Source: a virus
Lineage: Duplodnaviria; Caudoviricetes
DNA: 53,836 nt
Strand: one strand, 5' to 3'
Virus record (IMG/VR): IMGVR_UViG_3300049479_000302
Coordinates: 1 to 53,836 of that record
Part shown: piece by piece, positions 1-53,836 of the stretch
Layout of the letters: each line of letters begins with the position of its first letter
Position numbering within the stretch: position 1 is the stretch's first letter
Position numbers and translations under genes: made by a program
Notes under the pieces: generated by a model
The model's input: the letters and a program-made list of their open reading frames with translations, nothing else
Told to the model about the DNA's origin: nothing
The model's database searches: none

Positions 1-140
1 TTTTGGCCACTGCTTGGGTTGTGGTTTTTTCAAGCCTTGCGCTTATTGGGGTTTAAAACAATGAACATAGAACAGAAATTGCGTGATCACTTACGTGAAG
101 TTTTGGAGTATTGCGAGCAACTTGGCTACGAACTTGGGTT
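1..140. repeat. Terminal direct repeat, left copy (circular assembly overlap)
   Basis: 1-140 equals 53697-53836 except T at 14 versus A at 53710. Confidence 0.95.
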
Positions 141-633
141 AACCGGACTCGAAGCTAAGAAAGCCCTAGCCGCGCCAGCACAGGAGCCGGTGGCAAAGTA
201 CGCAGACCCTTTTACTTACATAGTTCAATGTTTGAACATGAACCGGTACTCAATGACCAAAGACGAGTGTATCGAATACATTAAAGAGCTGCGTGAAAAG
301 TATTACCACCCCCAACCCGCGCCGGAATTTAAAGGCTGGTATTGTGCCCACTGCCAGCGCGGTGTTGATGCCTCGGAAGTTACCTTCAACGAACAGCATC
401 AAGTGTGTGGGCGAGTCATCACCGATGATGTGCCACCTGCACAACCCGCACCGGACGTGCGGGAGTTGGAGCGCGATGCCATGCGATACCGTTGGCTTAG
501 AAACAGAGACCTCGAATCTATAAATCAAGGAGGCTTATTTGCGGGAATGACACCGGACAATGTTGTTTTGAATGGTCGAGATCTTGACCTCGAAATTGAC
601 AGAGCAATCTCAGAGTATACAGGTGCACAATGA
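61..633 (+). CDS. Mosaic early hypothetical protein (CxxC module, C-terminal DAxRYRWLR module)
   Basis: ATG at 61; PAQEPVA and PQPAP linkers; overlaps next gene via ATGA. Confidence 0.75.
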   Translation: MNIEQKLRDHLREVLEYCEQLGYELGLTGLEAKKALAAPAQEPVAKYADPFTYIVQCLNMNRYSMTKDECIEYIKELREKYYHPQPAPEFKGWYCAHCQRGVDASEVTFNEQHQVCGRVITDDVPPAQPAPDVRELERDAMRYRWLRNRDLESINQGGLFAGMTPDNVVLNGRDLDLEIDRAISEYTGAQ

Positions 634-935
634 AACAGGATTACGACACTTTAATTGACCAACTCCGAACAGAATATCCTGCAACCTATGCTTTTACGGA
701 TATCCAGCATCCCGCGAGGGCGGCGGCTGATGCAATCGAAGAGTTGCTTCGAGACGCGCTTAGATATAGATGGCTAGCAAGAAAGGTAAGCGCACATAAA
801 CTCACTACCACATGGCAATTTGGTTTTCCGACGGCACTAACTCTGCCCGCCAGCGAACTGGCCATGAGTAATCCAGAAGTTGCATTGGGGCAATGTATTG
901 ACGCCGCCCTCGAAAAGCATGGGGTGAAATCATGA
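630..935 (+). CDS. Hypothetical phage protein (DALRYRWL motif)
   Basis: Coupled ORF; motif shared with upstream gene. Confidence 0.7.
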   Translation: MKQDYDTLIDQLRTEYPATYAFTDIQHPARAAADAIEELLRDALRYRWLARKVSAHKLTTTWQFGFPTALTLPASELAMSNPEVALGQCIDAALEKHGVKS

Positions 936-1588
936 AAGAGCGCCCGATTTTATTTAAAGGTGAAATGGTCCGCGCCATTTTGGAAGGTCGGAAAACTCAG
1001 ACACGGCGTGTTATGAAGCCTCAACCAATTTTGGAAAGCGTCTTTCTGGGTGGTCGTCAGCAAAATGTATTGACGTGGAGGGATGTGGCCGAACCGAAAG
1101 GCTGGATGATGCACAACATGTGCCCCTACGGCCAGCCCGGCGACCGATTGTTTGTTAGGGAGTCATTCAGCGGCCCGGACTGCATGGACAAAATGGGAGA
1201 ACTTCCAGCCATGCCGCCGCGCGAATGGTCAATCGAGACGCCGATCTGGTATTGGGCAGACGGCGAGCCCACCTTCGGCGATTGGACAAAGCCCAAACCC
1301 AGCATCCACATGCCCCGCTGGGCTAGCCGCATAACGCTGGAAATCACCGGCGTGCGCGTGGAACGATTGAAGGATATCGGCGAGGCCGACGCAATAGCAG
1401 AAGGCGTGCAAACAGAAACAGCGGACCCTTGGTTTTATCACATCTCCACAGAGCGAAATGTCTACGATTTTGCAGCCGACGAACCCCAAGGCAGTTTTCG
1501 TAAGTTGTGGGAATCAATCAACGGCCCCGGCTCATGGGACGCAAACCCGTTTGTTTGGGTTGTTGAGTTTAGGCGGGTGCAGTCATGA
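932..1588 (+). CDS. ASCH/PUA-like phage protein
   Basis: MKERPILF..MVRAILEGRKTQTRR, PSIHMPRWASRITLEIT and WDANPFVWVVEF motifs. Confidence 0.8.
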   Translation: MKERPILFKGEMVRAILEGRKTQTRRVMKPQPILESVFLGGRQQNVLTWRDVAEPKGWMMHNMCPYGQPGDRLFVRESFSGPDCMDKMGELPAMPPREWSIETPIWYWADGEPTFGDWTKPKPSIHMPRWASRITLEITGVRVERLKDIGEADAIAEGVQTETADPWFYHISTERNVYDFAADEPQGSFRKLWESINGPGSWDANPFVWVVEFRRVQS

Positions 1589-2094
1589 AAGAACACTTCT
1601 GGAAATTCGTTGCTCATTTCATCGCAAATCGCACATGGCTGGTGAACTGGATCATTCGCAGCGCGGCCAAACGGCCTTACTTTCACCTCGATGGCTACAT
1701 GCTCCGATGGTGGCTCACGCCTTCATGGTTGCTGACGAAGGACGAAAACGGCAACAGCATTCCCTACCCGTGGCTGCCCACCATTTTGAAGTGCCGGGTT
1801 CACCATATCTTGCGTGCAGATGATGACAGGCATTTACACGACCACCCAGCCGACAACCGAAGCATTGTCCTGCGTGGCTACTACGACGAGCAGGATATCT
1901 TCGGAAGATCAAACATTCGATCACCGGGGCAGACTGTGTTTCGCCGTGCCGAGTGCTTTCACAAAATTGCTTACGTCTCAAGCCGTGGCGTGTGGACACT
2001 GTGGTTTCTGGGTGAGCGCAAAAACGAATGGGGCTTTTTGGTCGATGGTCGGAAAATTCACCAAAATACATACTTGGGGAGAAGGTCATCATGA
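1585..2094 (+). CDS. Cupin-like phage protein
   Basis: HHILRADDDRHLHDHP...GYY.E...FHKI...WTL histidine pattern. Confidence 0.65.
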   Translation: MKEHFWKFVAHFIANRTWLVNWIIRSAAKRPYFHLDGYMLRWWLTPSWLLTKDENGNSIPYPWLPTILKCRVHHILRADDDRHLHDHPADNRSIVLRGYYDEQDIFGRSNIRSPGQTVFRRAECFHKIAYVSSRGVWTLWFLGERKNEWGFLVDGRKIHQNTYLGRRSS

Positions 2095-2303
2095 TCACCA
2101 CCAACCAAATTGAGAAGTTACTTGCCATCAATTCGCTGCCCGAGCGCTGGACGATTGCACAGTACGCATCCTTGAGAAACAAGCATCCAACCCAATGCGT
2201 TCGTGAGGTCACATTGAAATTGCAGCGTGGCGAAATTATCCGCGTCGATTCAAAAAAGAACGGCTACGGGAAATCATTGGGGATTTATCAGTATGCAAAT
2301 TGA
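2091..2303 (+). CDS. Small hypothetical protein, possibly winged-helix
   Basis: ATG coupled to upstream stop. Confidence 0.55.
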   Translation: MITTNQIEKLLAINSLPERWTIAQYASLRNKHPTQCVREVTLKLQRGEIIRVDSKKNGYGKSLGIYQYAN

Positions 2304-2503
2304 CCGATTAATTGAACTGGGTCTGTATGGCTTGGGCTGGCTGGCAATAGTTATTGCGTTGGGGAGGTTAAACAAGTGAGTGAAAAAAAACACAGAAAGT
2401 ACGACTGGCATGCTTTTTGGAACCGTTACTGTGAATTTACCCTGCACCCAGCGTGCCTTTTTCTTCATGGAATCACCATTGGTATTGCTATAGGGGTGTG
2501 GCT

Positions 2504-2740
2504 ATGATTGACCGAGAAACAGCAGTGCAGTGGGCAAAGAGTGAGGGGTTTCAGCAGTCGTATTTGAGCCAAGGCTATTGGGTCGCAACGCCTGAGCAAA
2601 TCCAAGCACTCATAACCCGCGCACAGAATGAGGCGTATGAGGAATCCGCCAGTCGGTCCGAATGCCGAAGATATATGAGCGAAAACTTTGTTGATCTTGC
2701 CCAAGAACTTCGCGAGCTAATACAGGAATTACCAAAATGA
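2504..2740 (+). CDS. Hypothetical protein
   Basis: ATG at 2504 with GGGG RBS; coupled to xis. Confidence 0.6.
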   Translation: MIDRETAVQWAKSEGFQQSYLSQGYWVATPEQIQALITRAQNEAYEESASRSECRRYMSENFVDLAQELRELIQELPK

Positions 2741-2925
2741 CAATCGACGACCTGATACCAAAGAGCAAGGTAATTGAAATCGTGGCCAAGGTGATGAACC
2801 TATCTGAGCGCCATGTCGGTGACCGGATCTTAAAAAAAGGTGATTTTCCGAAGCCGAAAAGGCAAAGCGGGCGAACCTGCGTATACGCAAAACAGGACAT
2901 TGAAAAGTGGCTGGGGGTTAAATAA
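2737..2925 (+). CDS. xis: Excisionase / AlpA-like winged-helix recombination directionality factor
   Basis: 62 aa, basic, GDFPKP...Y...DIEKWL pattern; adjacent to attP and int. Confidence 0.75.
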   Translation: MTIDDLIPKSKVIEIVAKVMNLSERHVGDRILKKGDFPKPKRQSGRTCVYAKQDIEKWLGVK

Positions 2926-3174
2926 CGCACACAAAATGCACACAGTCTTTTGAAAGCCAATAACAGCAGGTCTCTCCGGTTCCTGTCCGGGAGACCATAC
3001 TGTTTATACACACAGCACCACACAACACCACAACAAAACACAAACCAACTCAAAACCCTCGCCAGAAGCCACGTTTGACACCTTGCGAAAATCTCCAATA
3101 CACTCACTCACCCACAATTAAACGCAGGATAACGCACCGCAACGCACACAAAGTGCACGCGGCAATGCACACAC
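2925..3174 (+). other. attP region; core TTCCTGTCCGGGAGACCA (2980-2997) resembles a tRNA 3' end, probably tRNA-Arg
   Basis: Core parses as T-arm 3' strand, 7-nt acceptor strand, discriminator, CCA. Imperfect inverted repeat ggtctctccgg/ccgggagacc flanks 7-bp TTCCTGT. Arm-like AACGCACACAAA..TGCAC repeats at ~2924-2945 and ~3141-3175; CA-rich repeats at 3009-3050. Confidence 0.75.
3075..3104 (+). promoter_or_regulatory. Putative sigma70 promoter for integrase
   Basis: TTGACA-18 nt-TACACT. Confidence 0.5.
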
Positions 3175-3177
3175 ACC

Positions 3178-4128
3178 ATGGCAAGTTACTACCCCTCTCG
3201 CGGCAAAGTTCGGGCCCAAGTTAATATAAACGGGCATCGAGAATCGAAGACATTCGACACCAAAACTGAGGCCAAGGCATGGGCAACCAGGCGTGAATAT
3301 GAGTTGCAATCGGAAAATGGAAGTTCCCGGATCACGTTTCTTGAGCTGGCCAGGCTGTGGGTCAGGCGCTACCCCCAGCGCAAGCAAATTGACTGGGAAG
3401 CCAACCGGCTGGAATACCTGCTGGCCGGGTGGCTGGGTGAAGTCATGCTGCCAAAACTCAGCGGGGTGGATGTGGCCAAGTGGCGCGACGAACGGCTGGA
3501 AGTGAACGGCGCTGGCACGGTCGGGCGGGATTGGAACCTGCTGTCCTCAGTTTGTTCGCTGGCAGTCAAGGAAATGGGTATGTTGGCAAAGAACCCTTTC
3601 ACCGGCGTTAAGCGGCCAGAACAGCCACCGCCGCGCGACAGGCTGCACACGCCTAACGAAATGGAAAGCCTTGAGTTTTTTTCGCTTACCCGGCCATCGG
3701 GCTCAATCGCCCTGCAAATCTACAAATTCGCGTGCCAAACAGGCATGAGCGCGGGGGAATGCTGCGCCCTAAATTGGGATCAGGTGGATCTTCAGAAAAA
3801 GATTATTCTGTTGCCGCCATTCAAAACCCGGCCGGCACGACAAGTTCCACTATCGAAAGAGGCCTTGAGTCTGCTGGGCACGCCAAGCCACGGCAGCGTG
3901 TTCAACATGACCGCTGCGCGGCTCGATGCAAACTGGCGCAAATTATGCGCCGCCGCCGCCGTCGAAGACCTGAACTTTCACGACTCCCGACACTTTGCCG
4001 CGACTTGGCTAAGTAAGAAAATCGACTCTTTGGCCTTGGCCAAGATGCTGGGGCACCGTGATTTGCGGATGCTGCTGAATGTGTATTACCGGGAAGATGC
4101 GGCTAGCTTGGTGGACAAACTAGATTAA
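3178..4128 (+). CDS. int: Tyrosine recombinase/integrase (box I Arg replaced by Ser)
   Basis: Arm-binding N-terminus, TGMSAGE, FKT, FHDSRH, LGH, VYY. Confidence 0.9.
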   Translation: MASYYPSRGKVRAQVNINGHRESKTFDTKTEAKAWATRREYELQSENGSSRITFLELARLWVRRYPQRKQIDWEANRLEYLLAGWLGEVMLPKLSGVDVAKWRDERLEVNGAGTVGRDWNLLSSVCSLAVKEMGMLAKNPFTGVKRPEQPPPRDRLHTPNEMESLEFFSLTRPSGSIALQIYKFACQTGMSAGECCALNWDQVDLQKKIILLPPFKTRPARQVPLSKEALSLLGTPSHGSVFNMTAARLDANWRKLCAAAAVEDLNFHDSRHFAATWLSKKIDSLALAKMLGHRDLRMLLNVYYREDAASLVDKLD

Positions 4129-4230
4129 CGGAACTTTCCCGCAGCAAAATTTACTCAGAATTGCTCGGCAACGAGACGGGGAACAAGAGTGCGGCAACTG
4201 GATTAGCCAACACGATTGATCCCCAAACCC

Positions 4231-7200
4231 CTACCCTGCTTCAACCCCCCTCATTTGTTTCACCCGTTCGTTAAAGTTCGACATCACTCTTGTGATTGCC
4301 TCCTCTACCTGTTTTATTGACTCAGGCCCCGCCCCGTTTTCCTTCAGTTTTCGTTTGGTCCGGCCAAGCTCTTGAATCCTGCGCTCAACACTCTCGGCCT
4401 GCCTGAAAATCATCGCCTCAGGGTTGTCCTTAATGTAGTCCATGGTGCTCAAGCCGTCCTCCAACCTGCCCTTAATCTCAAGCTTGTGGTCGTTCATTGC
4501 CCGCAAGTTCTCATAAAACTGCCCGGCCTGTGAACTCTGGCTGGTTGTGTTGCCATAAAAGCGCCCAAACAACGGCACCTTGTATGGCGGCAACTCCTCC
4601 CCCGTCACCGATGTTTCACCAACCTGCACAATCTTTGAAATTTCCCGCCCTACACCGCCTGTCAACTGAGAAATAACATACTCCAACTGGTCGGGCGTTG
4701 GGCTGATCAACCCTTTCGTGTAATCAGAACCGCCACTAAGGTAATTCAACGCCCGCGACACAGCTACCAGTGATTCAATCGAATTGGCCTTTGTTCTGGT
4801 GTAACCGGGTGTCGGCTTGCTTGGGTTGAAATCCTCCCTGGCAATGTTTCGCCCGGTAAAGTCCGTATTCTCAGAAAGCGCAACCATCGGATCAAGCACT
4901 GTGGGCGCAATGGTCTGCATCAAGGTGCTCGACCCCACCGGGTTGAATGAATCAATCATCACCTTAAACAGCCCGGCCATGCTTTCAGTCACACCTTTCT
5001 GTGTGCGCCCCATCAGCTGCTCAGTGATAATACGTCCCACGTTTGGCAGCACATGCAAACCCAGTGGCATGGGTATGGTGATGTACTTGCCGCCACCTGT
5101 TGGGAAAATCAAGTTCTTCTCGCGCACAAACTCAGGTGGGTCTTCGTCATCAAAACCGGCCATGCCCAGCAAAATAGTTTGGGCCGCACCCAACAGCATG
5201 CCACCAGCAATAATCTGCTTGCCTTTGGGACCCTTCAATGCCTCAAGCATCCGGGCTGTACCTTGTGTGGATGCATTAAAAAACGCATACACCGCGCCCA
5301 TCTGGGTGCCAATCTGTCCCTTCCTGTTGAAGTTAACCGTCAACTCTTTGGCCAAGCTGGCCGCCTGTTCATCACTCAATCCAGAATCAAGCGCCGCCTT
5401 GAATGCCGACAAACGCACACCGTTTTCAAGCGTCTCGTTGTAATCACTGAGCCAATCAAAAAGTGGCTTGGCTGTATTCGAATACACCTTTTGCAGTGCA
5501 GTCGGATCGAGCGCCTCTTTAAGTTGCTTCTCGGTGCGCTCCTTTGGTGTTGAAAACATATCTCTGAATCCGGTCTGTCCGCCCGTATTCTGGAAGCGCT
5601 CATACAAATCAGCCCACTCGCCATTCACAATGCCGCCCGAACGATTGGCGCGGGAAATTTGATAAATCGCCTTAATGGCAGGCAAAATCCCTTTCACCAC
5701 CTGGGCCTGCTTGCCCGCAATCTTGGTGCTGGTAAGGTTCAACAAAGCGCCTTGGGTATCGCGCACCAAGTTCACAATACCGAAGATCGGGTTGTACTGC
5801 GTATTAATGCTGGCAAAGTACCGCGTTGCTTGCCCCACCACACCCAAAGCCCCCTCAAGCCTTGGAGCATCCAAATTGCTAAGGGATTCGCCCATACGCC
5901 TTGCACGCTCATTCTCTTGGTTGAAAACAATGAACTTGTCTTCACCATTTAACCGAACGGCCAGCGCATTTGGCAACTCGGTTAGTTTACGGTTCGGCCT
6001 GCGAATCGCCTTGCCATTGGGCCGCATCTCTTCCGTGTAAGGCTGGCGTGAAATTTCTTCGGCCAAGTCTGCATCAAGGCCCATGGTCTCAAGCTGATCG
6101 CGCAGCCGGGTGCGCTGCCCCTCGTCTTTGTTTAACAGCGGGTCAAACACAAACCAGAAATCATCCTGCGGGTTTTCCAGCGCCAAGCCCATCAAAGCCC
6201 GGCCAACCTCAGCCTTTTGGGCTCGGCTGATTATCTTCTCCCGCTGGTCAGCCAGCGCAGAAATAATGTTTTCCACTGGCTTATCCGAACCCAGCGCCCG
6301 TTTTGTAGTGGCACCGCGGATTGAATAACCCTGCCCCCTGCCGTTGTAGCTTGAAGACTCGCCCCTCAGCAAAGGTACATAGTGCTTGTACGCCCCCTTC
6401 ATTGAATCAATAGTCGATTGCTTTTCAAGCCCTGAATCAACCATCATCTGCATGTTGTCGCGAGTAATCTGATCAACTCGCTTGGCCAAGGCCTCAAAGT
6501 GTCGTCGCTTGTCCTCGGGCAAACCCTTCATGTAGCGCATGGCATCTTCAGTTTTAATGCCTGAACCACCATCGGGGAACCGATCATTCACTTTTGCAAT
6601 CTGCTCGTTGCGCTCAGGCGCGTGCCTGTTCCAAAGGTAGTTTTCAAACTCCTGCAGGTTTACTTTGCGCATGCGCATATCATCAAGCAACGGCTTCAGC
6701 TGCTTATCCAAAAAGTCTTTGGATTGCTTCGCCGCCTTGCCGTGGTAAAGGCTTTCTTTTTGGTAGGCGTTGATCGTGTCTTCCAGCTCACCGGTCTGCT
6801 TGGTGATGGCCTGGCTTACGCGCTTCAAATCAACGTTCTTGTCTTGAAGTTTGTAAATAACGTTGTCCAGCCTGCCGGGTTCATCGACCTTGAAACTCGC
6901 TCGCTCTTTGTCAGCGGTGCGGCTGAACCGAATATCGGGATTGGAAGGGTCAAAGGCCCCATTGTTGCCAGTGGCGGATTTGATTTGCTTTGAATCAAAG
7001 GCAATTACCTGATCAAGCTCCCCATCCAAATACAGCATTGCGCCATCATATTCCTGCTTTTCCAATTTAGCTCGGTCCAAACCACGATAAAGGAAGTTCT
7101 GAGCCGCATCACTCTCAATGTCGTCAGCACGAACCACATACGGATTCTTGACGCTTAAATAGACCGGATAGATCGAACCTGCCTCACCAGTATCTCCGCG

Positions 7201-10200
7201 CAAATCATTGGTAAAACCTTGGGCATAAGATGCATCAGGTGTGAAATAGATACCGTCGCGGTTGTTTGGTGTTTCAAATTGGGTAATGTCATTGCCTGGT
7301 CGAGTGCCGTGATAAACCACAATCGGCTTACCTTCAGCATCCACCACCTTACTCACTCGGTTGACTTCATCAAGCATGTCCAATACACTTTGGTTCATGC
7401 CCGCCTGGGGGCGAATACCGGTCTCGTTCGGGTTCGCACGCGAAAGCACCGATGGCGGGCTTTCTATTTCCATCGCCTCCACGGTATAAATTGGGTTTGG
7501 TTCTTTCGGGCCTGTTGTCTCCTTCACCGTCAACTTCACCGCACGCAAGCCGCCATCCACACCAAACATTGGTGCAATGTAGCGATGAATCGCCCGAATA
7601 GTCGGCTCGCCTTTACTGTCAGGGTGTGAATGGTCCAGAACGGCGTTCTCGAACAATTTATCAAGGTTGGCAATGGCAAGCGCGTGATCCATCATCGATG
7701 TGGATTTGTCCCCGGCTTTCTGGCTTGCCATCTTACGCAAATTGTTTCCTGACACCATGCCTACCAGCTTTGTTGCTCTATTGACAATCTCATTGCCAAC
7801 AAACTCCTGAGCAATATTCTTAGCATCCTCAAGGCCTGAAGCTGTGCGAGGCATGATTGCCTTCTGGGCTAACTTCCAATCCCCAAACCACCGCTTAAAC
7901 TCGGTACTTTCAGTGATTGCTGCGCGACTGAATGAAGGCTCAGGCTTGTCACTTCCTGCCTGCTTGTCTACACTTCGAGCACTCCCCGGAATCGTTTCGG
8001 ACGTAGGACGAAGGGCCTCAAAAGTTGAGGCAGCAGCAGTCGCCGGGGGGTAACCGCTTATCGCGCGCCCCCTGTAAATTGAAGGTCCGCCATCGCGCCC
8101 TTTTCGCACCCAGTCCCGCGCAGGAACAATGAAGTTGCGCACAATCTCATCGTTAGTCAGTTTCAAGCCATCAAAGAAACCCACGTTATTACGTAACCAG
8201 GTGCGCAACGCAGCCACCGCCATGCGCACAAAACTGATTTCAGGCCTTGTTTCGGCCAATTCCGCCAGCACCTCTTCGGCAGCTGTCAGCCTTCCATTAT
8301 TGCTTTCCAAATCAAGTCCATATTCCTTGGCCTTGGCTTGCATCAGCTCGGGCCTTCTCTTGGCCAAGTCATTTAAAACAGGGTTAAGTGCCTTTCCAAA
8401 TACCCCACGCAAGCCGTAGTGCCCAAGAGCCTCATGGAACAGCGCCTCAGCAGCGCTTTTCTTGTCTTTCAGTTGACCAGCAACAAGCCACACTTTGCCC
8501 TGATAAAAAAATGCGCGGGGCTCGCCGCTGGCACCTTGTGACTTTTGAACCTCGTTTAATCTCCGCACCGCACTGGGCGTGGCTGGGTTACTCAGGCTGT
8601 CAAGAACAACGACTTCGGGCGCATTGGCCCAGCCCTTAGTAATGCCATCCGCAAGTGCCTGCAACTCCACCACAGCAGAATTATCAGCCCCACCCCCGCG
8701 CTGGAATGTTGGCTTGACAACATCCGCCGGGCCAATTACATTAGCGGGGAGCCTTTGCTGAAGCTGAACCATCCAGGGGAATTGGACCCCGCCGATCGTA
8801 GCCCAAGCCGAGGCTTTTTGTTTGTCAAAATACCTTAACAGTCCGGCATCATTCCATCGGCCCAATTGCTCGATTCGATCTTTCCCGTACGCGCTTGCAA
8901 GCAAATTCACTTCGAAACGCTTCAGCCTCACATTTGGCCGAACCGCCGCAATCACAGGTGCACCATCACGCCACATGCTGGTTAAAACTACCTTTGCGCC
9001 GGGTATTGAATCCGACTCAAACACCATCACCGGGTTTTGAACTTCCTGCTCAAGTGCTGCAATCTCAGCGCGTGTCATGCCGTGGTCATAGTGCATCTTC
9101 GCAATACGATCACCCGTTGTGGCCAGCGGCAATTCAGGCATTCCCAACGCCGTTAGAACCGGCGCATCTCGAACAACCCCCACCACCTCAGATTCTGGCA
9201 ACGTGCCATCCAGCACCATATCCACTTTCTCGGCAAATCCCTTGGAGCGGCTGAACATGGCCACACCAGTATCAGTTTCTTTTGTTTTCAGAACGGAAAT
9301 AAACTTGGCAATCGCAGCATTGATAGCCTTCCTTTCCTCGCCATATGGGAATGGACGCTTTGCGCCCCACGGCGTCAGAATGCCAAAATTCTCTGGTGCA
9401 TAGTTCAGGAATGGGCTTCTGGCACCTTGTTGTGCAATCTTGTCTTCAACATAGCCCTGAAAGGCACGCGCTGCCATTTCATGCGGGGTGGTCCAATAAT
9501 CCTGACCCCGCCCTTGATCTAGCTGCCTTGCGTCCATGGCAAACTCAGTGGGCACACGCTTTGTTTTTTTCTGCCCTGCTTGTGCCTGAGCAAGCATCTG
9601 CAAACGCTGACTATAGCGATTCATCTCATCGCGAAGGCGGTCCATTACACCGCTCTGCTTGCCTGAGTCAAAACCACTTCGACCGCGCACAGCCTTATAA
9701 ATGGCGCTGAGCTTTTCAAGTGCCTCATTGCTCCAGCGTCCACCAAGAGCGTTTTTGCTGTCAGGTGTTTGCACAAAAGCAACTTCAAGAGACTCGCCGT
9801 CCACAATCTGCTTGGCTATCGTATCGAACTCAGCCAATTGTTCAGCACTTGCGGGTTTGTTGTTTCGTTTGTAATAACGCGGGTCTTTTTGTTCCGAAAG
9901 GTCGGCGCGTAATCTATCAAGGCGTTGCGCCACATCTTCACGCGATCTGGCCACAAACTGGTCTGCCTTGGTTGTGTCTTCAACATACTGTTCGGCCTTG
10001 CTGAACATGGTCTCCATCAGGCTCTTGTATGCATCACGCAGCTCCTCACGCACGCCCGAATCTCTGCGGCTAAAACCACCACTGGCCATGTCATTCTCTG
10101 CACCTCGAATATCAAAGCTCCGGGTACCGTCCTTGTTGATTTTCCATTGGCTGGCGGCCTTCCCGTCCTGGCGACCAAAGTAATGATCCAAAGCATGAAA

Positions 10201-13200
10201 CCACTCATGAGCCAATGCCCCGGCACCATTCATCTTGGTCAGGTTAATAACAGCACGCTCGCGTTCATAATGCGCTTTTGCGCTACTCAGGCCTTGTCCT
10301 CGGGCACCAAATGCAAGTGCCAAATCACCATTCAAGCCAATCGCCTTTGGTGGAATTCCAACAACTTCAGCCAAGTCCAGAAGGCCATCGTAAGCGGCAT
10401 TCATAACTTCTTGGCGTTCGCTCTGGTTATTCCAGTTACCAAACTCCACACCGCGCAGGCCAAAAGTCTTCATGAAGTCACCGCCTTCAACATCGCCATT
10501 GCGTCGCGCCACGCCGGTGCGGTCAGTTCGATCTGGCGTTGGTAGGTTTGCTTCACCAAAGGTGGTGCTGGTTTCAAGAATGGATTGTGCATTTTTGGCC
10601 ATGTACTCCATGGCAGCCACTCGGCTTGGGAACACCTGGTCGACCACTTTCACGCGCTTGCGGTCTGTGACATCGCGCCAAATCTCGTAGGTGTACTCAC
10701 CGTCTGCACCTATGCTACCTGTCGGAATTGCGCGGTGCTTAAGCGAAACCGCAGCCAAAGGAATGGCATCGAGAGCGTCTTGCTCACTCGCAAAAGTATT
10801 CTGGCTGCCACCAACTTGCCGGGCTTGGCCCATCCAATCTTTGTTGCGGCTGTCACGCATAACCCAACGGCCAGCACCGTCACCCGCCACAATCTGGGAC
10901 ACCTCAAAGCGCCTTGCCCAAGTGGGGCGATCGTCCTTATTTTTCGTTGTGCTTGCACGGAAACCGGATGCAGCCAAATCCTTGCGCGCGCCACCTATCT
11001 TCTCGCCCAAGTCTGTGATGGCGACACTTGTTGCAGCTTGCGGTTGATTTTCCTCGCCAGTACCTGGGTCTACCTCACTTTCGTTTATCGGGATTTCGGT
11101 ACCAGAATCTTTCGTTTTGTCTTGGCCAGCATTATTCAACCCAAAAAACTTAACCCGGTTGCCCACCGCGCCCGCTGCTTTCAGCGCATCGCGAATCTGC
11201 TCAGGCGTTGCATCCTCGGCCACAATCACATCGTCGCCGGTTTCAAAATCCTGCGCCGGTTCATCCCCGATATAAATCACACCCTCTTTAACGGTCACCG
11301 GCTCCGCTGAATTGGGAGTCATCCCGACCGACAAAGCCATGGGGGTCTTTTCAACTGCACGCGCGGCCTTGCGCTGCTCCTTCTTCTCGGCCTGCCTTCT
11401 AATTTCCGCTTGTTCCTGCACCTCACGGGCAGACAATGCAGGCTGCGCTGGAAGCATTGTTTCAGCAGCAGGTGCAGTGGGTGGTACCGGAATAGCTGGC
11501 GCGGCTTCTGCCTGTGTTTGAAAAGCCGAACTCTCATCAAGCGTTGAGCTGGGAAACTCCCTAACCAAAGGCAGCAAGTCTGCAATCGGCGCATCCAGGC
11601 GAATCACCTTAACTGGCTCGCCTTTCTCCTTCTTGGCCAACCACTGGTGGTGTCCGTCCACCACGTATCCATCACCGGAAACAAGAATCGAACGGTCGCC
11701 GCCTTCAAACTGCTTCGCCTTTTCCACCTTCTCGCGAGAAAACTCCGCTTGGGTCGGCTTCAAGCTGTCAGCACTCACCTGTTCCTGCTGGTGGGCAACG
11801 CCCCTGGCATTCAGGAAGTTCACCATGGCACCGCGGTTCTCAGCCTTCACTTGCGGCATTTCGGCTCGTGGAACATTCAGCGTTCCACTGTCAGGGGTGA
11901 ACACCTCCCAGTCCTTATTGGCAGCCGCTGGCTGTGCTGGTTCAGGTGAAGCAACGTCACTTTGCGTGGTTTGGGGTACCGACATGGATGTCGGCACCAT
12001 CGCCGGGGCAAACGCCTCATACCGCTTCAGAAAACTGACCTCAGCCTCGGTAGGTTCTCCACCGCGCTCCGCAATGGCAGCCTGCATCGCCTTGATTTTC
12101 TCGGTAATCGGGTTCTTGCGCCGAAAACCTGATTCAACAACAATTCCAAGGGCGGGCGTAGTTACACCCTGAGCCCCCGCCCTTGCGGCACTTTCAAGGC
12201 GCGCCTGCACGGGGTCAGGGGTTAGCACCCGCTGATTGGCAATATTGGCTTTTGTGTCCAAGTCCTGCTCAATCTGCTCGCGCGTAATTTGACCGCGCTC
12301 AAACTGGCTCACCAGCATCTGGGCTGCAGGTGTATTTGTGTTGCGTTGCTGTTCAATGAATGTGTCAACCCGCGATACCGGTACCGGCTCAACGCGCTTC
12401 TTCCCTTGGGCAACCTGGTCATATTGAAAGGCACTCGGCTCGACGGCACCAACCTTCACCGATCCCCTCGAATTTGATACGCCATCAACAAGTATCGACT
12501 CACTCACCGGCGCTTCGATCTTTGCCTTGGGTGCGGGTACATTCAACTCTTCGGGTGTAGCAACCCGGTCATAGGGCTTGCCAGCTCCGTAACGTTCAAG
12601 AAATGAAGCCTCGCTTGGGGTGGCAACGCCACCACGAGCTGCGATGGCCAGCTGGATTTCGCCAATCTTTTTGTTGACCGGGTTGTTTGGTAGCCGGGCA
12701 CCCGCCGCAGCTGCACTTTCCAAGCGCTGTTGCACGGGGTCTGGTTGAACCTGTACACCCTGTGCTGCGCTTTCAATACGCGCGGTCGCTTCTTGATTGC
12801 CCTCACCCGGTACATACGCAGTTTTGGGTTGAACAACAATTCCGATGTCCTGTGCTGCAATTGCGGCCTCGATCGCCTCGTCGGCAGTCTTTGCCTTGCT
12901 TATCAACTCAACAGGCGAAGTGAGGGCAGAAACGCCACCACCCATCACGCCACCAGTTACCGCACCCATGGTGGCAGCACCGGCCACGCCTTTGAATGGA
13001 TCAATCTCCGGGTTGTACTCAGCTGCCGCCCTATTCCCCTCAAATTGCGTTACACCCTCCTCAACAGCCTCTTGTGCGCCTTCTGAAACAAAGCCCTTCA
13101 GTGCGCGCGCAGCAACTCCACCGGTATAACCACCAGCACCGGCCAGCAGCTTTTCCACACCTACTGCACCAAAAGCACCGCCAAGCAATGCAGGTAAAAC

Positions 13201-13944
13201 TGCAGCCTTCCTCGCCGCCTTTGTGGCCAATTCCTGCTTGGCTTCGTCTTCGCTTTTTCCTGCCTCAACCAGTTGGGCAAATTCCGGTACCGCCGAAATA
13301 ATCTCGATGGGCGTATCCATCACAGCATCGTATGCACTGCCTGCAGCGTCACCGCCGCCCATCGCGGCACCAGCCGTAACACCACCAGCACGGCCAGCAA
13401 GCTGAACGGCCTTTTGCCCGCCACCCAAAGCCCCCGCAATCAGGCCAGCGCCCTTAACCGCACCACCCGGTACAGCAAACGAACCGATTGCTTGCGATAC
13501 AGCAAGCAAGGGGCTATCCACCACGTAATCCAGCACCGCGCCAATTTCTTCGCCAGCATCAATGGCGTTGGCCAGCTTCGCCTGGAACTGAAGTTTGCTT
13601 GCCTTGACTTGATCGGATTGGCTTTCTTCACCGCTTTGGATGAATCCCTCAATCGCTTTTGAAACCCGATTGCCCGGGCTAATGAAATCGGAAACCGCCT
13701 TAACGCCACCGGCGGCAGCATTGGCCACCTCAATCACGTTGTCGTTGACTACACCGAAAGCACCGCGCGGGGCGTCTTTCTTTAGCCAGCTATCGGGAAG
13801 GCTCGGATCCCCGCCTTTGAACACATAACCATCAAGCTCTTGGCCCTGCTTTGGTTCGGCTCTGCGCCAATTATTTTTCTGTGAATAATCGCCGCCCTGG
13901 AATACATAGCCGTCAACGAGATCACCAGGTTTAATTTGTTGCAT
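4231..13944 (-). CDS. Giant polyvalent virion/ejection protein, 3237 aa (ParB-like, LPD5, LPD1, MuF-C-like, zincin metallopeptidase, LPD3, ART-PolyVal, LPD38-like modules)
   Basis: LKPTQ..VDGHHQW; DLGEKIGGARKD; RGVEFGNW..AHEWFHALD..HEMAARAF; HEALGH; FKRWFGD..VVYHGT..GIYFT..QIKSATGN; last gene of the virion operon. Confidence 0.85.
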   Translation of the reverse strand: MQQIKPGDLVDGYVFQGGDYSQKNNWRRAEPKQGQELDGYVFKGGDPSLPDSWLKKDAPRGAFGVVNDNVIEVANAAAGGVKAVSDFISPGNRVSKAIEGFIQSGEESQSDQVKASKLQFQAKLANAIDAGEEIGAVLDYVVDSPLLAVSQAIGSFAVPGGAVKGAGLIAGALGGGQKAVQLAGRAGGVTAGAAMGGGDAAGSAYDAVMDTPIEIISAVPEFAQLVEAGKSEDEAKQELATKAARKAAVLPALLGGAFGAVGVEKLLAGAGGYTGGVAARALKGFVSEGAQEAVEEGVTQFEGNRAAAEYNPEIDPFKGVAGAATMGAVTGGVMGGGVSALTSPVELISKAKTADEAIEAAIAAQDIGIVVQPKTAYVPGEGNQEATARIESAAQGVQVQPDPVQQRLESAAAAGARLPNNPVNKKIGEIQLAIAARGGVATPSEASFLERYGAGKPYDRVATPEELNVPAPKAKIEAPVSESILVDGVSNSRGSVKVGAVEPSAFQYDQVAQGKKRVEPVPVSRVDTFIEQQRNTNTPAAQMLVSQFERGQITREQIEQDLDTKANIANQRVLTPDPVQARLESAARAGAQGVTTPALGIVVESGFRRKNPITEKIKAMQAAIAERGGEPTEAEVSFLKRYEAFAPAMVPTSMSVPQTTQSDVASPEPAQPAAANKDWEVFTPDSGTLNVPRAEMPQVKAENRGAMVNFLNARGVAHQQEQVSADSLKPTQAEFSREKVEKAKQFEGGDRSILVSGDGYVVDGHHQWLAKKEKGEPVKVIRLDAPIADLLPLVREFPSSTLDESSAFQTQAEAAPAIPVPPTAPAAETMLPAQPALSAREVQEQAEIRRQAEKKEQRKAARAVEKTPMALSVGMTPNSAEPVTVKEGVIYIGDEPAQDFETGDDVIVAEDATPEQIRDALKAAGAVGNRVKFFGLNNAGQDKTKDSGTEIPINESEVDPGTGEENQPQAATSVAITDLGEKIGGARKDLAASGFRASTTKNKDDRPTWARRFEVSQIVAGDGAGRWVMRDSRNKDWMGQARQVGGSQNTFASEQDALDAIPLAAVSLKHRAIPTGSIGADGEYTYEIWRDVTDRKRVKVVDQVFPSRVAAMEYMAKNAQSILETSTTFGEANLPTPDRTDRTGVARRNGDVEGGDFMKTFGLRGVEFGNWNNQSERQEVMNAAYDGLLDLAEVVGIPPKAIGLNGDLALAFGARGQGLSSAKAHYERERAVINLTKMNGAGALAHEWFHALDHYFGRQDGKAASQWKINKDGTRSFDIRGAENDMASGGFSRRDSGVREELRDAYKSLMETMFSKAEQYVEDTTKADQFVARSREDVAQRLDRLRADLSEQKDPRYYKRNNKPASAEQLAEFDTIAKQIVDGESLEVAFVQTPDSKNALGGRWSNEALEKLSAIYKAVRGRSGFDSGKQSGVMDRLRDEMNRYSQRLQMLAQAQAGQKKTKRVPTEFAMDARQLDQGRGQDYWTTPHEMAARAFQGYVEDKIAQQGARSPFLNYAPENFGILTPWGAKRPFPYGEERKAINAAIAKFISVLKTKETDTGVAMFSRSKGFAEKVDMVLDGTLPESEVVGVVRDAPVLTALGMPELPLATTGDRIAKMHYDHGMTRAEIAALEQEVQNPVMVFESDSIPGAKVVLTSMWRDGAPVIAAVRPNVRLKRFEVNLLASAYGKDRIEQLGRWNDAGLLRYFDKQKASAWATIGGVQFPWMVQLQQRLPANVIGPADVVKPTFQRGGGADNSAVVELQALADGITKGWANAPEVVVLDSLSNPATPSAVRRLNEVQKSQGASGEPRAFFYQGKVWLVAGQLKDKKSAAEALFHEALGHYGLRGVFGKALNPVLNDLAKRRPELMQAKAKEYGLDLESNNGRLTAAEEVLAELAETRPEISFVRMAVAALRTWLRNNVGFFDGLKLTNDEIVRNFIVPARDWVRKGRDGGPSIYRGRAISGYPPATAAASTFEALRPTSETIPGSARSVDKQAGSDKPEPSFSRAAITESTEFKRWFGDWKLAQKAIMPRTASGLEDAKNIAQEFVGNEIVNRATKLVGMVSGNNLRKMASQKAGDKSTSMMDHALAIANLDKLFENAVLDHSHPDSKGEPTIRAIHRYIAPMFGVDGGLRAVKLTVKETTGPKEPNPIYTVEAMEIESPPSVLSRANPNETGIRPQAGMNQSVLDMLDEVNRVSKVVDAEGKPIVVYHGTRPGNDITQFETPNNRDGIYFTPDASYAQGFTNDLRGDTGEAGSIYPVYLSVKNPYVVRADDIESDAAQNFLYRGLDRAKLEKQEYDGAMLYLDGELDQVIAFDSKQIKSATGNNGAFDPSNPDIRFSRTADKERASFKVDEPGRLDNVIYKLQDKNVDLKRVSQAITKQTGELEDTINAYQKESLYHGKAAKQSKDFLDKQLKPLLDDMRMRKVNLQEFENYLWNRHAPERNEQIAKVNDRFPDGGSGIKTEDAMRYMKGLPEDKRRHFEALAKRVDQITRDNMQMMVDSGLEKQSTIDSMKGAYKHYVPLLRGESSSYNGRGQGYSIRGATTKRALGSDKPVENIISALADQREKIISRAQKAEVGRALMGLALENPQDDFWFVFDPLLNKDEGQRTRLRDQLETMGLDADLAEEISRQPYTEEMRPNGKAIRRPNRKLTELPNALAVRLNGEDKFIVFNQENERARRMGESLSNLDAPRLEGALGVVGQATRYFASINTQYNPIFGIVNLVRDTQGALLNLTSTKIAGKQAQVVKGILPAIKAIYQISRANRSGGIVNGEWADLYERFQNTGGQTGFRDMFSTPKERTEKQLKEALDPTALQKVYSNTAKPLFDWLSDYNETLENGVRLSAFKAALDSGLSDEQAASLAKELTVNFNRKGQIGTQMGAVYAFFNASTQGTARMLEALKGPKGKQIIAGGMLLGAAQTILLGMAGFDDEDPPEFVREKNLIFPTGGGKYITIPMPLGLHVLPNVGRIITEQLMGRTQKGVTESMAGLFKVMIDSFNPVGSSTLMQTIAPTVLDPMVALSENTDFTGRNIAREDFNPSKPTPGYTRTKANSIESLVAVSRALNYLSGGSDYTKGLISPTPDQLEYVISQLTGGVGREISKIVQVGETSVTGEELPPYKVPLFGRFYGNTTSQSSQAGQFYENLRAMNDHKLEIKGRLEDGLSTMDYIKDNPEAMIFRQAESVERRIQELGRTKRKLKENGAGPESIKQVEEAITRVMSNFNERVKQMRGVEAG

Positions 13945-13949
13945 GGGAA

Positions 13950-13991
13950 TTTAAAAAAGAAAGAGGACACCCCGCGATTGGATGCCCTCAG
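13950..13991 (-). terminator. Putative intrinsic terminator upstream of the giant gene
   Basis: Minus strand GAGGGCATCC-loop-GGGTGTCCTC followed by TTTCTTTTTT. Confidence 0.55.
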
Positions 13992-14028
13992 CCTTAAACC
14001 CTCAACCTTTGATGCACTGATGTGCAAA

Positions 14029-14889
14029 CTACTTCCTCAATTTGGCCTGTAATTCCGAATACTGAGCGACCAATTGTATTTTTTCTTGATCGGTCGGTGC
14101 CTGAACAATCTGCATTTGAATATCGGACATCGCCTTTCTTATCTGGTTATTAAAAGCGGTTTTCACTTGTTGTGAATTCGTACCATCAACAGGCACAGAA
14201 GATGAGGGCAGATTGCCGGAAATCAGGCCAGAATTTTTAACCGTGGCGCGTGGGTTTTCTGGGTTCGTTGATTGAGCTGAACCGCCTCGAAATTTGCTCC
14301 ATGGCCCCTGTTCCTCCTGTTGTGCGCTTGGTGCGGCACTGCCGCCCAAAATCGGAGCGGGCATTAAGCCATTCGGTGTTTTGATGTACACAGCTTCCGC
14401 ACCCAGTTCGTTTTTCACGCTCATGTATTCCGGCTTTGCGCCTGTCCTGCCTTCAAAAAATGCAATGTCTTCAGCCAGTTTTTTTCGAGCCTCGGGATCG
14501 GTTTCATTCAGATAACGGTTTTTCATGGCCAACAACTGTTCCCGCTCTTCGTCAGCAGCTGACTTCCTGCCTGACGCTCGAATCTGCATGCTTGTAAGCT
14601 TTTCCCTAGCCGCCATTTCTTTATCCGCCTGCTCAGCGGTGAAATTTCGCCCACGCTCCAATTCCTCACCGCGAAGCTGGTTATCCAGCACAGTATTGCC
14701 AATGCGCAATTCGCTTTCACGCTCCATGTTCTGGGTGTCGTACTGCTGTTTCAGTTCCAGAATTCGCATTTGCCGCGACTCTTCAGCCTTCGCCTTCTCT
14801 GCTTCAATATTGGCCTGCATATTGGCCGTGCCAATCTGCTGCATGGTTTGCCCTGCGCCGCGCAAAGCGCCACCAATCAACCCTTTCAT
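14029..14889 (-). CDS. Putative internal virion/ejection protein
   Basis: GLIGGAL N-terminus, coiled coil, position in ejection cluster. Confidence 0.7.
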   Translation of the reverse strand: MKGLIGGALRGAGQTMQQIGTANMQANIEAEKAKAEESRQMRILELKQQYDTQNMERESELRIGNTVLDNQLRGEELERGRNFTAEQADKEMAAREKLTSMQIRASGRKSAADEEREQLLAMKNRYLNETDPEARKKLAEDIAFFEGRTGAKPEYMSVKNELGAEAVYIKTPNGLMPAPILGGSAAPSAQQEEQGPWSKFRGGSAQSTNPENPRATVKNSGLISGNLPSSSVPVDGTNSQQVKTAFNNQIRKAMSDIQMQIVQAPTDQEKIQLVAQYSELQAKLRK

Positions 14890-15362
14890 TGCATCGCTCC
14901 TTTAATCAGGCCGCCAGCAGATCCAGTAGCCTGTGCAGGCTGCATGGGCTCAGGGCTTTGGCTCGGTTGCTCGTCAGCACCTTCCATGCTGTTGGCCAAA
15001 TAGCCAATGTATAACTCCATGGCCTGGCCAAGTTCCACGTCTTCCACGTTTGCCATGCCCGCCTCTTCAATAAACTGGGCCAAATCCGTAATCAAGAAAA
15101 TGCCAGCAGGCACCAACAATTGCGGGGGCAGCGTTCCGTTCGATTCACCAAACAGCGAGCCCACCACCACAAACACCGTTGCAGCCAGCTTCTCTGGCAT
15201 TGGGTCAGGGTTTTGTGGGTTGAACTGCTCATCGAACTCTGCTTTTACCTCCTGGCTGTACATCAACTTCTTACCGGCCACCACAATGCGTTCCATTGCG
15301 CCCTGCAATTCTTTCGGTACTTGAATCTGGCCTTGCAACTCCTGTGGGTTTAGTTGTTTCAT
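14886..15362 (-). CDS. Hypothetical virion-associated protein
   Basis: Coupled ORF in ejection cluster. Confidence 0.7.
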   Translation of the reverse strand: MKQLNPQELQGQIQVPKELQGAMERIVVAGKKLMYSQEVKAEFDEQFNPQNPDPMPEKLAATVFVVVGSLFGESNGTLPPQLLVPAGIFLITDLAQFIEEAGMANVEDVELGQAMELYIGYLANSMEGADEQPSQSPEPMQPAQATGSAGGLIKGAMQ

Positions 15363-16459
15363 TTGGTAAATCCTCGGTTGTACCCACCACTACGGCCCGG
15401 AACGTACTGAGAGTTGGGCATAAAAACGCGGGCATTGGGGTTAACTTGCATAGTTGACTGGCGGCGAATGCTTGAATTGAATCGCTCGCGTCCGCCTGTT
15501 TCATCTTCAAGTTGGCGAACGCGCGCCTCATAAAGCGCTTGTTCAGCTTGGTCTTTTTCGCTCGGAATCATGTTCGTTAACATGTTTCCGCCCAGCTGCA
15601 CCAAGCCCGCATTCTCTTTGTCCGCCACAAACTTGCCAACACTCTTTGCCGTGTCCCAAGCACCAGATATCAAACCCTTGCCGGGTGCCTGTGTAACTGC
15701 GGTTGGATTCATGGCCTGTGAAATAAGTCCGCCCGCCTGCGCATTCCCGCCAGCATACGAAGCACCAACATCGCCAGCCAGCCCATCAAGCCCAGCAGAT
15801 GCATTGCTCACACTATTGCCAATGTCGCCAGCAATGCCGTCCAAGCCACCAACGGCTTCGCCCGCCTGTGATGGCAGGCCGCCTATGTCGGGCGTATTCA
15901 TAAGCTTGGCATCAGTTCCACCCATGGATCCACCAACTGGCGAACCAGTAAGCGCCCCCCAACTTTTCTGGGCACCTTCCTTCAATTGGTTGGTTGTTTC
16001 TTTCAAACCCTGAACCACGGCATCGCTAAACCCGGCACCGCTTTGTATTGCTGCCGCAGTGTTGCTGGCCACCATACCCACGCCACCGGCCAAGCCCAAC
16101 ACGCTGCCAATTTTGGTCAACTTTTCATTGCCAGTTACCGTACCCACCACCGACAGCGCGGAACCAGCAAAAGCTACCCCGGCGGTCAATGCTGCGGCCA
16201 GCGTACCCGTTCCCGCAGAAAGTGCGCCAAAAGCCGCAAAGGCCGCGCCGCCAGTGGCCATTGCAGCTGCAATTCCAAGCGCAATTGGAGCCACCTTCTT
16301 GACCACCTTAACCACACTCTTAACCGCCTTCTTATTTTTCTCGCCGTATGCCGCACCGCCGAACGGGTCGCCAGTCGGGATCTCGGCATCCCAAAGGCGG
16401 CAAACCGGGACAATCTCGGTTTCAACATAGAACTTATTCAATCGAACAGGCCTGATCAT
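15359..16459 (-). CDS. Putative DNA-transfer/ejection protein with hydrophobic Gly/Ala-rich segments
   Basis: Basic amphipathic stretch then TM-like segments; follows GNAT gene. Confidence 0.7.
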   Translation of the reverse strand: MIRPVRLNKFYVETEIVPVCRLWDAEIPTGDPFGGAAYGEKNKKAVKSVVKVVKKVAPIALGIAAAMATGGAAFAAFGALSAGTGTLAAALTAGVAFAGSALSVVGTVTGNEKLTKIGSVLGLAGGVGMVASNTAAAIQSGAGFSDAVVQGLKETTNQLKEGAQKSWGALTGSPVGGSMGGTDAKLMNTPDIGGLPSQAGEAVGGLDGIAGDIGNSVSNASAGLDGLAGDVGASYAGGNAQAGGLISQAMNPTAVTQAPGKGLISGAWDTAKSVGKFVADKENAGLVQLGGNMLTNMIPSEKDQAEQALYEARVRQLEDETGGRERFNSSIRRQSTMQVNPNARVFMPNSQYVPGRSGGYNRGFTK

Positions 16460-16839
16460 TTTTTTCTCTCGTATGGTTGTGTGGTCAAAATGAAGTAATC
16501 AAACGTCTCCGAACTCCATGTTTTACTAAAACCAATTCGCTCAATAAACTCACGGTCTTTGTCGCTGCCAATCGGAAGTTTTGTGGTTATAAACCCCCAC
16601 TGATCCATGATTGGGGCAGCCAGTTCGCGCAATGCTTTGCGACTTAAAACCCGCCCTTGATGCCCCGGCTTTACATTCAAGTGCACCTCAGTGCCGCAAT
16701 ACACCAGAACGGCCACATCCTCGCCGCCGTGCATTAGTACATGGGCTTGCCACCCTGGCGGCACAGCGTTGTAAGGCAGCACTACATCGCCAGGAAGTGC
16801 TGCCAATTCGCTATCAGTCATGTAATGTAAATCAGCCAA
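16456..16839 (-). CDS. GNAT-fold acetyltransferase-like virion assembly protein
   Basis: EVHL.V.PGHQGR and FIERIGF motifs; typical position among podovirus internal protein genes. Confidence 0.7.
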   Translation of the reverse strand: MADLHYMTDSELAALPGDVVLPYNAVPPGWQAHVLMHGGEDVAVLVYCGTEVHLNVKPGHQGRVLSRKALRELAAPIMDQWGFITTKLPIGSDKDREFIERIGFSKTWSSETFDYFILTTQPYERKK

Positions 16840-17674
16840 AATTCACCAACTCGCCTAGGTTTAATTTAGAAAGTGCGCCCTGCAGCACCATCGCGTTTTT
16901 AAGCATTGCCTCCTGCTCCTCCACCAAAACCTTCTTGGCAGCAGCGTCCAGTTTTTCATTCAACTGTATTGCAGCAATGTTTTTGGTGGTTTCCCTGAAA
17001 AGCTCTTGGCTATTGGCGCTCGTTTGAAGCAAGGTTTTGTAATCGGCCTCAATACCCGCAAGGTTCTGGCGTGTTGTCGCATCAATCTGCTGTAAATTGA
17101 GCTGCAAATCTCGATTAAGCTTGGCTTGATCGCCCTGAAAACCCAGTTCCTTATTTAGCAAATTCTCGCGCTGCAGGCGTTCAGCTGCGGATTGTGCCCC
17201 TTGAAATTCCTGCTGGTTATTTTGTAGATCAAGCGTCCTGCCAAATTGATTTTCATCGGCAGCATTTGCAAAGGCTGCGTCTCTACTTTGAAAATAATCC
17301 TGTTGCTGAAATTTATTGTCATCAAGCTTGAATGTATTGTCGGCGCTTTGGTTTAGCTGCTGAGCTGAAAAGCTTGTTTGTGCGTCCTGCTGGGCAATTG
17401 GCAATGCCGCATTGATTGCAGCCGACTCACCGGCGCCCACGCCGATCGAGGAATTAATCAAACCCCTGGCATTTGCCGCTTGGTTCGATCTAGCCCTCGC
17501 TGATTGCAGATAGCGAGAATTTTCATCCAGCAAATTGTTGAGCTGATCGCTTACCTTTGAATCCGCGCTTGGTGTTATCTGCGTAGCCTGCTGCGCCGTA
17601 GGCTTGGGTGTAGCCGCAGCCGCATTAAAAACAGAATTACCTGCGCGAGTAGAAAAAGGGTTTTGAATTGCCAT
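16832..17674 (-). CDS. Putative internal virion protein
   Basis: Gln/Ala-rich; ANARGLINSS motif; ATG at 17674. Confidence 0.7.
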   Translation of the reverse strand: MAIQNPFSTRAGNSVFNAAAATPKPTAQQATQITPSADSKVSDQLNNLLDENSRYLQSARARSNQAANARGLINSSIGVGAGESAAINAALPIAQQDAQTSFSAQQLNQSADNTFKLDDNKFQQQDYFQSRDAAFANAADENQFGRTLDLQNNQQEFQGAQSAAERLQRENLLNKELGFQGDQAKLNRDLQLNLQQIDATTRQNLAGIEADYKTLLQTSANSQELFRETTKNIAAIQLNEKLDAAAKKVLVEEQEAMLKNAMVLQGALSKLNLGELVNFG

Positions 17675-17767
17675 ATAAAGCGGCTCCAAGTGGGAATTAC
17701 CCACATTGGATTACTTAAGCCGCTCTACATCAACGCCCAGTGCTTGCATGTGCAATTTAAAATATGA

Positions 17768-18334
17768 TCAAGCCTCAGCCTCAAAGGCAAAGTTTTTATT
17801 GATACCCATCAAAGATTGTGGAAGCCAGGCTCCATCCGACATAACAAGCGGACCACCAAAAAGTTCTAGTGTTGTTGTATTGGTTGCCCAGACAGTCTTA
17901 ATCACGCTTGATCTATCCATCCCGTCATACCACTGCCATTCCACGCCGTCAGTCAAATTTATTAACTTTAATTTTCGAACTGCTATCGGCATCGGCAATT
18001 TAAGCATTTGCTGCACCACTGCGCCTGCTGTAAGTCCTGCCGTTTGCAAAACTTTTTCGCGAAAAGTCAACACGCCTGCTGCGGGGGTTGCCGTAATGAA
18101 CGTCTCTAGGGGCACTGTGCCACCCGCATTCCCACCACCCGCAATGCTAATTGCCGCATTACTTGCAAAACCCGTGATGGATGCAACAGTTACCGTTCGA
18201 GCACCCAGCGCCCCGCCACTACTCACGGTTGTAGAAATCAGCGGGGTAGCATCATTGAAAAATACACCTTTAAACTCCCTAAACCTTTCAGTTATTTGTT
18301 CTTGTCTGCTTTGAGTTTTAAAAATAATGGCCAT
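17768..18334 (-). CDS. Hypothetical virion/tail protein
   Basis: 188-aa beta-rich ORF in the tail region. Confidence 0.6.
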   Translation of the reverse strand: MAIIFKTQSRQEQITERFREFKGVFFNDATPLISTTVSSGGALGARTVTVASITGFASNAAISIAGGGNAGGTVPLETFITATPAAGVLTFREKVLQTAGLTAGAVVQQMLKLPMPIAVRKLKLINLTDGVEWQWYDGMDRSSVIKTVWATNTTTLELFGGPLVMSDGAWLPQSLMGINKNFAFEAEA

Positions 18335-18349
18335 GTTTACGGTCTCAAA

Positions 18350-19750
18350 TTAAGCGGTAAAATAGTGACTTGCCCAGCGCTCAAATAGAGGCTGAAAGCC
18401 CAGAGTCGCTACTCGCAGATCGCCTGCTTCATTGGGGTGCAAATCGTCACCGCTCAGGTCAGCAGGAAAGCCACCCGCCACACTCTGCCAGTCCTGCGGC
18501 GAAAGCCCATCGGTGACCAAGCTGTTTGTGTCCACAAGGTCATAGCCAAGTGTCTCCAATTTTGCTAGGTAAGCAAGCCTTCGAGTATCACTGTTTACAG
18601 TCAAACCACCATTGCTGTTGCTACCTCTCGGGTATCCATTCCAAATGCCGACCTTTGCTTTCCAAAGCCTTTGAGCGCGCTCGATGCAGGCCAGTACGTT
18701 CCGCAAACAGTTATCTGTTGCTGCCAACGACCAAGCGCTTTCGCCGGTGGACATATCATTGACGCTAGCTCCCTCAATCAAATAGTGGGTAGCTGGTATT
18801 TGCTGACACAATCGTTCGAAATTTGCCCTGAACTGGTTGCTTGTTTGGGTCGAGAAGCCGAAGTTTGCAATCTCGATTGGTCTTGTAGGTGTAGAGAGCG
18901 CTGCCGCAACTCTGTGATGCCAACCTCCGGGTTGTCTGGCCAAAGTGTTGGTATTGTTGTTTGTCAGACTTGTGCCGGAAACTGCCACGGTCATTACTTT
19001 ATACGGGCTTAGATATTGAATCCCAACCAAAATCCTACGTCCTGTGGCAGCCGGTGTGCGGCCCAAAGCAGAAGTAGTTTTGTCTCCATAAGCGCCAGCA
19101 GTAAACCACTTACGGTCGCCACTTGTCCAGTCCGTACCCGATGAATCCCACGAAGAAATAACCGAGTTTGCACCTTGCGGTAAATCAAACTCAGTCCTAA
19201 TAAATACGGCTGGGGGTTCACCCGGAATATCGCTTCGCGGAACTGATGTAATGGGAATGACGTCACTGATCACAAGATTCGATTGAAGCCCCGGTGGAGC
19301 ATAAGCACCAGCAGCACCGCCATTGTAGGTACCTACAACAGGACTCGCCGCAAATGCTGCATCCTGAACCTTATCTGAATAATCAGCAGCAGCAACGACA
19401 CGAGTTTTTTTAATAATCAACGGTGTAGTGTTTGATGCACTTTGGTAAATCAATCGAATCGCGGTGAACTCACCAACTTCAATTGCAACGTGTTCAGTGC
19501 CCGAGTCTGTTCCGTTATCTAAAAATGTGCCACCCAAAAAAATACTATTCGGTGCGTTTGGAAAGGTGCTGCCCAGTGTGATTATGCGAGTACCCCAGTT
19601 ACTCACTGCCGAAGAACCCTCCAACCTAGCGGTAATGTCTGACGCCCGCCCTTGCAAAATATTTTCGCCGTCACGCGAAACTAAAATCTGATCGCTCCCG
19701 AGTAAAGGGGTTTCCAGCAACGGCAACTCACCTATGGTTTTATCTGGCAT
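18350..19750 (-). CDS. Tail spike/appendage with SGNH/GDSL esterase-like domain
   Basis: GTSLT (block I-like), N.GFS, SVND, DDLHPN (DxxH). Confidence 0.7.
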   Translation of the reverse strand: MPDKTIGELPLLETPLLGSDQILVSRDGENILQGRASDITARLEGSSAVSNWGTRIITLGSTFPNAPNSIFLGGTFLDNGTDSGTEHVAIEVGEFTAIRLIYQSASNTTPLIIKKTRVVAAADYSDKVQDAAFAASPVVGTYNGGAAGAYAPPGLQSNLVISDVIPITSVPRSDIPGEPPAVFIRTEFDLPQGANSVISSWDSSGTDWTSGDRKWFTAGAYGDKTTSALGRTPAATGRRILVGIQYLSPYKVMTVAVSGTSLTNNNTNTLARQPGGWHHRVAAALSTPTRPIEIANFGFSTQTSNQFRANFERLCQQIPATHYLIEGASVNDMSTGESAWSLAATDNCLRNVLACIERAQRLWKAKVGIWNGYPRGSNSNGGLTVNSDTRRLAYLAKLETLGYDLVDTNSLVTDGLSPQDWQSVAGGFPADLSGDDLHPNEAGDLRVATLGFQPLFERWASHYFTA

Positions 19751-19889
19751 TACGACACCTTTAAGAATTCATTACTTGGGTTAATAAGTAGCCTATTCCC
19801 GCTTCCATCAATAAGCAGTCGGTTGGTATCGGGAGGAGGAACAACACTACCGCCGCTGCGCTGACTGGCCCATATGCCACCAAACCACG

Positions 19890-20174
19890 TCACGATGCCA
19901 CCTCATATCTATCGGTACTTGATCCGGTAACGCGGGTGAACCGCAAAGCTGTTATGGGAGCAATAATTGAATCGGTTGTTATTGCGCTGACCGTACCCAA
20001 AGGCCACGGCTGCCAGATTGGCGACAAACTCTCGCTTGTTGTGCTGAATTCACACAATGATGTGTTTCCTGCCCCAGGAATTAGGGTTACAGAAACGGGG
20101 TAGGTTCGAACGGGTAATACAACTGGTGTGCCTTGCACTGTGCCCGTAATGCTTCTGGTTCTTTGATTACTCAT
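19890..20174 (-). CDS. Small virion protein
   Basis: ORF downstream of a late-promoter motif. Confidence 0.6.
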   Translation of the reverse strand: MSNQRTRSITGTVQGTPVVLPVRTYPVSVTLIPGAGNTSLCEFSTTSESLSPIWQPWPLGTVSAITTDSIIAPITALRFTRVTGSSTDRYEVAS

Positions 20175-20296
20175 CGTCTTCCAATGCACGCCATGGTTTC
20201 AAATTGAACCTGTAAGTTGAGGCATTGGGCGATTTGTGTACATCCCGAACGCTTGCATCTGCAAAAAACAAGCGTTACGGCATGCAATTATTTGGC

Positions 20297-20545
20297 TTAC
20301 TTTGTTCGACTGCGTTTGTTGGCTGCAGCTGCTGCAGGCTTGTTCTCGGTGGCTGGATCCACTTTCTGGTTTTCTTTTTTCTGGGCCTCAAGAAATGCCG
20401 CATTCTGGGCGTCAATCTGGTCTTTGATCTTGTTGTAAATTGGACCGCTCATAACCATCGGAGCGGGCACATTTGATATCGCCTCCATGATGAACTGGAC
20501 CTCATTGGGCTTGATGTCTTTGAGTATGTAAACAAATGAACTCAT
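20297..20545 (-). CDS. Hypothetical protein (possible tail fibre assembly factor)
   Basis: ATG at 20545 with AGGA RBS; follows tail fibre. Confidence 0.6.
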   Translation of the reverse strand: MSSFVYILKDIKPNEVQFIMEAISNVPAPMVMSGPIYNKIKDQIDAQNAAFLEAQKKENQKVDPATENKPAAAAANKRSRTK

Positions 20546-20581
20546 GATTTTTCCTTGCAAAATATTCAACAAATAAGACTT

Positions 20582-21952
20582 TTATACGGCTGCTTCCAGA
20601 GTTTCAATGCGCCCCCTTAGCTGCTGAATAAATTCATCAGCCTGCAATCTGGCACTTTCCAAAAGCTCAATTCGGCGCTGGCATTCTTGGGTGGTTAGGT
20701 GGTACTGCATGCTGATCACCGAATAAGCCACCGCCAAGGTGTTCTCGCCTGTTGGCTCCAAATCAACATAATCTTGCGTCTTGCCATCAACGATTCGCGT
20801 CTTGGTGACTTCTCGCATGTCGGGGGTCGACGTGACCACACTTGGACTGATCTGCTGGGCTTCTTGTGCAATAAGACCCAACAGCTTCTTGCCGTCAGGA
20901 TCGCTCTTAAGTGCATACTCAACCCAGCGGTAGGCTTTGGTCTTTTCCCAAGTCGAACTTTTTTCACCGATGATGTTTTTGAGTTTCAAGTCAGAGATTG
21001 CGCCGTAGCTGTTGTTGGCGTTTTGTACGTTGCCGTTGGCAAACACTTGATGAGTTACAACGCCATTTGTTGAAAACTGTGAGTGAAAACCGGTTGACCC
21101 AAGGGGCAATTGAGAGTTGTAGACATTTACAGCAGAACCAGTGTTCGTGCTTGATGCGACTACTACAGCGGTATTGGCATCGTTTACCAATTCGTGGAAT
21201 GAGGACGTTGCACTGCCGGGGTATGTTGAGGTGTTGCTAGCCTTAAAGTACCCCGCTGGCGTAAACCTTGCGGCCTCAAACAGACCCCCTGCGCCGCCGG
21301 ATCTTTTGACGGTAACCACCATACTAGAACGCACGCCGAATCCGCCGTCTTCGCGTAGGTAGTCCACGCCGCCTAGGTCATAGGTGCCACCGTCATTCGT
21401 GTTGGCGCTGTAATACCGCAAGCGAATACTTTCAGTTGTCAATGTCGCCGTAGGCTTTAGCAAAGCCAGTGGGTTACCCGCGCTCTCTGCAAACACGCCC
21501 CTGAAGCCCAAAGTGCTTGTGGTACCAAACCCAAATGCCCCAGTCGCGCTTTTATAAAATTGACCACCGCCAATGTTAACCTCGCCGGTGCCACCTGTCA
21601 GTGTTCCGGTGTATGTGAGGTTTTCTATTGTTGGGGCTGACGCCAAAACAACACTACCAGTGCCTGTAATGTCGACACTCACAAGCCCCTTACTTCCATC
21701 CGAGAAAACAGGCCGCGAAGCGGTAAGGCTTGAGAATATCGGCTTGGCCGTAAATGTGGCCACACCAGTTACACCCAGCGTGCCACCAATCGCCAAATTA
21801 CCGGAAATGGAGCCACCAGCCTTCAATAGCACAGCATCATGTACATTATCAAAGGCCTGTTCAATCGCATTGAATTGAGCGTTTCCATCCTCAGAACGAA
21901 TAATGGTCCGGGGTATGAAAAGAATTTCATTGGTGTAATACGGATTACTCAT
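20582..21952 (-). CDS. Tail fibre with C-terminal intramolecular chaperone (peptidase S74-like)
   Basis: SDLKLKNI, GLIAQE and C-terminal coiled coil. Confidence 0.85.
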   Translation of the reverse strand: MSNPYYTNEILFIPRTIIRSEDGNAQFNAIEQAFDNVHDAVLLKAGGSISGNLAIGGTLGVTGVATFTAKPIFSSLTASRPVFSDGSKGLVSVDITGTGSVVLASAPTIENLTYTGTLTGGTGEVNIGGGQFYKSATGAFGFGTTSTLGFRGVFAESAGNPLALLKPTATLTTESIRLRYYSANTNDGGTYDLGGVDYLREDGGFGVRSSMVVTVKRSGGAGGLFEAARFTPAGYFKASNTSTYPGSATSSFHELVNDANTAVVVASSTNTGSAVNVYNSQLPLGSTGFHSQFSTNGVVTHQVFANGNVQNANNSYGAISDLKLKNIIGEKSSTWEKTKAYRWVEYALKSDPDGKKLLGLIAQEAQQISPSVVTSTPDMREVTKTRIVDGKTQDYVDLEPTGENTLAVAYSVISMQYHLTTQECQRRIELLESARLQADEFIQQLRGRIETLEAAV

Positions 21953-23481
21953 CGAATCTGTCCTCTCAAGTCATAACCCAAGGTTACTTGTTCAATTGTG
22001 TATGGCTGATTCGTGGCACTTTTGCCATAGAACAAAATGGAAATATTTCGGCCATGCCCGGCGATATAAACTTGCGCATAGTTCTTCAGCGTCCCTGACC
22101 ACACCGCTTCGTCCCACACAGCAACATCAAACAAACTGCCAGAAAGGATGTTCTGCAATAGGGTCTCAATGTTTCTAGGTGAGTCGCCATAGTCGTACTC
22201 GGCGCTCACATACAGCTGATCAATCACATTGCTATCCAGCTCGGCAGTAATCGACCTAAATCGCTTGTTAATTTGGAAGTTGCCCAAGTGGTTTGGTGCC
22301 AGCTGCAAATTAACTTCAATATCCAAGCCGTCAAATGATGTGCCCGTGTTGAACTGCATCACGTAGCCGTCATCTGTGCCCAAATAGCAAACCTCGCGGC
22401 CATCATCATCATCAAACACGCCACCACAAACAAATTGGTGCTGGAACTGGGCCGTTGTGAAGCCAGAAAGCTTTCTGTCATTAAACGAAGTAATGACCGC
22501 GCGCCGACCGCCCTGAAACAGGATGTACTGGTTTTTGCTCGGCAATACCAAGCTGAATTCAGATTGACCAGCAGACGCATCAATCAGCGGGCGAATAGGT
22601 TCAGAAAGGGATGCGCTTTGGAAATCCCCAAATTTCTGGGAAGAGCTCATCATCTGGATTTGCTTGTCGATGTAAATCGCATCGGTGAATAAGGGCTGTA
22701 CCGTGTTTTCACGAACACCGGTTTCTGAATAATCCCTAAAGTCAAAATCAAGCACACTACTACCGGTTAGGATTTTGATCCTGTCACGGCAGAAAACACC
22801 CAACACACCGCCTTTAATCTTGACCAGGTTGAATACGTCATCGCCTGCAGCCAATTCGCCAGCACCATCGGCCACAACATAATTCAAAGGCAGGCCGGGT
22901 GAACTGAACTGCACCGAACCGCCCGCATAGCTCAAAAACAAATGCAGTTTGTGCTCTTCAATGTGTTGCGGGTACAGCGGTTCGGCGCCGGTCACAATCT
23001 GTGTGAATGTAGTGCCATCGAATTCAAAAGCAGGGTTTACGCCATCGCAGCCATAAAGCGCCTTGGCTGCCGCAGCACCATTGAAATTCGCAATGGTCCA
23101 GTTGAAATAACCACCTGGGTTTAGGGTTGGAGTGGTCACCAGCTCCCATCCCGTCGAGGTCGCTTTGTAAAGCCGCTTATTCAAACCATCGGCTGTATTC
23201 CTGAAAGCGTACCGAATGCCCTTCAAGACAAATACCCCTCGCACTGGGCCACTGCCCGGTACCCTTTGAATCGCCGTGCGCCTAGTGGCAATCTCCTCAG
23301 CGTCTGCGCCAAGGCTTGGGGAAGGCTGCCCGTCATAGCGTTCGTAGCCCATCAAGGTGCGATAACCACCCAAAGGGGGAAGTTCCCAATTAATTGCCAC
23401 CCAGGCTGTACCTGGTCTCAATTTTGAAACTGGGGTTGTAATGTTCACCCCGTATTGCATGGGTATGGTGACGCTTCTCAT
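21949..23481 (-). CDS. Tail nozzle / head-closure protein
   Basis: 510 aa, beta-rich, directly after adaptor gene. Confidence 0.7.
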   Translation of the reverse strand: MRSVTIPMQYGVNITTPVSKLRPGTAWVAINWELPPLGGYRTLMGYERYDGQPSPSLGADAEEIATRRTAIQRVPGSGPVRGVFVLKGIRYAFRNTADGLNKRLYKATSTGWELVTTPTLNPGGYFNWTIANFNGAAAAKALYGCDGVNPAFEFDGTTFTQIVTGAEPLYPQHIEEHKLHLFLSYAGGSVQFSSPGLPLNYVVADGAGELAAGDDVFNLVKIKGGVLGVFCRDRIKILTGSSVLDFDFRDYSETGVRENTVQPLFTDAIYIDKQIQMMSSSQKFGDFQSASLSEPIRPLIDASAGQSEFSLVLPSKNQYILFQGGRRAVITSFNDRKLSGFTTAQFQHQFVCGGVFDDDDGREVCYLGTDDGYVMQFNTGTSFDGLDIEVNLQLAPNHLGNFQINKRFRSITAELDSNVIDQLYVSAEYDYGDSPRNIETLLQNILSGSLFDVAVWDEAVWSGTLKNYAQVYIAGHGRNISILFYGKSATNQPYTIEQVTLGYDLRGQIR

Positions 23482-24143
23482 GCCAAGGGTGTAGTGCTTA
23501 TAAAGTCTGGGTTAAGCTCGTCATCCCTGAGCTTTTGAAGCATTACCTCATAGTTGGCCTTCGCATCAGCGTATATGTTCCCCGCCTCTTCGTCAGCAGC
23601 GTAATACATCAATGCCTTGTAAATCAGAATGTCGTGGTGTTGACTTGAAAAGGCAGGCTCGTCATCATCGACATTAAAAGCAAAGGGTTTTCTCCAATAC
23701 TCATACGTCACCACTTCCGGGCTGATCGGCGTATTGTCAAACCTGATTTTCTTGTCTGGCAAAATCGTGAAGAAATGGGGATTTGATTGCGTATTCAATA
23801 TCGAGAACTGCCGGAAAACCTCGTAGTTCTCATACGTCAATTCTTGTTTGGTGTTTGAACCATCACGCTGAATAAAGAACGAATCCAGATTGAACTGGTT
23901 GAAATCTGTTAACCCCAGCTCAACAGACGGGCTGTAATCCCTCTTTCCCACTTCGGTGGTGAACTGGTTTTCAGCCCAAAGAAAACCCCAATTCGTTTCT
24001 TCCTTCTGTACGTCTAGGTAGGCGCTTTTTACCCAATCAACAATCTTCTCGTATACGCCTGTTTGACCAGCAACAGAATTCGGGCCGCTTCCTGAGTAGC
24101 CCGCACGTTGCCGAACCTTGACGCAAATTTCAAGAAATGTCAT
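23478..24143 (-). CDS. Head-tail adaptor protein
   Basis: MTFLEIC..V..., W.FL and HDILIYKAL pattern of podovirus adaptors. Confidence 0.7.
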   Translation of the reverse strand: MTFLEICVKVRQRAGYSGSGPNSVAGQTGVYEKIVDWVKSAYLDVQKEETNWGFLWAENQFTTEVGKRDYSPSVELGLTDFNQFNLDSFFIQRDGSNTKQELTYENYEVFRQFSILNTQSNPHFFTILPDKKIRFDNTPISPEVVTYEYWRKPFAFNVDDDEPAFSSQHHDILIYKALMYYAADEEAGNIYADAKANYEVMLQKLRDDELNPDFISTTPLA

Positions 24144-24562
24144 GCACGCTCAGCCAGTACGGCGGCCAGCCACGCTGCGCCTTTGGGGTTCTTGTCTTGG
24201 CGCACATCAAACGGATGCACCAGTGTGGTGGTAGGCACCAATGCGGTTTTGCTTCGGTCGTTTGGATCAAGATCACGCTGTACGTATTTTGTTTGCTTCA
24301 TGCGAGCAGCCACTTCCACAAACTTGCGCTTCATCGGGATTATGTGGCCCTTAATCACAGGCGCATTGATACCGCCCACATTCAGCACAAAGCTGTTCAC
24401 TTCGCGCTCGTCGCTTGTTGGGTGAAAATAAACCATCAAGGTTTCGTTGGCGAAGGCCTCATCCTGAACAATTTGTTTGAAGTCTTTGTTGCCTGCCACG
24501 GTGTCAATCTCAGCGCCGTCATCAAGCACCTCAACCCCCGGAATTTGCTTTGCCATGTACAT
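24140..24562 (-). CDS. Hypothetical head-region protein
   Basis: Coupled ORF. Confidence 0.65.
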   Translation of the reverse strand: MYMAKQIPGVEVLDDGAEIDTVAGNKDFKQIVQDEAFANETLMVYFHPTSDEREVNSFVLNVGGINAPVIKGHIIPMKRKFVEVAARMKQTKYVQRDLDPNDRSKTALVPTTTLVHPFDVRQDKNPKGAAWLAAVLAERA

Positions 24563-24615
24563 TCACCTTTAAGAAAATTGGGGAACCCTCGATTGAAGGC
24601 CCCCTAAACCATCGC

Positions 24616-25080
24616 TTAAGCTAGCGATGTAGCTGGCATTACTGCCGTGTTGTAGAAAGTGGCCACGTTGCCGGTGCCCAGCGCGGTGGTGCCAGGTGTG
24701 AAAATGGCAGTGGTCGCACGAACAGTGAACACAGCAACAACTGCGCAGCTTGACTTCTGGGCAATCACAGGGGCGGGTTCATCACCCGACACCAGAGCAG
24801 ACTGGCCAAAAGAGAAATTGCCTGCGGCATCAATGAACAATGCAAACAAAGCCTTCATGCCAATCGGAATCACCTTGAACTCACCAGCAGTGAACTGCTC
24901 TGCTGGTGAAGGTGCGGGCAATGCGATGTTGTTGGTGGCAGTTTTGCTGCGAAAAATGCCATTGATTGCGTAGTTAACCGTTGCAGTGGTTTGCACCGAT
25001 CCAGCGTTGGTGCCAGCAGCAACAGCACCTGAATTAAAGGTGATGTTGCCGCCGTTTAAGCCCTCAGCGTTGTAACTCAT
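24616..25080 (-). CDS. Putative capsid decoration protein
   Basis: 154 aa, Ala/Thr/Gly-rich, downstream of capsid gene. Confidence 0.6.
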   Translation of the reverse strand: MSYNAEGLNGGNITFNSGAVAAGTNAGSVQTTATVNYAINGIFRSKTATNNIALPAPSPAEQFTAGEFKVIPIGMKALFALFIDAAGNFSFGQSALVSGDEPAPVIAQKSSCAVVAVFTVRATTAIFTPGTTALGTGNVATFYNTAVMPATSLA

Positions 25081-25091
25081 GAGTCAGTCCT

Positions 25092-25280
25092 TTATTTTGT
25101 GATCTGGGCATCGAAAGACGCCGTAAAATCGGTTTGTGTCACAGTCGCGTCAGTGTCCAGCTTTGCTGTCACCGCGCGAATGCCGTCGATCAGGGCATGC
25201 AACAGCAGCTGAAGCTCACGAGCATCGTTGTGCTGCTGCATTGCATTGATCCGCTTCTTTACCTCTTCAACTGCTGGCAT
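25092..25280 (-). CDS. Small head-associated protein
   Basis: AGGAGG RBS, directly after capsid gene. Confidence 0.65.
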   Translation of the reverse strand: MPAVEEVKKRINAMQQHNDARELQLLLHALIDGIRAVTAKLDTDATVTQTDFTASFDAQITK

Positions 25281-25289
25281 GTCGCCTCC

Positions 25290-26354
25290 TTACAGCGTCA
25301 AGTCGGAAACACCGCACTCAATGCGGGCCATCCATGCATCGTTCAAGCGAACGGTGGCTGTCCACATCGAGCCGCCTACATAGCCAAACCGACCTAGTGG
25401 GTTGGCATGGTTTTTTTCTCCGCTTCGAATGATGGTTGGAACAACAGCCTTCTTGCCTTTCAGCGAAACCTTGCCCCATGCGTCCTGGCCAACAACAATG
25501 AATGGGTACACATCAACGTTGGCACCACCAACAGACAGACAGCCGTTAAGCGTTCCGGAGCCAGCGGCCAAGAAAGGTTCCAGCAGTGGCGATGCAATGA
25601 AGCGCAAGCCCTCACAAGAGCCAAACTCGTGCTCATGCACTGGCTTGAATGAACCGTAGTCCTCAACATCCTTGAACTTGGGCAGGTCTTGGCAATCGGC
25701 CATGGCATCGGTGTGAACAAACACCAGGTACGATGGTTTGATTGGGGTTGAGCCAAAATTCACACTTGAAGAGATTCGGCTAGTCACTGGCTTGGCACGG
25801 TTTGCCGCCATGGTGCGAATCGCCTTGCGAATTGCAGGCAGGCTGATCTTGGTGTTCACTGCACTGCGCGAAGATCCATTGGCGTAGATCACAGTGGAAC
25901 CTGCTTTCAACACGCCGTAATCCACCATTTCACTGATCTCGCCCATCACCTCGCCGGTCTGCTGCACCATGTCATCAGTGATGTTGTCTTCGTACATCAA
26001 CTCTGCTTTGGATGTCAGCTTGAACAGCACCCCGTATTCTTGCAAAGTCACAGAGACATTCTGGTAATCAATTGTGTTTGGTGTAGGAGTCGTGCCTTCA
26101 GCCAAAATGAAGTTACCGGCGTCAATGTTGGGTGTGCCAGCGTAGCGCTGAGTACCCTCAATTGCTGTTCCGGCAGCTACTGCACCAAAAGGCAAGCAAC
26201 GACGAAACACAACCGTGTCAGTCTCTTTTTCTGGGTGTTCTTTGTGTGTACCGAAGTCACCAAGAACCGTGATGTTGGAAGCATGTTTCAACATGCCCTG
26301 TGCCGCGCGGATTAAATTCCGACTTCTTACTGTACCGTAACCCTGAGTTGCCAT
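25290..26354 (-). CDS. Major capsid protein, N4-gp56 family
   Basis: TVVFRR, LAEGTTP, L.EYG, E.GS.EG.RFI, DVYP..V.GQDAW, NPLG..GYVG motifs. Confidence 0.9.
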   Translation of the reverse strand: MATQGYGTVRSRNLIRAAQGMLKHASNITVLGDFGTHKEHPEKETDTVVFRRCLPFGAVAAGTAIEGTQRYAGTPNIDAGNFILAEGTTPTPNTIDYQNVSVTLQEYGVLFKLTSKAELMYEDNITDDMVQQTGEVMGEISEMVDYGVLKAGSTVIYANGSSRSAVNTKISLPAIRKAIRTMAANRAKPVTSRISSSVNFGSTPIKPSYLVFVHTDAMADCQDLPKFKDVEDYGSFKPVHEHEFGSCEGLRFIASPLLEPFLAAGSGTLNGCLSVGGANVDVYPFIVVGQDAWGKVSLKGKKAVVPTIIRSGEKNHANPLGRFGYVGGSMWTATVRLNDAWMARIECGVSDLTL

Positions 26355-26366
26355 TTTCCTGTTTCC

Positions 26367-27272
26367 TTATTGGGAAGCACGCTCTAAGCGGCGGGCCTCT
26401 TGATTCCAAATCTCGTCTTCCGTCAATTCCTCATCCCCTTTGGGTGGAGGCGCAGACGGACCCTTTCGTGTAGCGGCCATGTCAAGCCTTGACTGGCGCT
26501 CCTGTTCAATTGCTGTTTGGTTTGCGGAAAATGCGCGCTTTCGAGATTCCTCAAAAAGGTCCAACATCTTGATCGCATCGCGGGATTTGTCTGAATCAGC
26601 CAGCGCCTTGATCTCAGCGGGTTGAGTATTCATCCAAGCCGCAAAATCAGGGGTGTTGATCGTTTCAAGCCAACCCTCGTGTTTCTCTTCAATGCGCTCA
26701 ATCTGGATAGCTCGGATCTTTTGATCGAACTCCTGCTGCGCCTTAACAAGCTGCTCTCCGAACAACCCCTGAATTTGATTTGGGTCAATCGCCCGTGGTA
26801 GGGCAAGTGAACCCAGTCGCTCATCCATGGCCTCTGCCCACTCGGGAAAATCCTCTTTGAGTTTTTCCCATTTCTCAGACTTCTTTGCGGCGGCCTCAAT
26901 GGCTTTTTCGGTCGGCGCATCGTCGGTCTTCAGGCGTGCCTGTTTGGCAACATCAAGATCACGTTGAATTGAAGCCAGTCGGCCATTCGACGCTTTCAGG
27001 TCGTTCTGCAGCTTGTCAACCAAACCAAGCTTTTCCTTAACCACCTCGGGTAAACCTGCATACGGATCAACAACCTCCTTGCTGTCTTCAGGTTGTGCAA
27101 CCGGCTGCTTGTTTGCCTGACCAGGCTTGTTCGCCTGGTCACTCAACTCTGTCGGCTGTTCTTCCTGCTTTGAATCAACTTGGCCCAAATCAACGGGTGA
27201 CTCCTCAGCCGCCATCTCGTCCCATGCCGCATTCACTTGCTCGTCAGTTAATTGTTCTGTACTCACATCCAC
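26367..27272 (-). CDS. Capsid scaffolding protein
   Basis: Acidic, coiled-coil, immediately upstream of capsid gene. Confidence 0.75.
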   Translation of the reverse strand: MDVSTEQLTDEQVNAAWDEMAAEESPVDLGQVDSKQEEQPTELSDQANKPGQANKQPVAQPEDSKEVVDPYAGLPEVVKEKLGLVDKLQNDLKASNGRLASIQRDLDVAKQARLKTDDAPTEKAIEAAAKKSEKWEKLKEDFPEWAEAMDERLGSLALPRAIDPNQIQGLFGEQLVKAQQEFDQKIRAIQIERIEEKHEGWLETINTPDFAAWMNTQPAEIKALADSDKSRDAIKMLDLFEESRKRAFSANQTAIEQERQSRLDMAATRKGPSAPPPKGDEELTEDEIWNQEARRLERASQ

Positions 27273-27326
27273 CCCTTTAACTCATTAAATACCGGAAGGG
27301 CAAAAGCCGTTCTGGTGCTTTGGCGC

Positions 27327-27542
27327 TCACTCGGAGGGCCATGTTTCACTAAAGTTGGATACCTTTTCAGGCAAGCCCAGAAGTCGCTTAGCGAATCTGA
27401 TCTCCCCCCGCAAAGCTGCGGTTTCAAGCTCAGTGCACTCAGTCGAATCGTTCTTGCTTCTCGCGTTCGAAAGCTCTTGTTCGGCCCACTCTCGCAGGGC
27501 GATCCACTCTCTTGACGAAAAATTGAAGTCGGCTAAATCCAT
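27327..27542 (-). CDS. Small head assembly protein (Bbp19-like position)
   Basis: W..LR.WA...L...R..ND...TAALRGEI pattern; ATG at 27542. Confidence 0.6.
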   Translation of the reverse strand: MDLADFNFSSREWIALREWAEQELSNARSKNDSTECTELETAALRGEIRFAKRLLGLPEKVSNFSETWPSE

Positions 27543-27614
27543 GAGCCGATTCTGTTGGCGCGCAATCAAAGCAGCAATGCTGAATGCCTTGATTTGCAAT
27601 AGTTGGAGGGGAAT

Positions 27615-27821
27615 TTATGCTTTGCCGTTTCGGCGTTTGGCTGCTTGCTCCTTCTCAAAGTCATCGCGGCAAAACGAATCGCAGAACAAGCCACCATGGG
27701 AAACCTTCTCGCTGCAATAGTGGCAACTGCCACAAGGCTTCACGCCTGCGTCCATCCGCTTTGAAAGCGCAACCCTCAAGTAAAGGTCTGCGGTGTCATT
27801 TCCTGTATCGCCTTCGTTCAT
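27615..27821 (-). CDS. Small C4 zinc-finger protein (DksA/TraR-like or DUF2116-like)
   Basis: DTAD N-terminus, CHYC...FCDSFC. Confidence 0.65.
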   Translation of the reverse strand: MNEGDTGNDTADLYLRVALSKRMDAGVKPCGSCHYCSEKVSHGGLFCDSFCRDDFEKEQAAKRRNGKA

Positions 27822-27991
27822 TTTTGTAACCTATTGGTGAATGGGCCAAGTGGCATCGTGTTGCAATTGACGGGAATTTTTAGGCTGCCCCGTTTTAAGA
27901 TTTAACTCGCCATGAACAATGAAGTGGGTATCGAGGTAATCCATCGCAACGCCTACTTGGCCCAATTTTGTAGGAGGCAGCCCCCACTTTT

Positions 27992-28468
27992 TTACTCTGC
28001 AACCTGGGCAATCAACGCCCTACACTGCGCAGTCACTTCGTCGGCTTGTTCAACGAGTCGTCGAAGATCTTCTGTAGTTCGTTCTGGAAGTACAATGGTG
28101 GCGGCATCGGCCTCAACAACACCGGGTTCACCTGGCGTGGTGGCGGGCACAGGGGCTGGATCACAGACTGACCGGGGGAGGCGCAAGCCGCCAGCGCGAG
28201 ACAGCTCACGATACTTGCGCTCGATTTCAGACTTCTCATCAATGTATTCACTGATCACCTCTTCGTTAAGTTTGCGCTGTTCTTCCAGCTTCGTTTTGTA
28301 ATCCTCGTGGGCTTTGTCCAGCGCTTCAATGTGATCGGCCTGCAGCTTCAGTTTTTCATTAGATGCAGCGGCGCTTTCAACTTCCATGCCTGCAATAAAG
28401 CCAACAAGCAGCAGCGCCACCGGAATGGCCATGAACAAAATTGCAGTTAACCAAGTCTTTGGATACAT
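27992..28468 (-). CDS. i-spanin (Rz-like)
   Basis: N-terminal TM helix plus coiled coil; coupled to endolysin stop. Confidence 0.8.
   Translation of the reverse strand: MYPKTWLTAILFMAIPVALLLVGFIAGMEVESAAASNEKLKLQADHIEALDKAHEDYKTKLEEQRKLNEEVISEYIDEKSEIERKYRELSRAGGLRLPRSVCDPAPVPATTPGEPGVVEADAATIVLPERTTEDLRRLVEQADEVTAQCRALIAQVAE
28033..28251 (-). CDS. o-spanin (Rz1-like lipoprotein) embedded in the i-spanin gene
   Basis: Lipobox LAAC, Pro-rich, alternate frame within Rz. Confidence 0.8.
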   Translation of the reverse strand: MNTLMRSLKSSASIVSCLALAACASPGQSVIQPLCPPPRQVNPVLLRPMPPPLYFQNELQKIFDDSLNKPTK

Positions 28469-28974
28469 CACAGTTGCCCCATACAGGTTGAATGTCTCTC
28501 TTGTTGGCGGGTCCATACCCCGGCGCAACGCCTGTTGCCGGGGGTTGAACAGTCGTACCTAGCAACGAACCTGTAAAGCAAGTACGCCCGACAAGACCCC
28601 TCATAATCTCCGGCGTTCGCCCTACGAACGATGCTCGACTTGCAAAGCGTTGGAACCCCGTACTGGTAAGCAAAATCGACCATCAGGTCGTATTCAGCCT
28701 GTGTCAGTGGCGCGGTCACACACGCTTTGATCCCCAGCTCGTCTTTTTGAATATGCGCCAGGCTGCGCTTGATTGCCGGTACCGGGGTGATGGTGTCACC
28801 CATCTGCACCGGCGTGCCATCATCGCGAAACGTGGAGCCAAAGCCCACGGTGGGACGGTCACCCTTAACAGGAATAATCGCCTTCTCGGTCCACCCCTCG
28901 TGTGTCACCAAGCCAGCAAAAGCAGCGGCACTTAGTGAAAGCGCAGCCACGGCAATTCGTGCTTTCGTGCTCAT
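28468..28974 (-). CDS. SAR endolysin, GH24 lysozyme
   Basis: Ala-rich SAR helix, HEG...D.PTVGFG, YQYG, GV.TR. Confidence 0.85.
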   Translation of the reverse strand: MSTKARIAVAALSLSAAAFAGLVTHEGWTEKAIIPVKGDRPTVGFGSTFRDDGTPVQMGDTITPVPAIKRSLAHIQKDELGIKACVTAPLTQAEYDLMVDFAYQYGVPTLCKSSIVRRANAGDYEGSCRAYLLYRFVARYDCSTPGNRRCAGVWTRQQERHSTCMGQL

Positions 28975-29201
28975 AACCCGCACCTGTCACGTAAGGCAGC
29001 AAGGCGGGCCTCACTTTCAAGCTGCTCACGTTTATCGCGCTTGCGCTGGAAATAGATGTTTGCGGCAAAGCCTCCAAGGGCAATCATCACACCAAACCAC
29101 CCAATCCAATTGACCGAAGCCAACCAACCCACAACGCCTGTTATTGCCCCAGCCTCGGTTGTTCTGTTGGCCACCTGCACAGCTGTATTATCTAAACTCA
29201 T
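28971..29201 (-). CDS. Holin/pinholin
   Basis: 76 aa, hydrophobic segments and basic C-terminus, upstream of endolysin. Confidence 0.75.
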   Translation of the reverse strand: MSLDNTAVQVANRTTEAGAITGVVGWLASVNWIGWFGVMIALGGFAANIYFQRKRDKREQLESEARLAALRDRCGL

Positions 29202-31435
29202 ATCCCTGCACCCGTAGTTACCCGAAGCTGAGCTTCAGCGTTATAAAGTTCCTTTTTGTTGCGCTCTTTCATACTGCTTTCAGCCAACTTCGCTTTGATT
29301 TGGTCAAGGGTCAGTTCTTTAGTCTGCGCCAGCTTCACCATTTCAATATTCAAAGTCATTTCTTTCATTTCTCGCTGAAACTCACGGTCCTCACGAGCCA
29401 TCAAAAGCTTCAGCTCCAACTCCTTCATGTCGGAGGCCTGAACCAATTCAGCCTTCTTCAAATCGCCATCAGTTCGAATCTGTGCAACCTGAAGTTGTGG
29501 GTTCTGTTCCTGCGGCGCATTAGCTGCAGCTTCTTCGTTGGCTTTGATCTCGGCCTCGGTAAACATGATTTCAGCCGGATCCACGTGCTGGGCCTGCACG
29601 GCCTTCTTGAAAATCTTTTTCGGATCAACAAACTTCGAGAACACAGGGTTTGCAGCAGCTGCGAGCAAATTCAGGAACGCTTGGTTCTGAATATCGCGAA
29701 CCAACAAGGCAGAAGCACCGCGTGCGTCCACATCAAAATCACCCTTGATATCTTGCTTCTTGCTGTAAAGCATATTGAAGTCGTAATACCGGCGCATGTG
29801 CGGCTTGGTGATCATGTCGTCCACCTGCTTCACCAAGCGGCGAAGCACCACGTTCGAGGCATTCATCAGCATCTGCATGCCACCGACGGTTTCGGGTGCG
29901 GCACGCTCATTGCCCTGCATAATCATGGGTACGCTGGTTTCTTCGTCGGCCAATTGAGTGGCCAGCTGAATAATGCCGGCCATGTACTGCTGCATGTTTG
30001 GAATGTTGAACGTGGCAAATATCTTGTTCACGTCCAAGGTGTCGTCGTCAACAATCCAAATCTTGTTGCCTTTAATTTCCCAAATACCGTTTTGTGGCCT
30101 GAAGCCTTTCTGGCGCACTACAATCATTGGCCCGCTGGACATCCCTGCGTTGTCCATCATTGCCCGCCACGCGGCGTTCATTACACGCTGCTGCGAATTC
30201 ATCAGGCGCGGAACACCAACACCACGGCATTTGTCTGCCTCTTTCTCCCAGGGCAGGAAGTCATAAGGCAATTCACCACTGTCCAATGGACTCAAAAAGG
30301 CCTTCACCACCGTGTTATTCACCATCACAACGCAGGCATCAACAGTGTCCAGAATGTCATCACTGACATTGATACCAGCTGCAATAGCGTCTTCCCGGTT
30401 AATTTCGCCCCAGTATTCCCAAACCTCAAAACAGTTCTTTTCCGGGTCTCTGTCGTTGTCATCAATCTCCGTGCGCGCGGCACTCTGCTTTGGGCCCTCT
30501 TCAAGCACCAGGCGAAGTTGGGATTTCATGTAACCGGGTTGCTTGGCCAGCGCTCGAATCTGCTTCGCGGTCTTCAAATCGCGTTCAAAAATGCCAGAAC
30601 CGGCTTGAATGTCTTCTCCGCACGCCGGGTCTTCCCAAATGTTTCGGGGGTCAACCCTTACACTGGCAGGCTTCTTGTCTTCCGTCAGCAGCATTTGATA
30701 AACGCCGCTGCTTTCTTCCAGCATTTTCCACTGCTTGCGCGTCTTAGCAATGACAATGGGGCCCTTCAAAACACCGGTACCCATCACGGCAGCGTCATGA
30801 ATAACCTTTCTCAGCTCGCCCTTGTAATCGCACTCGGTCAGCTGATCATCAATCTCGCGTTCCATGCCCTTGGCGGCTTCATCAGCCTTGGCTTGCTCGC
30901 GGGTTGCCAAATCTTTCTTGGTCAAAACCTCACCGTTTTCGGGGTTTCTTAGTGGCTCACCATTTTTAGTGCGGTGGTCCGGCAGTGGTGTGCTGTCATT
31001 CATTGACGCAACAAGCTCAGGATTTGGCGTAGGCTTGATTGCAAAGTTTTTGTCATCATTGGGGATGATGATGTCGGCCAGTCGTGCCTCTGCACCGTTG
31101 GTTTTTTGGCGGGTCATGCCAATGAAAACAGTCGATCGATTAGCGCCAGCAGCCTTTTTACTTGCACCACTACCACCGTTTGCCGCCAACTCCACCATAT
31201 TCAGTTCGGCTTGCTTCGTTGCCGCATCCTGGTTGTTGTACTGGTCAATATCTTCACGAACGCGCCTATCCCAACCACTCGACCGGCGCAGGCTGATCCA
31301 CTCATCACGGGTCTTTGCCAGCGAACTACCAAAGTTTTGAAGCTTTTCCGCCCGGCGCTCCTCTTCTATTCGCAAGCGGTCTTCTTCGTCAATTGGATCT
31401 TCGAAGTCGTTGGGGTTTGTTTGTGGCTGATTCAT
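29198..31435 (-). CDS. Portal protein
   Basis: 745 aa after terL; GTGVLKGP, GVGVP, ET.GGM.ML motifs. Confidence 0.85.
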   Translation of the reverse strand: MNQPQTNPNDFEDPIDEEDRLRIEEERRAEKLQNFGSSLAKTRDEWISLRRSSGWDRRVREDIDQYNNQDAATKQAELNMVELAANGGSGASKKAAGANRSTVFIGMTRQKTNGAEARLADIIIPNDDKNFAIKPTPNPELVASMNDSTPLPDHRTKNGEPLRNPENGEVLTKKDLATREQAKADEAAKGMEREIDDQLTECDYKGELRKVIHDAAVMGTGVLKGPIVIAKTRKQWKMLEESSGVYQMLLTEDKKPASVRVDPRNIWEDPACGEDIQAGSGIFERDLKTAKQIRALAKQPGYMKSQLRLVLEEGPKQSAARTEIDDNDRDPEKNCFEVWEYWGEINREDAIAAGINVSDDILDTVDACVVMVNNTVVKAFLSPLDSGELPYDFLPWEKEADKCRGVGVPRLMNSQQRVMNAAWRAMMDNAGMSSGPMIVVRQKGFRPQNGIWEIKGNKIWIVDDDTLDVNKIFATFNIPNMQQYMAGIIQLATQLADEETSVPMIMQGNERAAPETVGGMQMLMNASNVVLRRLVKQVDDMITKPHMRRYYDFNMLYSKKQDIKGDFDVDARGASALLVRDIQNQAFLNLLAAAANPVFSKFVDPKKIFKKAVQAQHVDPAEIMFTEAEIKANEEAAANAPQEQNPQLQVAQIRTDGDLKKAELVQASDMKELELKLLMAREDREFQREMKEMTLNIEMVKLAQTKELTLDQIKAKLAESSMKERNKKELYNAEAQLRVTTGAGI

Positions 31436-31513
31436 GGGGCACGCTGTGTTTGTCGTGCACCGATATTCAATCGATCAATGAATCATGTCGACATCGTATG
31501 CCGCGATTTGCAA

Positions 31514-32995
31514 TCAGAAACCCATGGTCGGGTCGAGCACGCCATAGCCGCCATTATTTTGATCGGCATATGGGTTGTATTGCTGCATCAGGGAGGCTTG
31601 TTTACTAACAGCGTGGCGAATCATCATGAATGCGTACCTGGTTGCATCCATCAAATCTTCGTCTTCTTTGTGGATCTTGCCTTTTACGCGGTGATAAAGT
31701 CTGAACTCACCGAACCATGGCTCTAGGTGCGAGAAGACCTTGAACTGTTGTTTCTGCATCGCCATCAGAATTTCACTTATACCGCGTTCAACGCTGTTGC
31801 CGCCATCCTCAAACGTCGCGCGTTCCTTCAACATGTTTGCGCCCGCGTTCACATAGGTCTGCGCCAACTCCTCACCCGTGCCCTTCTCCGTGTTCAGGCC
31901 GTCATGTGGCCACGCGATTGGAATCCACTTGCCGCGCCCGTTGATTGCTGCGGTATGCACCACCGGCGTTTGTTCTTTCTCGCGGTAGCAGTCAGTCACA
32001 TAGACGATTCTGGTGTCTGGATCAATCGCAAGCCACACCACCGCCGTGGGGTGACTCCAACCAAAGTCAACAGCAGCAATGCGCGGCCAGTAATCGGGAA
32101 TTGGAAAGGCGTTGCAAGTAATGGTCGACTCGGCCACAGGGTAAATTCGACCAGAACCCAGAATTGGAATACCCATGGCCCGTGCGTCACGCTCATGGGC
32201 AGGGTATGAAGCAACAATCGAGTCACGCTTTTCCTGTGAGTAATGCAACGCATCGTTAATGGTCGCTTTGATTACAGCAGTACCCGGCAATTTGTCGATC
32301 AGGAACCGCTTTACCACGTTCGACATACCCAACAACGGCGTGAACGTAGTCCACACAATACCATCCGTTGCGTTGGTCCGGGTCAAGCCCTCTGTGTAAA
32401 CATCTTCTGGCGGCTCTTCATCGAATGCAACATAGTGCAGCGTTTCGCCCTGCCATTTTTCTCGACCCTTTTCATAGCTTTTGAATGCAAGAGTTGAGAT
32501 ACCACCGCCAGCGTGGCGAATTTGTACGGTGTCTATCAGGTCTGCAACTCCGCGCGCCTTTGTGTATTCAATGATCAGGTGCCCGGGTATTGACCCCTCA
32601 CCGATATTACCTGGCCTACCCATCACCAAGCGCTGCAAAGTGTCTCGGGTTGATTCGCCAGTAATGCCAGCAGCCCAGCCAACCGTTGGCGTTGTAAAAC
32701 GATGACCTTGCCAGTCATCTGGGTACAGGCCGGTGGCATGGAAAGCAATCTCAGCTGCTGAAGAGTAGGTTTTACCAATCTGGTTGGCGGCCATGAACAG
32801 GCGTTCACGCGCAACCGTGTTGTGAAACTCTGCTTGTTTTGGGTAAGGCTTGTATTTTTTGAGTTGGTTTCTGGCTTCGTGCTGCCTGTACTTTTTCAGC
32901 AGTATCAGCAACCTTTCCTGCTGTTGTGGATTCAGCTTCGACAGGTCGATATTTTCAAAGCGTTTACCCGCAATCTCAATTGTCGGCAGAATCAT
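31514..32995 (-). CDS. terL: Terminase large subunit
   Basis: AANQIGKT Walker A, FDEEPP Walker B, DFGWSHP nuclease, DLMDA.RY. Confidence 0.95.
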   Translation of the reverse strand: MILPTIEIAGKRFENIDLSKLNPQQQERLLILLKKYRQHEARNQLKKYKPYPKQAEFHNTVARERLFMAANQIGKTYSSAAEIAFHATGLYPDDWQGHRFTTPTVGWAAGITGESTRDTLQRLVMGRPGNIGEGSIPGHLIIEYTKARGVADLIDTVQIRHAGGGISTLAFKSYEKGREKWQGETLHYVAFDEEPPEDVYTEGLTRTNATDGIVWTTFTPLLGMSNVVKRFLIDKLPGTAVIKATINDALHYSQEKRDSIVASYPAHERDARAMGIPILGSGRIYPVAESTITCNAFPIPDYWPRIAAVDFGWSHPTAVVWLAIDPDTRIVYVTDCYREKEQTPVVHTAAINGRGKWIPIAWPHDGLNTEKGTGEELAQTYVNAGANMLKERATFEDGGNSVERGISEILMAMQKQQFKVFSHLEPWFGEFRLYHRVKGKIHKEDEDLMDATRYAFMMIRHAVSKQASLMQQYNPYADQNNGGYGVLDPTMGF

Positions 32996-33512
32996 TTTTC
33001 TGCTTTGGCTGCAATGCGGTCAGCAGTGCCACCAACTCGTTCTGTACGTTCTCGGGGGTCGTTGTCAGGTTGCCTGTCAAATCCAGTTTGTCGCCGTATT
33101 CCTTCGGGTGCCACTTAGCCAGCAGCTTCATGCGTTGCTCGGCTCGGTTCTTTTGCCATTGAACGAAGGCGGGGTCGATCTTGGTACCGTACTCAGTTTC
33201 AATACGCTCAGGCTTCTGATCAATTATTTCGATAGTGTCTTCTGCAATGGCATGCCCACCCATCTTGCGGGCCAATTCCATCTTTTCAGCAAACTCAGGG
33301 TACCGCTTAATCCAGTTGTAAATCGTGCTCCAGTCTTTCTTTTTTTGGCGGCAATACTCGCGCAAAGTCTCACCACCAGCAATCCACTTGCAAATCTCAT
33401 CGCCAAGCTTAACCGTGTACGTAGAACCAGAAGCCCGCACAGCTTTCTTCTTCGCTGTAGCGGGCTTCTTTGGCGCTGCCGCCTTCTTTGGTAGTTGCTT
33501 TGGTGTTGTCAC
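32976..33512 (-). CDS. terS: Terminase small subunit
   Basis: EICKWIAGGETLR..C...TIYNW HTH and PKEYGDK motif; upstream of terL. Confidence 0.85.
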   Translation of the reverse strand: MTTPKQLPKKAAAPKKPATAKKKAVRASGSTYTVKLGDEICKWIAGGETLREYCRQKKKDWSTIYNWIKRYPEFAEKMELARKMGGHAIAEDTIEIIDQKPERIETEYGTKIDPAFVQWQKNRAEQRMKLLAKWHPKEYGDKLDLTGNLTTTPENVQNELVALLTALQPKQKNDSADN

Positions 33513-33976
33513 TCAACAACCGTCCAGTCTTCGGCTAGCACATCTGTTTGCGATGCAAGCCACGGCACGAACTTATCGTCCACAGTCTTCATGCCAATCC
33601 ATGGGAGGCTGTCAAGTAATTCCAAGCCGCGTGTGGTTTCCCAGTGAGAACTAGGGATGAGGTGTAGCCACATTCCCTTGCCGTTCCAGCCAGACCGCGC
33701 CACCCGTTTGCCTGACTTCAAAGCCTCGATGGCCATGCCGAAAGTCAGGCCTGTGGTAGGCCGGTACGAACGCTCAAACACATCCTTGGGGCTCCACGAA
33801 ATGTAGCCAGCGTAGCCAGGGTGATTGGGCGTACCGCCATCAAGATATTCGACCAAATAGCCGTCCTCGATTGGTCGGTTTTCAATACCTGCAGCGATAT
33901 TTGTCCACAGATCGTTGTAATCCGCCCGGTTCATTGGCTTGGCGTTGATGATCTTGGTTCCAATATAGGAGCTCAC
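33509..33976 (-). CDS. DUF2829 / Tad2-like protein with extra N-terminal domain
   Basis: FGMAIEALKSGKRVARSGWNGKGMWL...PWLASQTDVLAEDW. Confidence 0.8.
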   Translation of the reverse strand: MSSYIGTKIINAKPMNRADYNDLWTNIAAGIENRPIEDGYLVEYLDGGTPNHPGYAGYISWSPKDVFERSYRPTTGLTFGMAIEALKSGKRVARSGWNGKGMWLHLIPSSHWETTRGLELLDSLPWIGMKTVDDKFVPWLASQTDVLAEDWTVVE

Positions 33977-34146
33977 GCCGCACCCTCCTCGTCGCTCAAG
34001 GCCTTGCTCACCAACTCATCAATCTGGTTGGATCGAGAGAGGCAGGCGTCCTTAGCGTGTTGGGGGATGGCAGGATCCAGCGCCATGCCACGGCAGAAAT
34101 TCGAGGCTGCTTCTAAAGCCTCAATCAGATCATCGCGGGTGGCCAT
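33973..34146 (-). CDS. Small hypothetical protein (57 aa, absent from ORF track)
   Basis: MATRDDLIEALEAAS...; coupled to the downstream gene. Confidence 0.55.
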   Translation of the reverse strand: MATRDDLIEALEAASNFCRGMALDPAIPQHAKDACLSRSNQIDELVSKALSDEEGAA

Positions 34147-34148
34147 GC

Positions 34149-34860
34149 TTAAATCTTCCCCTTCTTGTAGCCGCCACTAAAGCCATCAATAGGGCCACCC
34201 GGCTTCTTTGGCTCGCAATTGCTCATCGATTTGGTTGGTGCAGAACCACCAAAACCCTCGATCTTTGATTGTTTGCCGGTTACAGAGGTGCCCTGCTTTT
34301 CCATTGAGCCGCCCTTCATTTTCATTTCGCCGAAGTTTTTCACTATTTCTTTCCTTTTGGTTTTGAAGCTGTAGAGGCCTCTGGTTCAGGTTGGGGTTCA
34401 GGCTGTGGCTGCGCCTCAGCTTCTGGTTGCTGTTCTTCTGCTGGCTCTGCGGCGACATCTGCATCCAGTTCCTCGGCTCCAAGCTCAGGTTCTGGAACCA
34501 AAACAGGGTCGGCCGCCTCTTCACCGCCTGCATTTTCTTCAGCAAGTTCGGCCTCCAAAGCGGCGATCAAAGCGGCTTGGTCTTGATCCTGCTTCGCTTG
34601 CTTGGCAGCCGCCTTAGATTCTTCAATTCGCTGGACAATGCCCATTACATGCCTCCCATTTGCCCGCCCATGGGCATCATTTGTTTGTCGGTAACCTTGG
34701 ATTCCTCGTCCCACATGTCTTCTTCCGACATGCCGCCAGGCAAGAAACTTTTGATCATTTCCATGGCTTCCTCGGCGCTTTCAACTGGCATTGGCTCTTT
34801 ACCGTCCATGGCGATTGTTATCGCGCCGGTGTCGTCGGCCACATCAATGATGATTTGCAT
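34149..34860 (-). other. Cluster of three small low-complexity late genes
   Basis: Overlapping minus-strand ORFs downstream of the late motif at 34922; GAGG RBS before 34860. Confidence 0.5.
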
Positions 34861-35268
34861 AATTACCTCGTGTGATTGAGGTCATAAAATGCTTTAAGGG
34901 GTGGGGTTTGTACACATCAAGTGCACTGATATGCAACGCGCGCGCGAAGCGTGGAACAGGGGCTGTGGTCCCGCTTTGCTTTCCTGTACATCCTTTTTTC
35001 GGCAATTCGTAAAACTCTGGATGCCCTTGAATATGCTTTTTCAGCGGCCTTAAGCTCTTCCCAGTATTTTTTGTATGACATTTCCAACTCTGACTCCAAA
35101 GTTATAACCTAGTCGGTTTTATCTTTCCAATCCAAAAGGCGTCGAAACATTAAGTTCCGAACCTGTTGGTAATGCCGAATACCATAAACACCAACAAAAT
35201 ACCTCGGGAATTTTATAACTCTGCTTTTTGTGATCTTTCTGATTTTCATACCAACCTTGGTGGATCTA

Positions 35269-35859
35269 TCACAGGCTCGCGCGTAGTGCTTGTACCCATG
35301 CGGTGCGTTTTTCTGTGCGCTCCACCTCTTTCCGGTGCCCGTCGGCCCAATAATCGATGTTTCTTTTCAGTGCAAGCAGGCGTTCCTCAAACCACTGATC
35401 GCCGGTCAGGCGAACATTCGGTGTTTTGTAGTAATCCTCATTGCAATCGAATTTAATGCTCTGCTCGATCTGGTCTCGCATGAATTCATGTAGGCCAGAA
35501 TGCTCAGTCGTTGGCGGGGTCCACGCCTTCACTTTTTCCAGCATTGCCTCATAAGCTTCGCGCTGCTTACGATTCTCTTCCAAAAGCATCAAGCGGCTTG
35601 CCTCGGCGTCTTCCCATACTTTGGTTGCACAGCGCTCGCGATCTGCAAGAGTCATGGCAGCCAGCTTCGCCAATTCCGCGATGGCCTCATCAAACCTATT
35701 TTTGTAATAATCGCTCGGTTCAAAGCTATCGGGTATTTTTTCGCCACCGCCCGGCTCGTGACGCAGCATCACGCACACACCGAAATGTCGGGCGCAGTTC
35801 AGGGCGTAGGTCTTAAAGTCAATTCCGTCTTTGATGTTGGCAGTGAAATGGGTTGGCAT
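35269..35859 (-). CDS. Hypothetical phage protein
   Basis: 196 aa with AGGAG RBS. Confidence 0.75.
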   Translation of the reverse strand: MPTHFTANIKDGIDFKTYALNCARHFGVCVMLRHEPGGGEKIPDSFEPSDYYKNRFDEAIAELAKLAAMTLADRERCATKVWEDAEASRLMLLEENRKQREAYEAMLEKVKAWTPPTTEHSGLHEFMRDQIEQSIKFDCNEDYYKTPNVRLTGDQWFEERLLALKRNIDYWADGHRKEVERTEKRTAWVQALRASL

Positions 35860-36089
35860 TTTACTCTCCTGATTTGTTTGTTTGATTTTTAACTTAACTT
35901 TCTCGGCCCAAAGTACCGCTCAACACGCACAACCCTTAATCCGGGCTGTTCTTTGTAGAACTGGCGCAAAGCCAGCTCCACCGATGTTGATTTGATTTCA
36001 ACGAAACTTTCGCTGTCGTTCTTTTGAAAAAATAGTTTGAAGGTCAGCCGCATTGGCTTCATTTGGTTTGATTTCAACACGGCACGCCC

Positions 36090-36359
36090 TCATTCAATTT
36101 GATCTTCAATCCAGTTGGCCAGGTCGTAAGCTCGACAAAGGTGCTTCTTCGAGCCCGGAATTTTCACCATCGGTGGCACACATTCCGGGTTACGGGTCAT
36201 GTCCGACTTCAATGAACTCGGTGACTTACGAAGAATCAATGCTACCTCGTCAACCGTGAACAATCTCAATTTTGGGTCCATTGCCCCGATCATCCGCTCC
36301 AGGTTCAGTGCTATCTCGTTCAAGTCCTGCACCAGTTGCTGCCTCTCTTGTGAATCCAT
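36090..36359 (-). CDS. Winged-helix DNA-binding protein (AlpA/PrtN-like), candidate late activator
   Basis: LFTVDEVALILRKSPSSL...P...KIPG......DLANWI. Confidence 0.6.
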   Translation of the reverse strand: MDSQERQQLVQDLNEIALNLERMIGAMDPKLRLFTVDEVALILRKSPSSLKSDMTRNPECVPPMVKIPGSKKHLCRAYDLANWIEDQIE

Positions 36360-36516
36360 TCGCTTTCCCCAGTAGCTCTTCGAAATTATTGACAATGTAC
36401 AAACCCAGCTTGTGAGCTGGGCTGGTTTGGTCAGGTTCGCCGGTGTCGAACACAGCCTCCACAGTGATGGTTTCATCCTCTGGATTTGCAACAAAACTTA
36501 CGATTGACTGTTTCAT
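36250..36516 (-). CDS. Hypothetical protein
   Basis: AAGGAAG RBS; overlaps next gene. Confidence 0.5.
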   Translation of the reverse strand: MKQSIVSFVANPEDETITVEAVFDTGEPDQTSPAHKLGLYIVNNFEELLGKANGFTREAATGAGLERDSTEPGADDRGNGPKIEIVHG

Positions 36517-36542
36517 TTTTTGGCTTCCTTCTCGTTAAAAAA

Positions 36543-36974
36543 TCAAACTTCTTGAATTTGAATGCCGTGAACGTGCAGAAGAAGCTTTCGCTTAATCACG
36601 TAATCAGGGGTTCTGAATCCCTTGGTGTCTTCGACGACTTGCTCGCCGCCTTTGGTGAAATAAACAAAATCAGCCACGTAATGCACAGGCCTCTCGCAGC
36701 CGCCGCCCGGTTTTTCTTGCTTCGGCACCAGCTCGAATCGCACCTGTGTTTTCAAACCGCTGATGTGGCCTGCAGCCTGCAAGTGGTTCAATTCGTTAAA
36801 ACGCTTTAATTCGCGCTTGGAGTCGAATTTTTGCCCGTTTGATGTCTGCACCTTGGTGTTGCCGTACTTTTGCGACTTAGGCCCGTTTGATGTGGTCTTG
36901 GGTGCATTTTGCGCAGCCAGTCTGGTTCGCAATGCCTGAAATTCCTCCTCGCTGTACCTCAATCCGCTTGGCAT
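36543..36974 (-). CDS. DUF1064 family PD-(D/E)XK endonuclease
   Basis: KYGN.K...FDSKRE..RF, YVADFVY, VEDTKG. Confidence 0.85.
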   Translation of the reverse strand: MPSGLRYSEEEFQALRTRLAAQNAPKTTSNGPKSQKYGNTKVQTSNGQKFDSKRELKRFNELNHLQAAGHISGLKTQVRFELVPKQEKPGGGCERPVHYVADFVYFTKGGEQVVEDTKGFRTPDYVIKRKLLLHVHGIQIQEV

Positions 36975-37116
36975 TTACCACCCCGTTTTTCAAACTCGAT
37001 CATGTCTTTGCAGTGCCTGTGCCACATTTCCACCGCCCTGTTTTCCGCCAATCGCCTAGAATGTCCGGCTTCAAATTCCAGAATCGCGGCCCGCTCTTCA
37101 ATCCATTCCTGGTCAA

Positions 37117-37761
37117 TCACTGCAGCCGTTCACCAACGCTGCGAAGTGCTGAGTCAAGCAGAGAGGACGGCGTTTGAAGCCTGTCTCGTAACTCACGAAT
37201 TCGCTTCCTTGCCTCGTGCTTTGGCGTCACTGCCTTGCCCGGTGCAACCAAAGCTTTTCGAGGTTGAGGGATCTCAGGCAACAGGCCTTTGGTTTGCTGG
37301 TTGCGTGCACGGTCCAATTCAGCAACCCACGACACCCGGTGCTTGGCCAACGGCTCGTTCAAAACCTCGAATGGTCCAAAGCGACTTGCGGCCCAGTAGA
37401 TGCAAAGGTCTGGCCAGTTGCCCATCTCGCCGCGTTGCCTGGCACGCATGCCCTCGCCTGCCACTTTCCACGCAAAATCCGCGTCAATCTCGGGTCTGCA
37501 AAGTTTCAGGAACTGGGGCAGCGTGGGCGGCCAAGTCAGGTTTCTGCACGCAGCCACACCCGCCTCAATTTCGGCTTTCGAAAAGCCCTGCAGCTCAGTT
37601 CGCCACACCTCCTCCATGACCGTTGGCGGTGTATTTGCCCACTGGTCAAACCACAGTCGCCCATACATCGAGGACATGATCGCAAACAGCTTTGCGGTGC
37701 CCGAAAGTTGGCTAAGACTCGCTGTCTGGGGTGATGTCGATGATCTGAGATTCGTTCCCAT
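37117..37761 (-). CDS. Replication protein P-like helicase loader
   Basis: YG..W..QW, W...L and WPPTLPQF..LCR motifs; follows initiator. Confidence 0.7.
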   Translation of the reverse strand: MGTNLRSSTSPQTASLSQLSGTAKLFAIMSSMYGRLWFDQWANTPPTVMEEVWRTELQGFSKAEIEAGVAACRNLTWPPTLPQFLKLCRPEIDADFAWKVAGEGMRARQRGEMGNWPDLCIYWAASRFGPFEVLNEPLAKHRVSWVAELDRARNQQTKGLLPEIPQPRKALVAPGKAVTPKHEARKRIRELRDRLQTPSSLLDSALRSVGERLQ

Positions 37762-38773
37762 GCTGCTGATACTCCGGCAAATTTCGAAATTGATAGGCTG
37801 CTACCTGGCTTCGTTTTTCGGCCTGCGTCAGTGGTCGATCATGTCCACGAGCGTGGCTTGCCAGCTTGCGCTTTTGGCTTTGCAGAATCGAATCGAGGTA
37901 CCCGGCATTGATCGGGCTCGCGTTGTTTTGCTCTTCGCGCTGGGCCTTCGCCGTGTCAAGCGCTTGCAGCAGCTGCGTATCGGTTACGCCAGTGCTTGCC
38001 CACCCGATCACTCTCGGGTCAGCATGGGTCAAAGCCGCCCCACGCTGGCGAAGCAACACGGCGATTTCTGAACATCGAACCTGTTCGTGGGTTCGGTCGG
38101 GAATTTTCCGAGCATCGGGTTTCGGTGGGCCAGACGACAACAACGCGGAATCGTTTCGCGCGTCGGTGGCTGTTAAGTCACAGGTGTTGTTGTTTATTAC
38201 TTCTGTCTCTGTCCCTATCCCTGTCCCTATCTCTGTCCCTTGGAGTGCATTTCCCGAGGGACATTTAGGGGACACTGGGGGCTTGTCCCTAGGGACACTT
38301 AAAATTTGTCCCTGGGGACAACCGAGGGACAGCCAATCCTCAAAAGACGGTTTTTCGATATTCGTTTTGTGCCTGTCGTTGTGTTTTTTGATGCGCGCAC
38401 ATTCTGTTACCCACCGCTGTTTAAGCTTTGCCATCCATGCTTCATTGGCTTTTTCTGCGACTACAGGATGGTAGTACCTGCCATCGCTGCAAAGCCGCCA
38501 GTTATGCAGGGCGCGGGTCTTGACCTTTTTCCACTCTTTGATGACGCGGCCAAATCCAGCGAACTGGGACAGCTGTGCATCATCATTTGGAAGCGACCCA
38601 GCAGGCACCTGGTGCCAACTTGTACACCACAACAAAACAGCCGCACGGAATTCTTCGCCCGATGCAGAAGCGGCAAGATTCGAGTCTCGTAAACGCAAAA
38701 CATCGAGAGGCATGAAAGCAAAGTCTCGAAGGTCGCAATCTTCAGGTGTGAGTGGTTTTTCTTGAGAGTTCAT
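37712..38773 (-). CDS. Replication initiator, DUF1376/YdaU family
   Basis: DLRDFAFMPLDV.RLRDS, SWHQVPAGSLP.DD, DGRYYHPVVAE. Confidence 0.85.
   Translation of the reverse strand: MNSQEKPLTPEDCDLRDFAFMPLDVLRLRDSNLAASASGEEFRAAVLLWCTSWHQVPAGSLPNDDAQLSQFAGFGRVIKEWKKVKTRALHNWRLCSDGRYYHPVVAEKANEAWMAKLKQRWVTECARIKKHNDRHKTNIEKPSFEDWLSLGCPQGQILSVPRDKPPVSPKCPSGNALQGTEIGTGIGTETEVINNNTCDLTATDARNDSALLSSGPPKPDARKIPDRTHEQVRCSEIAVLLRQRGAALTHADPRVIGWASTGVTDTQLLQALDTAKAQREEQNNASPINAGYLDSILQSQKRKLASHARGHDRPLTQAEKRSQVAAYQFRNLPEYQQHGNESQIIDITPDSES
38210..38331. repeat. Replication origin iterons within initiator gene
   Basis: Ten TGTCCC/GGGACA hexamers including palindromes TGTCCCTAGGGACA and TGTCCCTGGGGACA. Confidence 0.75.
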
Positions 38774-38964
38774 GCAAAAACTCCGGCGTGAGGCTTCTTT
38801 TTTTGTAAAACTCGCACTTTTTTGCAACCCAATTGCTCAAGTTCATGCGTGTACGCCTCAGCCTGCTCTGCCGTATTGGCGATTCGCGATTCGGTGTAGG
38901 GGTATTTGATACCGGTCACAAGGACTGGGGAAAAGTCGCCCGCCTGGGTTGTTTCGGCTTTCAT
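38770..38964 (-). CDS. Small hypothetical protein
   Basis: Coupled at both ends; GGAGG RBS. Confidence 0.6.
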   Translation of the reverse strand: MKAETTQAGDFSPVLVTGIKYPYTESRIANTAEQAEAYTHELEQLGCKKVRVLQKKKPHAGVFA

Positions 38965-40595
38965 AGAATGCCTCCCGATTTGGCAGATGCAACCATAATC
39001 ACCACCGACACACTGGTACCAGAAAATTCGTTATCAAAAGTCTTCGGAAATACGCACTCAAGCCCGGGCAACAAGTCTTTGCCCTTGGCACTGGCAGGCA
39101 GAATTGCAACAAGCCTTCCGGTCGGCGCAAGCAAGCAAGCAGCAGCCTCCAGGTGGGCCATCCAGCGCCCTTGGTCAAATGGTGGGTTCATTACGATGCG
39201 GTCGAATCGTGAAGTTGTCTTGCCAGCAAATGCAATAAAGTCTTCCTGAACCGTGTCATAACCTTTCGCCTTCAAAACACCGCAGCGAAGCCCGGAAACC
39301 TCAATACATAGCGTTTTTTCTTTGGGCATATGGTCAGCCAGCCCGCCGGTACCGGCACTTGGCTCAAGGCAGGCGTGATGGTCTTCAATCTCAGCCAGAT
39401 CTATGGCAGCCTCGGCCACACTTTCAGGCGTTGGGTAAAACTGATGTGATTTCTGATCCGGCACACAGCCATTGGTCACAATGGTGTCGATTACTGGCAT
39501 GGGGTCGTAATCAAATTGCCACCACCCCTCTTTTGTTTTCACGCCGCCAATCGACTCAAGAATGTTGCGAGCCTCTGCGGCAATGTGCTTATCCGATCCC
39601 AAATCACCAGACACTGTGTTTGCAACAAACTCATATCGCGAGGAACTCACCCAATCACCAAGCTCAACCATCCGCTTCGCTTGCTTCAGATTTGACAGTG
39701 CATTCAGAACCGCGAACGGTAACGGCCTTTGAATCAACTCAATTTCTTTTGGGTTTTTCTTGGGCCTACGGCGAAACTCCGAGGGAATTGCAAGTGGGTA
39801 AATTGAAGCCAGTACCGAATTCAATCGCCACGCCATATTGGGATGCACCTCAATGTGTGCTGTGCCCTTTTTGTAAAGGCGAATTTTGAGAGAGTTCCCG
39901 TCAACCTGAACCCACTCGCCCCAGCGTCCCTTCAGCCCGTAAATAAGGTGCTCACTGGCCCGGTAATTTGGATCATCGCGACCCATAAACTTAGCGACCA
40001 CCGAACGCAGGTCGTTAATCAAGCCAGATACACTGAAATTGGTGTGGCCGTATTCGTTCAACACCCTGGCTACGATCATGCGCTTACCAAATGCCGCCGG
40101 ACTATTTGTTACATGCTCACCAGACAAGCCACGGAAAATGCCATCAACCCTTTCGGCCAAGAACATATGGCGCTTATCAAGCAAATCAGACAAAGTAGAC
40201 CGCACGGTTTCATACTCAAAATCCGGGCACTTTTTTTCTTGGATAAGGTTGTTCCATTCATCCCGGCGCTTTTGCGGCATCACGTTTAGAACATCGGTCA
40301 TGTGCATGGCTTTTGACCAGTAGGCGCTGTTCAGTGCAGCAACAGCCCCCTTAACCTCAAAAAGATGCGCCACGCCCGGAACGCCATGCCTGCCACGCTC
40401 CGAATTACCCTCCAAGAAATAGCCTATTGCCCCGGCAGTCTCGCCAGTTACCATAGCCCCCACCTCTTGAATGCGGGCCAACATGGCTTGATATTGAGCC
40501 ACAAGGCCATCAATAAGATCAGTCGATGCAGGGGCAAAAAATTGATCACCATCACCGCCCGCAAAAACACATTGCAAATCCTGTCTTGCACTCAT
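38961..40595 (-). CDS. DUF4942-domain SAM-dependent DNA methyltransferase
   Basis: QFYPTP, LEPSAGTG (motif I), MNPPF (motif IV). Confidence 0.85.
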   Translation of the reverse strand: MSARQDLQCVFAGGDGDQFFAPASTDLIDGLVAQYQAMLARIQEVGAMVTGETAGAIGYFLEGNSERGRHGVPGVAHLFEVKGAVAALNSAYWSKAMHMTDVLNVMPQKRRDEWNNLIQEKKCPDFEYETVRSTLSDLLDKRHMFLAERVDGIFRGLSGEHVTNSPAAFGKRMIVARVLNEYGHTNFSVSGLINDLRSVVAKFMGRDDPNYRASEHLIYGLKGRWGEWVQVDGNSLKIRLYKKGTAHIEVHPNMAWRLNSVLASIYPLAIPSEFRRRPKKNPKEIELIQRPLPFAVLNALSNLKQAKRMVELGDWVSSSRYEFVANTVSGDLGSDKHIAAEARNILESIGGVKTKEGWWQFDYDPMPVIDTIVTNGCVPDQKSHQFYPTPESVAEAAIDLAEIEDHHACLEPSAGTGGLADHMPKEKTLCIEVSGLRCGVLKAKGYDTVQEDFIAFAGKTTSRFDRIVMNPPFDQGRWMAHLEAAACLLAPTGRLVAILPASAKGKDLLPGLECVFPKTFDNEFSGTSVSVVIMVASAKSGGIL

Positions 40596-40599
40596 CGAG

Positions 40600-40974
40600 T
40601 CACTCCCCCTGCGCCATGATCAGCTGGCGGGCAATTTCCGGGTTGGCCATGGCCCTCGATGCAAAGTGTGTGGCGCACTCAAAAGACTTGGCATCCACAC
40701 AAACATCATCCTGGTTCACCAACTTCAACCCCAGGTGCGCAAACAGTTCGCACATAGGCCCCAACTGGTCGCTTTTCATGCGGGAAACCGTTGATTCGGC
40801 CACATTTAACAATTCAGCCAGAACTGTTTGTATCCCGGGCTCATGCATTCGCCGCAACACCAAGGAATGCATCTTTCTCGCGCTTTCATTTAAACCCGTA
40901 GAAACTTCGGGTTTACCACTACTGCCACGCGAAAACATTGGAGCGTTTATGCCCCCCGAATCATCACTCATCAA
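40600..40974 (-). CDS. cII: CII-like transcriptional regulator
   Basis: Q..LAELLNVAESTVSRMK...LGLKLV; downstream of cro; start uncertain. Confidence 0.7.
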   Translation of the reverse strand: MMSDDSGGINAPMFSRGSSGKPEVSTGLNESARKMHSLVLRRMHEPGIQTVLAELLNVAESTVSRMKSDQLGPMCELFAHLGLKLVNQDDVCVDAKSFECATHFASRAMANPEIARQLIMAQGE

Positions 40975-41014
40975 CTTTCACCCTTTGGTATTGAAGCCAT
41001 GGCGCTCAAAAACT

Positions 41015-41236
41015 TCACTGTTGGTCAACAACACTTGCCTCTTGCGGCGCACCTTCGGCGTTCACCAACTCTGTATGCAATTGCTGAATTCGATTACCGC
41101 GTTCGAAGCTAGTGCTTTTGTGAACGCCGGTTCGCAACCGAAAAACGATGGACTGAGATGTACCGATGCGAGAACCTATTTCCTCATCGGTCATGCCGGT
41201 GGCGTGGATTTCTCGGAGTAGCTGTTTGATGTTCAT
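41015..41236 (-). CDS. cro: Cro-like HTH repressor
   Basis: GMTDEEIGSRIGTSQSIVFRL HTH; divergent from cI. Confidence 0.8.
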   Translation of the reverse strand: MNIKQLLREIHATGMTDEEIGSRIGTSQSIVFRLRTGVHKSTSFERGNRIQQLHTELVNAEGAPQEASVVDQQ

Positions 41237-41249
41237 TTTTCCATCGATT

Positions 41250-41314
41250 ATACGCAAACGTATATATGCTAATACGTTCGCGTGTTTGACGCAAGCAATA
41301 CGCAGGCGTATTTT
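41250..41314. promoter_or_regulatory. OR-like switch: three operators and divergent promoters
   Basis: ATACG-N4-CGTAT at 41250 and 41298, variant ATACG-N4-CGTGT at 41272; TTGACG-17-TATTTT ends 6 nt before the cI ATG; minus-strand TATAAT near 41247-41252. Confidence 0.85.
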
Positions 41315-41320
41315 TCTGCC

Positions 41321-42049
41321 ATGAGCCTATCTACCAACCTTAAGAAACTGATGGAACGCCGAAAATTGACTGCAAACGCCCTGGCTGAGCTGTCTGGTGT
41401 GCCTCAACCGACAATCAGCAGGATGCTGAACGGCGACCATAAAGATCCGCGAAACGCAACCTTAGAAAAAATTGCCATCGTATTTGGCTGCTCAACTGAA
41501 TCGCTGAGGAAAGGAAATTTTGATGAAATAGCTGGATTTTCCGCACTTGATGTTCCTTTGAATCTGAATATTCCACAGATGGCACTCCATGAGTTAAACG
41601 CGGAATACCACACTGGCCCCACGTCGAAGGTCGCTATACCAGTGCTGGCCGCGGTGCCCTCAATGGGGAGTGGTGAGTTGCTGTCCTATGACGGCGACCA
41701 GATTATTGATGTCATGCCGGTCAGCCGGGAATGGATCGAGCGCAACATCAAATGCAAGCCGGACAACTTGCGCGTCATAACCGGGTCGGGTGACAGCATG
41801 CACCCCACCTTTTGCAACGGCGACTTGCTGTTGGTAGATGTATCAAAAGCCAAAGTCGATGTGGATGGGGTGTATGTGCTCAGCGCCCATGATCGGCTTT
41901 TTATTAAACGCGTGCGGCAGCGCCTGGATGGCCAGTTTGAGGTGTCCAGCGACAACGCAACAGTGAAGACCGTGGATGTGCTCAACGGCGAACACGAGAT
42001 CAAGGTCCATGGTCGAGTGGTTTGGGCGTGGAATGGCAGGGCTTTGTGA
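41321..42049 (+). CDS. cI: CI repressor (XRE HTH plus S24 autopeptidase)
   Basis: LAELSGVPQPTISRM HTH, GDSM.P, FIKR; ATG at 41321. Confidence 0.92.
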   Translation: MSLSTNLKKLMERRKLTANALAELSGVPQPTISRMLNGDHKDPRNATLEKIAIVFGCSTESLRKGNFDEIAGFSALDVPLNLNIPQMALHELNAEYHTGPTSKVAIPVLAAVPSMGSGELLSYDGDQIIDVMPVSREWIERNIKCKPDNLRVITGSGDSMHPTFCNGDLLLVDVSKAKVDVDGVYVLSAHDRLFIKRVRQRLDGQFEVSSDNATVKTVDVLNGEHEIKVHGRVVWAWNGRAL

Positions 42050-42115
42050 AGGTGATGGGGCTAGTTATGCAGCGCATCAAGATTTCTAAATTTTAATCGG
42101 CGCGGATCAAAATAA

Positions 42116-42574
42116 ATGGGACTGCTAAATAGGCTTTTTGGATACCGATGGAGTCTTTACATAGTTAAAGACAAGAAAATCGCATACGCGATGCATGAAA
42201 ACTCAGTTCTAGCGATGGTTGGTTATGTGATGCCGTTCTTCTCCAATGGTGCCAAACCACTGACACCATGGAATATCTATTTAAACTTTAACCATAAGAA
42301 TTTGGTTCTAAGATTAGAGCCAGAACACTTCACTCAAAACGGTGAAAATGTAACGAACTCTTTAATTAACAAAATTAAAGAGTTCGATCCCGGCTGGATG
42401 GTGAAAGGCGGCGAGCCTATATTTGAAGAAGCTGCGACAAAGAGGCAACTTAAAATCACTGACTATCCAAGTGGGCCGGCCGATATTCAGGCGATGCTCG
42501 ATAATTTTAATAAGCCACGTGAAACTACTTTTTTCTCTGTAATGGAAGAAGTATTCGGTGAAAGCAGCAACTGA
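42116..42574 (+). CDS. AT-rich accessory hypothetical protein
   Basis: 152-aa ORF downstream of cI. Confidence 0.7.
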   Translation: MGLLNRLFGYRWSLYIVKDKKIAYAMHENSVLAMVGYVMPFFSNGAKPLTPWNIYLNFNHKNLVLRLEPEHFTQNGENVTNSLINKIKEFDPGWMVKGGEPIFEEAATKRQLKITDYPSGPADIQAMLDNFNKPRETTFFSVMEEVFGESSN

Positions 42575-42598
42575 TTGAAATTTTCAACATTTGAAAGC

Positions 42599-42901
42599 AT
42601 GAAAAAAATCATCTTCCCAGGAATTTTTTTAATCGGATTGTCTGGATGCTTCCCACAAACTGAAGCCGAATGTTTGATGGATGTATCAAAAAACGCCCAG
42701 TCAGACAAGGCGGCCATTCTTGGAAAAATGGCTTGCGATAAACAGTTTTCCAGCGCACCCAAGTCAGAAACGCTGGATTCGACGCAACAATCCTCGCTGC
42801 CAACCCCCAAACCTGGTGATGTTATGGATGGCTATGTTTTCAAAGGCGGGGACCCTTCAAAAAAAGAAGCCTGGGAAAATCTAACTAGTAATAAGGACTA
42901 A
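42599..42901 (+). CDS. Lipoprotein carrying a copy of the giant virion protein N-terminal motif; candidate superinfection exclusion protein
   Basis: MKK, hydrophobic core, lipobox LSGC; C-terminal KPGDVMDGYVFKGGDPSKKEAW. Confidence 0.8.
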   Translation: MKKIIFPGIFLIGLSGCFPQTEAECLMDVSKNAQSDKAAILGKMACDKQFSSAPKSETLDSTQQSSLPTPKPGDVMDGYVFKGGDPSKKEAWENLTSNKD

Positions 42902-42903
42902 TA

Positions 42904-43335
42904 ATGCAAGTTTTTAAAGCGCAAATTGGTATTTGTGGGCCTCTGTTTATTGTTGGATTTGGACAGCCAACCGATACGCACACAGGAATTGTTGTTGATG
43001 GCTTCATCATCACACCCGATGAGTTGCCGACAGCGATTTATTTAAGAGCCGAATCCAAATCAAAGGCTCTCCCGGTAGATCTGGATTTAGAGCAACTGAT
43101 TATGCATGCGGCAGAAGAGAAAGCCAGGGATTGGATTGACGCTCACAAAAGCAAGCTGACGGACTTTTTAATATCAAAATTGGAATTCTCTGCGGTAGAA
43201 AAGACCGAACAACTTTTTTTAACATATAAAGGTTACTTTGATCCGCTAGATAAAATAGACCTTAATCAAGTCTCATTTAGCACCATGGAAATGATAGAAG
43301 GGCTGAAAAAATACCCTCCAATAAAATTGAATTGA
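42904..43335 (+). CDS. AT-rich accessory hypothetical protein
   Basis: AAGGA RBS, 143 aa. Confidence 0.7.
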   Translation: MQVFKAQIGICGPLFIVGFGQPTDTHTGIVVDGFIITPDELPTAIYLRAESKSKALPVDLDLEQLIMHAAEEKARDWIDAHKSKLTDFLISKLEFSAVEKTEQLFLTYKGYFDPLDKIDLNQVSFSTMEMIEGLKKYPPIKLN

Positions 43336-43351
43336 TTGATTAAGTAAAAAA

Positions 43352-44329
43352 ATGGACGAAACAAAACAAGATCAGGAAATCAAATTTAACCCTGCTACGC
43401 ACGATATTTATGTTTATGCAGGTGAAATAAACACTTCAGGCTACGAAATGTTGTCCAATTTGGCTGGTAATCCAGCCAACAAATACGCATTGTTAATACT
43501 ATTTACCCCCGGTGGGGACCCGCACGCTGGATTTAGAATCGCCAGGGCTTTGCAGTGCTACTACAATCATTTTGACATTCTGCTGCCACGGATTTGCAAA
43601 AGCGCTGGTTCACTGATAACGATTGGCGCAAAATCCATTTACATGGATGACATGAGCGAGCTTGGCCCGCTTGATGTGCAACTTAAAAAGAAGGATGAAA
43701 TATTTGGTCTTACATCTGGATTGGACATTGCTCACACTCTGAATCATTTGCAGAATCAAGCTATGTCTTCTTTTAGGAATAGCTTGCTTGAGCTAAGCGG
43801 GCAAGCCGGGCTGTCAACCAAGATGGCTGCCGATATTGCATCAAACCTTACAAGTGGACTGTTTCAGCCGATAATGGCTCAGGTTGACCCAATGAAGCTG
43901 TCCGAAACACAAAGAGCGCTCGAAATAGCCCAAGCTTATGGAACAAGATTGAATGAGAAGCCACTCAACTTACGAGCAGGCGGGCTAGAGGCGTTGATCA
44001 CAGGCTACCCCTCACATGGTTTTGTAATTGATAGAAAGGAAGCGAAAAGGCTGTTTGTTCGCGTTTCGAAACCCGAAGGTATTCTGCGAGAATATAGTGA
44101 CGCTTTTCGGTCGGCCTTTCAACAAGAAACGTACAAATCATTGCCAACCGTAATTAGAATACCAGCTGAAGATAGAGGACAACAAGATGATCAAACCCCA
44201 CCAGATTCCACCAGAACTCAAGCAGGCAATGATGAATCAAAGCCTAAAGAGTCGGGAATTATCGATCAAGCACCAGCGCAGCTTCAATCAAATACCTCAG
44301 CCACCCGAAAACCTGGAAAGAAACCTTAA
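43352..44329 (+). CDS. SDH/DUF114-family Clp-fold serine protease
   Basis: TPGG, KSAGSL (nucleophile Ser), SELGPLDVQ, YPSHGF. Confidence 0.85.
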   Translation: MDETKQDQEIKFNPATHDIYVYAGEINTSGYEMLSNLAGNPANKYALLILFTPGGDPHAGFRIARALQCYYNHFDILLPRICKSAGSLITIGAKSIYMDDMSELGPLDVQLKKKDEIFGLTSGLDIAHTLNHLQNQAMSSFRNSLLELSGQAGLSTKMAADIASNLTSGLFQPIMAQVDPMKLSETQRALEIAQAYGTRLNEKPLNLRAGGLEALITGYPSHGFVIDRKEAKRLFVRVSKPEGILREYSDAFRSAFQQETYKSLPTVIRIPAEDRGQQDDQTPPDSTRTQAGNDESKPKESGIIDQAPAQLQSNTSATRKPGKKP

Positions 44330-44366
44330 AGGTCTTGAGTCCTTAATAAAGTCCAAAATCGCTTAA
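44187..44366 (+). CDS. 59-aa ORF overlapping the protease 3' end in +1 frame
   Basis: AGAGGA RBS then ATG; MIKPHQIPPELKQ...LIKSKIA; stop just before terminator. Confidence 0.5.
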   Translation: MIKPHQIPPELKQAMMNQSLKSRELSIKHQRSFNQIPQPPENLERNLKGLESLIKSKIA

Positions 44367-44369
44367 AGT

Positions 44370-44394
44370 AACCCGCCTCTTGGCGGGTTTTATT
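44370..44394. terminator. Intrinsic terminator, probably bidirectional
   Basis: AACCCGCC-TCTT-GGCGGGTT then TTATT. Confidence 0.8.
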
Positions 44395-44398
44395 ACGC

Positions 44399-44512
44399 TT
44401 AAGCCCTCCTCCTCCACCTGAAAAAAGCTTTGATTGCGCCCAGAAATGCAGGCAAAAGCAACGCCAGCACCTCTGGATCAAGGGCAATAGATGCCGTCAG
44501 TTCAATAACCAC
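44399..44512 (-). CDS. 37-aa hydrophobic peptide, Fst/Ldr-like type I toxin candidate
   Basis: GAGGAG RBS, 6 nt, GTG; MVIELTASIALDPEVLALLLPAFLGAIKAFFRWRRRA. Confidence 0.65.
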   Translation of the reverse strand: MVIELTASIALDPEVLALLLPAFLGAIKAFFRWRRRA

Positions 44513-44537
44513 AGCAAACTCCTCATAAAAGCAGCCC

Positions 44538-44566
44538 TTGAAAACCCCTCCGTTGAAGCATAAACT
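44538..44566 (+). promoter_or_regulatory. sigma70 promoter for small RNA
   Basis: TTGAAA-17 nt-TAAACT. Confidence 0.65.
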
Positions 44567-44572
44567 GGTGGT

Positions 44573-44666
44573 TCTAAAGCGCCAGCCGAAGCTTATTCGG
44601 TAGATCGATCACTGGGGCTACCTCAGTGCCGATCGGGATGAACCGCCCTTGTGGCGGTTTTTCTTT
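44573..44666 (+). ncRNA. Putative ~95-nt structured small RNA, candidate antitoxin
   Basis: Own promoter, hairpins CCGAA/TTCGG and CGATC..CACTG/CAGTG..GATCG, terminator AACCGCC/GGCGGTT plus T-run. Confidence 0.6.
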
Positions 44667-45177
44667 GTTTGTGTAGTATTTATATTTATACGGATTCCCA
44701 CTTTTGATGGTTGGCCACGATACTGAACAAGCGATCGGGCGTCTATGGGGGATCCCAATTCCCCCTGTAACTACTAGCGTTACAATTTTCTATAACTTCC
44801 AAGCTGCCCCCGTGCATCAAAAACTCCCGCCTTCACACACATGGTTAATTAAATTCACGGACCGTACAAGATAAGCAAACTTGCGTATTAATCACCACCA
44901 TAAAAAGCTCGATAAATAATTTCTTGTTTTTATAGACACCATCCTAACCTCGATGCTCCATATTTTGCTCAAAAGGGGTGCCACCCGTGATACCCACCAT
45001 GGCAGGGTGTCCCATCCACTTCCCGGTATGTGCACCATCTTATGGCCCTAGTAAAAAGTTAAGCGCACCCCCCTTCCCTCGCAGTCATCACCAACCGCCC
45101 AAGCCTTCCCACCCCCGTCAAAACGAGGGGTGACCGGACCCACCCAAACAAACAAGACTGAAACAAACGCATAAATT

Positions 45178-45219
45178 ATACGAATACGTATTGACTTATT
45201 TAATACGTTTTCGTATATT
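45178..45219 (+). promoter_or_regulatory. OL/PL-like early promoter with two operators
   Basis: TTGACT-17-TATATT flanked and overlapped by ATACG-AATA-CGTAT and ATACG-TTTT-CGTAT. Confidence 0.85.
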
Positions 45220-45250
45220 TACCTCACAAACACACACATGTGAGGACAGC

Positions 45251-45499
45251 ATGAACACCACCACCCTCGGCACACCAGACCAGCAAGCGGAGCTGAAGCG
45301 CTACATGCGCCAGCTCAACAGCTTCGACTGGCAGTTCGAATACTCCGACGACTACAGCGTAGTCAAGTGCGGTTACATGGCGCTGGCGCAGCTTCATGCC
45401 CAACAAAAAAGAATCGACCCCACCGGCGAAATCTGGATGCAGTTTATGCCCGCCAATTGCAGCCACAAACCCGAGGTTCAGGAGAAGGCAAATGGCTAA
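45251..45499 (+). CDS. First early gene, hypothetical
   Basis: GAGGA RBS; FDWQFEYSDD motif. Confidence 0.75.
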   Translation: MNTTTLGTPDQQAELKRYMRQLNSFDWQFEYSDDYSVVKCGYMALAQLHAQQKRIDPTGEIWMQFMPANCSHKPEVQEKANG

Positions 45500-45668
45500 C
45501 TCTGGATTACTTCGAGCTCTGTTTGGTGGACGCATCCCCCAACACCACGCCACACCCGAACGCAAAGAACGCCGCCGGATCGTGAAGCTGGCCGGTCGCC
45601 GCCAAGCAATCAAGCACTTCAAAGACATGCGAGTAATCAACAAACTGAATGGGGTTAATTATGGATAA
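45492..45668 (+). CDS. Small basic hypothetical protein
   Basis: GGAGAAGG RBS; Arg-rich. Confidence 0.55.
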   Translation: MANSGLLRALFGGRIPQHHATPERKERRRIVKLAGRRQAIKHFKDMRVINKLNGVNYG

Positions 45669-46236
45669 AGCAACCTGCCCACCGTGCAATCAGAACTGCG
45701 AACAAGGCGACCTGTGCCCCAATCGAATTGTTGTTTTTCCAGGGCCCATAACCGATGACGCGTTTGATGATTGGGTTGAATCACTGCGCATACCCGCCCA
45801 AATCGCACGGTCAATTCTCATTGCCGCCGTCCTTTCTGCCTTGTATTTGCTGTTGTCCGGTTGTGCTGCAGTAAAAGCCCCGGAAACAGAACGGGCTTTC
45901 GTTGAAACATCACTGGCCGACACAGCAACCACCACAGTGGCGCTGGGCACCGGCATCGCTTACGAAGCCAATCCAATCGGCTTTGCGGGCGCAACAGCGG
46001 CAAAGGTTGGCCTTTATCTGTATGCCAAAGACCTGCCAGAAGCAGAACAAAAAAGCCTTTACCGCGCCAGCAGCGTGGCGTTCGGTGGAATCAGCGTCAA
46101 CAACCTGTTGGTGATCCTGGGTGCATCAACCCCAGTAAGCCTGATTGGTGGATTGATCGGTGCCATTTACATCAACAGCACACCCGATGAAAAGCAAGCA
46201 GCCACAACAGTAGCCCAAGCCGGAGAACAACCATGA
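45661..46236 (+). CDS. Membrane protein with N-terminal CPPCNQNC.QG..CP motif
   Basis: Hydrophobic segments and an internal LSGC. Confidence 0.65.
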   Translation: MDKATCPPCNQNCEQGDLCPNRIVVFPGPITDDAFDDWVESLRIPAQIARSILIAAVLSALYLLLSGCAAVKAPETERAFVETSLADTATTTVALGTGIAYEANPIGFAGATAAKVGLYLYAKDLPEAEQKSLYRASSVAFGGISVNNLLVILGASTPVSLIGGLIGAIYINSTPDEKQAATTVAQAGEQP

Positions 46237-46487
46237 GCCTAACCCTTGTTAAACCGCCAGTGAAAGAACTCAAACCGCTTGAGCTGGATTTGCTGGCCGA
46301 GCTTGAAGCCGCTCACCTGATCATTGCCAACTCTGTCGGGCTCATGTCCGTACACCAAGCAACCAAATTGGCTGTGGTCAACCAAGACATGGGACTGATC
46401 GATGCAGGCGTAACTCGTCACACCGAACGCCAGGCAGTCATTAACCGTGCAAACGCACAAGTTGCGCCAAATGAGGGATCCGCATGA
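46233..46487 (+). CDS. Hypothetical protein
   Basis: GGAG RBS, coupled. Confidence 0.6.
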   Translation: MSLTLVKPPVKELKPLELDLLAELEAAHLIIANSVGLMSVHQATKLAVVNQDMGLIDAGVTRHTERQAVINRANAQVAPNEGSA

Positions 46488-46757
46488 AAACAACCGGTTA
46501 TTTGATCGCAGTGCTTATTGGCTTCGGAATCGTTGGCCGCATGGACTACGAAGACGAACAGGCCCTAGAAGCTTTCCGCGCTGACTATTCGCCTGAACGC
46601 TGCGAGCCGAAGTCCTGCAAGGAAGTGGCCCAGACAGCAAACGCTGGGGACCAATAAAAGAACTTTGCAACAAGCGCAGCAATTCCGTTGCGACTGTTTT
46701 GGCCCACCAGCGCCATGCAAAGAAAGCTGGATTTTCATCAACTTTAAGGAAACAACC

Positions 46758-47360
46758 ATGAACGCAACTGTAGAAAGCAAACTTTCTGAATTCGACTTCA
46801 TCGCAGTTATTGACGCCTCTGGCTCAATGGGTGAAGAAGACATGCCAGGCGGTAAATCGCGCTGGGAATACATGCAAGAGACAGCAACATCGTTTGTTCG
46901 AGACCTCGAAAAATTCGACAGCGACGGCATTGATGTTGTGCTGTTCGGCGGCCAAGTAACTTCATTCCAGGGCGTAACCACCGACAAGGTAAAAGACGTG
47001 TTCGGTAGCCGTTCCCCACGCGGATCTACCCCACTGGCTGAGGCACTTACAACCGCCCTGCAACTGGCCGGTAAGTCCGACAAGAAAGATTTCATCATCG
47101 TGTTTACTGATGGTGTGCCAGACGACAAAGCAGCTGCAGCCAAGGTAATTGTTGATGCGTCCCACTCACTGGAATCTGACGACGAACTGACCATCCTGTT
47201 TGTTCAAGTTGGTAAGGATGCAGCTGCAACAGCCTACCTGACCGAACTGGACAACACCCTTGCCGGTGCCAAGTTCGACATCGTTGACGCAAAAACCATG
47301 GCCGAAGCTGAGCTGTTCCCCAGCACTACAGCCCTGATCGAAGCCGCAATTAACGACTAA
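46758..47360 (+). CDS. von Willebrand factor A (vWA) domain protein
   Basis: MIDAS DASGSM, GSTPL, FTDG; TAAGGA RBS. Confidence 0.85.
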   Translation: MNATVESKLSEFDFIAVIDASGSMGEEDMPGGKSRWEYMQETATSFVRDLEKFDSDGIDVVLFGGQVTSFQGVTTDKVKDVFGSRSPRGSTPLAEALTTALQLAGKSDKKDFIIVFTDGVPDDKAAAAKVIVDASHSLESDDELTILFVQVGKDAAATAYLTELDNTLAGAKFDIVDAKTMAEAELFPSTTALIEAAIND

Positions 47361-47490
47361 CCCCAACTGAGAGGCCCTTCCGCATGTTGCTCATCAACTT
47401 CACAACCCTGATCGCGCTGTTGCTGCTTGCGTATGCGGCTGGGCTTCTCACCCCCGTAGTTCGTCGATTGATCAAACGGAAAACACAACA

Positions 47491-48348
47491 ATGAACTTCA
47501 CCGCCGAAAACCACCAGTATCTGGCTGAACGCCTGGCTTCGGTCGTGGCCCACAAGCCACCAGTGAGACTGCGTGCATCGAGCGTTGGGGATCTGTTTGA
47601 CTGCCCCGACCGATGGATAGCAGTGCACATCGAAGGCTTGCGTGTTGCTCAAAACTTCCGCGCCACCATGGGCACCGCAATACACGCTGGAACCGCGTAC
47701 TTTGATACCGAAGTACTTAATGGCCAAACGCCCAGCCTCATGGCAGCCACTGAGTGCACCGCAGAAACCCTGCGCAACAGCGAAGAAGACACTGTTTGGG
47801 ACATGAAACGCGATCAGGCAGAAAGCATAGCCGTTGCGCTTACCCATAAATATTGCACACAGGAAAGCCCGAAGCATCACTTCACCGCCGTTGAAAAAAC
47901 CTGTGAAAGCCTGGTGCTTTCCGATGTGGGTATTGAGTTAACAGGCAGCGTTGATCGTATTCGAGAAGTCGGCAACAAGCACGGCCCAGCAGACTTAAAA
48001 AGCGGTGTTCAGGCTGTCAACAGCGAAGGCCAAGCCAAAACACAGGCCCATGCTCCACAGCTGGGCGTGTACAGCCTGTTAGGTGAAGTCAGCACCGGCA
48101 AACCCATGGAATTGCCTTCATTGGTCATCGGCATGCAGACAGCCAAGACCCGCGAAAACCAGCGCATCGCATCAACAGAAGTGCACGGCGTTCGTGAAGT
48201 ACTCCTAGGCGACGACACACGCCCCGGCCTCCTGTTCAACGCCGCCTTGATGATCCATGGCGTGATCCCGCCATACGGCAACCCGCGCAGCATGCTCTGC
48301 CACCAGAAATTCTGCCCCCGATTTAATAACTGCTTTTGGAGAAAGTAA
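47491..48348 (+). CDS. PD-(D/E)XK exonuclease (RecB/Cas4-like), RecT partner
   Basis: GTAIH, LTGSVD, DLKSG, QLGVY, terminal Cys cluster. Confidence 0.85.
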   Translation: MNFTAENHQYLAERLASVVAHKPPVRLRASSVGDLFDCPDRWIAVHIEGLRVAQNFRATMGTAIHAGTAYFDTEVLNGQTPSLMAATECTAETLRNSEEDTVWDMKRDQAESIAVALTHKYCTQESPKHHFTAVEKTCESLVLSDVGIELTGSVDRIREVGNKHGPADLKSGVQAVNSEGQAKTQAHAPQLGVYSLLGEVSTGKPMELPSLVIGMQTAKTRENQRIASTEVHGVREVLLGDDTRPGLLFNAALMIHGVIPPYGNPRSMLCHQKFCPRFNNCFWRK

Positions 48349-48351
48349 TCA

Positions 48352-49401
48352 ATGAACACCACCACTCAAACCAACACCACCGACTTGGCCAAGGTACGCG
48401 AACAAAACGCCGTAGCCAACATGAAACCCAAAGAAAAGGTGGCTTACTTCCTGCGCCAGAAACAAGGCGAGATTGCCAAGATGTTACCCCGGCAAATGAA
48501 CGCCGAGCGCCTATTGAAGGTTGCTCAGATTGCAGCCACCACCACCCCAGCACTTGCTGAATGTGATGTACCCAGCCTTGTAGGTGCCATCGGCCAGTGT
48601 GCACAAATGGGCCTTGAACCAAACACCGTACTTGGCCATGCGTACCTGGTGCCATTCAACACCAAGCGCAAAGACGCCCAGGGCAATGAACGTTGGGTGA
48701 AATCGGTGCAGGTGATCATCGGTTACAAGGGCCTGATTGACCTTGCCCGCCGTTCCGGCCAGATCGTTTCAATCGCAGCCCACGAGGTGTGCGCAAACGA
48801 CAAGTTCGAGCTGGTGTATGGCCTCGATGAAAAGCTGAACCACATCCCGGCGATGCAAGACCGTGGCGGCGTGATCGGTTTCTATGCCGTGGCCAAGCTG
48901 AAAGACGGAGGTCACTGCTTCGAATTCATGAGCACGCAGCAAGTGACAGAAATCATGAAGGCCACGCAGAGTAAAGGCGCTTATGGCCCTTGGAAAGACA
49001 ACTTCGTGGAGATGGGCCGCAAGACAGTGATTCGCCGCTTGGCCAAGTACCTGCCCTTGTCAATTGAATTTCAAACAGCCGCCGCGCTCGATGGCATGGC
49101 CGATGGTGGGAAGGATCAACACCTGGATGAAGCCTTTGAAGGCGAATACAACATCATCCCGGACGATCAACCACAACTTGGCTCGGTTGATGAATCAATT
49201 AACCAATCAACTGGCGAAATTACCCAACAGCCTGCTCAAGCTGAAAGTAAACCCTCAGCGCCTGAAATGACCGCCGAGGAAAAAGCCGCCATTGCAGCCA
49301 AAGAGCAGGCCGAAGCCGAAGCCGCCGAACAAGGCCAAGCCGAGCAAACCACCAGAACCGCGCGCACACCACGTGCACGGCCTCAAACCAGCATCGAGTA
49401 A
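48352..49401 (+). CDS. recT: RecT single-strand annealing protein
   Basis: GLEP...GHAYLVPF, IGYKGLIDLARRSG, EMGRKTVIRRL.KYLP.S. Confidence 0.95.
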   Translation: MNTTTQTNTTDLAKVREQNAVANMKPKEKVAYFLRQKQGEIAKMLPRQMNAERLLKVAQIAATTTPALAECDVPSLVGAIGQCAQMGLEPNTVLGHAYLVPFNTKRKDAQGNERWVKSVQVIIGYKGLIDLARRSGQIVSIAAHEVCANDKFELVYGLDEKLNHIPAMQDRGGVIGFYAVAKLKDGGHCFEFMSTQQVTEIMKATQSKGAYGPWKDNFVEMGRKTVIRRLAKYLPLSIEFQTAAALDGMADGGKDQHLDEAFEGEYNIIPDDQPQLGSVDESINQSTGEITQQPAQAESKPSAPEMTAEEKAAIAAKEQAEAEAAEQGQAEQTTRTARTPRARPQTSIE

Positions 49402-49406
49402 GCGAC

Positions 49407-49601
49407 ATGAGCCAAGTACAGGACATCTATAAAGATTCTGAATTTGAAGTACTGCTTGATGACGCTCAAATGAACGCAGCCAACGACTGGGAAGAAACCT
49501 TCGTATCTGACCTGGCTGAAAAATTCGGAAAGTTTGGGCGGCGCATGTATCTCAGCGAATCCCAGAAAGAACACCTTGAACGCATTGCCAACGACAACTA
49601 A
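49407..49601 (+). CDS. Small hypothetical protein
   Basis: WEETFVSD...LSESQ...L. Confidence 0.65.
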   Translation: MSQVQDIYKDSEFEVLLDDAQMNAANDWEETFVSDLAEKFGKFGRRMYLSESQKEHLERIANDN

Positions 49602-49619
49602 CTGAACAGGAAAAAGACA

Positions 49620-50690
49620 ATGAACGAACAAATGAAAGAAACCCTGAACATGACTGCCCAGAGTATTGGTAAAGACCTGCTCAGTGGCTTGGTGCAGGAA
49701 ATCAGACTGCTGCCCGATGTGTGGGTCAAGATCCCCAAGGCGAAGCAAGACGACATCATCGAGCGCCTACGCAAGCGGGTAGACACAAACGTGCGCATGG
49801 CAGTGCACCTGGTTGCATCCGAAGGCCGTACCGTCGTGGCCGGTGACCTGGAACAAATCACGATTAAGGATGGAGTGAAAGCAGTCTGTAAATTCAGCCA
49901 GCACGCACCTAACCTGCATGAAATGTTCGACGCCGCTGGCAAGGCAATTTTGTTGGTAGTGGCCAACCCCACCGACCACACAGGCGGCATGGACGAAATC
50001 AAAGGTGAAAGTGATCAACGCGCCATGGATTTGGGCAAGGAATACAACCCCAACGGCGACGGTGAAGGCATGGATGAAGGTCATGTGGTGGACGCCGAAT
50101 TCACCGAAGCCCCGCAACTTGGACATGAGCCATCAGAGAAGGAACGAGGTGAACAATTCTTGGCAGGCTATGAGGCCGCAGCTGATGGCCAACCCGAGGC
50201 CAATTGCCCTGTTATGCACGGCAAGCTTTGTATTGCATGGGTGAAGGGTTGGAAGCACTGGCATGAAAGACAAGCATCAGAAGCTGCGCCCTCGCCCTTG
50301 AAATCAATGAGTGGCGAAGAGCCAAATGAGCACGGTTTTTACACATGCGAGCCCACGAACACCATTGAATTCAAGGCAAGAAATGTTGACCTAAAACTGC
50401 AATTCCTTGAGCTGGAAAACGGTTGCTGGATATGGAGCAAGTCAATAGAGGTTGGCACTTCTTTTCAAAGCAGCCCGCTCAGCGCATTAAAAGTTAAGTT
50501 TCAATCGCGCAATGAGGCGCTTTTGAATAGCCAAACATGGCTGCAAAACCACTTCAGCAATCAACCTAGGCCGGAAGGAATTACGTCAGCAGCGTTTGAA
50601 AAGCTGGCCATGTTCGTAGGTAACCTGCACAACCACAAGTTCGAGCAAGCCAGCAACAACCAAGACCAATCTGCAACTGAGGAGGCCTAA
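49620..50690 (+). CDS. Hypothetical protein with Rmf-like GY.A...CP...W..GW module
   Basis: 356 aa; motif recognition. Confidence 0.65.
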   Translation: MNEQMKETLNMTAQSIGKDLLSGLVQEIRLLPDVWVKIPKAKQDDIIERLRKRVDTNVRMAVHLVASEGRTVVAGDLEQITIKDGVKAVCKFSQHAPNLHEMFDAAGKAILLVVANPTDHTGGMDEIKGESDQRAMDLGKEYNPNGDGEGMDEGHVVDAEFTEAPQLGHEPSEKERGEQFLAGYEAAADGQPEANCPVMHGKLCIAWVKGWKHWHERQASEAAPSPLKSMSGEEPNEHGFYTCEPTNTIEFKARNVDLKLQFLELENGCWIWSKSIEVGTSFQSSPLSALKVKFQSRNEALLNSQTWLQNHFSNQPRPEGITSAAFEKLAMFVGNLHNHKFEQASNNQDQSATEEA

Positions 50691-50693
50691 AGT

Positions 50694-50978
50694 ATGAAGA
50701 TCATTGCGTCTACGTACCGTGACAATTTCTTGTGCGAAGTAAGTGCTGATGAAATTGCAAAAATCGCAGGCTATTCCTACACGACAAGTATGCCAAATGG
50801 CTCTAGGTTGGAGGTTGGCCAAACAATTCAGGTTTCGAAGCTTTGGGATGCGCTCAGTTTTGTTCGCGATAGAAAAGATGAAGTCGCCAAGTGTGCAGCT
50901 CAGCTGAAAACAATTTCTACTCGCTTGAATTCGGTAAACGAAACTCTGGCCCAGCCAATTATCGAGGTGAAAAAATGA
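50694..50978 (+). CDS. Hypothetical protein
   Basis: GGAGG RBS. Confidence 0.6.
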   Translation: MKIIASTYRDNFLCEVSADEIAKIAGYSYTTSMPNGSRLEVGQTIQVSKLWDALSFVRDRKDEVAKCAAQLKTISTRLNSVNETLAQPIIEVKK

Positions 50979-52762
50979 GACTCAACTCAATCGCTGTATC
51001 AAACTTTCTGCGCATCAAAAGCGCAAACATCGTATTCACCCACCCCGTGGTGCTGGTGGCAGGCCCCAACGGAAACGGCAAATCATCACTTGCCGAAGCG
51101 GTGAGAATGGCATTCACCGAAACGCCCACCCGCGTGTCAATGAAGAAGGACTATAAAAAACTGGTGCACGATGGTGAGAAGGTCGGCTCAATCGTCATCA
51201 GCCACAGCCAGGGTGAAACATCCTTTGTAGTGCCCAAAGCGGAAGGTGAGGGCCAAATCACATTGGGCGCCATGCCCTTCTGCCTCGATGCAAACCTGTT
51301 TGCCCGGCTGGGCGCGCAGGAACGCCGCGAGTTTTTACTCAAGCTGATGGGTGTAAAGCTGACACCCAAGTTTGTTATCGACGCCCTCATCACACGTGGA
51401 GTAGACAAAGAAAAGGCTGACCAGGTGGTGCCACTGCTTGCCGCCGGTATTTCCAGCGCACAGACAGAAGCCCAGGCCAAGGCGCGTGATGCAAAGGTGA
51501 CATGGAAAAACGCCACCGGCGAAAACTACGGCAGCGAAAAGGCCGAGGGCTGGAAAGCAACGGTGCCGGAATTTGATCAGGACAAGATCAACGTTTTGAC
51601 CGCAAGCATTGAGGATCTACAAAAGCAAATTGACGAAACCAATCAGCAGCTGGGCGCGGTCAAGTCACCAGGTGGCGACCTTGCAGACTTAGAACAACAA
51701 CTTGGCCAAGCCCGCGAGAAAGGCACTCAATACGCCCGCATTCAGGACAAGTTACACATCGACGAAGGCCAGTTGGTTGAGTGGCAAGAAAAAGTTGCAC
51801 AGGCCAAAGCGGCTGCCAGTGGCAAGCGTGAGGGGTTGATTCACGAGATGGCTTTCGCGCTGGCTGGGTTGACCAACGAGCAGCAGCCTTTGGGTGCCGA
51901 ACGTGAGACGTACAAAAAAGCAATCGAAGTGCTGTGCGAATATGAAGACCACCACGGCCCCATTGAACAGCAATTCAACGCCGCCTTGGCTGCCAAGCTG
52001 CCCGAGTATGAAAAGGCTTTGGGGTTGATTCAAAACAGCGTCAACAACGGCAAGCGCGACTTGGCCAACGCTGATGCAGCCGCACAGCTGGCGATTCAGC
52101 TTGAAGAAAAAATTGCCTTGGCGAAAGACAGTCAGGCGCAGGTTGAACAGGCTGCCAAGCTGAACACCCAGCTTACTGAATTGCGAGCCGAACTCAAAAC
52201 AAAAAATGACGCACGTAACGCCGAGTGTGAGAAACAGCGGCAAGCCGACCAAGCCACCTTGCGTACCGAGAAAGCCACCGCCGCCCATGAAGACGTCAAA
52301 GCATGGGAAGCCATCAGCAGCGCATTGAAGCCGGACGGTATCCCCAGTGAGCTGCTTGGCGCTGCATTGGAGCCATTCAACAGCATGCTGACTGAGTTCA
52401 GCGAGATTGCACAGTGGCCAGCGCTGAAACTGCACGACGACATGAGCATCACATTCGGTGGCCACGAATACGCGCTGTGTGGTGAAAGCCACCAGTGGCG
52501 AGTAGACACCCTAATCACCTGTGCAATCGCTGCAATCAGCGGCATCAAGTTTGTTGTGCTTGATCGCTTCGACTGTCTGGACATGCAAGGCCGAGCCGAC
52601 GCGCTGGCGCTGATCGATGACCTGATCGCCAACGCTGACCTTGAATGCGCCTTGGTGCTTGCCACGCTCAAGAGCAAGCCCACAGGCCTGCCCGACCACG
52701 TGCAGGCCGAGTGGATTGAAAATGGTGTGGTGCAGTCCGCAGCTGAGCAGGTGGCGGCATGA
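50975..52762 (+). CDS. SMC/Rad50-like ATPase
   Basis: Walker A GPNGNGKS, long coiled coil, degenerate Walker B VVLDRFD. Confidence 0.85.
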   Translation: MRLNSIAVSNFLRIKSANIVFTHPVVLVAGPNGNGKSSLAEAVRMAFTETPTRVSMKKDYKKLVHDGEKVGSIVISHSQGETSFVVPKAEGEGQITLGAMPFCLDANLFARLGAQERREFLLKLMGVKLTPKFVIDALITRGVDKEKADQVVPLLAAGISSAQTEAQAKARDAKVTWKNATGENYGSEKAEGWKATVPEFDQDKINVLTASIEDLQKQIDETNQQLGAVKSPGGDLADLEQQLGQAREKGTQYARIQDKLHIDEGQLVEWQEKVAQAKAAASGKREGLIHEMAFALAGLTNEQQPLGAERETYKKAIEVLCEYEDHHGPIEQQFNAALAAKLPEYEKALGLIQNSVNNGKRDLANADAAAQLAIQLEEKIALAKDSQAQVEQAAKLNTQLTELRAELKTKNDARNAECEKQRQADQATLRTEKATAAHEDVKAWEAISSALKPDGIPSELLGAALEPFNSMLTEFSEIAQWPALKLHDDMSITFGGHEYALCGESHQWRVDTLITCAIAAISGIKFVVLDRFDCLDMQGRADALALIDDLIANADLECALVLATLKSKPTGLPDHVQAEWIENGVVQSAAEQVAA

Positions 52763-53019
52763 CATACCTTGCACAGGTCATTCGCCCTGCGCCCTGCTGC
52801 GGAAGTACCAAATGCATAGGCCGGGTGTTGGAAGTAATCAGAACGGAAACGCCTTCCATGCTTTTACTTTGTACAATTTGCTTTTCGCCAATACCAGACG
52901 GTTCGTCTTGCGTCGTTACTCCTAAGGGCGAATACATGCTCACTTCACGGGTCAAACGCTTGCCACCGCCCGAGGAAGAGCCCATCAATCTGGCTGTCAG
53001 CGAGGAGGTTGAAGCGTGA
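52759..53019 (+). CDS. Small Cys-rich hypothetical protein
   Basis: Coupled; RVKRLPP motif. Confidence 0.6.
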   Translation: MTYLAQVIRPAPCCGSTKCIGRVLEVIRTETPSMLLLCTICFSPIPDGSSCVVTPKGEYMLTSRVKRLPPPEEEPINLAVSEEVEA

Positions 53020-53669
53020 TTGACTTCCAAAAGCTGGCTGAGACAGCCGAGTATCACATCAAGCGCGGAGACAACATGAGCATGGACCCAACAGTGGTTC
53101 GGCAAATGGCCGTGCGCCTGATTGAGCGTGACGAAAAGGTAGCCGAGCCAGCACAGGAGGCGGTGGCATTTCTTTGTGAATGGGAAGGTTGGCAGCAATA
53201 TCACGATAAAACAGACCCCTTGCCAGAGCAATGGGATGACGCACCCTTGAAGGTCACGCCACTCTACACCACGCCCCAACCCACACCACTTGTAAGATTG
53301 ACGGAGGATGAACTTGGAGATTTGTTTGGTGAAGATGAATACAAAGATTGTTGGCGCGTTGTCAAGAACGAAGACGGCACTGTTAAGGGTGTTGCGTTTA
53401 ATCAAGAGTGGCAGCACAAGTTTTACGTACGGTGCATGGACGCAATGCAAGCCAAGGCACTGGCTATTTCCATTTTGGAAACAACCACACAACCCGACTC
53501 AGTGAATGAGCGGCTTTTGTCCGCAGCTGAAAAATATTTCACAGGCTATTGTCAAGACGAGGCTTCAGATTTCGGCGTAGAAGACACCGGGTGCACGGAC
53601 GATCAACACAAAGACGCAGCCGAGTTACGGGACGCAATCGCAGCCGCAAAAGCGGCGAGGGGCGGATGA
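53016..53669 (+). CDS. Mosaic early hypothetical protein
   Basis: GAGG RBS; PAQEAVA and PLYTTPQP linkers. Confidence 0.7.
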   Translation: MIDFQKLAETAEYHIKRGDNMSMDPTVVRQMAVRLIERDEKVAEPAQEAVAFLCEWEGWQQYHDKTDPLPEQWDDAPLKVTPLYTTPQPTPLVRLTEDELGDLFGEDEYKDCWRVVKNEDGTVKGVAFNQEWQHKFYVRCMDAMQAKALAISILETTTQPDSVNERLLSAAEKYFTGYCQDEASDFGVEDTGCTDDQHKDAAELRDAIAAAKAARGG

Positions 53670-53696
53670 TGGAACCCAAGCACGTTTTATTTGCAA

Positions 53697-53836
53697 TTTT
53701 GGCCACTGCATGGGTTGTGGTTTTTTCAAGCCTTGCGCTTATTGGGGTTTAAAACAATGAACATAGAACAGAAATTGCGTGATCACTTACGTGAAGTTTT
53801 GGAGTATTGCGAGCAACTTGGCTACGAACTTGGGTT
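53697..53836. repeat. Terminal direct repeat, right copy
   Basis: Matches 1-140 at 139/140 positions. Confidence 0.95.

Follow-up and report, generated by a model that had tools for sequence, protein, structure and literature searches.

A small gene in the cI operon of a temperate phage encodes a predicted exported lipoprotein (P0001), whose C-terminus is a copy of a tag that also stands, doubled, at the N-terminus of the giant virion protein (P0002) of the same phage. As a possible mimic, the lipoprotein might keep related phages from infecting, and superinfection exclusion by mimicry of the ejection machinery is the reading that we prefer, albeit tentatively and as judged from sequences and gene order. 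The tag was found to be a new, very common, and strongly conserved end-tag of about 25 residues on ejection-type proteins, including those of the Pseudomonas phage F116 group, and this is largely shown by the data below. The window, i.e., the whole stretch of DNA that was analysed (53,836 bases), is an almost complete genome of a temperate phage, podovirus-like in its layout and with a capsid gene of the N4 type; its features are collected in Table 1. Among the sequencing runs searched, the only one that covers the sequence in full is a freshwater sediment metagenome, which may be its source, and no RNA run was listed.

Table 1 Features of the window referred to in the text
Feature	Positions	Strand	Description and basis
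Giant polyvalent virion protein P0002, 3237 aa	4231..13944	-	Two N-terminal tags, Gly/Ala-rich region, then effector domains
Tag copy 2 of P0002, KQGQELDGYVFKGGDPSLPDSW	13786..13851	-	Translation, regex, DNA comparison, profile scan
Tag copy 1 of P0002, KPGDLVDGYVFQGGDYSQKNNW	13867..13932	-	Translation, regex, DNA comparison, profile scan
Major head protein gene	25290-26354		Adjoins P0018
Scaffolding-type protein P0018, 301 aa	26367..27272	-	Directly upstream of major head protein gene; gene order and homologues
Motif B (scaffold core)	26532..26735	-	Most conserved block of scaffolding family; invariant family positions fall here
Rz-like i-spanin	27992..28528	-	Own embedded Rz1-like lipoprotein ORF at 28033-28251
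Endolysin	28468-28983		Beside Rz-like gene
Holin-like ORF	28971-29201		Beside Rz-like gene
Cro-like HTH gene	41015..41257	-	Divergent from cI; phrog_6831, phrog_6223
cI-type repressor (HTH + S24 peptidase)	41282..42049	+	First gene of operon; Pfam HTH_3, Peptidase_S24; phrog_4
orf152	42116..42574	+	Between cI and lipoprotein gene; no Pfam, PHROG or PADLOC match
Lipoprotein gene, P0001, 100 aa	42599..42901	+	Signal peptide, lipobox LSGC (Cys17), N-domain, linker, C-terminal tag
Lipoprotein tag copy, KPGDVMDGYVFKGGDPSKKEAW, 22 residues	42809..42874	+	C-terminal; translation, regex, BLASTP, profile scan
orf143	42904..43335	+	Starts 2 bases past lipoprotein stop codon, AAGGA just upstream; no family match
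SDH/ClpP-like serine protease	43352..44329	+	Last gene of operon; Pfam PF01972, phrog_21683
Terminator-like hairpin with T-run	44640..44660	+	End of cI operon; consensus scan
Best promoter-like site, 10/12 matches	45191-45219		After terminator-like hairpin, before recombination genes; consensus scan

The N-terminus of P0001 (MKKIIFPGIFLIGLSGC) starts with MKK, which is followed by a hydrophobic stretch and then by the lipobox LSGC, and it has the basic n-region, hydrophobic h-region, and lipobox ([LVI][ASTVI][GAS]C) of bacterial lipoprotein signals; lipobox and signal peptide were called by eye and regex in P0001 and its homologues. The residue at position +2 after the lipobox Cys is F or S and not D, which would direct the protein to the outer membrane if the E. 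coli rule applies. Two further Cys follow, the conserved Cys-containing N-domain spans residues 17-50, and a linker of S, T, P, and Q leads to the tag. P0001 matched 0 Pfam and 0 PADLOC families and no known defence or exclusion family, and its sole PHROG match was the tag-bearing C-terminal end of phrog_11341 (E = 0.006).

By gene order, the lipoprotein gene lies in an operon downstream of cI, a slot like that of lambda rexAB, as the initial annotation had placed it. It lies on the strand of cI in the order cro, cI, orf152, lipoprotein, orf143, protease, terminator, and promoter-like site, and the hairpin at 44640 is the first terminator-like site after cI. No match was found among GenBank phages with positions 40500-44500 as blastn query. 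P0018 was assigned as a scaffolding-type protein from the order portal - lysis genes - P0018 - major head protein and from its 133 homologues, for one of which the source gives the label “Scaffolding protein”; a scan of IMG/VR with P0018 alone found nothing.

The gene of P0002 comes after the tail genes among the late genes, and its product has Pfam domains LPD38, ART-PolyVal, MuF_C, LPD1, and LPD3 above cut-offs, i.e., the several unrelated effector domains and the late/packaging gene position of polyvalent proteins. Both the domain set and the late-gene position fit the polyvalent proteins of phages, a class for which packaging and injection have been predicted (Iyer et al. 2017, PMC5512222, excerpt). 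PHROG matches of P0002 include “DarB-like antirestriction” and, over residues 126-552, the N-terminal portion of “virion RNA polymerase” (vRNAP); the latter is a point of resemblance to the ejectosome of N4, but the giant here is a polyvalent effector protein and not an RNA polymerase. Proteins of 286, 158, and 366 aa are encoded upstream of the giant. The double N-terminal tag matched no Pfam family, LPD families included, and tblastn with the first 400 aa of P0002 gave no match among phages.

The genome contains three copies of the tag. BLASTP of the lipoprotein against P0002 returned the two tag copies of the giant (E = 6e-8 and 7e-8), a 42-position tag profile gave exactly three matches (E = 7e-23, 2e-18, and 8e-16) in the six-frame translation of the 53,836-base record, and a regex scan found the same three copies and no others. 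The lipoprotein tag is identical to copy 2 of the giant over the 11 residues DGYVFKGGDPS and to copy 1 over KPGD, and its Trp spacing equals that of the giant's tags. At the DNA level, 47 of 66 positions (71%) are identical to copy 1 and 40 of 66 (61%) to copy 2, with the runs AAACCTGGTGAT and TTCAAAGGCGGGGA in common; the same codon is used for 11 of the 15 (copy 1) and 7 of the 14 (copy 2) identical residues. Since many of the identical residues are encoded by different codons, the likeness of the tags is held at the protein level and does not stem from a recent duplication. Hence, every statement of the initial annotation on the sequences of motif and genes holds, i.e., the description of the lipoprotein (100 aa, LSGC, two extra Cys, S/T/P/Q linker, and C-terminal motif), the two tandem motif copies opening the 3237-aa virion protein, the shared DGYVFKGGDPS and KPGD, the equal Trp spacing, and the DNA traces.

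Beyond this phage, the tag (consensus roughly P-G-D-x-x-D-G-Y-x-F-K-G-G-D-P-x5-W, ~25 residues) was present in 5,922 clusters at E <= 1e-3 and in 197 at E <= 1e-10 among 1.84 billion representatives. Accordingly, the motif is a true conserved module typical of ejection-type virion proteins and no chance match, but it is also generic and not private to this phage. In the 144 new best matches, the tag was C-terminal in 72, N-terminal and mostly doubled in 37, and located on small proteins in 30, with 5 other cases or cases without regex match. It is placed either singly at the extreme C-terminus of a mid-size protein preceding a large ejection-type protein or doubled at the N-terminus of the giant. 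In IMG/VR, 58 of 78 C-tagged ORFs were followed by an ORF of at least 400 aa (median 574 aa, maximum 2504), and the same applied to 27 of 34 in bacterial genomes (median 716 aa, maximum 3331). C-tagged ORFs without such a follower were mostly situated at the end of the locus. In F116, the tag ends p58 immediately before the giant p59, and the P. aeruginosa PAO1 phages H66 and phiC725A likewise have it at the C-terminus of p58; in phage 8P, it ends 8P_022 immediately before the 5146-aa “structural protein” 8P_023; in EBPR podovirus 2, it ends gp28, annotated as “peptidoglycan hydrolase”; and one tagged ORF adjoins a gene annotated as “internal virion protein.” From gene position and these annotations, the tag carriers are predicted to be ejection-type virion proteins. 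The fixed place of the tag, on the giant itself or on the protein before it, offers a concrete handle on the assembly of these poorly understood delivery machines. A role in virion incorporation would explain the terminal position, too. Tblastn recovered 24 phage records with the tag (F116-like, 8P-like, EBPR podovirus 2, a Bradyrhizobium phage, and oyster-associated phages) and no tag in N4-like and T7-like records.

In the searches made, the tag had no Pfam, PDB, or literature match. A tandem-tag model gave no match against the PDB with Foldseek and a best Z of 2.2 against 48,161 chains with VIA-align, a profile search against PDB sequences reached a best E of 0.09 so that no known fold is assignable, and the string “FKGGDP” occurred in 0 papers of the literature searched.

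Tag-bearing lipoproteins are rare: no tag ORF found at 80 IMG/VR loci, 39 genome loci, and 10 metagenome loci encoded one. Exactly one tag was present in each of five whole bacterial genomes with a tagged prophage protein; tagged lipoproteins and tagged ejection proteins, whose joint presence the initial annotation had proposed as a check, do not generally occur together. Other small membrane-anchored proteins with the tag were P0178, which has a lipobox, and P0142, P0163, and P0167, which have hydrophobic anchors; scans with P0178 and P0163 returned the tag match alone or nothing. The lipoprotein shares the rare Val subtype of the tag with the giant of its own lineage: the tags of the three lipoproteins all have Val at the variable position of G-Y-x-F, as do the two tags each of P0002 and its relative P0141 (86% identical to P0002), vs. 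15 of 209 other tags.

The lipoprotein family comprises three known lineages, i.e., P0001 and the two homologues P0003 (on a Logan contig of 25,860 bases) and P0004 (full-length form P0286, from ENA), which are 55-65% identical, with the N-domain as the best-conserved part and a varying linker. Lipobox (LSAGC in P0003, FIAGC in P0286) and both extra Cys are kept in P0003 and P0004/P0286, and the hallmark residues of the tag (G, G-Y, F, G-G, P, and W) are invariant across the three lipoproteins. No relatives of the N-domain were found in IMG/VR, GTDB genomes, or JGI metagenomes. P0003 and P0004 additionally contain a copy of motif B, the core of the scaffolding protein, which is absent from P0001. 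P0004 matched motif B of the window by tblastn (E = 6e-20) and P0018 by BLASTP (38/68 identical, E = 4e-22). The homologues' copies keep the family positions W, F, W, Q, L, S, D, A, M, L, D, and F, and membership in the scaffolding family was thus found for motif B of P0003 and P0004 only. Because the homologues add this scaffold-core copy, the lipoprotein family appears to be assembled from parts of virion proteins that the phage itself encodes. Motif B of P0003 is 55% identical to the scaffold probably encoded on the same contig vs. 55-60% to other scaffolds, i.e., no closer. AlphaFold modelled the motif B domain of P0004 as helical (pLDDT 94-98) and the tag region poorly; the latter is probably due to scaffold sequences that were aligned over the tag region. 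The P0004 model had no Foldseek match in the PDB at E <= 0.001, P0286 reached a best score of 0.82 in the ESM Atlas (InvH-type lipoprotein clusters), which is below the level of a usable lead, and its PADLOC search gave a chance-level match to Cmr7 alone (E = 0.006). Complex prediction for the scaffolding protein and the first 70 residues of the giant, run without controls, returned “no answer” (score 0.00), which counts neither for nor against an interaction.

Published models of podovirus ejectosomes suggest where the tag could work. In N4, the C-terminus of gp51 and the N-terminal domain of gp50 are proposed to form an inner-membrane complex (PMC13434306, excerpt), and gp16 of T7 uses its N-terminal “tape” to bind gp15 at C-terminal regions within the periplasmic tunnel (PMC8954989, excerpt). 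The tag occupies the same topological place, namely the C-terminus of the protein before the giant or the N-terminus of the giant. The initial annotation had taken it as established that podovirus ejection proteins cross the envelope, and both models, as excerpted, assign this junction to the portion of the ejectosome in the periplasm and inner membrane (PMC13434306, PMC8954989). Under the preferred reading, the tag would work where the periplasmic-tunnel protein meets the giant, which would be the site at which the inner-membrane part of the ejectosome is built. In the lysogen, the lipoprotein would hold a tethered tag copy in the periplasm on its flexible linker, and when kin phages arrive, it would rival their tags, by taking up the tag's partner or by co-assembly, such that delivery of their DNA and effectors would stall. 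In P0003 and P0004, the scaffold-core copy might be a second arm capturing incoming tagged proteins, which presupposes that procapsids receive their tagged proteins through the scaffold core. Scaffolding proteins are normally cytoplasmic and absent from virions, and a periplasmic scaffold core does not fit a simple decoy.

The interpretation of the initial annotation, i.e., a lysogen displaying a membrane-tethered copy of the giant's docking module, is thus supported in part: the real ejection-type module, the position in the cI operon, the subtype of the own giant, and the scaffold copy speak for it, and the generic nature of the motif and the rarity of tagged lipoproteins speak against it. 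The scaffold-core copy of the homologues strengthens the idea that the lipoprotein was built from the phage's own virion parts. Counting against mimicry are also the lack of a co-occurrence rule, the restriction of the family to three lineages, the motif B of P0003 being no closer to its probable own scaffold, the missing motif B of P0001, and the lack of a match to a known exclusion family. If true, the lipoprotein would be the first exclusion factor that resembles the ejection machinery instead of binding a receptor or channel protein, and it would imply a new logic of phage-phage competition as well as gene birth from a genome's own structural genes. A wider generalisation appears doubtful at present. 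Temperate podovirus-like phages could build an exclusion factor from their own virion parts in the form of a periplasm-tethered lipoprotein that displays the tag of the tunnel/giant junction and, in some lineages, also the scaffolding core that may load tagged proteins, and that poisons by mimicry the assembly of the DNA/effector channel of kin phages; the tag would then be a universal, drug-like attack point on the ejectosomes of thousands of phage lineages. If mimicry fails, the tag is still a useful new domain, and the lipoprotein would be an ordinary moron without an assigned role.

Among small lipoproteins, Llp (T5) and Cor (phi80/N15) act on the receptor FhuA, and neither these two nor Ltp (TP-J34) is known to copy a module of the phage's own ejected proteins. 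Likewise, searches of the literature on superinfection exclusion, lipoproteins, and ejection-protein mimics showed, by titles and abstract starts, no exclusion protein copying an ejection-protein module. Ltp is a lipoprotein involved in exclusion (PMC3952083, excerpt). All three are, like the protein proposed here, small prophage- or phage-encoded lipoproteins that stop the entry of kin phages, but they have no sequence or family match to it. Exclusion proteins that target ejected channel proteins have precedents in P22 SieA and T4 Imm. The prophage-encoded SieA of P22 blocks injection, with delivery by P22-like podoviruses being stopped at the ejection-protein conduit and escape mutations lying in C-terminal regions of the ejection proteins gp16 and gp20 (PMC10883804, excerpt). 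Target stage and kin specificity are those proposed for the lipoprotein, which, however, is without sequence relation to SieA and bears a copy of the ejection protein's own tag. T4 Imm, an exclusion protein that the phage encodes, binds the tape measure protein, which is ejected and forms the channel (10.64898/2026.03.06.709160, excerpt). It differs in being a myovirus membrane protein that binds its target rather than resembling it, and it is unrelated in sequence.

A competing explanation, which we consider rather unlikely, takes the tag as a generic envelope-binding unit (for peptidoglycan, the membrane surface, or a conserved envelope protein) that is used independently by ejection proteins and this lipoprotein. 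The activity of the lipoprotein would then reside in its Cys-containing N-domain, e.g., as receptor masking in the manner of Cor and Llp or as an envelope change, with the tag merely positioning the protein and no mimicry involved. The bodies of 80 C-tagged proteins are unrelated (mean column identity 7%) and the tag on them is nearly identical, which fits a conserved and possibly host-side partner. Also consistent with envelope binding are the named hosts of tagged proteins (almost all diderm bacteria from several classes), the peptidoglycan hydrolase domains in 2 of the 80 C-tagged proteins and in EBPR gp28, the N-domain as the best-conserved part of the lipoprotein family, and the AlphaFold models of each tag as a small aromatic-rich beta unit (pLDDT 80-89). 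However, no known binding fold or family was matched, and the explanation accounts neither for the scaffold-core copy in the homologues nor for the tag subtype shared with the own giant, although common descent alone could account for the latter.

Less probable again is that tag and motif B are virion-assembly modules, namely a capsid-loading signal and a scaffold docking core, and that illegitimate recombination joined pieces of late genes of this phage into the lipoprotein gene, with copies devoid of a mimicry role and P0001 possibly decaying. Targeting signals typically have the strictly terminal position seen for the tag, tag and motif B both originate from morphogenesis genes of one and the same phage lineage, motif B has been lost from the lipoprotein of the window, and the family is tiny; in addition, the scaffolding protein of P22 is needed to load ejection proteins. 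Against this stand the lipobox, both Cys, and all tag hallmark residues kept across the three lineages as well as the conserved scaffold-family positions kept in the motif B copies, which argue for selection on the copies. Moreover, it is not obvious what purpose a capsid-loading signal would serve in the periplasm, and the synonymous differences indicate that the tag copies are old and no fresh debris.

Finally, a small lipoprotein with a Pro-containing linker might suggest an Rz1-type spanin of the outer membrane, or some other role in lysis or in the late part of the phage's own cycle, but this is extremely improbable, since a separate lysis cassette ~14 kb away (holin-like ORF, endolysin, Rz-like gene, and embedded Rz1-like ORF) provides the phage with its own Rz/Rz1-like pair, and o-spanin identity was rejected because the lipoprotein gene lies neither within nor next to the i-spanin gene but in the cI operon, on the strand opposite to the late genes.

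All sequence statements of the initial annotation, which had proposed the cI-linked 100-aa lipoprotein as a decoy copy of an ejection-protein motif for superinfection exclusion, were checked and found correct. The translated lipoprotein carries a signal peptide, the lipobox LSGC, two further Cys, a Ser/Thr/Pro/Gln linker, and the C-terminal KPGDVMDGYVFKGGDPSKKEAW; the shared 22-residue motif (henceforth called tag, roughly P-G-D-x-x-D-G-Y-x-F-K-G-G-D-P-x5-W) stands in two tandem copies at the start of the 3237-aa giant virion protein. BLASTP aligned the lipoprotein with these copies at E = 6e-8 and 7e-8, and a motif profile searched against six frames of the whole genome gave exactly three matches. 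The DNA of the lipoprotein tag is 71% and 61% identical to the giant's two copies with many synonymous differences, and the likeness is therefore old and maintained at protein level. The lipoprotein gene is real and under selection, and its tag is a true copy of the ejection-junction tag of its own lineage.

The window is one linear contig comprising the whole virus record (completeness 93% by CheckV). Besides the features in the table, it encodes terminase small and large subunits, a portal protein, tail and fibre genes, and RecT and SbcC-like recombination genes. The layout is podovirus-like, since, in the ORF map of the window, the stretch from the head genes to the giant gene contained no long ORF of tape-measure size. 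Among public sequencing runs, a complete match to the window was found in a freshwater sediment metagenome only, and capsid protein identity to the closest GenBank phages was 41% or less.

Features of the phage genome, with positions in the window
Feature	Position	Strand	Remark
Integrase	3178-4128		
Giant protein gene	4231-13944	-	3237 aa
Giant residues 126-552	12289-13569	-	after the tags
N4-gp56-type major head protein	25290-26354		
Scaffolding-type protein (P0018)	26367-27272	-	directly upstream of major head protein gene
Conserved scaffold core	26532-26735		within P0018
Lysis cassette	27992-29201	-	holin-like ORF, endolysin, Rz-like gene
Rz1-like lipoprotein ORF	28033-28251		embedded in Rz-like gene
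DNA methyltransferase	38961-40595	-	phrog_6263
Cro-like gene	41015-41257	-	divergent from cI
cI-type repressor	41282-42049	+	HTH and S24 peptidase domains
orf152	42116-42574	+	
Lipoprotein gene	42599-42901	+	100 aa
orf143	42904-43335	+	
SDH/ClpP-like serine protease	43352-44329	+	last cI-operon gene; PF01972, phrog_21683
First terminator-like site after cI	44640-44660		sequence scan
Best promoter-like site	45191		sequence scan; ahead of recombination genes

The lipoprotein gene is repressor-linked: the plus-strand genes after cI are, in order, orf152, the lipoprotein gene, orf143 (starting 2 bases past the lipoprotein stop, with AAGGA upstream), and the protease gene. By gene order it occupies the same slot as lambda rexAB, and from this order we infer expression in lysogens. 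Neither flanking gene (orf152, orf143) had a match in Pfam, PHROGs, or PADLOC, and the protease had neither a signal peptide nor a PADLOC match. The lipoprotein's neighbours do not form a fixed system, because in the lineage of its homologue P0004 the upstream gene differs and encodes a secreted Cys-rich 123-aa protein in place of orf152. In one gene call of this lineage (proteins P0284 and P0289), the lipoprotein and the Cys-rich protein are joined as a fusion.

Among 5.8 billion proteins, only two other lineages of this lipoprotein family were found, P0003 (167 aa) and P0004 (full-length form P0286, 168 aa). In all three lipoproteins, the lipobox and the two further Cys are kept, the N-domain is almost unchanged, and every tag hallmark residue is present; the linker is variable. 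Unexpectedly, P0003 and P0004/P0286 continue for about 65 residues C-terminal of the tag, and these additional residues copy the best-conserved block of P0018, a homologue of which is named "Scaffolding protein" in one source. P0004 and P0018 share 38/68 identities (BLASTP, E = 4e-22), and the scaffold family's conserved positions are retained in P0003 and P0004. The copies derive from this phage clade, because they are 55–60% identical to its scaffolds (which are 80–85% identical to each other) and 35–48% identical to more distant ones. The tag points the same way: between its Tyr and Phe, 150/209 other tags have Arg and 15/209 Val, and Val is found in all three lipoproteins and in each of the two tags on the window's giant and on its 86%-identical relative. 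Based on the clade-derived scaffold copies and the Val-type tag, the lipoprotein family looks to have been assembled out of late-gene pieces of its own phage. In a tblastn search of P0004 against the window, three sites were recovered (lipoprotein gene, scaffold core, and start of the giant gene); the scaffold piece is absent from the window's own lipoprotein, and no remnant was detected downstream of its gene.

The tag is a new, very common module which merits description on its own account. A profile of 42 positions built from 13 copies, searched against 1.84 billion cluster representatives, matched 5,922 proteins at E ≤ 1e-3, of which 197 also passed E ≤ 1e-10. Tag position was classified for the 144 new proteins among the best 150 matches: 72 carried a single tag at the extreme C-end (200–1300 aa), 37 carried the tag among their first residues, as a pair in almost every case (500–5700 aa), 30 were small proteins, many of them fragments, and 5 fell outside these classes. 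Outside the tag, the C-tagged proteins are mutually unrelated (mean column identity 7%, n = 80), with the tag as sole conserved block; 77/80 had no Pfam family and 2/80 carried peptidoglycan hydrolase domains. The tag itself matched neither Pfam nor PDB sequences, a fold search of its model found no structural neighbour, and its motif string did not occur in the literature searched. In the AlphaFold model of the doubled tag, each copy forms a small beta unit of three strands (mean pLDDT 78.5).

Twenty-four GenBank phage records carry the tag. In F116 it forms the end of p58, directly before the giant p59, and it terminates 8P_022, which directly precedes the 5146-aa "structural protein" 8P_023. 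The same C-terminal position is seen in gp28 of EBPR podovirus 2 ("peptidoglycan hydrolase"), in a Bradyrhizobium phage protein from the late module, and, in an oyster-associated phage, in an ORF adjoining an "internal virion protein". In 80 IMG/VR loci retrieved by a degenerate DNA pattern, 58 of 78 C-tagged ORFs were directly followed by an ORF of at least 400 aa (435–2504 aa, median 574); for 8 the next ORF left the locus, 9 lay at the locus end, and 3 preceded a short complete ORF. The 39 bacterial genome loci, whose named hosts were mostly Proteobacteria of several classes, gave 34 C-tagged ORFs, 27 of them followed by an ORF of at least 400 aa (maximum 3331). As C-tagged ORFs precede large ORFs and giants carry the tag at their N-end, the tag marks, on either side, the junction at which a mid-size late protein is followed by a large or giant one. 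In published models, this junction belongs to the part of the ejectosome nearest the cell. [quoted passage not shown] By likeness of position, the tag may map onto this junction; among the GenBank phages searched, no N4-like or T7-like record carried it.

With LPD38, ART-PolyVal, MuF_C, LPD1, and LPD3 domains (Pfam), the giant belongs to the polyvalent proteins as defined by Iyer et al. 2017 (PMC5512222), who predict that such proteins are packaged and then injected along with the DNA. Its residues 126-552 match a PHROG annotated "virion RNA polymerase" in that family's N-terminal part (E = 1.9e-8), so the front end resembles the injection domain of N4-type giants, the remainder being effector domains. 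This Gly/Ala-rich region also matches phrog_18222 and looks like an injection domain shared by giants with quite different cargo.

The initial annotation had named a generic motif without co-occurrence as evidence against its proposal. The motif did prove generic; a tagged lipoprotein and a tagged giant do co-occur in the window, the family's one complete genome. General co-occurrence was not borne out, as exactly one tag was present in each of the 5 whole bacterial genomes whose prophages encode a tagged protein. No tagged lipoprotein was encountered in the 80 IMG/VR loci, the 39 genome loci, or 10 metagenome loci retrieved with the Val-subtype pattern (4 N-terminal doubles, 6 C-terminal singles). 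Four small metagenomic proteins among the best 144 new representatives join the tag to a membrane anchor, i.e., P0178 (lipobox and two tags) and P0142, P0163, and P0167 (tag(s) and hydrophobic segments), and in these the tethered tag may have arisen independently. On these counts, the tethered tag is a rare invention and no standard companion of tagged ejection proteins.

The mimicry reading is plausible, unproven, and narrower than proposed, i.e., clade-specific. The best-fitting mechanism, which we hold tentatively, is that the lipoprotein would be a periplasm-tethered mimic of the ejection-junction tag, excluding superinfecting kin phages by disturbing assembly or anchoring of the cell-proximal ejectosome part. 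Two main rivals are each less likely: the tag may be a general envelope-binding unit merely positioning the lipoprotein, with the activity in the N-domain, or, slightly less likely still, the lipoprotein may be a gene-birth by-product without mimicry role, tag and scaffold core being assembly modules. Scaffolds are cytoplasmic, and the scaffold-core copy is therefore the least explained feature; possibly, tagged proteins dock on this core during procapsid assembly, and in the periplasm it would serve as a trap. Exclusion by a tethered mimic would act at the same stage as P22 SieA (PMC10883804) or T4 Imm (2026 bioRxiv preprint), though through resemblance and not through an unrelated binder. 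If the function holds, it would be a case of lipoprotein-mediated exclusion, an already known kind.

A spanin role of the cI-linked lipoprotein was ruled out, because a separate lysis cassette, which includes an Rz1-like ORF, is encoded at another place in the phage genome. This cassette, with a 76-aa holin-like ORF, an endolysin whose N-terminal stretch is hydrophobic, and a Pro-rich embedded lipoprotein ORF, lies at an unusual site between the portal and scaffolding genes. Residues 382-504 of the DNA methyltransferase form a domain of about 120 aa which recurs within several giant polyvalent-protein PHROGs, e.g., phrog_11358 and phrog_10691.
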